From Bacteroidota bacterium (lineage in GTDB: Bacteria; Bacteroidota; Ignavibacteria; UBA10030; SZUA-254), in the NCBI GenBank assembly GCA_030019075.1, contig JASEHD010000003.1:1-58676 (forward strand): DNA of 58,676 nucleotides, read 5' to 3'. The notes beneath the pieces are model-generated. The model was not told the DNA's origin. It searched no databases and saw only the letters and a list, made by a program, of their open reading frames with translations. The translations under genes were made by a program, and so were the position numbers. Positions 1 through 58,676 of this stretch are shown piece after piece (the stretch's first letter is position 1; each line of letters starts with the position of its first letter).

Positions 1-730
1 CGACAATCTCTTTTTTCAATTGACAACAGCGATGAATGAGATGGAGGATGGTCGAAGACTCGACTCGTCGAGATGCTTGTCCACCTCTGGCGGAATGGAG
101 CGTAATCTTTGAATGATTTTGTTCAAGGAGCGAGAATAGATTTCGATCAAGAATCGCTCCATATTTTATAACTTCCGCCATTCCATTCCGGAATTCCCGT
201 GAAGGAAGAGTGTTCAATGTATTGACATCAATGAACACTTTCTTTGGTTGGTAAAAAGCGCCGATAAGATTTTTCCCAAGTGGATGATCGACTCCTACCT
301 TGCCGCCGATACTGCTATCGACTTGTGATAGGAGGGTGGTTGGAATTTGGATGAAAGGAACTCCGCGCATGAGTGTTGCCGCAACAAAACCGGCAAGATC
401 GCCAACCATTCCGCCGCCAAGTGCTATGATTAGAGAGTTTCGATCTGCCTTAAGTTTGAGAAGTTTATCTTCAAGAAGTTCTTTGGTTTTACGGGTTTTA
501 CTTTTTTCGCCTGCGGGGACTGATAGGAGATACGCTTCAATTTTATGTGAATGAAGTGTTTTGAGAAAATTATCACCGTAGAGTCGTTTGACGGTTGAAT
601 CGGTGATGATGAAATATTTTGAGAATTCATTTTGTTTTGCAAGTTCTTTCGCAATAAAAACGAGCTTTGTACCGATAATGATATCGTATGAGTTGTCTGT
701 TATTTTTTTTAGGTTAATATGCAGTTTCAT
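1..730 (-). CDS. aroB: 3-dehydroquinate synthase, N-terminal ~243 codons; the 3' end lies beyond the window start
   Basis: Not in the supplied ORF track because it is open at the window edge. My translation of the minus strand from the ATG at 730-728 reads MKLHINLKKITDNSYDIIIG...LIIALGGGMVGDLAGFVAATLMRGVPFIQIPTTLLSQVDSSIGGKVGVDHPLGKNLIGAFYQPK...NGMAEVIKYG. This is the typical AroB nucleotide loop and substrate/metal region. Confidence 0.85.
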   Translation of the reverse strand, partial: MKLHINLKKITDNSYDIIIGTKLVFIAKELAKQNEFSKYFIITDSTVKRLYGDNFLKTLHSHKIEAYLLSVPAGEKSKTRKTKELLEDKLLKLKADRNSLIIALGGGMVGDLAGFVAATLMRGVPFIQIPTTLLSQVDSSIGGKVGVDHPLGKNLIGAFYQPKKVFIDVNTLNTLPSREFRNGMAEVIKYGAILDRNLFSLLEQNHSKITLHSARGGQASRRVESSTILHLIHRCCQLKKEIV

Positions 731-861
731 CTTTATTTCTTTGCATCCTTAGCGATCTTTGCGAGAAATTATTCACACTCCCCCCATTAGTCGGGATAAA
801 CTTCTACGCGGATAACGCGGAATTTATTAAAGATACAAACTTTTAGGGATTTTCCAGAATC

Positions 862-2406
862 TCACGCCATCCACAAATTCCTATCCAAGCTCCTGTACTG
901 AATTGCCTCGCTGATATGTTCGGGTTTTATGTTTGGAGATGATGTGAGATCAGCGATAGTGCGTCCTACTTTAAGAATCCGATCATAAGCACGAGCGGAT
1001 AATCCTAATTTAGTAATTGCCATCTTGAGTAATTCTTCTCCGGCGGAATCAAGCTTGCAATAATTTTGAATATCCTTCGATTGCATATCAGCATTACTGT
1101 ACATCCCTTTCCGCCCAGCGAAACGTTTCATCTGAACTTCACGTGCCTGAACAACCCGATCACGAATTTTCTGGGATGCTTCGCTCGCATTCTTACTTGC
1201 TAATTCTTTGTATTTCACTGCAGGGACGTCGATATGAAGATCAATCCTATCGAGAAGTGGTCCTGAAATCTTTGCCATGTATTTCTGGATTTGAAGTGAA
1301 TTGCAAGTGCATTCTTTCATTGGGTCTGTAAAGTAACCGCATGGACACGGATTCATCGCACACACCATCATGAAGTTAGCAGGATAATCAATCGACATTT
1401 TTGAGCGGCTGATGGTTACATGTCCGTCTTCAAGCGGCTGGCGAAGAACTTCTAAAACATTCCGTGCAAATTCAGGTAGTTCATCCAAAAATAAAACACC
1501 ATGATGTGAAAGCGAAATTTCTCCCGGTCGTGGAATTGTTCCTCCACCAACCAATGCGCTATCGGAAATTGTATGATGAGGTGAGCGAAAAGGTCTTGTA
1601 GATATCAATGCTGTATCGGGAGGAAGTAAACCGGCTACTGAGTGAATTTTTGTTGTCTCAATTGCTTCATCGAATGTGAGCGGAGGAAGAATCGTCGGCA
1701 ATCGTTTTGCAAGCATCGTTTTCCCGGAGCCGGGTGGACCGATCATTATAATGTTATGCCCACCTGCGGCGGCAACTTCGAGCGCACGCTTTACGTTTTC
1801 CTGTCCCTTCACATCGGAGAAATCAGTTGGATATCTTTGCTCAGTCGAAAAGATTTCTTTTAAGTCGACGTGAAATGGTTTTAGTATTTTATATTCACCA
1901 TTCAAAAACGAAACAGTTTCTACAAGTGAATCCATTGGATAGACTTCAAGCCCTTCAACCATCGCAGCTTCTTTTGCATTCTCTCTTGGAACTATCATAC
2001 CGCGAATGTTATTTTTCTTAACTTCAACTGCAATTGGCAAAGTGCCATGAATAGGGCGGAGTGTGCCGTCGAGCGCCAACTCGCCAAGCAAGACGAATTT
2101 GTTGAGAATATCGGTTAATGCTTGATCTGTTGCAGCAAGAATCCCTATTGCGATTGGCAAATCGAAAGCGGAACCCTCTTTCCTAATATCTGCTGGTGCA
2201 AGATTGACAGTTATCCTGCTGTTCTGTGGAAATCGAAATCCGGTTGTTTTTATTGCTGCATAAACTCGATCACGACTTTCTTTTACGGCATTATCAGGTA
2301 AACCGACAACATTAAATATTGCCGATGACGGTGCAATATGCGTTTCAACCTCAACAATGTGAGCCTTTATTCCTAAAGTCGAACCGCTTAATATGTGTGA
2401 AAACAT
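862..2406 (-). CDS. comM: Mg-chelatase-like AAA+ protein, YifB/ComM family
   Basis: 514-aa ORF with an N-terminal Lon-like domain, Walker A GPPGSGKT, Walker [11 protein letters not shown] and a ChlI-like C-terminal region. Confidence 0.9.
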
Positions 2407-2555
2407 ACTACATTACTCCCCAAATGTTTTCTTAGAAATTAAGGAATGAATCTGAAAATCGCAAATTTGAAATAACGTTGCATTTCGAGGAATTTTTATG
2501 TATCATACTTATGTTATTATGATGTGGTTACGATTAAAATAAAAGGATTTAACAC

Positions 2556-4907
2556 TTGCCTTTACTCAAATTAGTTCTCTCACTCAGTTTGATTTTTTCA
2601 CTGATAGTGATATTCTCCAGTTGTTCAATATACGATAATGTCACTGGTTATTTCAATACCTATTATAATGCAAAAAAGCTTTTCAATGATGCTGAATATG
2701 AAATTGAGAATACTCCACAGAAAGACCGTGATACCAATTATTTCGCCATATACAATATCCCCAAAGGCACCAAAGATAAACTTGATAAGGTAATAGAGAA
2801 ATGTTCTAAGCTTATTCAATTTTATCCAAAAAGTGCATGGATAGACGATGCGATATCAATGATTGGTAAATCGTACATTTACAAAGGAGAGAATGAATCA
2901 GCAATAAGAAAATTCAAGGAATTAATTGACAATTTTCCTGATAGCGATCTTCGTTATGAAGGGAAACTATGGTTAGCAGTTTCTTTATATCAGATGAAAA
3001 AATGGGATGAAGCTTTAATGATGATAAAAGAATCGGCACCAGAAATTAAAAAAGCAGGGGAGGATGATATACTTTTAAAATTGTCGATGCTCGAAGGACA
3101 AATATTGATTGAACGGGAAGATTACAGTTTAGCTGCGACGTCTCTCATGCTTGCAGCATTAACTCCGGGTGATAGCAAATTGATGAATCATCTATACAAT
3201 AAACTCGGACAATGCTATGAAAATATAAATGAGTATGGGAAAGCGGCTGATGCGTTTGGAAATGGGGCAAAATACAAAACCGATTTTGCGAGAGAACTTC
3301 AGACACGACTGAAACAGGGGAGAATGTTATCTTTAGCTGGAAAGTATGAAGAGGCACTCGAATCATTCGAAGAATTGAAGGATGAAAAATTAAAACCTGA
3401 AGAGCAAGGGTTGGTAGATTTGGAGATTGCGAACAACTATTGGCGGCAGAATGATTCTGTAAAAGCTTTTGATCTTTACACCTATATTGATTCAACGTAC
3501 AAACGCTCGGATGCCGCCGCAAAATGTCATTTCCAGCGTGGACATATCTACGAAAAAACATATCGCGACCTAAAGTTAGCACAAAATTATTATGATAAAG
3601 CGAAAGCCGAGTTCCCAAATTCCGAGGTAACTGCCCTTGCACAAAAAAAAGCACTGATACTATCAAACTATTTTAAATACAAAACAAATTTAAATAATTA
3701 CGACTCGCTACTCAGACAAGCTATCATTGCAGAGACAACTAAGGTTCAAACTAATTTATTGGAAGTTGAATCCGATTCATCAAAATCTGTTTCTTCAAAA
3801 ACGGATACGATTCAAAAATCTAACGATTCGATTAAAATAGTAGAAACTTCCAAAGATATCCGTCGGAACAGATCCCAACGATGGCGAGATGAACTTCAAG
3901 ATACTTTGCAAAATATTGATGCTGAACTTTTTGATCCAGAGAATGAATATTCTGAATATCTTGGAGAAGATTCTTTAGAGATATCAAATGTTATTAGTAA
4001 TGATCTTGATCTGGTAGATTCGAAAGTAGATAAAATATCAGTGAAGGATAGCAGTATATCAATCCAAGATACTTCAAAAACCGCCAAAAAATCACCACCA
4101 GTTATCGTTATAGCTCCCATAAAACCCGACTCAATACGATCGTTAATTGCCAAAGCTAAATTCGAGCTTGCAGCTCTGTTTCTAAATGAACTGAATTTAT
4201 TAGACTCAGGGATGATTTGGTATAACGATATGGTAACAAATTATCCAAACTCGCCCCTCGTTCCAAGAGCACTCTATGCAATTTCGGAAATATATCACTC
4301 AATAACCGATTCTTCGAAAGTTGATTCAGTCTATAAAATTATTTTGGAAAGTTATAATGAAACTGATTATGCGATTCAGGTGAAAAAGAATTTAGGTATG
4401 GAAGTCGGTCCGGCTAAGATAGATTCAGCCGAACTATTATTCAAAAATGCTGAAAATCTTCTTCAATTGGAGAAGATTACTACTGCTTTACAAGGATATC
4501 GGTCGGTCACCAGAGTGTATCCGACTTCGCCTTTTGCACCCAAAGCATTATATGCGATAGGATGGATTTATGAAACTATACTGGTTAATAACGATAGTGC
4601 GGCAGCATGGTATAAAATTTTAATTGATGAATATCCTAAATCTATTTATGCTGATGAAGTAAAGCCGAAAGTTGCTGTAAAGGACGATCCGAATAGTCTA
4701 TCACAATTTGTTAAGACAAAGGATATACAAGCTGTCCCAAAAACTGAAGCACCAAAACCTGTAGGTAAATCGGTTGTCCCTCGACCTGATAAAGACTTAC
4801 CACGGGATGAGCAGATACGACGACAGCGAGAGAGGGAGAAAGATCAGGATATCGAAGACATTGAGGACGATGAACCTATCTCCGACGAAGATGATGATGG
4901 GGGTTAA
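2556..4907 (+). CDS. TPR-repeat lipoprotein (YbgF/BamD-like repeats) with an acidic C-terminal tail
   Basis: TTG start. The signal peptide ends in a lipobox-like FSSC. Units of the form YP.S..AP.ALYAI.. recur, and the C-terminus is DEDDDGG low complexity. Confidence 0.6.
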   Translation: MPLLKLVLSLSLIFSLIVIFSSCSIYDNVTGYFNTYYNAKKLFNDAEYEIENTPQKDRDTNYFAIYNIPKGTKDKLDKVIEKCSKLIQFYPKSAWIDDAISMIGKSYIYKGENESAIRKFKELIDNFPDSDLRYEGKLWLAVSLYQMKKWDEALMMIKESAPEIKKAGEDDILLKLSMLEGQILIEREDYSLAATSLMLAALTPGDSKLMNHLYNKLGQCYENINEYGKAADAFGNGAKYKTDFARELQTRLKQGRMLSLAGKYEEALESFEELKDEKLKPEEQGLVDLEIANNYWRQNDSVKAFDLYTYIDSTYKRSDAAAKCHFQRGHIYEKTYRDLKLAQNYYDKAKAEFPNSEVTALAQKKALILSNYFKYKTNLNNYDSLLRQAIIAETTKVQTNLLEVESDSSKSVSSKTDTIQKSNDSIKIVETSKDIRRNRSQRWRDELQDTLQNIDAELFDPENEYSEYLGEDSLEISNVISNDLDLVDSKVDKISVKDSSISIQDTSKTAKKSPPVIVIAPIKPDSIRSLIAKAKFELAALFLNELNLLDSGMIWYNDMVTNYPNSPLVPRALYAISEIYHSITDSSKVDSVYKIILESYNETDYAIQVKKNLGMEVGPAKIDSAELLFKNAENLLQLEKITTALQGYRSVTRVYPTSPFAPKALYAIGWIYETILVNNDSAAAWYKILIDEYPKSIYADEVKPKVAVKDDPNSLSQFVKTKDIQAVPKTEAPKPVGKSVVPRPDKDLPRDEQIRRQREREKDQDIEDIEDDEPISDEDDDGG

Positions 4908-4933
4908 TAAGTAAAAGAGCGAAGTTTCTATCT

Positions 4934-5710
4934 ATGATTCAAGTTGAATCTCTAATAACTCATATTGATAATCCCTCGGAGAATATATTCATATTTACAA
5001 TCAATTCTCCACAGATAGCTGCCAAAGCTGAACCGGGCCAATTTCTTAATATTAAAGTTAATGATAGCACTGTTCCTCTTCTCCGCAGACCTTTTAGTGT
5101 GTATCATACAAATGGGGAAGAGGTTAGTATAATTTTTAATATCGTTGGGCAAGGAACTAAAATATTATCTACTAAGAAAGTTGGTGATATGCTTAATATT
5201 ATCGGTCCGCTCGGGAATTCTTTCCATATAGAAGAAGATTATTTGACTGCTGTACTTGTTGGCGGTGGATTAGGAGTTGCTCCATTCCCATTATTGGTGA
5301 AGAAATTGAAAGTTAAAAATAAGAGAACTATCACCTTTCTTGGCGCACGCAAAGCTGATCAGGTGATTACGAATAATCTTGAAGATGTAAAAATTGCAAC
5401 CGATGATGGCAGCGCAGGATATCATGGTACTGTGGTTGCATTAGTTGAACAATATCTTCAAAGCAGAGAGATAGAAAAACCGAAGATTTATGCTTGTGGC
5501 CCAGTGCCTATGTTGAATGCACTTGCTGATGTGATTAAACTTCATCAGGTGGAATGTGAAATGTCGCTTGAGGTTAATATGGCTTGCGGATTTGGAATTT
5601 GCCAGGGTTGTGTAATAGAGTTATCAACCCCAGAAAGAAAGTACGCTCTTGTTTGTAAGGATGGTCCGATGTTTAACAGTCGAATTATTAAGTTTCCAAT
5701 AAATGGTTAA
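4934..5710 (+). CDS. pyrK: Dihydroorotate dehydrogenase (class 1B) electron-transfer subunit
   Basis: Ferredoxin-reductase-type motifs RPFS and GGGLGVAP. C-terminal 2Fe-2S cysteines CGFGICQGC...C. Overlaps pyrD by 8 nt. Confidence 0.85.
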   Translation: MIQVESLITHIDNPSENIFIFTINSPQIAAKAEPGQFLNIKVNDSTVPLLRRPFSVYHTNGEEVSIIFNIVGQGTKILSTKKVGDMLNIIGPLGNSFHIEEDYLTAVLVGGGLGVAPFPLLVKKLKVKNKRTITFLGARKADQVITNNLEDVKIATDDGSAGYHGTVVALVEQYLQSREIEKPKIYACGPVPMLNALADVIKLHQVECEMSLEVNMACGFGICQGCVIELSTPERKYALVCKDGPMFNSRIIKFPING

Positions 5711-6614
5711 TACAGCTATAAAGATTGGTCCTCTTACGCTGAAAAATCCGGTGATTGTTGCTTCAGGCACTTTTGGTTATGGGGATGAATGCAAAGACTA
5801 CGTTAATTTAAGTAACCTGGGTGGAATTATAACGAAATCATTATCGTTTCACCCTCGTGTTGGAAATCCTCCACCTCGAATTGTTGAAACTGCCAGCGGT
5901 ATGCTGAATTCGATCGGGCTTGCAAATATCGGAGTTAAAAAATTTATTAATGAAAAACTTCCATGTCTTAAAAATCTCCAGACAACCGTTATCGCGAATA
6001 TCGCGGGTAGTACTATCGAAGAATATTATGAGATCGTTTCTGCTCTCGAGCATCACGAGGGAATTCACGGGTACGAGATAAATGTATCTTGTCCTAATGT
6101 TAAGGAGGGTGGATTAAGTTTCGGAATAAGTTGTGATGCGACGAAAGAAATAACCAAAGGTGTAAGGAAAATAACAAAAAAGGCGTTGATCGTGAAATTA
6201 ACTCCGAATATCACTCGCATTTCTGATGTCGCTTGTGTAGCTGAGGATGAAGGAGCAGATGCAGTTTCGGTAATGAATACGGTCGTAGGTATGGCTGTTG
6301 ATGTGAGAACATGGAAACCAAAATTATCTACAATAACTGGTGGACTTTCAGGTCCAGCTATTAAACCTATTGCGTTAGCGAAGGTTTATGAAGTTGCAAG
6401 GGTCGTAAAGATTCCGATTATTGGAATTGGTGGAATATCATCTACGGAAGACGCAATCGAATTTTTTCTTGTAGGTGCCTCAGCAATTCAAATTGGGACA
6501 GCGAATTTCATAGATCCTAATATCAGTATTAAAATTGTTGATGGGATTCAACAATATTGCGAAGATAAAAATATTGATTCTGTAACTCAATTGGTTGGGG
6601 CTCTCAAGGTCTAA
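5703..6614 (+). CDS. pyrD: Dihydroorotate dehydrogenase, catalytic subunit (class 1B)
   Basis: 303 aa with SGTFGYG, NVSCPN (active-site Cys loop) and IGIGGISS FMN-binding motifs. Adjacent to pyrK. Confidence 0.9.
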   Translation: MVNTAIKIGPLTLKNPVIVASGTFGYGDECKDYVNLSNLGGIITKSLSFHPRVGNPPPRIVETASGMLNSIGLANIGVKKFINEKLPCLKNLQTTVIANIAGSTIEEYYEIVSALEHHEGIHGYEINVSCPNVKEGGLSFGISCDATKEITKGVRKITKKALIVKLTPNITRISDVACVAEDEGADAVSVMNTVVGMAVDVRTWKPKLSTITGGLSGPAIKPIALAKVYEVARVVKIPIIGIGGISSTEDAIEFFLVGASAIQIGTANFIDPNISIKIVDGIQQYCEDKNIDSVTQLVGALKV

Positions 6615-6629
6615 TTAATTCATATCATT

Positions 6630-7925
6630 GTGTCAGAGATCGGAAACACATTAAAGTTTTTATATAAACTTGAATTATTTGGTATCAAGGTCGGACTTCA
6701 GAATATTCGAGCGTTACTGCAATACCTTGGAAACCCAGAAAACAATTTTCCTTCAGTGCATATCGCTGGAACAAATGGGAAAGGTTCCACTGCCTCGATG
6801 ATTGCATCTATTCTCACGGCATCCGGATATAGAACAGGATTGTATACATCTCCGCATTTAGTCAATTTCACAGAGAGAATAAGAATTGATGGGAAAAAAA
6901 TCCCTGAAAATATACTCGTTGGTTATACAAAAATTCTTCACTCGAAAATCGTAGAATATAAAGCGACCTTCTTTGAGGCAACCACAGCGATCGCATTTCA
7001 ATATTTTAGTGATCAGCAAGTTGACATCGCTGTTATTGAAACCGGATTAGGTGGGCGTTGGGATGCAACAAATGTTATTTCTCCATTAGCAAGCATAATA
7101 ACAAATATTGGATTAGAGCATACTGAATATCTGGGGAAAACATATTCGAGCATTGCATTCGAGAAGGGTGGGATTATTAAACCCTACACTCCCTGTTTAA
7201 CCGGCACAAATAACAAAGAAGCGCTTCAGCAGCTAAAAAATATTGCTCATCTAAATTCTTCTTTTATCAAACATGTTGATGAGCAAAGCCGGATAGTTGC
7301 AGTAAAGGAAACAATAAACGGACAAACGATCCACTTGCAAACGGAAAATAATGAATACAGGAATTTATTTTTACCGCTCGTAGGTGATCATCAAAAAAAC
7401 AATTTCCAACTTGCTATATTAACGGTTGAACATCTGAAAGAATACGAGGGCTATTCGAATATTACAAAAAGAAATATAACAGATGGTCTTGCAAACGTTG
7501 CAAGGTATTCGGGTATAAGAGGTCGTTTCGACATTGTCTGCAACGACCCTTTGATGATTGCAGACGTGGCACATAATCCCGATGGAATTCAAACACTCGT
7601 TAGCAATTTGAAGCGATTTATTGGGGGGAAAAATATTATTGTGTTCGGTGTGATGAAAGATAAAGAATACAAAAGAATGATCCAATCCCTCAGTTTGGGA
7701 ATACGCCTTGCGATTGCAGTTACTCCAAAAACGAATCGTGCTCTTGAAAGTAGGATTATTTTAAACGAATTCAACCGAAATTCGATAAAATCGGTAAATA
7801 TAGAATCGGTTGGAAAGGGGATTCAATATGCCCGAAACGAAGTAAGGCATAATGAAGCAATCATTCTTACGGGTTCTAATTATTTAGTGGGTGAAGGTTT
7901 CAAATTTCTTGAATTAATCCCATAA
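6630..7925 (+). CDS. folC: Bifunctional folylpolyglutamate synthase / dihydrofolate synthase
   Basis: GTG start. Mur-ligase P-loop HIAGTNGKGST, plus IETGLGGRWDATN and DVAHNPDG motifs. Confidence 0.85.
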   Translation: MSEIGNTLKFLYKLELFGIKVGLQNIRALLQYLGNPENNFPSVHIAGTNGKGSTASMIASILTASGYRTGLYTSPHLVNFTERIRIDGKKIPENILVGYTKILHSKIVEYKATFFEATTAIAFQYFSDQQVDIAVIETGLGGRWDATNVISPLASIITNIGLEHTEYLGKTYSSIAFEKGGIIKPYTPCLTGTNNKEALQQLKNIAHLNSSFIKHVDEQSRIVAVKETINGQTIHLQTENNEYRNLFLPLVGDHQKNNFQLAILTVEHLKEYEGYSNITKRNITDGLANVARYSGIRGRFDIVCNDPLMIADVAHNPDGIQTLVSNLKRFIGGKNIIVFGVMKDKEYKRMIQSLSLGIRLAIAVTPKTNRALESRIILNEFNRNSIKSVNIESVGKGIQYARNEVRHNEAIILTGSNYLVGEGFKFLELIP

Positions 7926-8138
7926 AAACTTGCTTTTTATAATGAAAGCTTATATATTACAAAAACTTAAAGAGGAAGGTCCTCAACACAACGTTCAGAT
8001 AGATTGTAAACCACCATTAGACTTATCAAAATATAAATCCGAATTGCATTACATCAAAGACTTAACTCTTTATGTAAGGTGAAAGGATGTTATCATACAA
8101 ATATTGTTATTGATTTATTATAAGGAAGTAAAACTACC

Positions 8139-9392
8139 ATGCCGATGGACATTGCAGAACTGAAATCTAAGAAGATTGCAGAACTGACTAACATTGCGAA
8201 GGATATGAATATAACTGGTTATGCGGATCTCCGTAAACAGGAACTTATATTCAGAATCCTTGAAGTTCAAACTGAGAAGGATGGACTCACATTCAGTAAA
8301 GGAGTTTTAGAAACATTACCCGATGGTTATGGATTCCTTCGTTCTGTTGATTATAATTATTTACCATCACCTGATGATATTTACGTTTCACCATCACAGA
8401 TTAAAAAATTTAGTTTAAGAACAGGCGATTCTGTAAGTGGACAGGTGCGCCCACCGAAGGAAGGTGAACGATTCTTCGCATTGCTGCGTGTAGAAGCTGT
8501 CAATGATGAAAATCCAGACGCCATCCGTGACCGAGTTCTTTTTGATAACTTAACACCACTTTATCCGAATAATCGCCTGAAGCTTGAAACAGCACCGGGT
8601 GAATATTCCATGCGTATAATGGATTTACTTTCCCCACTCGGCAAGGGCCAGCGCGGCATGATAGTATCACCGCCAAAAGCCGGTAAAACTATCCTGCTTC
8701 AGAAAATTGCAAACAGCATCCTTAGAAATCACCCTGAGGTTGTACTAATCGTACTGCTAATTGATGAAAGACCTGAAGAGGTAACCGACATGGAAAGGTC
8801 GGTGAATGCAGAAGTCATTAGTTCGACGTTCGACGAGCCGCCAGAACGTCACGTCCAGGTCGCGGATATGGTTCATGAGAAAGCTAAACGTTTGGTTGAA
8901 ACTAAAAAAGATGTAGTCATATTGTTAGATAGTATAACGCGCCTTGCACGAGCGCATAATACTGTCGTGCCTCATAGTGGTAAAATCCTCTCTGGTGGTG
9001 TTGATGCAAATGCACTTCATCGCCCGAAGCGTTTTTTCGGTGCTGCCAGAAATGTTGAAGAGGGTGGCAGTCTGACGATTATCGCGACTGCATTAATTGA
9101 AACCGGAAGTCGGATGGACGAAGTGATCTTTGAAGAGTTCAAAGGTACTGGGAATATGGAAATAATATTAGATCGGAAATTAAGTGATCGTCGTACTTTC
9201 CCAGCCATGGATGTCAACCGCTCTGGTACACGTAAAGAAGAATTATTGTTAGAAGCAGATGAATTGAATCGTGTTTGGATTCTAAGGAAGCTCCTAAGCG
9301 AGTTCTCCACAATAGAAGCTATGGAATTCCTGATAGATAAAATGCGTGGAACAAAATCGAATAAAGAATTTTTACGCTCGATGAATAACTAA
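8139..9392 (+). CDS. rho: Transcription termination factor Rho
   Basis: N-terminal Rho RNA-binding domain (GYGFLR), Walker A SPPKAGKT, the [25 protein letters not shown] region and a KGTGNME tail. Confidence 0.95.
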
Positions 9393-9448
9393 TATTTTCA
9401 TTATTTTATGAAAAAAATTTAAATAAGATTAAATTCTGTGATTTTCTC

Positions 9449-9477
9449 TTGACTTTCTCCTGAGCAAATCTTAAATT
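9449..9477 (+). promoter_or_regulatory. Candidate sigma70-type promoter for the OmpA-family gene
   Basis: TTGACT (9449-9454), a 17-nt spacer, then TAAATT (9472-9477), about 30 nt upstream of the ATG at 9509. Confidence 0.35.
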
Positions 9478-9508
9478 GGTCTGTCCAATAAAAATCTATT
9501 ATTAACTT

Positions 9509-11029
9509 ATGATAAAGCCTAAATACAGACTCTTATTACTCGTAGCTGTAACAATAATCATTAATACTGGCTTTTCCCAAGATCTATCAAACGCTTATGG
9601 TGTTGGAACATCGTTTGGAATAGCAATCCCGCGTACGGATATAGACGATAATAAAGAATCTCCCATCGCACGCGCTTTTTTCAGATATTATCCAAGTCCG
9701 GGTATCGGATTGGAAGCTGGCTTTGGGTTGGGGACATTAGAAGCAGAAAAAGATCCCCTTTTTTTTACCTCTTCTATCTATCCTTTTGATTTTAGGTTTA
9801 TTGTTCAACCTGTTACCAAAAGTGATTTCATACCATATTTCTTTGGCGGTGTTGGTACTATTTTTTTTAACCCCAAGGATAAAAACAATAACCTTTTAAA
9901 ATACAATGCAAGGGGAGATTATAATAAAACAACAACATATTTTCCGATAGGGGTTGGCGGGCATGTGTTAATCTCTAAAAATACATCCGTCGGAATAAGT
10001 GGGACGTACAATTATACCTCTACCAAATATCTTGATGATATTAAATCGAGTAAAAACGACTCTTACTGGAGTATCACATTAAATCTTTTTGCCTTTCTAC
10101 GCGCTGAGAATCCTGACCTCGATGGTGATAAATTATTAAATAATGAAGAAAAACAAATTGGGACAGATCCACTTAATCCCGATACTGATGGAGATCGTTT
10201 AAAAGATGGAGAAGAAGTTCACACTTATAAAACTAATCCTTTAATTCCCGATACTGACGGAGACGGATTGACGGATGGTGATGAAGTACTAAAATATCGT
10301 ACCAATCCGTTAAAGAAAGATACCGATGGTGATGGATTAACTGATGGTGATGAAGTGTTAAAATATTATACAGATCCGTTAAAGGTGGATACCGATGGAG
10401 ATGGTCTAACCGATGGTGACGAGGTGCTGAAGTATCGTACCAACCCCCTTAAAGTTGATACAGATGGTGATGGTTTGAGTGATGGTGACGAAGTGCTTAA
10501 ATATAGAACCGATCCATTGAAAGTTGATACAGACGGTGATGGATTGAATGATGGTGATGAAGTATTAAAGCATCGGACGGATCCCTTAAAGATAGATACT
10601 GATGGCGGTGGAATGCCAGATGGAAAAGAGGTTCAATTGGCATTAAATCCGCTTGATTCAAAAGATGATGTGCCTATTATCAGTGTTGGTGAGCGTATCA
10701 TCCTTGAAGGTGTAAATTTTGAGACAGCTAAAACAACATTATTACCTAATGCAAAAACTATTCTTGATCAGGTTGCAGTCAGCTTGATAGCGAACTCCTC
10801 CGTAGAAGTTGCTATCTATGGTCATACAGATAATGTAGGTGGAGCGAAATATAACATGGAACTTTCAACAGGTAGGGCTGAAGCTGTAAAAGCGTACCTT
10901 GTAAGCAAGGGGATAGATGCAAAACGCATAACCACAAAAGGTTTTGGATTTACGAAACCGATTGAAGATAATTCTACTCCAGATGGCAGAGCCAAGAATA
11001 GAAGAATTGAATTTGTCAGAATTAAGTAA
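9509..11029 (+). CDS. OmpA-family outer-membrane protein with thrombospondin type-3 (Ca-binding) repeats
   Basis: Signal peptide, an N-terminal beta-barrel-like region, about 8 repeats of DTDGDGLTDGDEVLKYRTNPLK, and a C-terminal OmpA domain (GHTDNVGGAKYNMELSTGRAEAV...NRRIEF). Confidence 0.85.
   Translation: MIKPKYRLLLLVAVTIIINTGFSQDLSNAYGVGTSFGIAIPRTDIDDNKESPIARAFFRYYPSPGIGLEAGFGLGTLEAEKDPLFFTSSIYPFDFRFIVQPVTKSDFIPYFFGGVGTIFFNPKDKNNNLLKYNARGDYNKTTTYFPIGVGGHVLISKNTSVGISGTYNYTSTKYLDDIKSSKNDSYWSITLNLFAFLRAENPDLDGDKLLNNEEKQIGTDPLNPDTDGDRLKDGEEVHTYKTNPLIPDTDGDGLTDGDEVLKYRTNPLKKDTDGDGLTDGDEVLKYYTDPLKVDTDGDGLTDGDEVLKYRTNPLKVDTDGDGLSDGDEVLKYRTDPLKVDTDGDGLNDGDEVLKHRTDPLKIDTDGGGMPDGKEVQLALNPLDSKDDVPIISVGERIILEGVNFETAKTTLLPNAKTILDQVAVSLIANSSVEVAIYGHTDNVGGAKYNMELSTGRAEAVKAYLVSKGIDAKRITTKGFGFTKPIEDNSTPDGRAKNRRIEFVRIK
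10115..10662 (+). repeat. In-frame tandem 69-nt (23-codon) TSP3 repeat array, about 8 units
   Basis: Successive units DLDGDK.., DTDGDRLKDGEE.., then 5 near-identical DTDGDGL(T/S/N)DGDEVLK(Y/H)(R/Y)T(N/D)PLK(V/K/I) units, then DTDGGGMPDGKE... Confidence 0.85.
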
Positions 11030-11072
11030 AGTATAATTCACCGTATAACAATATTAAACTCTATTTACGATT

Positions 11073-12257
11073 ATGTTAAACGAAGTTATAATAGCAAGTG
11101 CGTGTCGAACGCCAATTGGAACATTTGGCGGAAGCCTCAGCTCGTTACCTGCGCCAAAACTTGGTGCGGTTGTTATCATCGAAGCAATAAAACGAGCACA
11201 AATAAAACCTGAACAAGTTAATGAAGTTATAATGGGATGTGTCTTACCAAGTGGAATAGGTCAAGCACCTGCCCGGCAGGCAGCTATCTTTGCCAAACTT
11301 CCTACATCTGTTGAGTGCATGACGATAAACAAAGTCTGTGGTTCTGGCTTGAAATCTGTAATGCTCGGTGCACAAGCGATCGCCCTCGGTGATGCCGAGA
11401 TTATTGTAGCGGGTGGGATGGAAAGTATGTCAAACGTTCCATATATCCTTGATAAAGCGAGGACAGGTTATCGGATGGGACATGGGCAGCTTATAGATGG
11501 AATGATCAAAGATGGTTTGTGGGACCCGTATAAAGATTTTCACATGGGTAATGCTGGTGATATTTGTGCAAAAGAGTGCAATATCTCACGCGAAACACAG
11601 GATGAATTTACAACACTAAGTTACAAACGTGCGTTGGATGCCCAAAAGAATGGATTGTTCAAAGATGAAATAATTTCGATTGATATTCCGCAGAAAGGTG
11701 CTGAGCCAATAATTATCAACGAGGATGAAGAACCGAAAAAAGTTAAATTCGATAAGATTGCAACATTAAAACCTGCATTCGCACCTGATGGAACAATCAC
11801 ACCAGCAAATGCCTCAAAGATTAATGATGGTGCCGCTGCGGTCGTTGTCATGTCGAAGGCAAAAGCTGACCAAATGGGGATTAAACCTCTTGCTCGGATT
11901 ATCGCACATGGATCATTTGCCAAACAACCTGAATGGTTTACTACAGCCCCTGCAGATGCAATTACAAAGGTTCTTGCAAAAGCAAATTTTAGCAAAGATC
12001 AGATCGATTTATTCGAAATTAATGAAGCATTTGCAGTAGTAACTCTCGCTGTCAATAAAATTCTCGGTTTAGATATTAACAAAGTAAATGTGAATGGTGG
12101 TGCAGTTGCCCTCGGACATCCAATAGGAGCGAGTGGGACACGAATCCTTGTAACTTTGCTCCACGCAATGAAACAGCGGAGTGCAAAGCGGGGAATGGCT
12201 GCGATTTGCATAGGTGGCGGTGAAGCAAGTGCAATGATCGTTGAAAATTTATCATAA
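11073..12257 (+). CDS. Acetyl-CoA C-acetyltransferase (thiolase II)
   Basis: 394 aa. Active-site Cys region INKVCGSGLKS, then NEAFA, GHPIGASG and CIGGGEASAM C-terminal motifs. Confidence 0.9.
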   Translation: MLNEVIIASACRTPIGTFGGSLSSLPAPKLGAVVIIEAIKRAQIKPEQVNEVIMGCVLPSGIGQAPARQAAIFAKLPTSVECMTINKVCGSGLKSVMLGAQAIALGDAEIIVAGGMESMSNVPYILDKARTGYRMGHGQLIDGMIKDGLWDPYKDFHMGNAGDICAKECNISRETQDEFTTLSYKRALDAQKNGLFKDEIISIDIPQKGAEPIIINEDEEPKKVKFDKIATLKPAFAPDGTITPANASKINDGAAAVVVMSKAKADQMGIKPLARIIAHGSFAKQPEWFTTAPADAITKVLAKANFSKDQIDLFEINEAFAVVTLAVNKILGLDINKVNVNGGAVALGHPIGASGTRILVTLLHAMKQRSAKRGMAAICIGGGEASAMIVENLS

Positions 12258-12273
12258 ATTTTAAGGAGAATAT

Positions 12274-13131
12274 ATGGATATAAAAAACGTAACAGTAATT
12301 GGTGCGGGGACAATGGGGAATGGTATCGCCCATGTGTTTGCACAAAATGGATATTTTATAACCCTCAACGATATTAAACAAGAGTTCATAGATCGCGGAT
12401 TGAAAACAATTACTGGTAATCTCGATCGACAAATTAAAAAAGCTGTGATCACGGAGGAAGTCAAACAACAAACACTTTCACGTATAAAGACAACGCTTTC
12501 GATTGAAGAAGCTGTAAAGAATGCAGATATTGTTATCGAAGCTGCAACTGAAGATAGGGGAATCAAAACACAAATTTTTAAGGTGTTAGATAATTCCTCG
12601 CCGCAAAATGCAATACTTGCAACCAACACATCCTCGATTTCTATAACTGAGATAGCAGCAATCACTAAGCGACCTGAGAAAGTGATTGGTATGCATTTCA
12701 TGAATCCTGTCCCGATGATGAAACTCGTTGAAGTGATTCGTGGTTTGGCAACCAATCAGGAAACGTTGGATACGATCGTTGCATTAACAAAAAAGCTGGA
12801 AAAAGAACCTGTCGAAGTGAACGACTATCCTGGATTTATTTCCAATCGTGTTTTATTACCTATGATTAATGAAGCGATTTATTGTGTAATGGAAGGTGTA
12901 GCAAAACCCGAAGCCATCGATACTGTCATGAAATTAGGAATGAACCACCCGATGGGTCCATTGGCATTGGCAGATTTCATCGGACTCGATGTTTGTCTTT
13001 CAATCATGAATGTTTTATATGATGGACTTGGTGATTCAAAATATAGACCTTGTCCGTTATTAAAGAAGATGGTCGCTGCAGGGCATTTAGGTCGCAAAAC
13101 AGGTAAGGGCTTTTATAAATACGAAAGTTAA
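12274..13131 (+). CDS. hbd: 3-hydroxybutyryl-CoA / 3-hydroxyacyl-CoA dehydrogenase
   Basis: AAGGAG ribosome-binding site upstream. Rossmann motif [12 protein letters not shown], then [22 protein letters not shown] and GFISNR. Confidence 0.9.
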
Positions 13132-13188
13132 GAAAACACAATTAACCAATTAACCATTTAACTACTCACTACTAACAACTCACCAATT

Positions 13189-14331
13189 ATGAACTTCGAT
13201 TTCACTGAAACCCAATTGATGATCAAAGAAACCGCGCGCAAGTTTGCTGAAGATGAACTCGCTCCATCTGCCATTGAACGAGACGAGAAGGAAGAATTTC
13301 CGTATGAAGCAGTGAAAAAATTAGGTGAGCTTGGATTTATGGGAATGATGGTTCCCGAACAATACGGTGGTGCGGGATTAGATACAATAAGCTATGTGCT
13401 TGCAATGGAAGAGATTTCGCGGGCTGATGCTTCTTGCGGCGTTATCATGTCGGTAAATAATTCATTAGTTTGCTATGGTTTAAATGAATGGTGCAACGAA
13501 GAACAAAAGAAAAAGTTTCTCATACCCTTAGCAACAGGTAAAAAGTTAGGTGCTTTTGCTCTATCCGAGCCAGAAGCCGGGAGCGATGCCTCGAATCAAA
13601 AAACCACGGCTGATCGTTCTGGAAATGAATATATTTTAAATGGAACAAAAAATTTTATTACGAATGGTTCTACTGCTGATTTCATTCTTGTGATTGCGAC
13701 GACGGATAAAACTAAAGGATCCCACGGAATCAGTGCGTTCATTGTAGAAAAAGGAATACCAGGATTTTCAGTAGCAAAAAAGGAGAAGAAGCTTGGGATC
13801 AGAAGCTCTGATACAGTTTCATTGGCTTTCGATAATTGTCGTATACCTTCAGAGAATAGAATTGGTGAAGAGGGTTTTGGTTTTAAATTTGCCATGAAGA
13901 CGCTCGATGGTGGTCGGATTGGCATTGCCGCACAAGCGTTAGGAATCGCTCAAGCTTCGTTAGATGCGTCCATCCAATACTCTAAACAGAGGAAGGCGTT
14001 TGGTAAGTACATTGCCGAGTTTCAGGCGATTCAATTTAAAATTGCAGATATGGCAACACGAATTGAGGCAGCACGCTTACTCACTTTACAATCTGCATAC
14101 TTAAAAGATATCGGTAAACCATACGGTTACGCATCAGCAATGGCAAAACTTTATGCTTCGAAAGTCGCCGTTGATGCAGCATTAGAAGCGATTCAGATAC
14201 ATGGCGGCTACGGATATGTGAGAGAGTACAATGTCGAGAGGTATCTCCGAGATGCGAAAATAACGGAGATATATGAAGGCACATCAGAAGTTCAGAGAAT
14301 TGTGATCTCAAGGGCATTGTTAAAGGATTGA
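13189..14331 (+). CDS. Acyl-CoA dehydrogenase (short/butyryl-CoA type)
   Basis: 380 aa with ALSEPEAGSDA, FITNG and QIHGGYGY...RDAKITEIYEGTSEVQ (catalytic Glu region). Confidence 0.9.
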   Translation: MNFDFTETQLMIKETARKFAEDELAPSAIERDEKEEFPYEAVKKLGELGFMGMMVPEQYGGAGLDTISYVLAMEEISRADASCGVIMSVNNSLVCYGLNEWCNEEQKKKFLIPLATGKKLGAFALSEPEAGSDASNQKTTADRSGNEYILNGTKNFITNGSTADFILVIATTDKTKGSHGISAFIVEKGIPGFSVAKKEKKLGIRSSDTVSLAFDNCRIPSENRIGEEGFGFKFAMKTLDGGRIGIAAQALGIAQASLDASIQYSKQRKAFGKYIAEFQAIQFKIADMATRIEAARLLTLQSAYLKDIGKPYGYASAMAKLYASKVAVDAALEAIQIHGGYGYVREYNVERYLRDAKITEIYEGTSEVQRIVISRALLKD

Positions 14332-14390
14332 AATTAATAAAATATTAATAATAAATCACAAATAACTATCAACACATTAAAAGGTAATAA

Positions 14391-14936
14391 ATGAAAAAAT
14401 CAATGTTTATTTTGTTTGTTCTTCTGATTTGTGCTAGTTTTGCTTCAGCACAATTCGTAAAAGAGAAAAATTATCTGGGACCTAGCCTTGGTTTATATTT
14501 TCACGGTTCTACTCCCATCTTTGGTGCAAACTATGAGTATGCAATGGATACTGATATGGGATCCGGTATTCTCGGTATCGGTGGTTTGTTTCGGTACTGG
14601 AGTTGGAGTGAGGATATTGGAGATTATTATGGAGAAACATGGGGCTGGAGTTATACTGATATCATGATCGGTGCCCAAGCTAATTACCATTTTCAAGTAG
14701 GTGATGGTAAATTGGATCCTTGGCTTGGTTTAACATTAGCATATGATGCTGGTTCAGTTAAGTATAAAGGACCACATGGTTATAATTACGTCTCACCCTC
14801 GTGGGGTGGACTTTTTCTAGGGGGAAATGGCGGAGCGAGATATTGGTTTTCTGAAAATCTCGCTGGCTCGGCTCGGATAGGCCTTGGCAGTATGAGTTAC
14901 TCTGCTTTCGATATCGGAGTTGATTTTAAATTTTAG
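14391..14936 (+). CDS. Small signal-peptide outer-membrane beta-barrel protein
   Basis: Signal peptide ending ASA-Q. Gly/aromatic-rich alternating pattern and a C-terminal ...DFKF, typical of OMP barrels. Confidence 0.5.
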   Translation: MKKSMFILFVLLICASFASAQFVKEKNYLGPSLGLYFHGSTPIFGANYEYAMDTDMGSGILGIGGLFRYWSWSEDIGDYYGETWGWSYTDIMIGAQANYHFQVGDGKLDPWLGLTLAYDAGSVKYKGPHGYNYVSPSWGGLFLGGNGGARYWFSENLAGSARIGLGSMSYSAFDIGVDFKF

Positions 14937-14964
14937 TTTTTAGTTGATATTGTCAATTTATACA

Positions 14965-14997
14965 AAAGGAAGCTTTAAATGCTTCCTTTCTGTTTTT
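14965..14997 (+). terminator. Rho-independent terminator
   Basis: Stem AAAGGAAGC (14965-14973) pairs with GCTTCCTTT (14981-14989) around a 7-nt loop, followed by CTGTTTTT. Confidence 0.75.
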
Positions 14998-15096
14998 ACT
15001 CCAGAATTACTATTTTTTTATTGAGTATAAATATTTTCTTACTCATTGATATATAAGCAGTTACAGGGTACGCTTAAAGATTTAATAAAAAAGTAC

Positions 15097-15125
15097 TTGA
15101 CAAATTGTTATTTTTTTGTTATAAT
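15097..15125 (+). promoter_or_regulatory. Consensus sigma70-type promoter
   Basis: TTGACA (15097-15102), exactly 17 nt of spacer, then TATAAT (15120-15125). Lies about 70 nt upstream of the ORF at 15198. Confidence 0.6.
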
Positions 15126-15197
15126 CACATACGTAAATTTGAAATAATTTAAATTATTATAATTCACTAATTAATACAACAATATAAGGTATATATC

Positions 15198-15899
15198 ATG
15201 AAAAAATTGATTCTCGTTTTCATAGCCATCTTAATAATCGGGCAGTTGTCATATGCTGGTGATGTTACCGCTATGACGAATGAAGGCGACAAAGCTCTAT
15301 TATTTCAATTTAATGGATTAAGTTCTTTAGGTGCGAGTTCTTATCGTTCTGATACTAGAACTATTACTTATGGTAGTTATACATTAACTCTGCCAACAGT
15401 TAATGGAATTGGTATGAAATATTATCTATCGAATGATCTAGCATTAAATGGTGCTTTATTGTTCGGTATGAAAAGTAAAACAACAAAAGCTGCCATTGCC
15501 GGCAATGCAGATGAAACTGAGTCAGGTATGGGATTTGGTTTAGAAGCAGGGATTCAATCAAATATGATGAAATCAGGTCCGTTCGTTGCATTTATCGGTG
15601 CAGCAGCAAACATTATTATGTACTCTGGTACTTATGAATGGCCAAATTCGGGTCAACCGACAAAAACTAATAAAATAGAAGGTTCTTTAATGGAGTTCGG
15701 AGTCGCTGGCTTAATAGGTTTTGATTATTTTATTTATGATAGAATTAGCCTCGGAGCCGAATATCGTCTCGGATTGAAGACATCGAGCGGAACTGTTGAT
15801 TATACGCCAGCTGGTGTAACGACAACATCATTTGACCTACCATCCGAGATGACGGTTGGATTTTCAACTATTAGTTTTACGTTAGCTGCATATTGGTAA
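15198..15899 (+). CDS. Signal-peptide outer-membrane beta-barrel protein
   Basis: Signal peptide ...SYA-GD. Alternating beta-strand pattern and a terminal aromatic (..LAAYW). Confidence 0.5.
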   Translation: MKKLILVFIAILIIGQLSYAGDVTAMTNEGDKALLFQFNGLSSLGASSYRSDTRTITYGSYTLTLPTVNGIGMKYYLSNDLALNGALLFGMKSKTTKAAIAGNADETESGMGFGLEAGIQSNMMKSGPFVAFIGAAANIIMYSGTYEWPNSGQPTKTNKIEGSLMEFGVAGLIGFDYFIYDRISLGAEYRLGLKTSSGTVDYTPAGVTTTSFDLPSEMTVGFSTISFTLAAYW

Positions 15900-15916
15900 T
15901 TTCTGTTGGTTTTTCC

Positions 15917-15947
15917 AAAGGCGTCTTCTGTGAGGACGCCTTTTTTA
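15917..15947 (+). terminator. Rho-independent terminator
   Basis: AAAGGCGTC...GACGCCTTTTTT hairpin followed by a T-run, immediately after the stop at 15899. Confidence 0.75.
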
Positions 15948-15982
15948 TTTGAACTCTTGCCAAAATTTCTTACATTTTTATA

Positions 15983-18900
15983 ATGTCTAAAAAGGTATTT
16001 TCTACAGGTCTCCCAAAATTTGATTATTTCATCGGATCTTTATCCCCCGCTGATTCCTTTTTAGTGTTTCTCTCTGAATCCGAGCCATTTGACTACATTA
16101 TCCACTCAATCGCAAACTACTCAACTCATTCTAAGTTCCCAGTCGTATATCTTTCGGTTGATGATTTAGAGCATTCAGTATTTCTGAAGAATAAAAAATT
16201 TAAATCTTTCTCAATATCGAAATTAAAAACTAAAAGAAGTGCGGAGGTTTTAAGGGAAATAAAACGATTTGCCGATAAAAATGTTAGAAATTCATATCTA
16301 ATCGTCGATGAGCTTTCAAAATGGGTAAAACCACTTGGTTCCGAACAAAAGGTTGTCGAGTTATTTGAATTTCTTATAGCGTTAATCGAGAAGAGAAATT
16401 CGGTTTTGATTTGCTCGGCTCTCCGATCTAATTTTCAGATTGGAAATCTCATAAGGATGAAAGATGAAGCGACAATCTGTCTCGATTTTATTAAACATCA
16501 AGATCAAACTTACTGTTTGCCGCTAACTTGCAAAGGAAGATATAGGGTGCAAGATATACTTCCTTTGAGATTTGATATTCGCGAATTATCGAAACCTTTT
16601 CCTGAAGATCAATATTTGGTGAAACTACACTCTGTGCCAGATGCTGTAATATCTACACTTGAGGCGAGATATGAAAATCTGTTCCGTGAATCGAATGAGG
16701 CGATGTTTATCTTCGATAGAGCAGGCGATTTTCGCGAGGTTAATTCCAGAGCAACAACTTTACTTGGATACTCAATAGATGAGCTAAAATTAATTAATCC
16801 GTTTTCGATTGTTTCAGACACGTATCGCTTTCGATCATTGCGGTTCTTTCAGGAATTGAAAAGAAGAAAAAAAGGAATAATCACACTCGATATAATTAAG
16901 AAAAATGGTACACATCTTCCTGCCGAGATTCAAGTTTCTAATATCTCCAACACACTATATTTTGGAATTATCCATGATCTTTCAGAGAAGAAGAAATATG
17001 ATCGAGTATTACAACAAAAAACGGAAGAATATGAGAAGGTAGTTGAAGGATCATCAGTTGCAATTATTATCGTTCACGATAACAAACCGCTCTATGTTAA
17101 TAAATTATTTTCAAAATTATTTTCACTTAAGTCAGATGTTGATATCCGCGAAATAGGTTTAAAAGAATTTCTAACAAAAGAATCATTCAAACGATATCAA
17201 AGAACGATTCGGGAATTAAAACAAAAAGGGGAGTCAATCACATTCGAAGCTGAGTGTGTAAGAAGTAATGGTTCCACCTTTTATGGTCAATTGACATTAA
17301 GTGAAATATCGTACCAGCGTAAACAATGCACTCAGGTCTCTATTGCCGATATAACAAATCAAAAACGATTCATCGATGAATTGAACCAATCTGAACAACG
17401 TTATCGTCATCTCGTTGAGAATGCTATTACACCAGCCACGTTGATTCAAGATAGTTGTTATGTCTATGCAAATAAAGCGGTATTAGAACTGTTCGGATAT
17501 GAATCCAACAAAGAAATTCTCGATAAACCTATCGAAATTGTTGTTGAGGAATCTGATAAAGAACATTTTAAAGGATTACTCCTGAAATCCACATCAGGTA
17601 AGGGAAAGGTATCGGTCATTGAATTTAATGGATGTCGGCGTGATAAAAAGGATTTATTATGTGAACTTACCCTGATACCGATTCATGAAGGAAAAGGAAA
17701 CTATTTCGTTGGATACTTCCACGACAAGACAGAAGAAAACAAGGTCAAAGAAGAATTACAACTAAAACTTGAAGAAAGCCAACTTGTTAAAGAAATCTTA
17801 CCATCATTAGTGAGCTTTTTAGATGTTCCCAAATTGACTCAGACCGGATTACATAAACTGATGGAAGTTCTATCATGGGAAATCGGAGCAATATATCTAA
17901 AAGATGATGAATCAAATGCTCTAAAGATTGTACATGGTCGAAATTTTCCTGAGGCATTTAGTAAGAAGTTATCTACGTTAAATTTAGAAGAAGGAATCGG
18001 GGGTTTACTTGCTAAAACACAAACGCCGCATAAAATATCCGTTGCACGTTATCCAAGTTATTTATCTTTTCGTGCGATGTTTAAGGAAGCAAGGATCCGG
18101 GAGATTAGTTTTATTCCTCTGATCGTACGCGAGAAATTTATCGGATTAATCATTCTTTGCACAAAGAAAGAGAATGCTCGGTATTCTTCCGATCTTTTCA
18201 CAGCAATTGGAAATAATTTGGGGAGTTCAATCACTAATTCTATCGTGTACCAGAAGATAAGAGATTCGGAGAATCAAAAAAGTAGATTAATCGAATCGAG
18301 TTCTGAGATTTTATATATAACGCAGCCCAATGGTGTATTTACTCTCCTAAGCTCCAAAATCGAAGAACTTGTTGGTTATCCAGTAAGAGATTTCCAACGG
18401 ACAAAAGATTTATGGCTTCGGTTAATTCATCCGGAGGATAAAAGAATTATACTTGAGCGAATGACAAAACTTCGGGAGATCATACAACCAACAACGTACG
18501 AATATCGAGTGTTACCAAAAGGGAAAGCTGAATACCGTTGGATAAGGGATATTATTAACATAGTAAAAGATGAGCATCAAAATATTGTCCGAGTTTTTGG
18601 TACAATCAGAGATATTACTGACGAAAAACAAATTCTTGCAATCCTGTCTAAAGAAAATTCATTATCGCGAGATATATATTCCAGCATCATAGATGGTATA
18701 TGTGTTTTTGATATGGGATTAAAATTCATTTTTTTAAATCGAACGATGGAAAAAATCCTTGGGAAGACAGAAAAAGAAATGATAGGTAAGAATGCTGCCG
18801 AGATTCTACCATCTTACCAAGGATACAACATCGAAAATCTCCTGAAGAAGACACTTGAAGGCTCGGTGAATCAATCGGAAGATATTCCACTTTATAAAAC

Positions 18901-21900
18901 TGAAACTCAGGAGCAAGGATACATACGCTGTACTTTCTCGCCATATCGAAATAAAGATGGTGAGATACGTGGGATAGTTAGCGTGTTAACTGATGTCAGT
19001 CAGCGAAAAACATTCGAAAACGAAATTCGCGAATCGGAGCATATCCTTAGCAATGTTATCGACACGATGGGGGATATTCTTATACTGACTGATCTTACCG
19101 GTAGAGTGATTCAAATTAACAAAGCATTTATCCAGTTGTTAGGGTACTCGCGGTCGGAAATCAACGGTTGTGATTTCCCATATCCTTGGTTAATCGAGGA
19201 GGAAATGGGGAGATTGGTTTTATGGATTTCAAATCTGCGAGAGCACAATTGGCTGCACGATTTTGATATGACGATGCGAGCGAAAGATGGTCGATTGATA
19301 CCTGTCAGCTTGAGTACAACACTTCTCCGTAATTCGATGGGTGAGCCGATCGCTATGCTAAATATTGCCCGCAATATTACAGAGCGAAAACGCCTGATGA
19401 AGGATTTGGAGAATCGTAATCAGCAGATAGAAATGCTGAATCGGATTGTAACAAAAGCAAATCAGACTATGGACTTTCGTGAAATATTTAAAACACTAAC
19501 GGAGGAGATTCAGAAAGTCGTTATCTGTGATGATATCAGCATTGGGCAGCTAACTGAAAATGGTACGGCGATTAATGTTATTGCAAGCTTAGGCGGTAAT
19601 GAAGGGAATATATTAGATATTACTAAAACAGTATCACAATATACGATAAGCGAGCAGGTACCAGTCCTTATATCAGATTTTAAATCTGAAGAAAAATATA
19701 GGAGACTTCAATCAAATCAGGAAGGATTGCGTTCACAGATTTCACTTCCCATCTTGATGAAAGGAAAAATTTTTGGAACATTAAACCTTGCAAGTAAAGA
19801 ACCTTTTACATTTTCAGAAGAACATATAAGCACACTTCTTCCGATTGCGCAACAGATTGGTGCGATAATCGACCGTATTCAATTATTTCATCGCGTCTCA
19901 GAAGATTCGGCGTATATTCACAATCTTCTGGATTCTATCGATAGTGTTGTCTACACTGTTGATACCCACCTTCAGATACGTGAAGTGAATCGTGCATGGT
20001 ATGATTTCATTCGGGAGTTAGGAGGCGTTCAGTTGCATGATTATCATCAAAAAAATCTTTTTGATGTTGTACCAAATGAACAGTTGAAAATTATCTACCA
20101 AAATATTGTTACTCAATTACTAAATGGTAGTATTAGAATATTTTCTCAGGAATTTAATTTCAATACTCCAAAAGGTGAACGGATATATCAAACCACTATT
20201 AATCCGATGGTCATAGAACGTAAGATCGTTGGACTTGTTTTTACCCACACCGACATCACCACGTTAAAGAAAACAGAAGCAGATCTCAAAAAAAGTAATG
20301 ATCAGCTTTTAGCCCTGCATGAAATCTCCACAGTTCTTAGCAGCTCATTTGATTTACAAAAAATGCTGCATTCTGCATTACCCTTATTAAAAAACATTAT
20401 CGATGCGACGGCAATAATCGTTTATTTGCAAGACCATGAAGGGGATGATTTGATCCTTGTGCATCAGATTGGTTTCGAGATCGACAAATATGCAAGGATA
20501 CATCGTTTACAGCAATCCACTTCAGCAACCGGTGAAGTGATTAAGAAGAAACAGGCGATGTATATTTCAGATAAAGCTTACCTTGACGAACGAATTATTC
20601 CGGCAAATAGGGAGATTCTTCTGCAGTTGCAGATCAGTGCGATAGCTGTAATACCGCTTCTATCAAAGGATAGAGTATTCGGAGCGCTCGATATCTTTTA
20701 TAACACGCCGCATGAATATTCTGATCAAGAACAACAAATTCTCACTCTTGTTGGAAATCAATTAGGTGCGGCAATCGAAAATACTACTCTCTATAAAGAA
20801 ATTCGTTCTCAGGTTGAAAGATTGACCGTTTTATATGATTTGAGTCAACAACTGACTTCAACATTAAATGTTGATCAGATCTTCCAAACAGTATATAAAC
20901 ATGTAAAGCAGATTGCGCCGTGCAAAAACTTTACGTTAGATTTATATAATGAAAAAATACAAATGGTAACACCAGCGTTTAATATTGATGAAAGTTGTGA
21001 TGACATACCATCTACTCCTGCGATTGGTCAATCAAAGTTTTTAACGCCCGGTACTCCGTATGAACAAGTAGTCATATCGAAAAATGCCTATCAGTCACCC
21101 GACAAACGGACAATTATCATACCTATGCTTTCAAAAGAAATTATCATTGGCATAATGTCGGTCGTGGCTGATGACGAAACCATCTATACTGATACACACT
21201 TAAAACTTTTAGAAAGTATCGGGAACCTTACTGCGATTTCATTAGAAAAAGGTAAGTTATATGAGGAAACGCTACAAAAATCGATAGAGATCCAGCGTCG
21301 GAATAAAGAACTTGACGATTTCACCTATGTTGTATCGCATGACTTGAAAGAGCCGCTCATTAGTGTTGAGGGCTTCAGCAAAATTATTCAGGCAGATTAT
21401 CAAGATATAATCCAACAAGAAGGGAAGGAGTACCTTGATTCTATTGTTGGGGCAACGGCTCGGATGAAAGGATTGATTGATGACTTACTACTTCTTTCTC
21501 GCATAAGTAGGCCTTCAGAGGCATTTAAAGATGTACAGATAAAATCGATTCTCGATGAAATTAAGACTTATATGGTATACACGATCAAGCAAAAAGGTGT
21601 AAATATTGTTATTCCAGATGATCTTCCCAGTGTGTACGGTAATGAAACACAGTTGAAGATTGTTTTCCGCAACCTGCTCAGTAATGCTGTTAAATTTAAC
21701 AATAATCAAAATCCTTTAGTCGAAGTTGGATTTCAGAATGTGGAAAATAATTATTATCTTTTTTTTGTTAAAGATAACGGTCTCGGAATTGAAAAAGATT
21801 TTCATGATAAAATATTTGTTATATTCCAGCGGCTTCATCGCAGAGAGGAATATGAAGGAAGTGGAGCGGGGCTTGCTATCGTAAAAAAAATTATTGAGTT

Positions 21901-21991
21901 ACATAACGGTAAAATATGGGTAGAATCTGAGATAGGAAAAGGTTCGACATTTTTCTTTACGATTCCTAAAACAATTTCACAAGAAACATAA
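15983..21991 (+). CDS. Soluble multi-sensor hybrid-architecture histidine kinase. Domain order is degenerate KaiC/RecA-like N-domain, multiple PAS, 4 GAF, HisKA, HATPase_c
   Basis: 2002 aa with no obvious transmembrane segment. H-box FTYVVSHDLKEPL (His codon 21338-21340). N-box LLSNAVKFN, G1 DNGLGI, G2 GSGAGLAIV. At least 7 PAS-like segments are each followed by a ...DIT..K/R.. linker. GAF-like segments fall near aa 610-760, 1160-1300, 1450-1600 and 1610-1760 (boundaries by eye). Confidence 0.9.
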   Translation: MSKKVFSTGLPKFDYFIGSLSPADSFLVFLSESEPFDYIIHSIANYSTHSKFPVVYLSVDDLEHSVFLKNKKFKSFSISKLKTKRSAEVLREIKRFADKNVRNSYLIVDELSKWVKPLGSEQKVVELFEFLIALIEKRNSVLICSALRSNFQIGNLIRMKDEATICLDFIKHQDQTYCLPLTCKGRYRVQDILPLRFDIRELSKPFPEDQYLVKLHSVPDAVISTLEARYENLFRESNEAMFIFDRAGDFREVNSRATTLLGYSIDELKLINPFSIVSDTYRFRSLRFFQELKRRKKGIITLDIIKKNGTHLPAEIQVSNISNTLYFGIIHDLSEKKKYDRVLQQKTEEYEKVVEGSSVAIIIVHDNKPLYVNKLFSKLFSLKSDVDIREIGLKEFLTKESFKRYQRTIRELKQKGESITFEAECVRSNGSTFYGQLTLSEISYQRKQCTQVSIADITNQKRFIDELNQSEQRYRHLVENAITPATLIQDSCYVYANKAVLELFGYESNKEILDKPIEIVVEESDKEHFKGLLLKSTSGKGKVSVIEFNGCRRDKKDLLCELTLIPIHEGKGNYFVGYFHDKTEENKVKEELQLKLEESQLVKEILPSLVSFLDVPKLTQTGLHKLMEVLSWEIGAIYLKDDESNALKIVHGRNFPEAFSKKLSTLNLEEGIGGLLAKTQTPHKISVARYPSYLSFRAMFKEARIREISFIPLIVREKFIGLIILCTKKENARYSSDLFTAIGNNLGSSITNSIVYQKIRDSENQKSRLIESSSEILYITQPNGVFTLLSSKIEELVGYPVRDFQRTKDLWLRLIHPEDKRIILERMTKLREIIQPTTYEYRVLPKGKAEYRWIRDIINIVKDEHQNIVRVFGTIRDITDEKQILAILSKENSLSRDIYSSIIDGICVFDMGLKFIFLNRTMEKILGKTEKEMIGKNAAEILPSYQGYNIENLLKKTLEGSVNQSEDIPLYKTETQEQGYIRCTFSPYRNKDGEIRGIVSVLTDVSQRKTFENEIRESEHILSNVIDTMGDILILTDLTGRVIQINKAFIQLLGYSRSEINGCDFPYPWLIEEEMGRLVLWISNLREHNWLHDFDMTMRAKDGRLIPVSLSTTLLRNSMGEPIAMLNIARNITERKRLMKDLENRNQQIEMLNRIVTKANQTMDFREIFKTLTEEIQKVVICDDISIGQLTENGTAINVIASLGGNEGNILDITKTVSQYTISEQVPVLISDFKSEEKYRRLQSNQEGLRSQISLPILMKGKIFGTLNLASKEPFTFSEEHISTLLPIAQQIGAIIDRIQLFHRVSEDSAYIHNLLDSIDSVVYTVDTHLQIREVNRAWYDFIRELGGVQLHDYHQKNLFDVVPNEQLKIIYQNIVTQLLNGSIRIFSQEFNFNTPKGERIYQTTINPMVIERKIVGLVFTHTDITTLKKTEADLKKSNDQLLALHEISTVLSSSFDLQKMLHSALPLLKNIIDATAIIVYLQDHEGDDLILVHQIGFEIDKYARIHRLQQSTSATGEVIKKKQAMYISDKAYLDERIIPANREILLQLQISAIAVIPLLSKDRVFGALDIFYNTPHEYSDQEQQILTLVGNQLGAAIENTTLYKEIRSQVERLTVLYDLSQQLTSTLNVDQIFQTVYKHVKQIAPCKNFTLDLYNEKIQMVTPAFNIDESCDDIPSTPAIGQSKFLTPGTPYEQVVISKNAYQSPDKRTIIIPMLSKEIIIGIMSVVADDETIYTDTHLKLLESIGNLTAISLEKGKLYEETLQKSIEIQRRNKELDDFTYVVSHDLKEPLISVEGFSKIIQADYQDIIQQEGKEYLDSIVGATARMKGLIDDLLLLSRISRPSEAFKDVQIKSILDEIKTYMVYTIKQKGVNIVIPDDLPSVYGNETQLKIVFRNLLSNAVKFNNNQNPLVEVGFQNVENNYYLFFVKDNGLGIEKDFHDKIFVIFQRLHRREEYEGSGAGLAIVKKIIELHNGKIWVESEIGKGSTFFFTIPKTISQET

Positions 21992-21999
21992 GAGGAAAT

Positions 22000-22701
22000 A
22001 TGGAAAACGAAAATATTCAGGTATTACTTGTCGAAGATAATAAAGATTTCGCAAAACTCGTCAGGGTTTATCTTCAACGATATGATAAAGATAAATTCGA
22101 TGTAACGTGGAAAGAAAATTATACAGATACGTTTAAAGAGTTAGAGACAAATCAAAATTATGATATAATTTTAATGGACTATTTCCTACCCGGTAAAAAT
22201 GGGCTGGAGATTACAAAAGAGTTAAAAGCCAAAAGATATAATATTCCAATTGTTTTTCTAACTGTAAATAAAGATTTTGAACTTGCACTTGATGTTATGA
22301 AGTTAGGCGTCGATGATTATCTTGTCAAAGAAGAAATATCTTCTCCTGTTCTTCCGAAAACAGTATTAAGTGTTATCGAAAAACACAGACTAAAAGATCA
22401 ACTTATGCAGTTGGAGATTAGTCAACAACGGCTTAATGCGATTCGTGAGACACTGATGGGTGTAATAGGAGAATTCGAGAGGCCGTTGGGTGAAATGAAA
22501 TTGATGACTAATGATATTAAAGAAAAATTCTCTGCCGAAACTCAGAAAAATTATACTAAGATCATCGATGAAAATGTTAAACGGATTATTGATAAGCTTG
22601 AGAAACTAAAAAATCTCAAGGTTTATAAATCAATAAAGTACATCAAAGATATCAAGATGCTTGATCTGTCCGCAGAATGCGAAGATGGTTCTGGCTGTTA
22701 A
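22000..22701 (+). CDS. Response-regulator receiver protein with a coiled-coil, His-less DHp-like C-terminal region and no recognisable DNA-binding output
   Basis: REC motifs LLVEDN, IILMDYFLPGKNG (Asp60 codon at 22177-22179), and DDYLVK with Lys. The C-terminal region reads ...LMGVIGEFERPLGEM.... Confidence 0.8.
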   Translation: MENENIQVLLVEDNKDFAKLVRVYLQRYDKDKFDVTWKENYTDTFKELETNQNYDIILMDYFLPGKNGLEITKELKAKRYNIPIVFLTVNKDFELALDVMKLGVDDYLVKEEISSPVLPKTVLSVIEKHRLKDQLMQLEISQQRLNAIRETLMGVIGEFERPLGEMKLMTNDIKEKFSAETQKNYTKIIDENVKRIIDKLEKLKNLKVYKSIKYIKDIKMLDLSAECEDGSGC

Positions 22702-22714
22702 TCATCATTAATTC

Positions 22715-23566
22715 GTGAGGAAATTCCCTTCATATGGAATCTTTGGAATTACAACCATAATTATCTCTGAGATTCTTCTATTCTTAGAACTTGAAATAGT
22801 CGGATGGTACTTTACGCCCCTTGTATGGACAGGATATATTTTTTTTATCGATGCCCTGCAAGTTCGATTCTACGGTATATCGCTCATCAGCTCCCGCCCC
22901 AGAGAATTACTTTTGATGTTGCCTTGGTCGGTTGTATGCTGGTTAATATTTGAGGCGTACAATCTACATCTGTGCAATTGGACATATGTTGGTCTACCCG
23001 AAAACCTGATCCTGAGATATATCGGTTACAGCTGGTCGTTTGCAACAATCTTCCCGGCTATTTTAGAAACGGCAGAATTTTTCAAACATTTTTTACTGCA
23101 CTCAAGTCGAACGTCGTCTCCAGCATCAAAAAAGGTTTTAATCCCAATTATCCTGCTCGGTATCTGTTTCCTTGTTGCGCCGCTCCTTCTTGAGCAGTAT
23201 GTCGCCGCAAAATTATTTGCGTTTGTTTGGATAGGATTTTTCTTTCTACTCGATCCAGTCAATATATTACTTGGCGGGAAATCGATCATTCAGCAATTAA
23301 AGGAGAAAAACTATTCGACTACGATCGCTCTTGTATTCTCAGGGATTCTTTGCGGTATCCTCTGGGAATTTTGGAATTACTGGGCAATAGCAAAATGGGT
23401 ATATTCTGTTCCGATATCCTTTGTCGGTCCGAAAGTTTTTGAGATGCCTTTGCTCGGATATTTAGGATTTATTCCATTCGCTTTTGAAGTTTATGTGATG
23501 CAGGAATTCCTTGTTTCAGTTTTTCCCTCTATACGACCAAGTCAAGCTAATCTACCAAGATTGTAG
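22715..23566 (+). CDS. Polytopic integral membrane protein of unknown function with an internal two-fold repeat
   Basis: GTG start and about 8 hydrophobic segments. The motif FEAYNLHLCNWTYVGLP in the first half echoes WEFWNYWAIAKWVYSVP in the second. Confidence 0.5.
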   Translation: MRKFPSYGIFGITTIIISEILLFLELEIVGWYFTPLVWTGYIFFIDALQVRFYGISLISSRPRELLLMLPWSVVCWLIFEAYNLHLCNWTYVGLPENLILRYIGYSWSFATIFPAILETAEFFKHFLLHSSRTSSPASKKVLIPIILLGICFLVAPLLLEQYVAAKLFAFVWIGFFFLLDPVNILLGGKSIIQQLKEKNYSTTIALVFSGILCGILWEFWNYWAIAKWVYSVPISFVGPKVFEMPLLGYLGFIPFAFEVYVMQEFLVSVFPSIRPSQANLPRL

Positions 23567-23613
23567 ATATTCTTTTTCTTTCGTATATTTTTCAACAATT
23601 TCATTAAGGTTTT

Positions 23614-24909
23614 ATGGCACGTATTTACATCGAAGATTTACAGCATCATGTTGGTGAAGAAGTTAAAATTAGCGGTTGGATTTACAATAAACGCTCCAGC
23701 GGGAAGGTTCGTTTCATCGTGGTTAGGGATGGTACCGGCATTCTCCAGTGCGTTATGGTCAAAGGTATGATATCGGAAGAAGCGTTTAACTCGTTTGATA
23801 CGCTGACACAAGAATCGTCTCTCGCTGTAACCGGTAAAATCAAAAAAGATGATCGCGCACCGGGTGGTTATGAGATGGAGCTTTCTAAAATTGAGATTAT
23901 CCAAATCGCTAAAGATTATCCTATCACACCAAAAGAGCATGGTGTTGATTTCTTGATGGACATTCGGCATTTATGGCTGCGGTCGTCACGGCAACATGCG
24001 ATTCTCCGAGTTCGTCATCAAATTATAAAAGCGATCAGAGAATTTTTTGATAATCGCGGCTTCGTTCTGATGGATGCACCGATTTTTACCCCGGCGGCTT
24101 GTGAAGGAACGAGTACACTTTTTGAGACAGATTATTTTGATCTTGGAAAAGCGTTTCTAACGCAATCTGGACAGCTTTACGGCGAAGCAGGGGCAATGGC
24201 ACATGGGAAAGTTTATGTATTTGGTCCCACGTTCCGAGCAGAGAAATCGAAAACTCGGAGACATCTGACAGAATTCTGGATGGTTGAACCAGAAGTTGCT
24301 TTCAACGATCTTAACGACAACATGGAATTAGCGGAAGAATTTCTCGAGCATATTGTAGCATCCGTTCTGAAGAATCGCTCGGCGGAATTAAAAACTTTGG
24401 AACGCAACATATCGTTTTTGGAAAAAGTTAAAAAACCGCTGCCAAAAATTTCCTACACGGAAGCAGTTGAGATTCTTCATAAGAAGGGAATCAATTTCGA
24501 GTGGGGAAATGATTTTGGCGGAACAGATGAAACTGTCATCTCCGAAGGATTCGACAGACCCGTGATAGTCCATCGCTATCCTGCAAAAGTGAAAGCATTT
24601 TACATGAAACGTGACCCCAAAAATGCTGATTTAGCGTTAGCTATGGACGTTCTCGCACCGGAAGGTTATGGCGAGATAATCGGTGGCAGCCAGCGTGAAG
24701 ATGATTACGATGCGATTGTTCAAAGAATCAAGGAACATAACCTTCCACAGTCTGCGTTTGAGTGGTATTTAGATTTGAGACGGTATGGCTCGGTGCCACA
24801 TGCAGGATTCGGGCTTGGTGTAGAGCGAACTGTTGGTTGGATATGCGGTCTTGATCATGTCAGGGAAACAATTCCGTTCCCAAGAATGATTTATAGACTT
24901 ACACCGTAA
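23614..24909 (+). CDS. asnS: Asparagine--tRNA ligase
   Basis: 431 aa. N-terminal OB fold and class II motifs [24 protein letters not shown] and [10 protein letters not shown]. Confidence 0.9.
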
Positions 24910-24977
24910 CAAAATTTTATTAGAATCATATTTCGACTAAATATATTGACACAATTAATGATAAAAGAAAATTACAC

Positions 24978-26117
24978 ATGATATACGAATCGGTAGATCA
25001 ACTTCAGAAAACATTAGTAAAGGACGTTTTTCACTACGCAAAGGACTCAAAAAAGGCCGCGGGCCGGGCTTTAGGGACACTTGTTGAAATCATCACATAC
25101 TACATCTTGAAAACTTGGGGACTGAATAACCAAATTTCCATCGAGAGAGGACTTGCAGAATACGGAAATCCTGACATAACTCATAATGTTGAATTTTCGC
25201 TTCACCCGATTATTCGCAGTTCATTTCTAACAATCGACAAATTGGGTAAATCAATTACCGCTAACAAAATTCTAAAAGTACTAAAAGAGCATAAATATGA
25301 CTTAAAAGGATTTGAAATAAAACCAAATCAACTTTTAAACAACGGGGTGCTTCGTAATGCTTGCACTATTGCGGCATCAAAAGATTCCTTTCTCTTATGC
25401 AGTATCAAAGCAGACAAAGGGGACAAATATGAACTCCACATTTACGAACAAAGCAGAAAAACTTATTCTGTTTTTGAGTGCAAAAGGGTTGGTGTTGAAG
25501 AAGGAATGAGCAAGGGTCCCCAGACAATTGAAAAGGCAAAGCAAGGTGCTTATGTTGCACGGACTGCCTCTTCACTTCAAAAAATCAGAAATGAGTCTGG
25601 CGAAATGCACGGTATCATCTATAAAAGTGATGGTTCGTATATCATCAAGCCATTCGTGGATTTGATGGAAGAAGTGATTTATTCCGATGACAAAGAATTA
25701 TTAAGACGTTTTATCTTGACAATTGGTGTAGTAAGTAATCATGGTAACTGGTTCACATCCCACAATCAAAACAAAGAGTTGAAAGTTCTTGCACAATCTT
25801 ATGACTGGTTGCTCTTTCTCACCGACAAAGGACTCGCGGAGTTTATTGATAAATTACTTTTCAAACCAATCAAAAAATATCAACCAATCAGAGAAGCATT
25901 TATTTCAAGTTACGTTGCTGGTAAAAAGAAGAATCAGTTTACAAAAGTTCAAATGAACATTGAGGCAGACCGACTATTGCTTGAATATTTTAATAGAAAT
26001 CTAAAAATAATAGAAGGTTGGTTCAATATAATTTCTCCCAAGAAGAAAAATTTATTTTCATTAAAAAATGAATTGAAAGAACTAAAAAATAAAGATTGGG
26101 CAGAGATTTTAAAATGA
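24978..26117 (+). CDS. Hypothetical protein, candidate restriction endonuclease partner of the downstream methyltransferase
   Basis: 379 aa with no family recognised by eye. Possible PD-(D/E)xK elements are GNPD (Asp66) and FECKRVGVEEG. Its stop overlaps the methyltransferase ATG (ATGA at 26114-26117). Confidence 0.35.
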   Translation: MIYESVDQLQKTLVKDVFHYAKDSKKAAGRALGTLVEIITYYILKTWGLNNQISIERGLAEYGNPDITHNVEFSLHPIIRSSFLTIDKLGKSITANKILKVLKEHKYDLKGFEIKPNQLLNNGVLRNACTIAASKDSFLLCSIKADKGDKYELHIYEQSRKTYSVFECKRVGVEEGMSKGPQTIEKAKQGAYVARTASSLQKIRNESGEMHGIIYKSDGSYIIKPFVDLMEEVIYSDDKELLRRFILTIGVVSNHGNWFTSHNQNKELKVLAQSYDWLLFLTDKGLAEFIDKLLFKPIKKYQPIREAFISSYVAGKKKNQFTKVQMNIEADRLLLEYFNRNLKIIEGWFNIISPKKKNLFSLKNELKELKNKDWAEILK

Positions 26118-26761
26118 GCGCCGGTAGAAATATAAATACTTTTAGTCAAAGTTGGGGTACCCCACATAAATATGTAAAGGCAGTCAAAGAAGTATTTGGC
26201 GGACACATCTACTTAGATCCGTGCTCAAATGAATATTCAATTGTAAAAGCAAAAGTAGAATACGCTCTGCCAAAACATGACGGACTCAAAGAGAGTTGGA
26301 ACCATCCGACAATTTATGTTAATCCACCTTACGGCATTGATAAAAAGAGGGGGACAACAATTAAGAATTGGTTAGCCAAGTGTGCTCATGCCTATGAAGA
26401 ATACAATTCGGAAGTCATGGCGCTTGTTCCTGTTGCCACTAACACCATTCATTGGAAAAAATATGTTTTCACAAAAGCAAAGGGAATCTGTTTTCTATAC
26501 GATACTCGACTTCGTTTTTTGGAAAATGGAAAAGATGGTGGCAAAGGCGCTCCAATGGCATGTGCTATGATTTATTGGGGTAATAGTTTTAAGAAATTTT
26601 ATGAAGTCTTCATCGAGCATGGTGCCGTTGTGGATATATCAAATTTAATCGGTGAACAAATTGGATTGGATCGAAAGACATTTAGACTTTTTCCTAACTA
26701 TCGAGAAAGCGATTTTACAAATCGCAAGCCAGGCAAAAGCAGAAAAACAGAAGAAGCATAA
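26114..26761 (+). CDS. DNA N6-adenine methyltransferase, phage-Dam-like family
   Basis: The ATG at 26114 is preferred over the ORF-track TTG at 26096. WGTP...LDPC N-terminal motif, catalytic NPPY at 26321-26332, and overall order and length typical of the small phage-type Dam family. Confidence 0.75.
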   Translation: MSAGRNINTFSQSWGTPHKYVKAVKEVFGGHIYLDPCSNEYSIVKAKVEYALPKHDGLKESWNHPTIYVNPPYGIDKKRGTTIKNWLAKCAHAYEEYNSEVMALVPVATNTIHWKKYVFTKAKGICFLYDTRLRFLENGKDGGKGAPMACAMIYWGNSFKKFYEVFIEHGAVVDISNLIGEQIGLDRKTFRLFPNYRESDFTNRKPGKSRKTEEA

Positions 26762-26785
26762 AGAAGTAATTTATTTTATTTAAAC

Positions 26786-27961
26786 ATGCTAAAAGCTTTA
26801 AATCTCAGAAAAGAATTTACAAACGTTATTGCTGTTGATAACGTTTCGCTTGAAGCACAGCGTGGAGAAATTCTTGGCTTGATTGGTCCAAACGGGGCTG
26901 GGAAGACAACAACTATCAGAATGATCCTCAATATTCTCCAACCAGATTCCGGAACGATTTCATTCGATGGAAAACTTTTCGATGAATCTATCCGTAATCT
27001 CCTCGGTTATCTCCCAGAGGAGAGAGGGCTTTATCGTAAAAATAAATTACTGAATACCATCCTTTACTTTGCAAGCTTGAAGGGGATTGATACCGCTGAA
27101 GGTAAGCGACGTGCTTACAAATGGCTCGAGCGATTCGATCTTTTGAATAAATACCAAAGTAAAATCGAAGAGCTTTCTAAAGGAAATCAACAAAAAGTTC
27201 AATTCATCATTTCTATCTTACACGATCCGAAGCTTGTTATACTTGATGAGCCGTTTTCGGGACTAGACCCTGTCAATCAAATTCTACTTAAAGACATTTT
27301 GTTAGAGCTAAAGCAACAAGAGAAGGCAGTTATTTTTTCTACTCATCAAATGGAGCAGGCAGAAAAATTGTGTGATAAAATCTGCCTTATAAATAAGGGA
27401 AATGTCGTTATTGAGGGTGAATTATCGGAAGTTAAAAGCCGGTACGGGAAAAATTCCATCCACATCGAATATGACGGTGATGGCTCGTTTCTTAAAGAAT
27501 TACCTTTCATTCAGCAAGCTACAGTCTACCAGAATTACGCAGAGATAGTTCTTAAAGATAGTATATCAACAAAAGATATTCTCTCCACAATCTCAAACAA
27601 ACTCGATGTCAGAAAATTTGAATACGTAGAGCCATCTTTGAATTCAATCTTCATACAAGTTGTGGGAGTGTCGGATAAAAACGAAGAACCGGTTGTACCG
27701 GCTACTCCAGTAAAACAGAAACAACCAAGTATCTTTCAGAACAAACGAGTGAAGCGAGAACTCATCTCGGTCGTGATTTTCGGAATAGTTACTGTGTCAG
27801 TATTTATTGCTTCATTTTTTGTAAAGGGTTTATCTCTAACGACGGCTGGTATCTTCTTTATTGGAACTGTTGCATCGTTCATAAAATTTTTATTTGCAAG
27901 AAAGAAAGCCCTAATAGAAATGAAAAATAATGAGCAGGAGGAGAATATAGATGCGAGGTAA
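26786..27961 (+). CDS. ABC transporter ATP-binding protein (NatA-like) with a C-terminal two-helix membrane extension
   Basis: Walker A GPNGAGKTT, signature LSKGNQQK, Walker B LVILDEP. The last ~70 aa contain two hydrophobic helices. Confidence 0.85.
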   Translation: MLKALNLRKEFTNVIAVDNVSLEAQRGEILGLIGPNGAGKTTTIRMILNILQPDSGTISFDGKLFDESIRNLLGYLPEERGLYRKNKLLNTILYFASLKGIDTAEGKRRAYKWLERFDLLNKYQSKIEELSKGNQQKVQFIISILHDPKLVILDEPFSGLDPVNQILLKDILLELKQQEKAVIFSTHQMEQAEKLCDKICLINKGNVVIEGELSEVKSRYGKNSIHIEYDGDGSFLKELPFIQQATVYQNYAEIVLKDSISTKDILSTISNKLDVRKFEYVEPSLNSIFIQVVGVSDKNEEPVVPATPVKQKQPSIFQNKRVKRELISVVIFGIVTVSVFIASFFVKGLSLTTAGIFFIGTVASFIKFLFARKKALIEMKNNEQEENIDAR

Positions 27962-29207
27962 ATTCTATCAAGTTGCACGTTGGGAGTTTATCGAAAAAGT
28001 TAAGACGAAAGCTTTTATTATATCTCTTTTGTTAACACCTGCAATCATGGTAGCAGCGGGTCTTATCCCATCACTGCTCATGAGCAGACCAGATACTGAG
28101 AGTATTGTAATCGGAATAATAGATCAATCCGGAATCATTTATCAACCATATAACACTGCATTGGAAGAAAAATACAAACTTCCGAATGGTCAGCCGAATT
28201 ACGTTCTTAGATTAATCGAAGGTAATTGGCAGGATAATGCACAGGATGTAAAAAGGCAGGCAGACAGTTTAGTTATTAACGATATAATCGAGGGGTATCT
28301 CATCATCGGTTCATCGATTATGACAGATACAGCGGTTGAGTATCGAGCAAAGAAAGCAGGGAACATCAAATTAACCTCAAAGATCGAACGAGTTCTTCGT
28401 GATCTTATCGTGGAATTGAAGCTCCAGAAAAAAGGACTTGATCCAGTGTTGGTAAAAGAATTGACCGCACCGATAGATATGAAGACCATCAAGATAATAA
28501 AAGAAGGGAAGGAGGAAGAAGCAGGTTTCAGAGAATTGTTCTTTACATCGTACATTTTTATGATGATGATGTTTTTCTTAATCGTAACATCTGGTCAGCT
28601 TCTCATTCGCAGTATGATGGAAGAAAAATCGAATCGTGTTGTTGAGGTTTTGATGTCGTCAAGTTCGGCTAACGATTTAATGGCTGGTAAAATTATCGGT
28701 TTGAGTGCGTTAGGTCTGACACAAATTGCATTTTGGGCGATCATTGGTATCGTGGTAAGTTTAAAGTTTGGCATGACGATGATTCCTCCGATTAATGCGT
28801 TGGTTTTATTGATCTATTTTATATTGGGTTATCTTTTCTATGCAGCAATATTTGTAGCGGCAGGCGCCCCACTTACTACAGAACAAGAAGCACAGCAAGT
28901 CTCCGGGTATTTAGTGATGATTCTAATTATTCCTCTCATTCTTGCCATGATGGTCATTCAAAATCCAAACGCTACAATCGTGCAGGTACTGACATATATT
29001 CCATTCTTAACAGCATCGATGATGGCAGTAAGAATTCCGATTCAAATGCCTTCTGTATTTGAAATTATTGCAACGAGTTTTATTCTACTGATTTCATCAA
29101 TCGTTGCGATATGGGTTGCGGGGAAAATATTTCGCACAACAATCCTTTCGTATGGAAAACGTCCAAGTTTAAAAGAATTATGGCGTTTAATAAAAATAAA
29201 ATCATGA
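27951..29207 (+). CDS. ABC-2 type transporter permease (NatB-like)
   Basis: An N-terminal transmembrane helix, a large extracytoplasmic loop and 5 C-terminal transmembrane helices. 11-nt overlap with the ATPase gene. Confidence 0.75.
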   Translation: MRGKFYQVARWEFIEKVKTKAFIISLLLTPAIMVAAGLIPSLLMSRPDTESIVIGIIDQSGIIYQPYNTALEEKYKLPNGQPNYVLRLIEGNWQDNAQDVKRQADSLVINDIIEGYLIIGSSIMTDTAVEYRAKKAGNIKLTSKIERVLRDLIVELKLQKKGLDPVLVKELTAPIDMKTIKIIKEGKEEEAGFRELFFTSYIFMMMMFFLIVTSGQLLIRSMMEEKSNRVVEVLMSSSSANDLMAGKIIGLSALGLTQIAFWAIIGIVVSLKFGMTMIPPINALVLLIYFILGYLFYAAIFVAAGAPLTTEQEAQQVSGYLVMILIIPLILAMMVIQNPNATIVQVLTYIPFLTASMMAVRIPIQMPSVFEIIATSFILLISSIVAIWVAGKIFRTTILSYGKRPSLKELWRLIKIKS

Positions 29208-29214
29208 GGTCTTT

Positions 29215-29703
29215 ATGAAATATTTAATAATCTTTGTTATTATATTCAGCTTCGCATCATTGTGTAATGCTCAAGTTGCAGTACCAGAAACCGAATCGAA
29301 GGAGATGGGTGCATCGGTTTATGGTATCGGACTCTCATCGGGAGTGGCAAGTGGTTTTGGCTTAAGCTTTCGTCATCATTTACCAAGCAATCTATCATAT
29401 CAACTGATTGGTGGTGTAATAAAAGTTGATGAAGATGTTTCCTATAATCTTGGTGGTGAATTGCATTTTGATTTTACCCGCGGGGTATCAACAAGATTTT
29501 TTGGTGCAGGAACGATGGGTTATTTCTATCAGGGTGATTCAAGCAACGAGTTAACTGCCCCGTTTCGTTTGGGTTTAGGTATAGGTGGTGAGTTTCGGAT
29601 AGCCGAAGCTTTACATTTTAATGCAGAACTATTGTTCACATATTTCACTAACGGTGATATTCTACCATTACCACAAGCAAGTATTCATTATTATTTCTTT
29701 TGA
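29215..29703 (+). CDS. Small signal-peptide outer-membrane beta-barrel protein
   Basis: Signal peptide ..CNA-QV, Gly-rich alternating pattern, C-terminal ..HYYFF. Confidence 0.45.
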   Translation: MKYLIIFVIIFSFASLCNAQVAVPETESKEMGASVYGIGLSSGVASGFGLSFRHHLPSNLSYQLIGGVIKVDEDVSYNLGGELHFDFTRGVSTRFFGAGTMGYFYQGDSSNELTAPFRLGLGIGGEFRIAEALHFNAELLFTYFTNGDILPLPQASIHYYFF

Positions 29704-29760
29704 AAATTGATAAATTATTTCTTATCTTCAAAAGAACTTTTTAACTCTATCACAATCTGA

Positions 29761-30273
29761 ATGAATTTTGAAGTAGTTTTCTTTTTTTCCATAGCTGCAC
29801 TCGCTATTGTATCAGCTATCTTGATGATTACACAGCGCAATCCAATCAAAAGCGTTATCTTCTTGATTGTGAATTTCTTTTGTATTGCACTCATTTATCT
29901 TATCCTTCATGCACAATTCATCGCTATCATCCAAATATTAGTATATGCCGGCGCCATCATGGTGCTATTTCTTTTTATCATTATGCTTCTCAATCTTGGA
30001 GATGAATCTGCCCTGACTGAAAAAATAGGATACAAAAAAACAATCGCATACGTTCTTTCTGCAGTTTTATTATTGGAAATTGTTATTGGTTTATCCTTGC
30101 CATGGACGGTTGCTGCGAGTCGGATTCACCCGAATGCAAACGAGATAGGAACTGTGGAGGCGATCGGCAAGTCGCTATTTATTGATTATCTATTACCTTT
30201 TGAAGTTATTTCGATGCTGCTTCTGGCTGCCATTGTCGGTGTTATTGTTTTAGCAAAGAAGAAATTCCAATGA
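29761..30273 (+). CDS. nuoJ: NADH-quinone oxidoreductase subunit J
   Basis: 170 aa, ND6-like (..[10 protein letters not shown]...[15 protein letters not shown]..). 4-nt overlap with nuoK. Confidence 0.85.
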
Positions 30274-30590
30274 ATTTTAATATTACAGATATTCCGTTGA
30301 ATTCTTATTTGGCATTGAGTGCTATATTATTTTCCATTGGTGTTATCGGTGTTCTTACCCGGCGTAATGCTATAGTAGTTTTCATGTGCATAGAGCTGAT
30401 GCTTAACTCAGTAAACCTCACGCTGGTAGCATTCTCTGCCTTTCACGGAAATATAACCGGACAAATACTTGTGTTTTTCGTAATGGCAGTCGCTGCTGCG
30501 GAAGCTGCGGTTGGGTTAGCAATCATCATCGCCCTCTTCCGCAACAAGATGACTATGAATATTGATGAAATTAATATTATGAAATGGTGA
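30270..30590 (+). CDS. nuoK: NADH-quinone oxidoreductase subunit K
   Basis: 106 aa, ND4L-like ([24 protein letters not shown]...[11 protein letters not shown]). Confidence 0.9.
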
Positions 30591-30595
30591 TAAAT

Positions 30596-30662
30596 GATTT
30601 CGGATTTCGGATTTCAGATTTCGGATATTTTTAAACATATCTCATATCTCACATCTCATATC
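30596..30662. repeat. Two back-to-back heptamer tandem arrays in the nuoK-nuoL spacer
   Basis: The unit GATTTCG or a close variant occurs 4-5 times (30596-30630). The unit ATATCTC or a close variant occurs about 4 times (30637-30662). Confidence 0.8.
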
Positions 30663-30673
30663 GGCTGAGAGTT

Positions 30674-32623
30674 ATGCACGAGTATATAAGTTATATTGTA
30701 CTACTTCCATTCATCGGGTTCCTGATTAATGGTATTTTTGGGAAGAAGTTTTCCGAAAAGTTTAGCGGCATCATAGGCAGTAGCGCGGTTGGGATTACCT
30801 TTGCTATTGCTGTAATGATTTTCTTCGAGATGCTCAAGCTGCCGGTGGAGGAGCGTTCACATATCGTTACAATATTTAGTTGGATTGCTGCCGGCTCGTT
30901 ATCAATCAATGCCGCTTATCAAGTTGATCAGCTTTCGATATTGATGACGCTGATTGTTACAGGTGTAGGTTTCCTGATTCATGTTTATTCAATCGGCTAC
31001 ATGCACGGAGATAAGGGTTTCTGGAGGTTCTTCGCTTATCTGAATTTATTTATCTTCATGATGCTGAACCTTGTTCTTGCGGATAATTTTCTCCTGATGT
31101 TCCTTGGATGGGAGGGAGTTGGACTTTGTTCATATCTTCTCATCGGTTTCTGGCATGATAAGAAATTTGACACAGGTGGTTATAAAACTGGTGAAGCTAC
31201 CACGAGCGATGCAGCGAAGAAAGCATTCGTGGTTAACCGTATTGGTGACTTCGGATTTTTGATTGCGATGTTCCTGATATTCAATCTGTTCGGCACCTTA
31301 GCGTTCGAAGATGTCTTCAGCCGTGCATCAGCTATCATTCCGATTGGCGATACAACAATGTTCTGGATTACGCTGCTGTTGTTCCTCGGCGCTACTGGAA
31401 AATCTGCTCAGATTCCTCTCTTCGTCTGGCTGCCCGATGCGATGGCAGGTCCTACGCCTGTGAGCGCACTCATTCACGCCGCCACGATGGTAACCGCTGG
31501 TGTGTACATGGTTGCTCGATGTTCAGTTCTGTATGCTCTTGCACCTGCTTCGATGGAAATTGTTGCAATTGTTGGAATAGCGACGGCATTTTTTGCCGCA
31601 ACAATGGGGTTAGTGCAAAATGACATCAAGAAAATTCTTGCATACTCTACGATCAGTCAGCTTGGATACATGTTCCTCGGACTCGGTGTTGGTGCATTTG
31701 CAGCAGGTATTTTCCATGTGATGACACATGCGTTTTTTAAAGCGCTGCTTTTCCTCGGTGCTGGCGCAGTTATTCATGCGATGCACGATGAGCAGGACAT
31801 CCAAAAGATGGGTGGATTAAAATCGAAGATGCCGGCAACGTACAAAACATTTTTTATTGCCGCACTGGCAATTGCTGGCATCCCGCCGCTTTCTGGATTT
31901 TTCAGTAAAGATGAGATTTTGTGGAAGGCATTTTCAGATGGCTCGGTAGTTTATTTTATAATTGGTTGGATAACTGCTGGGTTGACTGCATTCTACATGT
32001 TCCGACTTGTCTCGTTAACCTTTGAAGGCAAAGAGCGCTGGTCGCACGATAAACATCCACACGAAGCACCAAAAGTAATGACTGTGCCGTTGATAATTCT
32101 CGCCGTACTTTCTGTAGTCGGCGGATTTGTTGGAATCCCACATGCCCTCGGCGGCGGCAACGCAATCGAGCAATGGCTTGAACCAATCTTTAAGCGGGCT
32201 AATTTGCATTTAGCAACCGGTCATCATTCAGGTTTAACTACCGAATATTTATTGATGATTCTTTCTGTATTTGTAGGTGTTGCCGGAATTTATTTCGCCC
32301 GAAAACTCTATCTCCAAAATCCCGAGCTTGTTGAGAGACTCACAACTTCGTTCCGCAATATTCACAAGTTGTTATGGAATAAATACTTTGTTGATGAGAT
32401 TTACGATGCCACAGTTGTTACACCAATCGTCAAAGGATCGGATAAGTTGCTGTGGAAGGGATTCGACGTTGGAATAATTGATGGAATTGTAAATGGTTCT
32501 GCGAAGTTAACAGCATGGATCAGCAGTTGGATGCGGAAGATTCAATTCGGCGCTGTGCAAAACTATGCGATGGTGTTTGTCCTTGGAATAATTATAATTT
32601 TAGGAATACTAATTTTAAAATAA
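30674..32623 (+). CDS. nuoL: NADH-quinone oxidoreductase subunit L
   Basis: 649 aa, ND5-like (GWEGVGLCSYLLIGFW, SAQIPLFVWLPDAMAGPTPVSALIHAATMVTAG). Has the long C-terminal extension typical of the NuoL lateral helix. Confidence 0.9.
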   Translation: MHEYISYIVLLPFIGFLINGIFGKKFSEKFSGIIGSSAVGITFAIAVMIFFEMLKLPVEERSHIVTIFSWIAAGSLSINAAYQVDQLSILMTLIVTGVGFLIHVYSIGYMHGDKGFWRFFAYLNLFIFMMLNLVLADNFLLMFLGWEGVGLCSYLLIGFWHDKKFDTGGYKTGEATTSDAAKKAFVVNRIGDFGFLIAMFLIFNLFGTLAFEDVFSRASAIIPIGDTTMFWITLLLFLGATGKSAQIPLFVWLPDAMAGPTPVSALIHAATMVTAGVYMVARCSVLYALAPASMEIVAIVGIATAFFAATMGLVQNDIKKILAYSTISQLGYMFLGLGVGAFAAGIFHVMTHAFFKALLFLGAGAVIHAMHDEQDIQKMGGLKSKMPATYKTFFIAALAIAGIPPLSGFFSKDEILWKAFSDGSVVYFIIGWITAGLTAFYMFRLVSLTFEGKERWSHDKHPHEAPKVMTVPLIILAVLSVVGGFVGIPHALGGGNAIEQWLEPIFKRANLHLATGHHSGLTTEYLLMILSVFVGVAGIYFARKLYLQNPELVERLTTSFRNIHKLLWNKYFVDEIYDATVVTPIVKGSDKLLWKGFDVGIIDGIVNGSAKLTAWISSWMRKIQFGAVQNYAMVFVLGIIIILGILILK

Positions 32624-32686
32624 AACCCTCACTTTATTAGGATGGTCAAAATATATTTCTTAGAGCTTCTTATTGATCTTTGTGAA

Positions 32687-32744
32687 CTTAGTGGTTAATA
32701 AAAGATTTACCACTAAGGCACTAAGAGCACTGAGGTTCACTAAG
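32687..32744. repeat. 9-bp perfect hairpin plus a CACTAAG motif array in the nuoL-nuoM spacer
   Basis: CTTAGTGGT (32687-32695) pairs with ACCACTAAG (32709-32717). CACTAAG or CACTGAG recurs at 32711, 32719, 32728 and 32738. Confidence 0.75.
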
Positions 32745-32811
32745 TATTTTAAGTTAACTTCATCAGCTAATGATCAAAAGAGGGAAATAAATAAAATGAT
32801 AACAGAATTTA

Positions 32812-34413
32812 ATGACTAATCTTCTCACATACATAATATTTCTTCCGCTTGTTGGCGGGTTATTGATCTTTTTTTATAATCGGGAAAAAGTAACTGCGAT
32901 TAAAGTGTTTGGAATAGCTATCAGCGTTCTTACATTTTTACTTTCGTTATTATTATACTTTGGATTTGATACAGCGAATCCGGGTATTCAATTCCAGCAT
33001 AAAGTTCTCTGGATTTCAAGTCTAAATATCTCTTACAATGTAGGAATAGATGGACTATCTCTGCTCCTTGTAATGCTAACAACATTCCTTACACCCATTG
33101 CATTGCTCTCTTCGTGGAATTCAATCGAGAAGCGGGTGAAGGAATACACCATCATGATGCTCTTCCTCGAAGTTGGAATGTTGGGTGTCTTTAGTGCATT
33201 AGATATGTTCCTTTTCTACATCTTCTGGGAAGCGATGTTGATTCCAATGTACTTCATCATCGGAGTGTGGGGTGGAGGAAACAGAATTTATGCTGCCATA
33301 AAGTTCTTCATTTATACAATGTTCGGCAGCTTGCTGATGCTTGTTGCAATTATCTGGCTCGGATATTACGCTTCCACACAACCTAACGGACAATTCACAA
33401 CCGACCTGATGCAGCTTTATAACATCGGTCCAACAATTCCACTTACCATTCAATCGTGGATGTTTCTTGCATTCACATTAAGTTTTGCAATTAAAGTTCC
33501 GTTGTTTCCTTTTCACACGTGGTTGCCAGATGCACACGTTGAAGCACCCACCGCTGGAAGTGTTATTCTTGCTGGTGTTCTGTTGAAAATGGGAACGTAT
33601 GGTTTGCTGCGTTTCTCTATACCTCTTTTCCCCCAAGCAACATTTGAATTCATGCCATACATGGCAACTCTTGCTGTTGTTGGTATTATTTATGGTGCAC
33701 TCGTCTCAATGGTTCAAACTGATATCAAGAAGCTTGTTGCTTATTCTTCAGTGAGTCATCTGGGATTTGTTGTTCTTGGTATTTTCGCACTTACCGAAGA
33801 AGGCATTCAAGGCGCGATTATTCAGATGGTTAATCACGGACTATCAACCGGGGCTCTCTTTTTAATAGTCGGTATGATTTACGAACGCAGGCACACACGC
33901 GAGATTGTTGAGTTCGGTGGATTGGCGAAAGTAATGCCGCTCTTTTCAACTTTCTTCATGATTGTATCGCTGTCATCAATTGGCCTTCCCGGGCTTAATG
34001 GATTTGTTGGTGAGTTCTTGATTTTGCTCGGTGCATTCCGCTCTCCATTTATGAGTCAGTGGTTTACAATATTTGCGGCAACCGGAGTGATCTTTGCAGC
34101 AGTTTATCTCTTATGGGTGTATCAGCGAGTGATATTTGGTAAAATCACCAATCCTCTCAATCAAAATCTTCTCGATCTTTCGAAACGTGAGATTGCCGTT
34201 CTTGTACCTGTATTATTGTTTATCGTTTGGATTGGAGTTTATCCAAATACATTTCTTAAACAATCAGCATCAACAACTAAACAAATCGTTCGTTCTTTTG
34301 AACCGCAATCTACGGGCAAGAGATATACACGGTTAGCGGGACAAAAACAGTCAAATCAAATATCACCATTACCCGAGGTGAGTGCAAGTGAAAAACTTTT
34401 CGAGTTGCGATGA
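32812..34413 (+). CDS. nuoM: NADH-quinone oxidoreductase subunit M
   Basis: 533 aa, ND4-like (FYIFWEAMLIPMYFIIGVWGG, KVPLFPFHTWLPDAHVEAPTAGSVILAGVLLKMG). Confidence 0.9.
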   Translation: MTNLLTYIIFLPLVGGLLIFFYNREKVTAIKVFGIAISVLTFLLSLLLYFGFDTANPGIQFQHKVLWISSLNISYNVGIDGLSLLLVMLTTFLTPIALLSSWNSIEKRVKEYTIMMLFLEVGMLGVFSALDMFLFYIFWEAMLIPMYFIIGVWGGGNRIYAAIKFFIYTMFGSLLMLVAIIWLGYYASTQPNGQFTTDLMQLYNIGPTIPLTIQSWMFLAFTLSFAIKVPLFPFHTWLPDAHVEAPTAGSVILAGVLLKMGTYGLLRFSIPLFPQATFEFMPYMATLAVVGIIYGALVSMVQTDIKKLVAYSSVSHLGFVVLGIFALTEEGIQGAIIQMVNHGLSTGALFLIVGMIYERRHTREIVEFGGLAKVMPLFSTFFMIVSLSSIGLPGLNGFVGEFLILLGAFRSPFMSQWFTIFAATGVIFAAVYLLWVYQRVIFGKITNPLNQNLLDLSKREIAVLVPVLLFIVWIGVYPNTFLKQSASTTKQIVRSFEPQSTGKRYTRLAGQKQSNQISPLPEVSASEKLFELR

Positions 34414-34416
34414 TTG

Positions 34417-34998
34417 ATGTCGGACAGAAAACAAAATATTCATTTACCGGGTCTGATAATCCTGGCAGTAATTCTTTTTGGATTATGGCTTGTCTTTAGC
34501 GCTCACTTTGATGTTTTTCATATCTCTGCTGGTGTAGTTGCTGTAATTATTGTAATTCTTCTAAACTATCGACTTCTCCGGCTCAATTTATATCCTGAGA
34601 TTGATGAACTAAATCCGCCAATAAGAATCCTCCGCATTCTACCTTATACGTTCTGGCTGATAAAAGAAATTTTTATCGCGAATCTGCAAGTCGCCTATCT
34701 GATTATTCATCCTAAGATGCCGATCAAGCCAAGTATGGTACAGTTCACAACAAAACTACCATCGACAGTTGCAAAAGTTATTTTAGGAAATTCTATAACA
34801 CTCACACCCGGTACACTAACTATTGATATCGATAGCGATGTATTTTTAGTGCATAGTCTAACGCCATCAAGCGCTGGCTCGCTCGAAAGCGGTGAGATGC
34901 AGAAGCGCGTTCTGAAATTATACGGAGATAACATCTCCCAATCTGTATCAGATTTCCAACATCTCGATAACATTGATTCGGAAAAGCCGCATGGTTGA
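34417..34998 (+). CDS. Mrp/Mnh antiporter subunit E-like
   Basis: The ATG lies 4 nt after the nuoM stop (the ORF track starts at the TTG at 34414). Carries the MnhE signature GNSITLTPGTLTID...LVHSL. Confidence 0.8.
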   Translation: MSDRKQNIHLPGLIILAVILFGLWLVFSAHFDVFHISAGVVAVIIVILLNYRLLRLNLYPEIDELNPPIRILRILPYTFWLIKEIFIANLQVAYLIIHPKMPIKPSMVQFTTKLPSTVAKVILGNSITLTPGTLTIDIDSDVFLVHSLTPSSAGSLESGEMQKRVLKLYGDNISQSVSDFQHLDNIDSEKPHG

Positions 34999-35260
34999 GA
35001 TTATTATTATGACAACAATTGCCCTCTCGGTGGCTATGGTCATTCCATTTTATCGTGTTGCGGTTGGTCCCACAGTCTACGACCGCATACTTGGTGTTGG
35101 AGTGATGGGAACGAAAGCAATCGTTTTGATAACATTAGTTGGTTTTATCTTTGATCGTTTCGATATGTTCATTGATATCGCACTGGCTTATGCGCTCCTA
35201 AATTTTATCGGAACCGTTGCGGTAGCAAAATATCTGGAGCGAAAGGGGATAGAACATTAA
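34991..35260 (+). CDS. Mrp/Mnh antiporter subunit F-like
   Basis: GPTVYDRILGV signature. The ATG at 34991 overlaps the upstream stop (ATGGTTGA). The ORF-track alternative is the TTG at 34973. Confidence 0.8.
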   Translation: MVEIIIMTTIALSVAMVIPFYRVAVGPTVYDRILGVGVMGTKAIVLITLVGFIFDRFDMFIDIALAYALLNFIGTVAVAKYLERKGIEH

Positions 35261-35595
35261 TGAATATTCTTGATATTCTTGGAAGTGTTATTCTTGTGGC
35301 AGGTCTTATTTTCGTGTTGATTGGAAGTATCGGTATAATTCGCTTTCCGGATTTCTATACAAGAACACATGCCGCTGGTAAGTGCGATACACTTGGACTT
35401 GTGCTTGTTTTAATTGGCTTAGGTTTTCACGTGGAAGGTATGTTAAATACGATCAAGTTGTTGCTGATAGCTGTTTTTATTGCAATTGCAAATCCGACTG
35501 CTACACATGCTATTGCGCGTGCTGCGTATCGTTTAGGATTGAAGCCATTGCTTGATCTAAAATCAAAAGATTCACAGAATGACACTCTATCTTGA
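35260..35595 (+). CDS. Mrp/Mnh antiporter subunit G-like
   Basis: IGSIGIIRFPDFYTRTHAAGKCDTLG signature. TAATG overlap with the upstream gene. Confidence 0.85.
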   Translation: MNILDILGSVILVAGLIFVLIGSIGIIRFPDFYTRTHAAGKCDTLGLVLVLIGLGFHVEGMLNTIKLLLIAVFIAIANPTATHAIARAAYRLGLKPLLDLKSKDSQNDTLS

Positions 35596-35824
35596 AATAA
35601 TTATTTATTTACTTTTGATAGGTTGTGCGATAATTGCGCTTCGTGTAAAAGATTTACTTGCCGCTATTGTTGTGCTCTCGGCATATAGTTTATGTTCGGC
35701 ATTTCTGTTCGCAGTAGTTGGGGCAGTTGATGTTGGTTTTACCGAAGCTGTAGTGGGTGCGGGTCTTTCAGGGCTTCTATTTTTGGCAGCACTGTTCTAC
35801 ACATCAAGAAAGTCGGCGGATTGA
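35579..35824 (+). CDS. MnhB N-terminal-type small subunit (DUF4040 / MbhD-like)
   Basis: 81 aa with 3 transmembrane helices (..VDVGFTEAVVGAGLSGLLFL..). 17-nt overlap with the upstream gene. Confidence 0.7.
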   Translation: MTLYLEIIIYLLLIGCAIIALRVKDLLAAIVVLSAYSLCSAFLFAVVGAVDVGFTEAVVGAGLSGLLFLAALFYTSRKSAD

Positions 35825-36129
35825 AGATTTTATCTTACATATTGCTGATTGTGTTTGGTATGCTTCTCGTTTACGCTGCAACTGAACTACCAATGCGTGG
35901 TAGTATCGATGCCCCATGCAATGTTGATTCCTCTTTAACAGGTACGCCAGGAGCTTCAACATATTACATTCGCAACGCTCAGAAGGAAATGAACACACCA
36001 AACATGGTTACTGCAATCCTTGCAGATTATCGTGGTTACGATACGCTTGGTGAAACAACAGTAATCTTCTGTGCCGGTATTGTCGTCTTTTTAATTCTCC
36101 GAAAGTTGAAAGATGGTAAAAAAATCTAG
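35821..36129 (+). CDS. MnhB-related small subunit (MbhE-like)
   Basis: TTG start overlapping the upstream stop. Carries the NMVTAILADYRGYDTLGETTVIF motif characteristic of MnhB-domain proteins. Confidence 0.7.
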   Translation: MKILSYILLIVFGMLLVYAATELPMRGSIDAPCNVDSSLTGTPGASTYYIRNAQKEMNTPNMVTAILADYRGYDTLGETTVIFCAGIVVFLILRKLKDGKKI

Positions 36130-36553
36130 CAGCATTATTGTCGGAATTGTTAGCCGTGCGATTGTGCCGTTCATACAGTTGTTCGCGTTATATGTGATTG
36201 TGCATGGTCATTCGAGTCCGGGTGGCGGCTTTCAAGGCGGTGCGTTGTTAGGTGCGAGTATCTTGTTATTACGTTTAACGGTAGGTAGAGAGGGAAGTGA
36301 ACTTGTTTTCCCGGAACGCATGGGTACACCGATGAGCGGCTTCGGAGTTTTTATTTATGCCTTTGTTGGTGTTGCGGCAATGATTGGCGGTGGAGTTTAT
36401 TTGAACTATGCTTTCCTCCCGATTGGCGGAATGCAGCCGGCTGAACTTCGCTCGCTTGGGATTCTGTTAGTTGAAACCGGAGTTGGTATAGGTGTCATGG
36501 CAACGATGATTGTTATCTTCGATGATATTGCGAAAGGGAATTTCCATGATTGA
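36113..36553 (+). CDS. Mrp/Mnh antiporter subunit B core (MbhF-like)
   Basis: ..LFALYVIVHGHSSPGGGFQGGALLGASI.. signature. 17-nt overlap with the upstream gene. Confidence 0.8.
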   Translation: MVKKSSSIIVGIVSRAIVPFIQLFALYVIVHGHSSPGGGFQGGALLGASILLLRLTVGREGSELVFPERMGTPMSGFGVFIYAFVGVAAMIGGGVYLNYAFLPIGGMQPAELRSLGILLVETGVGIGVMATMIVIFDDIAKGNFHD

Positions 36554-36914
36554 GCAATTCCTCGGTCATAGTGCATACTTCTTCATCGTCATTCTTCTCC
36601 TTATCGGAATGTACGGAATGCTTTTCAAAAAAAATCTAATAAAAAAATTGATTGGCATGAACATCCTTCAATCATCCATAATACTTTTTTACGTGGTGAG
36701 TGCTTATAAATGGAATGCTACAGTCCCTGTGCTTGACCCACGATTGGGTGAACCTATTCCGATGCAATACATAAATCCACTTCCTCATACATTGATGCTG
36801 ACTGCAATCGTTGTAAGTGTTGCCACAACAGGCGTAGCGCTCGCTTTGATTGTTGTGCTTTACAAACGTTATCATACGTTGGACGAAGATGAACTATTGG
36901 AGCGAATGAAATGA
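36546..36914 (+). CDS. Mrp/Mnh antiporter subunit C-like (NuoK paralogue)
   Basis: The ATG at 36546 overlaps the upstream stop (ATGATTGA), whereas the ORF track starts at 36510. Motifs LIKKLIGMNILQSS and NPLPHTLMLTAIVVSVATTGVALAL. Confidence 0.8.
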   Translation: MIEQFLGHSAYFFIVILLLIGMYGMLFKKNLIKKLIGMNILQSSIILFYVVSAYKWNATVPVLDPRLGEPIPMQYINPLPHTLMLTAIVVSVATTGVALALIVVLYKRYHTLDEDELLERMK

Positions 36915-38419
36915 TCTGGGAACACTTCCCCGCACTCATTCCGATTTCACTTTTACTTGGTGCCTTGATTTCTGCGCCTCTTGGTATCTGGAAACGTTTC
37001 GTTTCGTATCCGATTGCATTAACTGCTGTAGGAATATCATTCACATCTGCAATCGTTGCATTAATCTACGTGCTGAATGAAGGTAGTTACAGCTATCATT
37101 TAGGTGGCTGGTTTCCTCCGATTGGCATTGAGTATGTAATTGATCCTCTCTCATCGTTCGTCGTTCTTATAGTTGTCGGTGTTGGATTTTTTGTTATGAT
37201 TTACTCTCACCGCTCACTTCAGGATGAATTGTCGATGAAGGAGGTTCAATTCCATGCGGTTGCACTTTTATATTTAGCTGGATTGAGCGGAATGGTTGTT
37301 ACCGGCGATCTTTTCAATCTATATGTCTTCTTAGAGATTGCCTCGCTATCAGCATACGCATTAGTCGCAGTTGGTGAGAAGCGCGCTACATTTTCTGCAT
37401 TTCGGTATCTCATGCTGGGAACGATTGGCGCTTCTTTTTATTTATTGGGACTTGGTTATTTATATTTAGTAACCGGCTCGCTAAATATGGCTGATATTGC
37501 AAAAATAATTCCAATGCTCCATGAAAACACCTTAGTTGCAGTAGCGTTGGCATTGATGGTGGTTGGTATTGGTTTGAAGATGGCATTGTTCCCGCTGCAC
37601 CTTTGGCTGCCCGATGCATACACGTACGCACCATCTGTCGGGAGTGCTTATCTTGCACCTATCGGAACAAAAGTTTCTGCTTACGTTCTCATACGTATTT
37701 TGTTCACCGTTTTTCAGCCGCATTATGTTGAAGAAGTTTTCCCTATAACAACGATCATAGTTTGGTTATCGGCAACCGGAATCATTGTTGGCTCGATTAT
37801 GGCTATCGCTCAAAAAGAATTGAAGCGGATGTTAGCATACAGCAGTGTTGCACAGATTGGATACATCGGGCTTGGAATCGGTTTGGCAAATCCACTTGGT
37901 TTCATTGGGGCTGTGCTTCATATTTTAAACCATGCGATGATGAAAGCCGCCTTGTTTTTAGTAAGCGGTAATCTTCGCTACCGATTCGGCTCAACTGATA
38001 TCTCGCATTTTAATCAGAAGATGCGTATCGCAATGCCCTGGACTTCAGCAGTTTTTGCTGTTGCTTCTCTCTCGATGATCGGTATTCCTCCCACTGCCGG
38101 TTTTTTCAGTAAATGGTATCTCGTTTTAGGAAGTATTGATTCCGGAAATTGGTTTTTTGTTGTTGTGATTGCTCTAAGCAGTCTTTTGAATGCAGTTTAC
38201 TTCTTCAGAGTTTTAGAAAAGATGTATCTTGTTAGGCAAGCTGAGCATGTAAGTTTAGATGCTGATAAATCTTTTCACAAGGAATTCAAAGTGAAAGAGG
38301 CGCCCATCTCGATGCTTATTCCAACCTTAATATTCGGTGCAGCAGTAATTGTGTTAGGATTATTGAATGCCTTAATTGTTAATAACATCATCAAGATTGC
38401 GATACCGAATGGATTGTAA
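36911..38419 (+). CDS. MrpD/NuoM/NuoN-family antiporter-like subunit, copy 1
   Basis: 502 aa with LFPLHLWLPDAYTYAPSVGSAYLAP, LAYSSVAQIGYIGLG and HILNHAMMKAALFL. 4-nt overlaps on both sides. Confidence 0.85.
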   Translation: MIWEHFPALIPISLLLGALISAPLGIWKRFVSYPIALTAVGISFTSAIVALIYVLNEGSYSYHLGGWFPPIGIEYVIDPLSSFVVLIVVGVGFFVMIYSHRSLQDELSMKEVQFHAVALLYLAGLSGMVVTGDLFNLYVFLEIASLSAYALVAVGEKRATFSAFRYLMLGTIGASFYLLGLGYLYLVTGSLNMADIAKIIPMLHENTLVAVALALMVVGIGLKMALFPLHLWLPDAYTYAPSVGSAYLAPIGTKVSAYVLIRILFTVFQPHYVEEVFPITTIIVWLSATGIIVGSIMAIAQKELKRMLAYSSVAQIGYIGLGIGLANPLGFIGAVLHILNHAMMKAALFLVSGNLRYRFGSTDISHFNQKMRIAMPWTSAVFAVASLSMIGIPPTAGFFSKWYLVLGSIDSGNWFFVVVIALSSLLNAVYFFRVLEKMYLVRQAEHVSLDADKSFHKEFKVKEAPISMLIPTLIFGAAVIVLGLLNALIVNNIIKIAIPNGL

Positions 38420-39915
38420 TGCCAATTGATGTTTACATATCCACCGTTCCATTTTATGCAGTCATCGTATCGCTGATTGCTGTTCCGTTTATTCTATTCA
38501 GCTCACGAATTCCGAATCTGAGAGAGTTCTGGACACTTGCTGCATCGGTTATCAAATTTCTATTAGTTTTCTCACTTGTTCCGAATGCGCTGAGTAATCG
38601 TGTGGCAGAGTTTACATTTTTTGAGATATCTCCAAACATCTCACTAACACTTCGTGCTGATCCTTTTGGTGTTTACTTTGCTCTAATCGCTTCAGGTTTG
38701 TGGATTCTCACTTCGTTGTATTCGATTGGATATGTGCGAGGATTAAATGAACACAAGCAAACCCGATACTTTGCAAGCTTTGCAGTTTGCTTGTCTTCAA
38801 CCATCGGAGTTGCCTTCGCTGCCAATCTCTTGACGTTTATTGTTTTTTATGAGATGCTCACAATTGCAACGTATCCATTAGTCATTCACAAAGAAACTCC
38901 CGAAGCTATCAGCGCGGGAAGAAAATATTTAATTTATACATTAAGCGCAGGCGTTGCTCTTATTGTAGCAATCGCATGGACGTACAACCTGACAGGTACG
39001 GTAGAATTTCAGTACGGTGGTTTGTTCGGTACTGTTTCTTTACCTGATGAAACAGTTAAAATATTATTTCTGCTTTTCATGGCGGGAGTTGGAGTCAAAG
39101 CAGGTATCATGCCTCTGCATAGCTGGCTTCCAACAGCAATGGCAGCCCCTACACCTGTAAGCGCATTACTTCATGCAGTTGCGGTTGTAAAATCCGGTGT
39201 CTTTGGTGTAGTTCGTGTTGTTGGATTTGTTTTCGGGCCTGAGATGATGAAGAACTACGGATTGAATAACATCCTATTTGTGTTCGCTGGTTTTACAATA
39301 ATTCTTGCATCATTGTTAGCATTACGCGAAGACAACCTCAAGCGGCGACTCGCATATTCAACTATTGGTCATCTTTCTTATATCGTCTTAGGAGTTGCAT
39401 TGTTATCACCCGATGGGGTAACAGGTGGAGTCATGCACCTTGCTGCTCATGCAACGATGAAGATTACACTCTTCTTCTGTGCAGGTGCAATCTATGTGAG
39501 TTTGCATAAAGAAAATGTTAGTGAGTTAGATGGAATCGGAAAAATAATGCCCTGGACGATGGGTGCATTCACAATCGGTGCAATCGGGTTAGCTGGCATC
39601 CCACCGATAAATGGTTTCGTTAGTAAATTCTATATCGGTGCCGGTGCAATAGAATCGCACGATTATTTTGCGCTCGTGATATTATTGGTAAGTGGTTTGT
39701 TGAATGCAGCGTATCTTTTTCCAATCATCGTACGAGCGTATTTCAAAGAATCAAATAATCAGCAATTTAAAAGTGAAGCAAACTTGTTCATGGTTATACC
39801 TATTGTTGTAACAGCAATTCTCTCTCTAATCTTTGGTCTTGCTCCAAATTTGTGGTTCCGTATTTTTGATTTCGGTACAACTGTGGCTAAAAATATTTTG
39901 GGAGGAATTAATTGA
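38419..39915 (+). CDS. MrpD/NuoM-family antiporter-like subunit, copy 2
   Basis: 498 aa with IMPLHSWLPTAMAAPTPVSALLHAVAVVKSG, LAYSTIGHLSYIVLG and HLAAHATMKITLFF. Confidence 0.85.
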   Translation: MPIDVYISTVPFYAVIVSLIAVPFILFSSRIPNLREFWTLAASVIKFLLVFSLVPNALSNRVAEFTFFEISPNISLTLRADPFGVYFALIASGLWILTSLYSIGYVRGLNEHKQTRYFASFAVCLSSTIGVAFAANLLTFIVFYEMLTIATYPLVIHKETPEAISAGRKYLIYTLSAGVALIVAIAWTYNLTGTVEFQYGGLFGTVSLPDETVKILFLLFMAGVGVKAGIMPLHSWLPTAMAAPTPVSALLHAVAVVKSGVFGVVRVVGFVFGPEMMKNYGLNNILFVFAGFTIILASLLALREDNLKRRLAYSTIGHLSYIVLGVALLSPDGVTGGVMHLAAHATMKITLFFCAGAIYVSLHKENVSELDGIGKIMPWTMGAFTIGAIGLAGIPPINGFVSKFYIGAGAIESHDYFALVILLVSGLLNAAYLFPIIVRAYFKESNNQQFKSEANLFMVIPIVVTAILSLIFGLAPNLWFRIFDFGTTVAKNILGGIN

Positions 39916-40139
39916 TGAAACGTTGGCACTGGATATCATTAGGTATTCTAACAATCATCTCCATCATAGTTGAACTAACGATGGTTTCAGAAACAGAACA
40001 CGGCACGCATTGGTGGAGTGTTATTCCTCTGTTTTATATTTTATTCGGATTTGTTGGATGTGTGGTGATTGTATTTTTCTCGAAAGCTATTGGGAAAATC
40101 TTCCTTCAAAAGAAAGAGGATTATTATGATACCCTATGA
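39912..40139 (+). CDS. Small two-helix membrane protein inside the mrp-like block
   Basis: 75 aa with two hydrophobic helices. 4-nt overlap upstream and 14-nt overlap downstream. No family recognised. Confidence 0.4.
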   Translation: MMKRWHWISLGILTIISIIVELTMVSETEHGTHWWSVIPLFYILFGFVGCVVIVFFSKAIGKIFLQKKEDYYDTL

Positions 40140-41856
40140 GCTAATGATTCCCCCGGCATTTGTTATGATTATTGGAGCGCTTCTTTTACCGGTTTTACCA
40201 AAGTTCTTTCGTTCTATCTGGTTTTTGATCGTTTCACTTTTAACACTCGTAATATTATGGAATTTACCTGTTGGTTCATTCCATAACATACCGTTTTTAC
40301 GTCATAATCTTGTTTTAACCCAATCCGATGCATTAAGTCGGGTCTTTGGTGCTATTTTTGCCCTGATTGCATTTATTGGTGGAATTTACTCATTTCACGT
40401 CAAAGATGTAAAACACCAGATTGCCGCACTGCTTTATGGCGGCTCTGCTTTAGGTATTACTTTCGCTGGAGATTTAATAACATTATTTATCTATTGGGAG
40501 TTGATGGCTATATCGTCATCGTATCTGATCTGGGCTAGGAAAACAAAAGAATCGGAGAAGGCGGGGATGCGTTATCTGATTGTTCATCTTTTTGGCGGAA
40601 GTTTATTGTTAGCCGGAATTTTACTTCACATTGATCAAACCAATTCAATTTTAATTACACAAATACCTCAAAATTATTCATTGGCATCTTGGTTAATTCT
40701 AATCGGAGTATGTTTGAACGCCGCAGTTCCACCACTTCATGCATGGTTATCAGACGCATATCCAAAAGCAACTGTAACCGGTGCCGTGTTCCTAAGTGCC
40801 TTTACAACGAAGGCAGCAGTGTATGTCCTTGTTCGGATGTTTGCTGGCTGGGAAGTTCTACTCTGGTTCGGTGTTGCGATGGCTTTGTATGGCGTTGTGT
40901 TTGCAGTTCTTGCGAATGATATAAGAGAGATTCTTGCATATCACATCATCAGTCAGGTTGGTTACATGGTGGCGGGAGTGGGCATTGGTACAATAATGTC
41001 TTTGAATGGAACAACGGCACACGCATTCAGTCATATTTTATATAAGGCACTTTTATTCATGGGTGCTGGGGTTGTTTTACAAACCACAGGCAAAAGTAAA
41101 CTGACGGAGTTGGGTGGTTTGTACAAAAATCAACAACTTACTTTTTGGTTATACATGATTGGTGCATTTTCTATTTCGGGATTTCCGTTATTCAATGGTT
41201 TCATCAGCAAATCGATAATTGTCGGTGCAGCGGGGGAATCGCAACTCGATTGGGCTTTTTTATTGCTCACACTTGCAAGCATCGGAACTTTTTATTGCCT
41301 CGGTTTGAAAATCCCAAAGTTCACTTGGTTCGATGGAGAGAAAAATGTGAAATCAACAAAACTGCCGTTAAACATGCACATTGGAATGGCTTTCGCTGCC
41401 GGGCTTTGTTTTATATTTGGCGTTGCACCATCGTTGTTATATCGTTATCTGCCTTTTCCTCTTCAATATGAACCTTATACTGCATCTCACCTCGTAGAAA
41501 CAGTTCAGCTATTGATATTCACTTTTGTTGGTTTTTGGTTGTTGAAAAGAATTGCTGGCGGCGAACAGCGCATCACGCTCGACACAGATTGGATTTACCG
41601 CCGGCTGGCTAAACCGATATGGAATATTATCGTCATTCCGGTTGATAAGTTTTTCTCGCATACAGATGTGATAATGATGGGAGTCGTAAAATTATTAGTC
41701 TGGACAACTAAAAATCCGATGCAATTATTCAATCCGAGCTTGAAGAATATTTCATACAATCCCGACCGTCAAAGGACAACAACACAAGTAATAATATCAT
41801 TGATATTGTTGTGTATGGTATTTTTAGGAATTGTTGGGTTGTGGTATTTGAAGTAG
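40126..41856 (+). CDS. MrpD/MrpA-core-family antiporter-like subunit, copy 3, with a C-terminal extension
   Basis: The ATG at 40126 (MIPYELM..) is preferred to the ORF-track start at 40069. Motifs VPPLHAWLSDAYPKATVTGAVFLSAFTTKAAVY, LAYHIISQVGYMVAG and HILYKALLFMGAG. Confidence 0.8.
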   Translation: MIPYELMIPPAFVMIIGALLLPVLPKFFRSIWFLIVSLLTLVILWNLPVGSFHNIPFLRHNLVLTQSDALSRVFGAIFALIAFIGGIYSFHVKDVKHQIAALLYGGSALGITFAGDLITLFIYWELMAISSSYLIWARKTKESEKAGMRYLIVHLFGGSLLLAGILLHIDQTNSILITQIPQNYSLASWLILIGVCLNAAVPPLHAWLSDAYPKATVTGAVFLSAFTTKAAVYVLVRMFAGWEVLLWFGVAMALYGVVFAVLANDIREILAYHIISQVGYMVAGVGIGTIMSLNGTTAHAFSHILYKALLFMGAGVVLQTTGKSKLTELGGLYKNQQLTFWLYMIGAFSISGFPLFNGFISKSIIVGAAGESQLDWAFLLLTLASIGTFYCLGLKIPKFTWFDGEKNVKSTKLPLNMHIGMAFAAGLCFIFGVAPSLLYRYLPFPLQYEPYTASHLVETVQLLIFTFVGFWLLKRIAGGEQRITLDTDWIYRRLAKPIWNIIVIPVDKFFSHTDVIMMGVVKLLVWTTKNPMQLFNPSLKNISYNPDRQRTTTQVIISLILLCMVFLGIVGLWYLK

Positions 41857-41942
41857 GGTTGAATACCCCATCTTAGCTTATTTTTTGTTTCTTTTCCAAA
41901 AATTCCCTAATTTAACAAAAAACTTTAATTATTCTCGCAACC

Positions 41943-43361
41943 ATGAACATTACAGAACTCTTTGCAATCGCCCCAATAATTTCTATAACAATTGTATCGC
42001 TTATTGTTTTACTCGTAGAAGCATTAGTTAAACGGAGCGAAGGGCTGAGCTATTGGATAAGCGTTGTTGGTTTAGTGGTTACTGCTTATTTTGCTATTGC
42101 AACATTACCGCTGATCGGAACTGCATTCAATCGGATGGTTACAGTCGGTGGATTCGGTAGTATGTTTGCAACGCTATTCAGTATTGCAGCGCTTCTAACA
42201 ATAATACTTTCGAAGGATTATCTTCAAAAAGAACATGCAAACTTTACAGAATTTTATCTTCTCATATTATTCTCAACCCTTGGTATGATGCTTATGGCGT
42301 CTGCTGCTGATCTCATAGTAATATTCTTGGGATTGGAGTTAATGTCTATTTGCCTCTACGTTCTTGCCGGTTTCTTACGCAAGAAAGTTTTAGCCAACGA
42401 GGCTTCACTTAAATATTTTCTGCTTGGTGCATTTGCAACCGGTTTTCTTCTTTACGGCATCGCGCTTCTCTACGGTGCATCGGGAACAACAAATATTTCT
42501 TTCATTGTCCAAAATTCATCCACACTTTCGGCGTCTCCATTTTTCTGGATTGGTCTCGGTTTATTACTAATTGGATTTGCATTCAAAGTTGGTGCAGTTC
42601 CGTTCCACATGTGGGTACCGGATGTTTATCAGGGTTCACCAACGACCGTTTCTGGCTTTATGGCTACTGGCGCAAAAGCCGCTGCATTTGCAGCGTTTGT
42701 GTTGATATTCCTACATCCTCAATCTGAAAATTCAGAACAAGTAAAAACTGTTCTTGCAGTCATATCAGCAGCTTCGATGATTGTTGGTAACATAATTGCT
42801 ATCTCTCAATCGAACATCAAACGTATGCTCGCATATTCCAGCATTGCACATGCAGGATACATGCTTGCCGGACTTGCAGCCGGTAATCAACTTGGGAAAA
42901 CAGGAATTCTATTCTACCTCGTTACCTACACATTTATGAATATCGGTGCGTTTGGCATTCTCTCGCTTCTCGAAAGGGAAGAAGATAAGAATCTCACTTT
43001 CGATGATTACGCTGGACTTGGTTTTAAGCGTCCTTTCCTTGCTGCCCTGATGGCGATATTCATGTTTTCGCTTGCAGGTATTCCACCGTTTGCCGGTTTC
43101 TTTGGTAAGTATTACGTCTTCGTTGCAGCTATCAATGCGAACCTTACATGGCTTGCAATTCTTGGTGTGCTGATGAGTGTTGTGTCAGTTTATTATTATC
43201 TCCGCTTGACTGTTCTGATGTACTTTAAAGAAGGAGATATGCAAATAGAAGGAATAATATCAAAAACGAGTTTGGCTGTCTTAACTATCGCAGCATTGAT
43301 TATCATACAACTTGGTGTTTATCCAAGTTCAATTCTTAACATCATCAACAATCTCAATTAA
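41943..43361 (+). CDS. nuoN: NADH-quinone oxidoreductase subunit N
   Basis: 472 aa, ND2-like (VPFHMWVPDVYQGSPTTVSGFMATGAKAAAF, LAYSSIAHAGYML). Confidence 0.85.
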   Translation: MNITELFAIAPIISITIVSLIVLLVEALVKRSEGLSYWISVVGLVVTAYFAIATLPLIGTAFNRMVTVGGFGSMFATLFSIAALLTIILSKDYLQKEHANFTEFYLLILFSTLGMMLMASAADLIVIFLGLELMSICLYVLAGFLRKKVLANEASLKYFLLGAFATGFLLYGIALLYGASGTTNISFIVQNSSTLSASPFFWIGLGLLLIGFAFKVGAVPFHMWVPDVYQGSPTTVSGFMATGAKAAAFAAFVLIFLHPQSENSEQVKTVLAVISAASMIVGNIIAISQSNIKRMLAYSSIAHAGYMLAGLAAGNQLGKTGILFYLVTYTFMNIGAFGILSLLEREEDKNLTFDDYAGLGFKRPFLAALMAIFMFSLAGIPPFAGFFGKYYVFVAAINANLTWLAILGVLMSVVSVYYYLRLTVLMYFKEGDMQIEGIISKTSLAVLTIAALIIIQLGVYPSSILNIINNLN

Positions 43362-43363
43362 TT

Positions 43364-44938
43364 ATGGAAACTGTTGTCACATCGGCTGAGATGCAAGCAT
43401 GTGATCATTATGCTATTGACACTCTCAAGATTCCCGGTTTAATCTTGATGGAAAATGCCGGTAGTGGAGTTGTTGAGATGATAGAAAAGCATTTTGGCTC
43501 AATGGCTGGTAAAACTGTTGTTATCGTTTGTGGAAAAGGCAATAACGGTGGTGATGGATACGTAGTGGCTCGGCATCTTTTTAACCGGGGGGCGAAAGTG
43601 ATAGTATTACTTCTTTGGAAACCGAGCGAGCAAAAAGGAGATGCAAAAATTAACTTCGAGAGTATTCAGAAAATTTCTTCGAAGTTCAATAAAGATGAAA
43701 TGCTCCAGATTAAAGAATTGAAATCAAGCCGTACATTGCGACTGCTCCCCAAACCCGATATTATTATCGATGCGATTTTTGGAACGGGATTTTCGGGTGA
43801 AGTTCGTGAATCATATCAATCGGTCATTGAATGGATTAACATATCCCACGCGAAAAAAGTAAGTATCGATATGCCATCAGGTGTGAATGCTGATAATGGT
43901 GAAGTGAATAACGTCGCTATAAAAGCTGATTTGACTGTAACAATGGCACTGAAAAAGGTCGGCTTAATCACTGGCGAAGGAATGAGTTACGCCGGTAAAG
44001 TTGAAGTGGTTGATATTTCCATGCCAAGCGAAATTTGCAAAAAGCCACAGACGTTTATTGTTGGTGCTGATGATGTGCGACGAGTTTTACCTCGCCGTCC
44101 CGTCAACGCACATAAGCACAGTGTTGGGAAGATATTCGTTCTTGCCGGCTCACCTGGATTTACAGGAGCAGCCGCAATGACTGCGAGTACTGCTATGAAA
44201 GCTGGTGCGGGAGCAGTAATTCTCGGAACTCCAAATTCTGTTTATCACATCCTTGCTAAAAAACTCACAGAAGTCATGGTCGAGCCGCTACCAGATACAG
44301 AAGAAGGGACTTTAAGTCTTACCGCATACGAGAAAATAATAAAACATCTCAAATGGTCAGATGTACTAATTTGTGGACCCGGCATCTCACGCAATCTTGA
44401 AACTTGCCAATTAATTTGGAAAATAGTTTCAGAATATAATAAAAAGATTTTGATAGATGCCGATGGGTTAAACAATCTTTCAGAGAAAATTTCATTCCTA
44501 AAGAACCATACAAGCCGGGAAATAATCATTACTCCACACACAGGTGAGCTTTCACGTCTCACGGGGTTATCATCAATTGATATTGAGAAGAATCGCGTAA
44601 GTATTGCAAGACAAATGGCTAAGCAATTTCGACTCACGCTCGTACTCAAAGGTGCGCCAACAGTTATCGCCGATGAAAATGGTATAGTTTACATCAACTC
44701 AACAGGAAACCCAGGCATGGCTTCAGCAGGTATGGGTGACATTCTTGCTGGCTTAATTGGTGGTTTATGGGCACAGGGAATGAGTAGAACGGAAGCAGCG
44801 TATTCTGGAGTTTTCCTGCACGGTTATGCAGGCGATATGGCGAGGAATAAATACGGAGAGAAAAGTCTGCTTGCAATGGATGTCCAAGATTTTCTATACA
44901 AATCTATACTTGAAATAGAAAATAGCAACTCGTTGTGA
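43364..44938 (+). CDS. nnr: Bifunctional NAD(P)H-hydrate repair enzyme (epimerase / ADP-dependent dehydratase)
   Basis: 524 aa. YjeF-N region (CGKGNNGGDGYV) plus a carbohydrate-kinase-like C-domain (GSPGFTGAAAM, GMGDILAG). Confidence 0.9.
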   Translation: METVVTSAEMQACDHYAIDTLKIPGLILMENAGSGVVEMIEKHFGSMAGKTVVIVCGKGNNGGDGYVVARHLFNRGAKVIVLLLWKPSEQKGDAKINFESIQKISSKFNKDEMLQIKELKSSRTLRLLPKPDIIIDAIFGTGFSGEVRESYQSVIEWINISHAKKVSIDMPSGVNADNGEVNNVAIKADLTVTMALKKVGLITGEGMSYAGKVEVVDISMPSEICKKPQTFIVGADDVRRVLPRRPVNAHKHSVGKIFVLAGSPGFTGAAAMTASTAMKAGAGAVILGTPNSVYHILAKKLTEVMVEPLPDTEEGTLSLTAYEKIIKHLKWSDVLICGPGISRNLETCQLIWKIVSEYNKKILIDADGLNNLSEKISFLKNHTSREIIITPHTGELSRLTGLSSIDIEKNRVSIARQMAKQFRLTLVLKGAPTVIADENGIVYINSTGNPGMASAGMGDILAGLIGGLWAQGMSRTEAAYSGVFLHGYAGDMARNKYGEKSLLAMDVQDFLYKSILEIENSNSL

Positions 44939-45339
44939 GTTTACAACTTAGACACTTTCTTAAATACCAGTTTCCTGCAATCGGATGGGCATTGTTCATA
45001 TTTGTTGCATCTTCAATTCCTGCTAAATCACTACCCCCCATGACGCTACTGCGTTATGATAAACTTATTCACATTGGTTTATTTCTTATTTTTGGATTGT
45101 TGATTTACCGTGCTTTAGGTACGGGAAAAAATAAATATTCACTTGCTTTGGGTCGAGTAATTTTATCAGTTTCTATAGTTATCCTCTACGGAGTGTTGGA
45201 TGAAATATACCAAGGAACAGTCCCTGGAAGGACATTAGATGTTTGGGATGCGGTTGCTGATACGATTGGAGGTGTACTCGCGGCGTTAGTTATTTATATT
45301 CAATATCGGATGCGGAGACATGCTCCAGACGGGGCATAA
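44935..45339 (+). CDS. VanZ-like family membrane protein
   Basis: GTG start, 4 transmembrane helices, and DKLIH...DEIYQGTVPGRTLDVWDAVADTIGG. Confidence 0.7.
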   Translation: MSLQLRHFLKYQFPAIGWALFIFVASSIPAKSLPPMTLLRYDKLIHIGLFLIFGLLIYRALGTGKNKYSLALGRVILSVSIVILYGVLDEIYQGTVPGRTLDVWDAVADTIGGVLAALVIYIQYRMRRHAPDGA

Positions 45340-45372
45340 TCTATTTTTGGAAAAACATATAGAAATTCGTAA

Positions 45373-46515
<1,143 letters not shown>

Positions 46516-46531
46516 TTATTAGGAGTTAAAT

Positions 46532-46867
46532 TTGAATATAATACATTTACTTGCAATGGCACAGGATGGTGGACAGGGTGGAGGTATGTTCAGCACGCTG
46601 ATCATGTTCGCCTTGATAATTCTAATATTTTATTTCATGATTCTACGACCGCAACAGAAACGAGCGAAAGAGCGTGAAAAGTTACTCAGCAGTGTTGAGA
46701 AAGGCGATAAAGTTATTTTAGTCGGCGGAGAACATGGTACGGTAATAGGATTAGAAGATAAAACTGTGCTTATTCAGATAGCCGATAACGTGAAAGTAAA
46801 ATTTGAAAGATCAGCGATCACATCGGTAGTTCGCAGCACTTCAGATTCGGTTGGAAAAACGAGCTAA
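46532..46867 (+). CDS. yajC: Preprotein translocase subunit YajC
   Basis: TTG start, a single transmembrane helix, and FYFMILRPQQKRAKE...GDKVIL.GG.HG. Shows the conserved tgt-yajC adjacency. Confidence 0.8.
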   Translation: MNIIHLLAMAQDGGQGGGMFSTLIMFALIILIFYFMILRPQQKRAKEREKLLSSVEKGDKVILVGGEHGTVIGLEDKTVLIQIADNVKVKFERSAITSVVRSTSDSVGKTS

Positions 46868-46888
46868 ATTGTTTTTGAAGGATTTGAT

Positions 46889-48115
46889 ATGAGCAGAGAG
46901 CATTTTAAATTCAATTCTGTAGAGGATGCGATAAAAGATTTTCAGAGAGGGAAAATCATTATTGTTGTCGATGACGAGGATCGTGAGAACGAAGGGGATT
47001 TTGTTCTCGCAGCAGAGAAATCAACTGCTGAAGCAATTAACTTCATGGCAAAACATGCTCGTGGAATCATCTGTGTTGCCTTAACTGAACAGCGAACAAA
47101 AGAACTATCGCTTAATCCGATGGTCGAGAGCAACACCTCGCTGCACGAAACATCATTCACTGTGTCCGTAGATTATGTTCATGGTACTACCACTGGCGTT
47201 TCAGCACATGATAGAAATGCTACAGTTCATTCCTTAATTGATCCCAAAACTAAACCAAGTGATCTTGCACGTCCCGGGCATATTTTTCCGTTACGAGCGA
47301 TAGAAGGTGGAGTTCTGCGTCGCGCTGGCCATACTGAAGCTGTAGTTGATCTCTGTAGTTTAGCTGGTTTATATCTGGGAGGAGTACTTTGTGAAATCAT
47401 GAATGATAATGGCTCAATGGCTCAGGTCCCTGATCTTATGCAGATAGCTCAACATTTTCATCTGCATATTATTACCGTTCAGGATCTTATTCAATACCGA
47501 ATACAAAGTGAAAAGTTGGTACAGAGAATTGTTTCTACTCAGATCCCAACAAAGTATGGTAAATTCGATATTCACATTTATAAAAGCGAGAATGATAACA
47601 AAGAACATATCGCACTTATAAAGGGTGAAATACACTCTGAAAAGCCAACACTTGTTCGCGTACATTCTGAATGTCTGACGGGAGATGTCTTCGGTTCACT
47701 TCGCTGCGATTGTAATGATCAACTTGTTGCATCACTTAAGATGGTTGAAAAAGAGGGTAATGGTATAATCCTTTACATGCGACAGGAAGGACGCGGTATC
47801 GGTTTGATGAATAAGCTAAAAGCTTACAAACTTCAGGATGAAGGATTGGATACTGTGGAAGCAAATGAGAAATTAGGATTTCGACCTGACCTGCGGGATT
47901 ACGGAATTGGAGCCCAAATCCTTAGAGATTTGGGTGTTCGACAAATCCGATTAATGACAAATAATCCCAAAAAGATAGTAGGTTTGCATGGTTATGGGTT
48001 GGATATTGTTGAACGTGTTCCATTGGAAGTTAAACCCCATGAACACAACGAAAAGTATCTTAAAGCTAAACGCGACAAATTGGGTCATTTAATCCTCCTT
48101 GATCAAAAGAAATAA
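46889..48115 (+). CDS. ribBA: Bifunctional 3,4-dihydroxy-2-butanone-4-phosphate synthase / GTP cyclohydrolase II
   Basis: 408 aa with [18 protein letters not shown] and the zinc site HSECLTGD...CDC. Confidence 0.95.
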
Positions 48116-48172
48116 ATTTTACTTGCTTTTCTAATCTCCATGTTGTAGATTAATTTAAGAAATCAATTCACC

Positions 48173-48207
48173 AGCCATCACTGATTATTGTGATGGCTCT
48201 TTTTTTG
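48173..48207 (+). terminator. Rho-independent terminator
   Basis: AGCCATCAC (48173-48181) pairs with GTGATGGCT (48190-48198) around an 8-nt loop, followed by CTTTTTTTG. Confidence 0.8.
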
Positions 48208-48251
48208 TTAATATATTTTCATATTTGTTATGGTTTTTTTTGTAGTGATTT

Positions 48252-48740
48252 ATGAGTGAGAGTAAAAATAATGGGATTATATATCTCACTCGAGAGAGAT
48301 TAGTGGAACTCGAACACGAGCTCCATGAACTTAAGTTACATGGACGTGCTGAAATGGCTCAAAAGATTCAGGAAGCGCGTAGTCACGGTGATCTATCCGA
48401 GAACGCTGAGTATGATGCGGCTAAAGAAGCACAGCAGCATCTTGAGCTGAAGATTGCAAAAATTGAACACACATTATCACGCACACGCATCATCGAAAGT
48501 AAAGAGCTTCCAAACGATAAAGTGTATATTCTCTCAACTGTTAAGATAATGGATCTACGCTCGAAAGAAACTGTAACTTATATGCTGGTCTCACCTGAGG
48601 AAGCTGATTTCGATAAAAATAAAATTTCTGTAACATCACCCATAGGCAAAGGATTGATCGGTAAAAAGGAGGGTGACCGGATTAAGATCCAGGTCCCTGC
48701 CGGTATATTGGAGTATGAGATACTTGAAATCTCTCGCTGA
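48252..48740 (+). CDS. greA: Transcription elongation factor GreA
   Basis: 162 aa. The coiled-coil N-domain carries the GDLSENAEYDAAKE acidic tip. The C-domain has SPIGKGLIGKKEGD. Confidence 0.95.
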   Translation: MSESKNNGIIYLTRERLVELEHELHELKLHGRAEMAQKIQEARSHGDLSENAEYDAAKEAQQHLELKIAKIEHTLSRTRIIESKELPNDKVYILSTVKIMDLRSKETVTYMLVSPEEADFDKNKISVTSPIGKGLIGKKEGDRIKIQVPAGILEYEILEISR

Positions 48741-48767
48741 TTTTTTTATCGTTACATACTTGCTAAA

Positions 48768-49146
48768 TGCCATCCAATCTTGAAGTAAAAGCGAAAAATT
48801 GATTTACTATCGACGTGAAGAAAATTCAAGTCTGCGTAGAAGTGATTTCGATATCCTCCAGATTGATGATCCCAAAATTTTGAAATCTAAACTTGAAAAA
48901 TCATATGGTATTCAAGCTGTTGTCAGAAAAAATCGGAAGTTATTTTTATACCACGGGACACGTATTCATATTGATTATGTTGACGAATTAGGTACCTTCA
49001 TCGAATTTGAGGTCCCAATGGCTGCAACAAAGAATGCCGGGGATGTTGTAAATATTCTCATTCAAAAATTTTGTATTAACGATAGCGATTTCATTAATAA
49101 ATCGTATCTTGACTTAATGAACTTGAATAATAAAAGAGAAAAATGA
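48768..49146 (+). pseudogene. CYTH-domain (class IV adenylate cyclase / CyaB-like) gene with an internal deletion and frame break
   Basis: The ATG at 48768 encodes MPSNLEVKAKN then TGA at 48801-48803 (the ExExK-type N-terminal motif only). A different frame from the TTG at 48799 encodes LIYYRREE...TRIHIDYVDELGTFIEFEV, which is the C-terminal two-thirds of the CYTH fold. The ~45-50 aa that normally lie between are absent. Confidence 0.55.
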
Positions 49147-49212
49147 TGAAGTGAAATCCTGTCTGAATATCACGGAAACATCATATATTCCACATAGATT
49201 GCCAGTTTTTAT

Positions 49213-49241
49213 TTGCGTAAGCGTGGAAATTTTGTTATATT
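49213..49241 (+). promoter_or_regulatory. Candidate sigma70-type promoter of the tRNA cluster
   Basis: TTGCGT (49213-49218), a 17-nt spacer, then TATATT (49236-49241), about 15 nt upstream of tRNA-Gly. Confidence 0.45.
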
Positions 49242-49255
49242 AATACCCATTAATT

Positions 49256-49328
49256 GCGGGAATAGCTCAGTTGGTAGAGCGTCACCTTGCCAAGGTGAAT
49301 GTCGCGGGTTCGAATCCCGTTTCCCGCT
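49256..49328 (+). tRNA. tRNA-Gly (anticodon GCC)
   Basis: Hand-folded cloverleaf. Acceptor GCGGGAA/TTCCCGC, D arm GCTC..GAGC, anticodon arm TCACC-TTGCCAA-GGTGA, T arm GCGGG-TTCGAAT-CCCGT. CCA is not encoded. Confidence 0.9.
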
Positions 49329-49408
49329 CAAATAATGCAAAAGTAAAGATACCATATCATAAAACAAAGGATTTTTTTACTTTTGCATTTTTAATTATTT
49401 TGATTATT

Positions 49409-49458
49409 CTGGCGCCGTACCGCACCCGCCGAAGGCGGGCAAGAGAGGTAAGTGAGAT
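49409..49458 (+). repeat. Copy A of a 50-nt module: tRNA-Cys nt 1-11 fused to a GC-rich hairpin
   Basis: ctGGCGCCGTACC + gcaCCCGCCgaaGGCGGGcaagagaggtaagtgagat. It ends 3 nt before the GIY-YIG ATG. Confidence 0.85.
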
Positions 49459-49461
49459 TGT

Positions 49462-49743
49462 ATGTATATAGTTTATATTTTAAAAAGTTTAAAAGACGGA
49501 AAACATTATACAGGATCTACGAATGATATTAAAAGGCGTTTGAAAGAACATAACTCAGGAAAAACAAAATCTACGAAGAGTAGATGTCCATTTGAATTAA
49601 TTTATACTGAAGAGTTTGAAGATGGAGATGATGCTAAGCAAAGAGAAAAATATTTAAAGACAGGAAAGGGTAGAGAAGAAATAAAGCAAATTTTATCTGA
49701 TGCCGTACCGCACCCGCCGAAGGCGGGCAAGAGTGATAAGTGA
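49462..49743 (+). CDS. Small GIY-YIG nuclease-superfamily protein (YhbQ/UPF0213-like), copy 1
   Basis: MYIVYIL..DGKHYTGSTNDIKRRLKEHN.G......FELIYTEEF....A.QREKYLK...R..IKQIL matches the GIY / YxG / R / E layout. The last ~15 codons (SDAVPHPPKAGKSDK) are read from repeat copy B and are probably not native. Confidence 0.8.
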   Translation: MYIVYILKSLKDGKHYTGSTNDIKRRLKEHNSGKTKSTKSRCPFELIYTEEFEDGDDAKQREKYLKTGKGREEIKQILSDAVPHPPKAGKSDK

Positions 49744-49746
49744 GAT
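49697..49746 (+). repeat. Copy B of the 50-nt module, with a mutated tRNA-Cys nt 1-11
   Basis: 46/50 identical to copy A by eye. Differences are GC to AT at 49700-49701 and two in the tail. It is followed by 10 nt and then a 26-nt block (49757-49782) that repeats 49684-49709. Confidence 0.85.
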
Positions 49747-49771
49747 AATGTGTGTGAAGCAAATTTTATCT

Positions 49772-49843
49772 GGCGCCGTACCCAAGTGGTAAGGGAGAGG
49801 TCTGCAAAACCTTTATGCAGCGGTTCGAATCCGCTCGGCGCCT
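49772..49843 (+). tRNA. tRNA-Cys (anticodon GCA)
   Basis: Acceptor GGCGCCG/CGGCGCC, 3-bp D stem CCC/GGG, anticodon arm GAGGT-CTGCAAA-ACCTT, T arm AGCGG-TTCGAAT-CCGCT. Confidence 0.9.
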
Positions 49844-49933
49844 CTTGACCAAGTAAAAAGTCAAAATTCAAAATTAAAAAAAAGGAAATGATTAATATTT
49901 TTTACTTTTAACTTTTGCATTTTGAATTAGTAT

Positions 49934-50019
49934 GCCGGGGTGGCGAAACTGGTAGACGCACAGGACTTAAAATCCTGTTCTCCGCAAGGGGAGTGTCGGT
50001 TCGATTCCGATCCCCGGCA
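49934..50019 (+). tRNA. tRNA-Leu (anticodon TAA), class II with a long variable arm
   Basis: Acceptor GCCGGGG/CCCCGGC, anticodon arm CAGGA-CTTAAAA-TCCTG, variable arm TCTCCGCAAGGGGAG, T arm GTCGG-TTCGATT-CCGAT. Confidence 0.9.
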
Positions 50020-50035
50020 CGCACGAATGTGCAAT

Positions 50036-50109
<74 letters not shown>

Positions 50110-50110
50110 C

Positions 50111-50386
50111 ATGTATTTTGTGTACATTCTTCAGAGTAAGAAAATTGGTCAGTATTATGTTGGACATACCGATAATCTTGAGCGAAGAATGAGTGAGCAT
50201 GATAATGGTAAATCACCGTACACAAAAGGAAGAGGTCCATGGACTTTGGTTAATGTTGAAGAATTCGCGACTCGTTCTGAAGCGATGAAGCGAGAAAAAG
50301 AGATTAAGGGTCAAAAGAGTAGAGAATTCATCGAACGATTGATTAACAAGAAACAGTTGGTTAGAGCTTCCAGTTCTGTCTGTTAG
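50111..50386 (+). CDS. Small GIY-YIG nuclease-superfamily protein (YhbQ/UPF0213-like), copy 2
   Basis: MYFVYILQS.KIGQYYVGHTDNLERRMSEHDNGK...TKGRGPWTLVNVEEF.TRSEAMKREKEIKGQKSREFIERLI. About 45% identical to copy 1 by eye. The ATG starts 1 nt after the tRNA-Val discriminator, and the last ~10 codons read into a tRNA-Val-like remnant. Confidence 0.8.
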   Translation: MYFVYILQSKKIGQYYVGHTDNLERRMSEHDNGKSPYTKGRGPWTLVNVEEFATRSEAMKREKEIKGQKSREFIERLINKKQLVRASSSVC

Positions 50387-50427
50387 ACAGAACGGGAAGG
50401 TCATAGGTTCGAGTCCTATAGAGCCCA
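50354..50427 (+). pseudogene. 5'-truncated tRNA-Val-like remnant whose anticodon arm is replaced by a long hairpin
   Basis: CAGTTGGTTAGAGC (identical to tRNA-Val nt 13-26 region), then TCCAGTTCTGTC-TGTTA-GACAGAACGGGA (12-bp stem with 1 mismatch), then AGGTCATAGGTTCGAGTCCTATAGAGCCCA (30/30 identical to the tRNA-Val 3' part). The 5' acceptor strand is missing. Confidence 0.8.
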
Positions 50428-50491
50428 AAAGAAAGGAAAAATTGAAATTTCAGAATACATCAAAAAATATATTTTAAAGGTTATTTTTCTG

Positions 50492-50518
50492 AAATCGGAT
50501 TTATCCGATTTTTTATTT
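50492..50518 (+). terminator. Weak rho-independent terminator after the tRNA/GIY-YIG cluster, upstream of thrS
   Basis: AAATCGG (50492-50498) pairs with CCGATTT (50505-50511) around a 6-nt loop, followed by TTTTATTT. Confidence 0.45.
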
Positions 50519-50530
50519 GCTAATACATAA

Positions 50531-52453
50531 ATGTCAAAGATTAAAATAACGTTTCCCGACGGGAACACTCAGGAATACGACAACGGCATTACCGGAAACG
50601 AGATCGCCAAACGGATTAGTACGGGTCTTCATCGCGATGCTTTAGCGATTGAAGTTAATGGTGAAGTCTGGGATCTATCTCGAAAAATTGAAAAAGATGC
50701 CCCTGTAAAAATTCTTAAGTGGCAAGATGCAGGTGGTAAACACGCCTATTGGCACAGCTCTGCTCATTTAATGGCTGAGGCAGTTGAAATACTTTTTCCC
50801 GGAACGAAATTTGGGATTGGACCTGCAATAGATGAGGGTTTCTACTATGATCTCGACTTAGGTTCACATACACTTTCAAATGACGATCTCGTAAAGATCG
50901 AACAAAAGATGATCGAGTTAGCAAAGCAAAACTCAGCATTCACCCGGGAAGAAAGATCATGGGAAGATGCCGTCTCGTATTTCAGAACTAAGAACGATCC
51001 GTATAAGATTGAATTACTTGAAGAACTTAAAGGTCAAAAAATAAGTTTGTATCATCACGGTAATTTTACAGATTTATGCTCAGGTCCGCACATTTCCTCA
51101 ACGGGAAGAATTAAAGCTATCAAACTTCTCAGTGTAGCCGGTGCATACTGGCGGGGAAGCGAAAAGAATAAAATGCTTCAGCGCATATATGGAATAACAT
51201 TTCCAACGCAGAAAGAACTCGATGAGTATATTTTCAGGATTGAAGAAGCAAAAAAACGAGATCACAGAAAATTAGGGAAAGAACTTGATCTTTTTGTCTT
51301 TCACGATATCGCACCCGGTGCACCGTTCTGGTTGCCGAAGGGAATGATCATGTTTCGCGAGCTTGAAAAATTCCTGCGTGAAGAACTCGATCATAACGGT
51401 TATCAGGAGATAAGCACGCCAATTCTTGTTAAAAAAGAACTTTGGGAACAATCCGGACATTGGGAGCACTACAAGGAAAATATGTTCTACTTCGATTATG
51501 AAGAGATGACCTTCAGTCTCAAACCAATGAATTGTCCGGAAAGCACATACGTTTATCGTCATCGCATTCGGAGTTATAAAGATCTTCCATTAAGATATTC
51601 AGAAATCGGACGTTTGCATCGTAACGAAATATCCGGCGCTTTAGGCGGTATGTTTCGTGTTCGTCAGATAACGATGGACGATGCTCATATCTATTGCCGT
51701 CCAGATCAAATATTAGAAGAGATAAATTCGCTCATAAATCTTGTGAATCGTTTTTATTCTATCTTCGGATTAAAACCTGAATTTAACCTCTCAACAAAGC
51801 CGGATGGTGGAATGGGCGATCCAAAACTGTGGGATGAAGCAGAAGATGGATTGAAAAAAGCTCTTGAATCAAATAATATAAAGTACATTCTTAAGCCAAA
51901 AGATGGTGCTTTCTATGGTCCCAAAATTGATGTTCAGATTAAAGATGCTATCGGTCGCGAATGGCAGATTGCGACTATCCAACTCGACTTCGTAATGCTT
52001 CCCGAAAGATTCGAGCTTGAGTATATTGCAGAAGATGGTTCGAGGAAAAGACCTGTAGCAATTCATCGTGCAATTTTCGGATCCTTCGAGCGTTTCATGG
52101 GAATAATTACAGAACATTTTGCCGGATCATTTCCTACCTGGCTTGCACCCATCCAGGTGGTTGTTCTTCCAATAACAGACGCTCAGAACGAGTATGCACA
52201 AAAAGTATACAATAAGTTGCATAGTGAAGAGGTACGGGTTGAACTTGATGGTCGTAATGAGAAAGTGAATTATAAGATTCGAGAATGGGAAACAAAAAAA
52301 GTTCCTTATATGCTTATTGTCGGTGAGAAAGAAAAAACCACCGATAATGTCTCAGTTCGTCAGCATAAAAAGGGAGATTTGGGTGTTGAATCATTAGATG
52401 AGTTTGTAAAAAGAATCGTAAAAGAAATAAAAGAAAAATCATTATCATCATAG
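50531..52453 (+). CDS. thrS: Threonine--tRNA ligase
   Basis: 640 aa. TGS domain, editing-domain HSSAHL, class II motifs (FRVRQITMDDAHIYC, GSFERF) and a C-terminal anticodon-binding domain. Confidence 0.95.
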   Translation: MSKIKITFPDGNTQEYDNGITGNEIAKRISTGLHRDALAIEVNGEVWDLSRKIEKDAPVKILKWQDAGGKHAYWHSSAHLMAEAVEILFPGTKFGIGPAIDEGFYYDLDLGSHTLSNDDLVKIEQKMIELAKQNSAFTREERSWEDAVSYFRTKNDPYKIELLEELKGQKISLYHHGNFTDLCSGPHISSTGRIKAIKLLSVAGAYWRGSEKNKMLQRIYGITFPTQKELDEYIFRIEEAKKRDHRKLGKELDLFVFHDIAPGAPFWLPKGMIMFRELEKFLREELDHNGYQEISTPILVKKELWEQSGHWEHYKENMFYFDYEEMTFSLKPMNCPESTYVYRHRIRSYKDLPLRYSEIGRLHRNEISGALGGMFRVRQITMDDAHIYCRPDQILEEINSLINLVNRFYSIFGLKPEFNLSTKPDGGMGDPKLWDEAEDGLKKALESNNIKYILKPKDGAFYGPKIDVQIKDAIGREWQIATIQLDFVMLPERFELEYIAEDGSRKRPVAIHRAIFGSFERFMGIITEHFAGSFPTWLAPIQVVVLPITDAQNEYAQKVYNKLHSEEVRVELDGRNEKVNYKIREWETKKVPYMLIVGEKEKTTDNVSVRQHKKGDLGVESLDEFVKRIVKEIKEKSLSS

Positions 52454-52463
52454 GAGAAATGCC

Positions 52464-53036
52464 ATAAAAGGATCAGACCGTGTTCGAGTAAATGAAGAAA
52501 TCCGAGGTTCCCAAGTTCGTGTTATCGACGAATCGGGACAAGTCGGTATTATGCATCCGAATGAAGCTATAAGAATTGCCCACCAGCGTGGACTTGATCT
52601 TATCGAGATTGTACCAAATTCAAATCCACCTGTTTGCAAAATTATGGACTTCGGTAAATATAAATACGAACAAACAAAAAAAGATAAGCTTCAGCGAAAA
52701 CATCAACAGGTAACACAGGTTAAAGAACTTCGCTTCCATCCCAATACCGATGTGCACGATTTTGAATTTAAAGTACGTCATGGAAGAAAGTTCCTTGAAG
52801 AAGGACACAAATTAAAAGCGACAGTTGTGTTCAAAGGTAGAGAGATTACATACGCTGAACAAGGGGAAGAGTTGCTAAAACGGCTCGAAGAGAAATTGAC
52901 TGATGTTGGAAAAGTTGAGCAGATTGCAAAGTTGGAAGGAAGAAATATGGCTATGATCTTTGCTCCTGAAAAAGCAACGAAGAAAAAGGTGGATAAAAAA
53001 CAAAAACCTGCAGATACTAAGAAAGAAGGAAATTAA
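52464..53036 (+). CDS. infC: Translation initiation factor IF-3, probable non-AUG (AUA) start
   Basis: The ORF-track ATG at 52551 would remove the conserved N-terminus. The same frame stays open upstream and encodes (I)[29 protein letters not shown].... AGGAG at 52452-52456 lies 7 nt before the ATA at 52464. The exact start is uncertain. Confidence 0.7.
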
Positions 53037-53037
53037 T

Positions 53038-53232
53038 ATGCCAAAAATGAAAACAAGCTCTGGAGCGAAGAAACGTTTTATCAAAACAGCTACAGGTAAA
53101 ATTAAGCGGCGTAAAGCATACAGAAGTCATATTTTGACTTCAAAATCAACGAAACGAAAACGTCATCTGCGAAAGTCGACACTCGTCTCGAAAGAAGAAC
53201 AGAAAAGAATGGAGATGCTGTTGCCCTCATAA
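53038..53232 (+). CDS. rpmI: 50S ribosomal protein L35
   Basis: [35 protein letters not shown]. The internal ATG at 53038 is preferred to the ORF-track start at 52960, and lies 1 nt after the infC stop. Confidence 0.9.
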
Positions 53233-53310
53233 AGAAATTGCAATGGCATAAAATATTTTATAAATCACAAAACATATTAACAATAACGAGGAAAGGAGAA
53301 AAGTGCAACT

Positions 53311-53658
53311 ATGCCACGAGCACAAAATAAAGTTGCCTCCCACCGCCGTCGCAAACGCATCTTAGCGAAAGCGAAAGGTTACTGGGGTGCCAGAAGTAAA
53401 GTCCTCACGGTTGCTAAACACCATATTGACAAAGCTGGTCAACATGCGTACCGTGATAGGAGATTGAAAAAACGAGAATTTCGCGGTCTATGGATTACAC
53501 GCATTAATGCAGCAGCCAGAATCCATGGTACTACATATTCAAAATTGATCTCAGCTTTGAAGGAAAAAGGTATTGAGATCAATCGCCGAGTTCTTGCTGA
53601 TCTTGCTGCAAGAACACCAGATGCTTTTGCTGAAGTCGTTAAATTTGCAAACTCATAA
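53311..53658 (+). CDS. rplT: 50S ribosomal protein L20
   Basis: [29 protein letters not shown]...[25 protein letters not shown]. Confidence 0.95.
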
Positions 53659-53659
53659 C

Positions 53660-53740
53660 AATCTTCCAACTGCTTTAATAGGTGGAGATGTTGATTGATA
53701 TCTCCACCAAATATAAGACTGTATTGGAAGATTTTTTTTG
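53660..53740 (+). terminator. Compound (nested-hairpin) rho-independent terminator between rplT and pheS
   Basis: The outer stem AATCTTCCAA (53660-53669) pairs with TTGGAAGATT (53724-53733), followed by a run of T. The inner stem is GGTGGAGAT/ATCTCCACC (53681-53708). Confidence 0.65.
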
Positions 53741-53757
53741 TTTTAAATCTTTGAATC

Positions 53758-54768
53758 ATGTTATTAAAAATTAATGATATTAAACAAAAAGCTCTAATTG
53801 ATATCAATTCCGTCAAAGACATGGCGAAGCTTGATGTTTTTAGAATAAAATACCTTGCTCGCAAAGGATTAGTAGCCGATTTGTTCGATGATCTAAAAAA
53901 CATCGAAACAACAGAACGTCCGGCGATCGGGAAATCTCTCAACGAGCTCAGGAATATCATCCAGACATTATTCGATGAGAAAAAAAAATTTATTGAAGCA
54001 TTAACACATCAACAAAAACAAATTCTTGATCTGACTTTACCCGGGCGACCTAAGTGGGTCGGCACACAGCATCCAATTACACGAACTCTCGAGGAAATAA
54101 AAAATATATTTTTTAGAATGGGATTCAGCGAGGCGTTCGGACCTGAAATAGAAGATGACTATCATAATTTCGAGGCACTGAATTTTCCCAAAGATCATCC
54201 CGCCCGTGATATGCAGGATACGTTCTTCATAGATGAAAAGATTTTACTTCGAACTCATACATCGCCAGTGCAGATCCGAGTTATGGAAAATCATCAGCCA
54301 CCTGTTCGTATAATTGCACCGGGGCGAGTTTATCGGAACGAAGCCGTAAGTGCGCGCAGCTATTGTCTATTCCATCAAGTTGAAGGTTTATACGTTGACG
54401 TTGGTGTAACTTTTAGTGAATTAAAAGGAACACTCGTAGCATTTGCTAAACAATTTTATGGAAGTGAGATTAAGTACCGTTTTCGACCTAGCTTTTTCCC
54501 TTTTACCGAGCCAAGTGCAGAAATGGATATTACTTGCTTTATTTGCAAAGGCAAGGGCTGTAGGATTTGTAAAAATACGGGTTGGTTGGAAATCCTGGGC
54601 TGTGGCATGGTTGATCCCGGTGTATATAAATACGTCGGCTATGACCCAGAAAAATATACAGGTTATGCTTTTGGAATGGGAATTGAAAGAATTACGATGC
54701 TTCGATATGGTATTGATGATATCCGAATTCTTTTTGAAAACGATATAAGATTTTTACAACAATTCTGA
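53758..54768 (+). CDS. pheS: Phenylalanine--tRNA ligase alpha subunit
   Basis: 336 aa with HPARDMQDTFF, RTHTSPVQIR, FHQVEG and GFAFGMGIERI class II motifs. Confidence 0.95.
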   Translation: MLLKINDIKQKALIDINSVKDMAKLDVFRIKYLARKGLVADLFDDLKNIETTERPAIGKSLNELRNIIQTLFDEKKKFIEALTHQQKQILDLTLPGRPKWVGTQHPITRTLEEIKNIFFRMGFSEAFGPEIEDDYHNFEALNFPKDHPARDMQDTFFIDEKILLRTHTSPVQIRVMENHQPPVRIIAPGRVYRNEAVSARSYCLFHQVEGLYVDVGVTFSELKGTLVAFAKQFYGSEIKYRFRPSFFPFTEPSAEMDITCFICKGKGCRICKNTGWLEILGCGMVDPGVYKYVGYDPEKYTGYAFGMGIERITMLRYGIDDIRILFENDIRFLQQF

Positions 54769-54782
54769 TAACTCTTTAATTT

Positions 54783-57236
54783 ATGCGAGTTTCGTTAAAT
54801 TGGCTTAAAGAATATATTGATATACCAGTCTCTCTTGATGAGCTTGCGAATAGCTTGACAATGGTCGGTTTGGAAGTCGAATCAATTGAACGGTTAGGTG
54901 AAAAATATAAAAATTTCCTGATTGGGCAAGTTTTAGAAGTTAATGCTCATCCAAAGGCTGACAAGCTTACAATTTGTAAAGTTAATGTTGGTAAGGAAAT
55001 CTGTCCGATCGTTTGTGGAGCACCAAATGTCAGAACAGGACAATTTGTAGCTGTCGGAAAAGAAGGAGCAATAATTCCACGCAATCAACATGATCCTGAA
55101 GGAAAGCCATTTGTTCTTTCTCGAGTAAAAATTCGTGGTATCGAATCTCAGGGAATGATTTGTTCAGAATATGAACTCGATCTCGGGGAAGACAAGGAAG
55201 GGATTCTGGTGCTTGATCCAACTTCTGAAGTAGGTATTCCATTAGCAGATTATTTAGGATTGAATGATACTGTCTTAGAAATTGGAATTACACCCAACCG
55301 ACCCGATGCGATGAGTCATTTAGGGATTGCCCGCGAGATAGGTGCAATCTTAAACCGGGATTTTAGAATTCCGGTTACAAACTTGAAAGAAAGTAAAAGG
55401 AGCATTGGCGATTTTGTATCAGTTCTAATAAAAGATTTTCAAAACTGCCCGCGATACACTGGCAGATTGATATTTAATATTAAAATAGAACCTTCACCCA
55501 AGTGGTTACAGAATCGTTTAACCTCAGTTGGCATTAGACCTATTAATAATATTGTTGACGTAACTAATTATGTTTTAATGGAGTGTGGTCATCCACTTCA
55601 CGCGTTTGATTATGATAAATTGACTGGGCAATCTATAATTATTAGATCAGCAGAAAAGAACGAAACATTTACAACGCTTGATCACAAACCGAGGGTATTA
55701 CGAGAGGATACGTTACTTATTTGTGATTCAAAATTTCCTATTGCCATAGCAGGTGTAATGGGTGGACTAAATTCTGAAATTAGCCAATCGACCGTCAATG
55801 TATTTTTAGAAAGTGCTTATTTTGATCCTCAGAGTATTCGTCGGACTTCAAAGCATTTTGGCATAAGTACTGATGCTTCACAAAGGTTTGAGCGAGGAGC
55901 CGATCCAAATATTACCGAATGGGCAGTAAATCGTGCCTCTTATTTAATTCAACAAATTGCTGGTGGAGAAGTTTTAATCGGATCAATCGATGTTTATCCT
56001 AAGAAAATCAACACAAAAGAGGTTGAGTTAAGAATTGATAAATTGAATGAACTATTGGGAATAAATCTTACCACCGAAAGTGTTTCATCATACCTTAATA
56101 AGATTTTTATTAAGCCGAAGGATGCTAAATCGACATCTGATCTCAACAAGTCAATCATCTTTGAAATTCCAACTTTTCGTCCTGACGTAGAACGTGAGAT
56201 TGACTTGATAGAGGAAGTCGCGCGTCTGTATGGATATGATAATATTGAGACAAAAGCTCGGAGCAATATACAATTTCCTGAAGATCCTCCGGAAAAAGAT
56301 TTTCAAAATGAAATCAGACAATTTTTTATTGGGAATGGATTTTTTGAGGTAGTTTCTAACAGTATGCAAAAAATTGATAATGCAACTATTTCAGAAGAAA
56401 AAATAGTAAAAATTTCGAATCCTATCAGTGCTGATATGGCAATTCTGAGAACAAGCTTGCTTCCGAGTATTCTTGGCGTGATTCAGACAAATATTTCTCA
56501 CGGTTCAAAAAATATAAGATTTTTTGAAATTGGTAAAGTGTACTGTAAAGTAAATTCTGATAGATATGACGGTGCGATTAATGGTTTTTATGAAGAGGAT
56601 AGAATAATTCTTGCGATTAGCGGACAAGCGCTGCCTATTGGATGGGTTGAAAAACCCCGATTTATTGACATTTATGATTTAAAAGGCGAGGTGGAAGCAC
56701 TTTTTAGAAAGATTTTTCTTGACAATATGAAATTTATTCCTTATTCTAATACCAATGCTTTAAGTGAAATGGGTCTACATATTGAAATCAAAGGAAAATA
56801 TGCTGGATTAGTTGGCAAGGTTAGTAAAGACTTATTAAATAAATTCGATATAGATCAAGACGTTTATTTTGCTGAAATGAACATTGAAAGTTTGACAAAA
56901 AATTTTAAAGTAGAACAAAAATTCAGCCCATTATCAATTTATCCTAGTGTAATGCGTGATATTGCAATTATAATTGATGAAAATATATCAACCGATGATG
57001 TTGAGAAGCAGATCAAAGAATGTGGATCGACATATTTGAGGAAGGTTGAATTATTCGACGTTTATGTTGGAGAACAGATTGGACCAAACAATAAGAGTCG
57101 TACATTTGCTTTAGAGTTTATGGCGGAAGACCATACGATGAAACAAAAAGAAGTAGATCAAATAATGCAGAAAATAATGAAAGATTTAGAAATAAAATTT
57201 AATGCAATTATCAGAAAGCAGGAGATGTCGGATTGA
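54783..57236 (+). CDS. pheT: Phenylalanine--tRNA ligase beta subunit
   Basis: 817 aa. N-terminal tRNA-binding OB domain, B3/4 and B5 domains, and a C-terminal FDX-ACB domain. Confidence 0.95.
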   Translation: MRVSLNWLKEYIDIPVSLDELANSLTMVGLEVESIERLGEKYKNFLIGQVLEVNAHPKADKLTICKVNVGKEICPIVCGAPNVRTGQFVAVGKEGAIIPRNQHDPEGKPFVLSRVKIRGIESQGMICSEYELDLGEDKEGILVLDPTSEVGIPLADYLGLNDTVLEIGITPNRPDAMSHLGIAREIGAILNRDFRIPVTNLKESKRSIGDFVSVLIKDFQNCPRYTGRLIFNIKIEPSPKWLQNRLTSVGIRPINNIVDVTNYVLMECGHPLHAFDYDKLTGQSIIIRSAEKNETFTTLDHKPRVLREDTLLICDSKFPIAIAGVMGGLNSEISQSTVNVFLESAYFDPQSIRRTSKHFGISTDASQRFERGADPNITEWAVNRASYLIQQIAGGEVLIGSIDVYPKKINTKEVELRIDKLNELLGINLTTESVSSYLNKIFIKPKDAKSTSDLNKSIIFEIPTFRPDVEREIDLIEEVARLYGYDNIETKARSNIQFPEDPPEKDFQNEIRQFFIGNGFFEVVSNSMQKIDNATISEEKIVKISNPISADMAILRTSLLPSILGVIQTNISHGSKNIRFFEIGKVYCKVNSDRYDGAINGFYEEDRIILAISGQALPIGWVEKPRFIDIYDLKGEVEALFRKIFLDNMKFIPYSNTNALSEMGLHIEIKGKYAGLVGKVSKDLLNKFDIDQDVYFAEMNIESLTKNFKVEQKFSPLSIYPSVMRDIAIIIDENISTDDVEKQIKECGSTYLRKVELFDVYVGEQIGPNNKSRTFALEFMAEDHTMKQKEVDQIMQKIMKDLEIKFNAIIRKQEMSD

Positions 57237-57574
57237 ACCATCTCGATGGAATCGGAGTTAGTGTGACAAAAGATATCGAAAATATTGAGATCATTCTGAA
57301 AATATTCTGGGATAAAGTCCGAATTGTTTCAGAACAGATAAACCGGTTAAAAGAGGAAAAAAAGAGCTTACAACAAAACCAAAATGATATGGATGGTGAG
57401 CTTCATCGTTTACGGTCTCAATTGAATGAGAAGGAGCAGGAGATAAAAAGACTGCGAGTGGAACAGGTACAACTCCTCAATATGTCAAATGACGAACAAT
57501 TCACAAAACAAGAAAAAGAGTTTCTGAAAGAAAGGATACGAGATTTAATTTCAAAAATTAATTCTCATTTATAG
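57233..57574 (+). CDS. Coiled-coil protein, possibly ZapB-like cell-division factor
   Basis: TTG start overlapping the pheT stop. 113 aa, mostly heptad-like (LKEEKKSLQQNQ...EKEQEIKRLRVEQ). Sits immediately upstream of zapA. The function is inferred only from composition and neighbourhood. Confidence 0.35.
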   Translation: MNHLDGIGVSVTKDIENIEIILKIFWDKVRIVSEQINRLKEEKKSLQQNQNDMDGELHRLRSQLNEKEQEIKRLRVEQVQLLNMSNDEQFTKQEKEFLKERIRDLISKINSHL

Positions 57575-57652
57575 GAATTTGAAATCTAAAATATTTTTAA
57601 TATGTTTGATTATGAAGCTGAATACACTCAATAGGAAAATTTAAGCAGGATT

Positions 57653-57949
57653 ATGGCAACGGACAGTAAAAGCATAAAAGTTAAAATATTTGGTTCTGAA
57701 TATCCGCTACGTGGTGAAAGTGAAGAATTAACCAAGAAGGTAGCTGGATATGTTGACCAAATGATTAATACGATACATGAGAAAATTCCTGAACAACCAC
57801 CTTTAACAGTGGCGGTTCTAACTGCACTGAATATTACTGAAGATCTCTTCAAAGAAAGAGAAAAATGTCGAACTCTCACAGCACTCGTTGAATCTGAGGT
57901 TGGTAAGATAAACGAATTTCTCGAACAGTGCACGAACACGGAAACATAA
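57653..57949 (+). CDS. zapA: Cell division protein ZapA
   Basis: 98 aa. IKVKIFGSEYPLRGESEE......YVD..I.......P.....AVLTALNITEDLF matches the ZapA family layout. Confidence 0.8.
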   Translation: MATDSKSIKVKIFGSEYPLRGESEELTKKVAGYVDQMINTIHEKIPEQPPLTVAVLTALNITEDLFKEREKCRTLTALVESEVGKINEFLEQCTNTET

Positions 57950-58007
57950 TGGATTACTGTTCTTTGACATAGCTCTCCCGATGAGAGTATGCAATATTAT
58001 TAATTTA

Positions 58008-58272
58008 AAACCGCATTGTCAGCCAATTCCATGAAAATTAAATTTCATGGTGAATAAGTCAGACATATTAAAGAATCTGACAAGTTATATTTAAAGGGAA
58101 CTTGACTTGTGGACGTCGATTACAGGCCTCGCCCATTTTAAATGGGATTTGTATCTTATGTGAATCACATAAGTAACCACAAGCAGTGGAAGTAAAAAAT
58201 GTCCAGGCAAGTACCCACTGTGTATGATTGAGATTCTTAAATACACGACTATAAGGCTGGATGCGGTTTTTA
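58008..58272 (+). ncRNA. Structured ncRNA candidate, 6S RNA (ssrS)-like by architecture and zapA-adjacent position
   Basis: The 369-nt non-coding gap has several hand-found elements. A closing helix joins AAAACCGCAT..AGCC (58008-58025) to GGCT..ATGCGGTTTT (58256-58271), followed by a T-run. A 12-bp helix joins 58068-58079 to 58232-58243. A large 17x14-nt internal loop separates it from a 9-bp helix joining 58097-58105 to 58209-58217. The apical hairpin CCCATT/AATGGG lies exactly mid-molecule at 58133-58147. An upstream TTGACA is at 57965-57970. The fold was not computed. Confidence 0.45.
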
Positions 58273-58318
58273 TTTTAAATACAATGGAAAAGGAAAAATT
58301 ATACTTATGGAGGAAAAA

Positions 58319-58676
58319 TGGATATTGGAATGAATTTAATATTATTATATATAATTATCGCTAGTGGAATATCGTTTGCCATCGGATGGTACATAAATAA
58401 CCACATTGGTAAAAATAAAATTGTTAATGCTGAAGAACGTGCAAAAAAAATTATCGAGGATGCAGAGAAGGAATCAAACAACATTAAAAAAGAAAAACTT
58501 CTCGAAGTAAAAGATGAATGGTATCGGAAAAAGCAAGAGTTCGAGCAGGATGCTAACGCAAAACGTAATAAACTTCAAGTATTCGAGAAACAGCTAACAA
58601 GCCGTGAAGAAAATCTTGACCGAAAAGTAGAATTAGTTAATAAAAAAGAAAAAGATATAGTCAATCATAAACGACT
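58319..58676 (+). CDS. rny: Ribonuclease Y, N-terminal 119 codons (continues beyond the window end)
   Basis: GGAGGA ribosome-binding site at 58309-58314. My translation MDIGMNLILLYIIIASGISFAIGWYINNHIGKNKIVNAEERAKKIIEDAEKE...KKQEFEQDANAKRNKLQ shows the N-terminal membrane anchor plus coiled coil typical of RNase Y. Not in the ORF track because it is open at the window edge. Confidence 0.8.

Follow-up and report, generated by a model that had tools for sequence, protein, structure and literature searches.

A predicted group-3 Mrp (CPA3) cation/proton antiporter operon of 11 genes, complete and autonomous, lies between nuoM and nuoN in the detached nuoJKLMN cluster of an Ignavibacteria-like (Bacteroidota/Chlorobi group) bacterium. 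The nuoM-nuoN junction is a lineage-specific, variable cargo slot. Probably, the Mrp operon in this slot is self-sufficient, is co-expressed with nuoJKLM, and forms a separate complex, and nuoN has a promoter of its own. For the window, i.e., the whole 58,676-nt stretch of DNA analyzed here, co-expression is the best reading, and an extended or chimeric membrane arm of complex I is disfavored.

The detached nuoJKLMN cluster

Families were assigned by Pfam and NCBIfam profile matches, and these confirm the layout proposed in an earlier sequence-only reading, namely nuoJKLM, 11 open reading frames, and then nuoN. All genes given with coordinates below are on the forward strand. nuoJ (29761..30273; 170 aa) matches PF00499 at 1.4e-40 and overlaps by 4 nt with nuoK (30270..30590; 106 aa), which matches PF00420 at 7e-30 and NF004320 with 131.8 bits against a cutoff of 57. 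The next genes are nuoL (30674..32623; 649 aa; TIGR01974, 776 bits, cutoff 407) and nuoM (32812..34413; 533 aa; TIGR01972, 647 bits, cutoff 264). The 188-nt spacer between them (32624..32811) contains a 13-bp inverted repeat at 32687-32717 and reiterated CACTAAG-like words. nuoN (41943..43361; 472 aa) matches TIGR01770 with 463 bits against a cutoff of 333. Instead of branching inside Mrp clades, a possibility raised earlier, the three proteins fall in the NuoL, NuoM, and NuoN clades of the tree, and they are bona fide NuoL, NuoM, and NuoN. Residues 9-646 of NuoL align end to end with residues 7-604 of T. thermophilus Nqo12 (4HE8_L). In this alignment, the lateral-helix region has no insertion and a large C-terminal insertion is absent, which points to a lateral helix of canonical length.

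nuoN is followed after 2 nt by nnr (43364..44938), which encodes an NAD(P)HX epimerase/dehydratase with PF03853 and PF01256. The two genes begin a conserved block, nuoN-nnr-vanZ-tgt-yajC-ribBA-greA, whose order recurs in the related loci L086-L089, L114, and L170. Upstream of nuoJ, the ABC-2 transporter named in the sequence-only reading is confirmed. The label "small OMP" given to 29215-29703 is unverified because this stretch has no family match. The sequence-only reading saw no nuoA-I upstream of nuoJ. Across the whole 58.7-kb window, neither these genes nor hydrogenase-type genes are found.

The Mrp module

The module begins 3 nt after the nuoM stop with mrpE (34417..34998; 193 aa; PF01899 at 5e-32), which carries NSITLTPGT, one of three motifs quoted earlier that are all found in the sequence. 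It continues with mrpF (34991..35260; 89 aa; PF04066, MrpF_PhaF, at 6e-17; NF009244) and mrpG (35260..35595; 111 aa; PF03334 at 6e-30; TIGR01300, 98 bits, cutoff 63). The following two genes encode equivalents of the first and second parts of the MrpA C-terminal domain. These are the MbhD-like protein (35579..35824; 81 aa; PF13244 at 1.6e-17) and the MbhE-like protein (35821..36129; 102 aa; PF20501 at 3.8e-12), the latter of which matches MrpA models at their C-terminal ends. MbhD and MbhE are equivalent to TM17-21 of MrpA (PMC8415708). They are followed by mnhB/mrpB (36113..36553; 146 aa; PF04039 at 3.5e-23) and the NuoK-like mrpC (36546..36914; 122 aa; PF00420, Oxidored_q2, at 4.5e-23), whose best NCBIfam match is NF005621, Mrp subunit C. 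mrpD1 (36911..38419; 502 aa; PF00361, Proton_antipo_M, at 1.7e-63) belongs to a separate orthologous clade that is restricted to Mrp modules, and mrpD2 (38419..39915; 498 aa; PF00361 at 2.9e-63) belongs to the D2 clade.

Between mrpD2 and mrpD3 is x75 (39915..40139), a conserved gene for an uncharacterized Mrp-module subunit with two hydrophobic helices. It was already considered family-less, and searches of Pfam, NCBIfam, and PDB give no match. Its homologs form 358 clusters at 50% identity (E<=1e-3), and their length is 45-125 aa in 150/150 proteins listed. The conserved motif of the protein is WW..IP.F..FGF.GC..I..SK.LGK..LQK.EDYYD, and in about 70 loci its gene is always located between D2 and D3. 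Two sizes reported earlier need slight correction: x75 is 74 aa from the ATG at 39915, not 75, and MrpD3 is 576 aa from the ATG at 40126, not about 577.

mrpD3 (40126..41856) is of the MrpA-N/NuoL/MbsH' type and matches NF009310 with 690 bits against a cutoff of 564. Its AlphaFold2 model shows a 14-TM core, a helix at 453-477, a long helix at 487-528, and a helix at 550-575, and MrpD3 is thus modeled as carrying TM15, the lateral helix, and TM16. The top Foldseek matches of the model are MrpA (7QRU_A and 6Z16_A), and the best PDB match by sequence is MbsH' (6U8Y_X).

The module thus contains D1, D2, and D3, a split MrpA-C/MrpB part (MbhD, MbhE, and MnhB), MrpC, E, F, and G, and x75. Group 3 Mrp systems are defined by the lack of mrpA and the presence of multiple mrpD genes (PMC8415708). 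With the nuo genes, the module forms a single-orientation block of six antiporter-like and two NuoK-type genes, as had been counted before. Its G+C content (0.39-0.43) is near that of the flanks.

Junctions and a candidate nuoN promoter

The Mrp genes, read from their ATG starts, overlap by 1 to 17 nt, and 86 nt separate the mrpD3 stop from the nuoN ATG. Both observations had been made before, as had the lack of a terminator in the spacer; a search of the nuoM-mrpE and mrpD3-nuoN junctions finds no terminator-like site. Tight coupling to nuoM is also seen in relatives: in L015, L088, and L170, nuoM and the following gene overlap.

The spacer upstream of nuoN contains a promoter-like block of 33 nt (41882..41914, forward strand). 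It can be read as TTGTTT, 17 nt, and TAATTT, or alternatively as TTTG-N20-TAATTTAA. The block occurs just once in the window, against 0 matches expected by chance, and is identical in L086, L087, L088, and L089, four close-relative loci representing three distinct relatives. The DNA upstream of it is unrelated: two of the four loci have a restriction-modification system there, a third has a ParB/radical-SAM island, and in the fourth the contig breaks off. A similar element, TTTG-N20-TAATTTTA, is present in L114. The strict Bacteroidetes -33/-7 consensus has 5 matches in the window versus 2.5 expected and is not significantly enriched; the basis of the promoter reading is conservation together with weak consensus matches. 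The best reading is that nuoN is served by its own predicted promoter. Separate promoters at both junctions had been proposed as evidence against a single transcription unit. Comparison of relatives points to one at the nuoN junction.

The nuoM-nuoN slot in relatives

nuoM and nuoN are contiguous in 13 Ignavibacteria-like loci, and in about 10 others a single CitMHS_2 gene, named "sodium:proton antiporter" by NCBI, lies between them. L114 and L170, two independent assemblies of one lineage that is ~60% identical to the window, have the order nuoL-nuoM-antiporter-Mrp-nuoN-nnr-vanZ-tgt. L015 shows the order nuoM-antiporter-Mrp, and nuoN is not found within 10 kb. In L088 (NuoN 88% identical), the antiporter is joined in the slot by a CPA1 gene, Usp, and an MmeI-type restriction enzyme. 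In L086 (94%), nuoN is preceded by ParB and radical-SAM genes. L001 (84-92% identical) shares the nuoM-Mrp junction and has HipBA after Mrp. The slot thus also gathers defense and toxin-antitoxin cargo.

In the Rhodothermus-type arrangement, an antiporter gene is located between nqo13 and nqo14. The sequence-only reading named Rhodothermus as a precedent, and the single antiporter gene common in the slot of relatives bears out its relevance. The window differs in that its slot is a multi-subunit variant, with an Mrp operon instead of one antiporter gene.

Since the slot collects such cargo, the position could reflect neutral insertion at a hot spot and not selection for co-expression. Mrp would then have landed there by chance and be co-transcribed with complex I only by accident. 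The unrelated cargo of the closest relatives (L088, L086, and L001) fits this, as do further insertions at the nuoL-nuoM junction, where L001 has a nucleotidyltransferase/HEPN toxin-antitoxin pair, and at the asnS-nuoJ junction. So does the finding that at most module loci the examined flanks have no nuo genes. However, cation transporters (NhaD-like, CPA1, Mrp, and Na/Ca exchanger) recur next to nuoM. The gene immediately following nuoM is tightly coupled to it, whereas the defense cargo is on the nuoN side. The module also adjoins nuo genes in other ways: in L007 it lies upstream of asnS-nuoJ, and in Balneolaceae it is divergent or antisense. Moreover, L114 and L170 keep the nested order despite about 40% protein divergence from the window. 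We consider neutral hitch-hiking rather unlikely.

Relation of the module to complex I

The 11-gene module, in identical order, occurs in about 60 of the retrieved loci, from more than 10 phyla and mostly as a stand-alone operon. The loci belong to Ignavibacteria, Acidobacteriota, Aminicenantes, Spirochaetia, Syntrophales, Desulfobacterota, Verrucomicrobiota, Dehalococcoidia, Gemmatimonadota, and Methanosarcinales. In L033, module and nuo genes have opposite orientations. An antisense position between nuoK and nuoL is seen in one Balneolaceae locus.

The sequence-only reading had suggested, as one of two options, an extended or chimeric membrane arm. Mrp, or at least D2-x75-D3, would dock on or extend the arm, so that the complex would have more than three antiporter-like pumps or complex I would be coupled to Na+. 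The six antiporter-like genes in one co-oriented block are consistent with this, and MBH and MBS provide a precedent, in which Mrp modules are integral parts of respiratory complexes (PMC8415708). Furthermore, in Rhizobiaceae, Acidobacteriota, Longimicrobiales, and Manganitrophaceae, complex I operons carry homologs of D2, x75, and D3 in the place of nuoL, and physical compatibility with complex I is therefore possible in principle. In the window, however, a canonical NuoL is present, and the Mrp set (E, F, G, the B domains, C, and D1) is as full as in stand-alone operons. The antisense orientation in L033, the swapping of slot content between close relatives, and the promoter-like element of nuoN also argue against a supercomplex, which we regard as very improbable. 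An assembly artefact, in which the Mrp-nuoN junction is a chimeric metagenome join, is hardly credible. Other contigs of this species-level lineage do not show the exact mrpD3-nuoN junction: HipBA is at the end of both L001 and L002, and the contig of L087 breaks off 219 nt before nuoN. However, the order from nuoM through Mrp to nuoN-nnr-vanZ-tgt-yajC-ribBA-greA occurs in L114 and L170, which are independent assemblies of a divergent lineage. In addition, L001 and L015 both reproduce the nuoM-Mrp half, and composition is uniform across the region.

Probable co-expression of Mrp with nuoJKLM

A self-sufficient Mrp operon co-expressed with nuoJKLM remains the preferred explanation. In a few lineages, an Mrp operon would have been added behind the single antiporter gene, and in the lineage of the window it directly follows nuoM. 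Because mrp lacks an intergenic region of its own, it would be transcribed together with nuoJKLM, and its tight coupling to nuoM makes co-expression likely. The single transcription unit proposed earlier is plausible to this extent, but an obligatory unit reaching nuoN is at odds with the invariant 33-nt block. nuoN-nnr-vanZ would be expressed from its own conserved promoter, possibly with additional read-through. Complex I and Mrp would assemble as two separate complexes, and Mrp would expel Na+ (or K+) using the proton-motive force generated by complex I. We infer that this co-transcription, separate assembly, and direction of ion flow are most likely. Since Mrp would consume the proton-motive force of complex I, co-expression, if true, would couple Na+/pH homeostasis or a sodium cycle to the respiratory activity of the cell.

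Complex I membrane-arm genes

The gene order proposed in the sequence-only reading, nuoJ, nuoK, nuoL and nuoM followed by 11 open reading frames (ORFs) and then nuoN, is borne out by Pfam and NCBIfam scans. NuoK (30270-30590; NF004320, 132 against a cutoff of 57), NuoL (30674-32623; TIGR01974, 776 against 407), NuoM (32812-34413; TIGR01972, 647 against 264) and NuoN (41943-43361; TIGR01770, 463 against 333) each exceed the curated cutoff of a subunit-specific model. NuoJ (29761-30273) is matched by PF00499 (139 vs 33) and falls under every NCBIfam equivalog cutoff. When 80 antiporter-like proteins were arranged by neighbour joining, without bootstrap, the window NuoL, NuoM and NuoN were placed in Nuo clades, and the three MrpD-type proteins encoded between nuoM and nuoN (D1, D2 and D3) belong to three separate Mrp-module clades.

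Residues 9-646 of NuoL align with residues 7-604 of Thermus thermophilus Nqo12 (4HE8_L). Over the C-terminal 190 residues, which include the lateral helix region and the final transmembrane (TM) helix, the two proteins differ by small indels only. The alignment contains no large insertion relative to Nqo12; the lateral helix is not lengthened and NuoL is not replaced. The helix is thus predicted to be sized for three antiporter-like subunits.

Family scans found neither nuoA-I nor a hydrogenase-type module in the 58.7-kb window, and no NuoB/C/D/H/I-like or [NiFe]-hydrogenase-like family was present among the coding-strand ORFs of at least 110 aa that were scanned. An ABC-2 transporter lies upstream of nuoJ, as had been noted earlier together with the lack of nuoA-I there. 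In relatives, asnS is directly 5' of nuoJ, so a split nuo gene set is the norm in this clade. The usual order in Ignavibacteria-like loci is asnS-nuoJKLMN-nnr-vanZ (L007, L096, L100, L103, L104, L110, L112 and L128, numbered loci from the genomes and metagenomes compared), and the detached membrane-arm cluster can therefore be regarded as a clade trait.

Compared with relatives, about 4.85 kb is inserted at the asnS-nuoJ junction of the window (24910-29760). The insert encodes a Dam-type N6-adenine methyltransferase and an ABC-2 transporter pair, plus two ORFs of 379 and 162 aa that match no family. In the 188-nt nuoL-nuoM spacer (32624-32811), CACTAAG-like words recur and there is a 13-bp inverted repeat (32687-32717); at the same junction, the related locus L001 has a nucleotidyltransferase/HEPN toxin-antitoxin pair (1949-2678). 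These spacer features may be the footprint of mobile cargo. The remainder of the window contains housekeeping genes, the ABC-2 transporter, a giant histidine kinase of 2002 aa rich in PAS and GAF domains, with a response-regulator gene after it (15983-22701), and four tRNA genes (Gly-GCC, Cys-GCA, Leu-TAA and Val-GAC; 49256-50110) between a CYTH-domain gene and thrS.

An 11-gene group-3 Mrp module

The 11 ORFs between nuoM and nuoN all have the same orientation and form a module of 7.4 kb. Its families are MNHE, MrpF, MnhG, MbhD, MbhE, MnhB and an Oxidored_q2 protein whose closest matches are Mrp subunit C; PF01899, PF04066, PF03334, PF13244 with PF20501, PF04039 and PF00420 are all over their Pfam gathering scores, and the three sequence motifs quoted earlier for this block are present in the window. 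Three further proteins, D1, D2 and D3, of 502, 498 and 576 aa, carry PF00361, and the MrpA C-terminal domain is found in none of them. D3, the third MrpD-like protein of the sequence-only reading, measures 576 aa from its ATG start rather than about 577, and it passes the cutoff of NF009310, 'Na+/H+ antiporter subunit D'.

The distribution of the module was surveyed by searching a genome collection with an alignment of D3. The search returned 80 loci, and the ORFs of all of them were annotated against the window proteins. The identical eleven genes occur in identical order in about 60 of the retrieved loci, and these span more than 10 phyla. Among them are Ignavibacteria, Acidobacteriota, Aminicenantes, Spirochaetia, Syntrophales, Desulfobacterota, Verrucomicrobiota, Dehalococcoidia, Gemmatimonadota and Methanosarcinales/ANME archaea. 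Most of these loci have no nuo genes in the retrieved flanks, as in a complete Melioribacteraceae chromosome (L003) and in L171. Since the same gene set and order are kept in so many loci, mostly away from nuo genes, the 11-gene block is an autonomous operon. Recent horizontal acquisition from another phylum was rejected: the top MrpD3 matches are from Ignavibacteria and Melioribacteraceae at 61-63%, and the composition of the module matches its flanks.

Group-3 Mrp systems are defined by the lack of a full-length mrpA and the presence of one or more mrpD-type genes (PMC8415708). By this definition, and judged from its gene content, the window block is a group-3 Mrp (CPA3). MbhD and MbhE together are equivalent to TM17-21 of MrpA (PMC8415708). 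With D3, MbhD, MbhE and MnhB, the module has all the functional parts that a canonical Mrp has, and one MrpD more. Residues E125, K229, K307 and K395 do not vary across the aligned D3 sequences. E125 is the conserved TM5 glutamate, and the three lysines likely correspond to those of TM7, TM8 and TM12. The invariant residues are consistent with monovalent cation/H+ antiport.

Transcription of the locus

The coordinates confirm the gapless nuoM-mrpE join, the start/stop overlaps and the 86-nt spacer described before. The nuoM stop is separated from the mrpE ATG by 3 nt, ATG-initiated genes overlap by 1-17 nt at every junction inside the Mrp block, and nuoN starts 86 nt after mrpD3. As mrpE has no upstream spacer, the Mrp genes would have to rely on a promoter that lies before or inside nuoJKLM. 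No terminator-like hairpin was found in the nuoM-mrpE or the mrpD3-nuoN junction, and read-through from mrpD3 into nuoN is therefore possible. Co-transcription of the Mrp genes with the nuo genes is suggested by the missing spacers and by the lack of terminator-like sites.

DNA alignment revealed a 33-nt block, TTTTTGTTTCTTTYCYAAAAWWTCCCTAATTTA, that is identical upstream of nuoN in the window (41882-41914) and in four compared loci (L086-L089). Similarity starts exactly at this block, and the DNA further upstream is unrelated in all five. Two readings of the block are TTGTTT-17 nt-TAATTT and TTTG-N20-TAATTTAA; the equivalent site in the more distant locus L114 is TTTG-N20-TAATTTTA. The simplest reading, judging by conservation, is that the block is a dedicated putative promoter for nuoN-nnr. 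A sigma-70 scan showed no enrichment (48 sites found vs 45.7 expected), and the strict Bacteroidetes-type consensus gave 5 matches vs 2.5 expected. The promoter assignment is based on conservation because neither consensus scan gives independent promoter evidence.

The gene that follows nuoN in close relatives, within 2-4 nt, is nnr, which encodes an NAD(P)HX epimerase/dehydratase, and vanZ comes next. The nuoN-nnr-vanZ order is kept throughout the Ignavibacteria-like loci (window 41943-44938; L086-L112, L114 and L170); with it, the gene for an NAD(P)H-repair enzyme stays paired with one for a complex I subunit.

The nuoM-nuoN junction in relatives

Among the Ignavibacteria-like loci that have both genes, nuoM and nuoN are contiguous in 13, and in about 10 they are separated by one 1.5-kb gene of the Pfam family CitMHS_2. 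No NCBIfam model matches the CitMHS_2 protein; its antiporter label comes from the NCBI names of cluster members ('sodium:proton antiporter'). Nesting of the whole Mrp operon is seen in L114 (JAANMW010000106.1) and L170 (GCA_026129445.1), with the order nuoL-nuoM-antiporter-[11-gene Mrp]-nuoN-nnr-vanZ-tgt-yajC-ribBA-greA. The two assemblies are independent and come from one lineage that shares only about 60% identity with the window, and the nesting is therefore real and old. The earlier concern that an arrangement absent from all relatives would indicate a chimera was checked, and it is answered by these two loci. In L015, nuoM-antiporter-Mrp is followed by a Na/Ca exchanger, with no nuoN within 10 kb.

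The slot contents of close relatives differ from those of the window, in a census that rests on five look-ups. L001 (84-92% identity) has nuoL-[toxin-antitoxin]-nuoM-Mrp-HipBA. L088 (NuoN 88%) has nuoM-antiporter-CPA1-Usp-MmeI-type restriction enzyme-nuoN. ParB and radical-SAM genes lie upstream of nuoN in L086 (NuoN 94%), and in L087 (NuoN 91%) the contig breaks in the gap. The genome-collection scan gave no MrpD3 relative above 63%, and the scan of metagenome contigs gave no NuoN relative above 60%. The module is also found elsewhere near nuo genes: it is upstream of asnS-nuoJ in L007 and divergent from nuoLM in Balneolaceae. Balneolaceae loci also show the order nuoL-nuoM-pcd. In one Balneolaceae MAG (L033, 276-13268), the whole module is antisense between nuoK and nuoL, giving the minus-strand order nuoJ-nuoK-[Mrp, opposite strand]-nuoL-nuoM.

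The cation transporters that adjoin nuoM are of four kinds, namely NhaD-like, CPA1, Mrp and the Na/Ca exchanger. The gene right after nuoM is tightly coupled to it, and defence cargo is on the nuoN side. We consider it probable that nuoJKLM are co-expressed with an autonomous Mrp antiporter and that nuoN is served by its own promoter. NuoJ, K, L and M would be made together with the Mrp, and the Mrp would consume proton-motive force to expel Na+ or K+. Support for such a functional link comes from the recurrence of four kinds of cation transporter beside nuoM, with defence cargo on the nuoN side. That the junction is simply a neutral insertion hot spot, whose contents have no functional tie to complex I, is a clearly weaker candidate, though one to be taken seriously; against it stands the repeated appearance by nuoM of these same transporter types in tight coupling.

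D3 and a conserved 74-aa protein

The AlphaFold2 model of D3 (pLDDT 72.8) shows a 14-helix core followed by a TM helix, a long helix (about 42 residues) and a last TM helix. Its closest structural matches are MrpA chains, then NdhF, NuoL and MbsH', and the top PDB match by sequence is MbsH'. On the model and these matches, D3 is more than a plain MrpD.

The eleventh ORF, here called x75, was said to match no recognized family and to have two helices. Both points hold; its length is 74 aa from the ATG at 39915 (39915-40139), not 75. The protein is conserved at about 70-75 aa, has two hydrophobic helices, and carries a strongly conserved C-terminal motif ending in EDYYD. In about 70 loci, it is always between D2 and D3, directly upstream of and overlapping mrpD3. 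Homologues form 358 clusters at 50% identity in a library of 1.8 billion proteins, and public records name them 'hypothetical protein'. No match was obtained in Pfam or NCBIfam, and a profile of the family found no relatives among PDB sequences. From its conservation, x75 is a genuine protein and belongs to a widespread unannotated family.

Some loci of Desulfobacteraceae, Desulfatiglandales and Scalindua carry a tandem second x75-mrpD3 pair, in the order D2-x75-D3-x75-D3 (L038, L050, L065, L066 and L070-L072; for example, 9784-13600 of L066). This suggests that x75 and D3 are duplicated together and that some modules have four antiporter-like subunits. Partial signs of the duplication are seen in L044 and L052.

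D2-x75-D3 in complex I clusters of other phyla

The D2-x75-D3 trio has two settings: it is part of the 11-subunit Mrp, and in other phyla it replaces nuoL in some complex I operons. In these operons, homologues of the three genes fill the position between nuoK and nuoM, and the order is nuoJ-nuoK-D2-x75-D3-nuoM-nuoN (L053-L055, L060, L063, L074-L081 and L084; for example, 7379-14746 of L074). These clusters are from Rhizobium, Sinorhizobium, Mesorhizobium, Ensifer, Ruegeria, Acidobacteriota, Longimicrobiales and Manganitrophaceae. In the 80-protein tree, their D2 and D3 homologues nest within the Mrp D2 and D3 clades. Proteins of the D2/x75/D3 type can evidently belong to a complex I-type gene set, and these clusters may be the published '2M' complexes. 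A Syntrophaceae contig (L036, 4206-21500) has the two uses of the trio adjacent, a stand-alone 11-gene module with a nuoJ-like gene-D2-x75-D3-nuoM about 4 kb downstream.

The presence of D2, x75 and D3 homologues at the nuoL position favours a physical association of Mrp with complex I, as a supercomplex or a chimera, which we nevertheless regard as improbable. Equally doubtful is its more specific form, in which the trio would serve antiporter-type membrane arms as a portable 'extension cassette' and the nesting would reflect docking of Mrp on the distal end of complex I, giving a Na+/H+-coupled respiratory supercomplex with x75 as a 74-aa adaptor. The sequence-only reading had suggested an extended or chimeric membrane arm. 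An extended arm was rejected on the length of the NuoL helix, and the suggestion as a whole is opposed by the full-length match of NuoL to Nqo12, the retention of Nuo clades, the completeness of the module and the interchangeable contents of the slot. The normal NuoL, the separate clades, the complete module and the interchangeable slot argue for two separate complexes. An assembly artefact can be set aside almost entirely, as the nesting recurs in the independent assemblies L114 and L170.

Comparison with known systems

Melo and colleagues reportedly described, in 2005, the nqo10-14 operon of Rhodothermus marinus, in which nhaD and pcd separate nqo13 (nuoM) from nqo14 (nuoN). There too, a detached nuoJ-N type cluster has a Na+/H+ antiporter gene exactly at the nuoM-nuoN junction, and in the window the antiporter genes likewise start right after nuoM in the same orientation, and nuoN comes after them. 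The single-gene form is represented in relatives of the window by the CitMHS_2 gene, and pcd follows nuoM in Balneolaceae. Unlike Rhodothermus, the window carries an 11-gene Mrp operon rather than a single NhaD-type gene, and its nuoN appears to have its own putative promoter. Family scans found no CitMHS or Pterin_4a protein in the window, hence no pcd.

The stand-alone Mrp of Pyrococcus furiosus, mrpEFGBB'CD, belongs to group 3 (PMC8415708), and in Ca. Nitrospira alkalitolerans, a group-3 Mrp is followed by two nuoM/nuoL-like genes (PMC7784846). The window module shares with group 3 the lack of a full-length mrpA, the order E-F-G-B-B'-C-D and the MrpB-domain genes equivalent to MbhD/MbhE/MbhF, and with Ca. 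Nitrospira alkalitolerans the extra MrpD/MrpA-like genes downstream. It differs from the P. furiosus Mrp in having three antiporter-like subunits and the conserved 74-aa subunit. The P. furiosus system also lacks a lateral helix of the MrpA-N type, whereas D3 supplies one in the window. Neither of the two Mrp systems lies between nuoM and nuoN.

In the canonical Mrp structures of Anoxybacillus flavithermus (6Z16), Bacillus pseudofirmus (7QRU) and Dietzia (7D3U), MrpA-N has its counterpart in D3 and MrpA-C in MbhD plus MbhE, and MrpB, C, D, E, F and G are likewise represented in the window. In contrast to these structures, MrpA is split into three genes in the window, there is one additional MrpD-type subunit, and the small subunit has no counterpart.

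The '2M' type of complex I (Chadwick et al. 2018, ISME J 12:2668), as described in papers that cite this work, is a variant that has gained a fourth antiporter-like subunit. On that description, the window resembles it in having more than three antiporter-like genes in the nuo neighbourhood, but keeps a normal NuoL whose helix is not longer, and its extra antiporter-like genes are accompanied by a full Mrp E/F/G/B/C set. The MBH and MBS complexes of P. furiosus (6CFW, 6U8Y) show the same mbhA-H order, E-F-G-MbhD-MbhE-MbhF-MbhG-MbhH, and D3 resembles MbsH' of MBS. However, no hydrogenase-like or NuoB/C/D/H/I-like redox module adjoins the window module, and an MBH/MBS-like redox complex was rejected on this absence. 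An antiporter gene in the nuoM-nuoN gap of a detached nuoJ-N operon is already known; for an entire group-3 Mrp operon in the gap, our literature search found no published description.

Biological meaning

Six antiporter-like genes in series need not mean a six-pump enzyme, and the most likely consequence of the arrangement is ordinary co-expression. The analysis also yields, as by-products, a widespread unannotated 74-aa Mrp subunit and a D2-x75-D3 trio whose replacement of nuoL bears on the exchange of antiporter modules between Mrp and complex I. The Rhodothermus nqo13/nqo14 antiporter case widens into a clade-wide pattern, in which Na+/H+ transport genes, from one gene to an 11-gene Mrp, dock repeatedly at the 3' end of nuoM in Ignavibacteria-like bacteria. 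We hypothesize that these organisms may link sodium extrusion to the production of the proton-pumping complex I arm.
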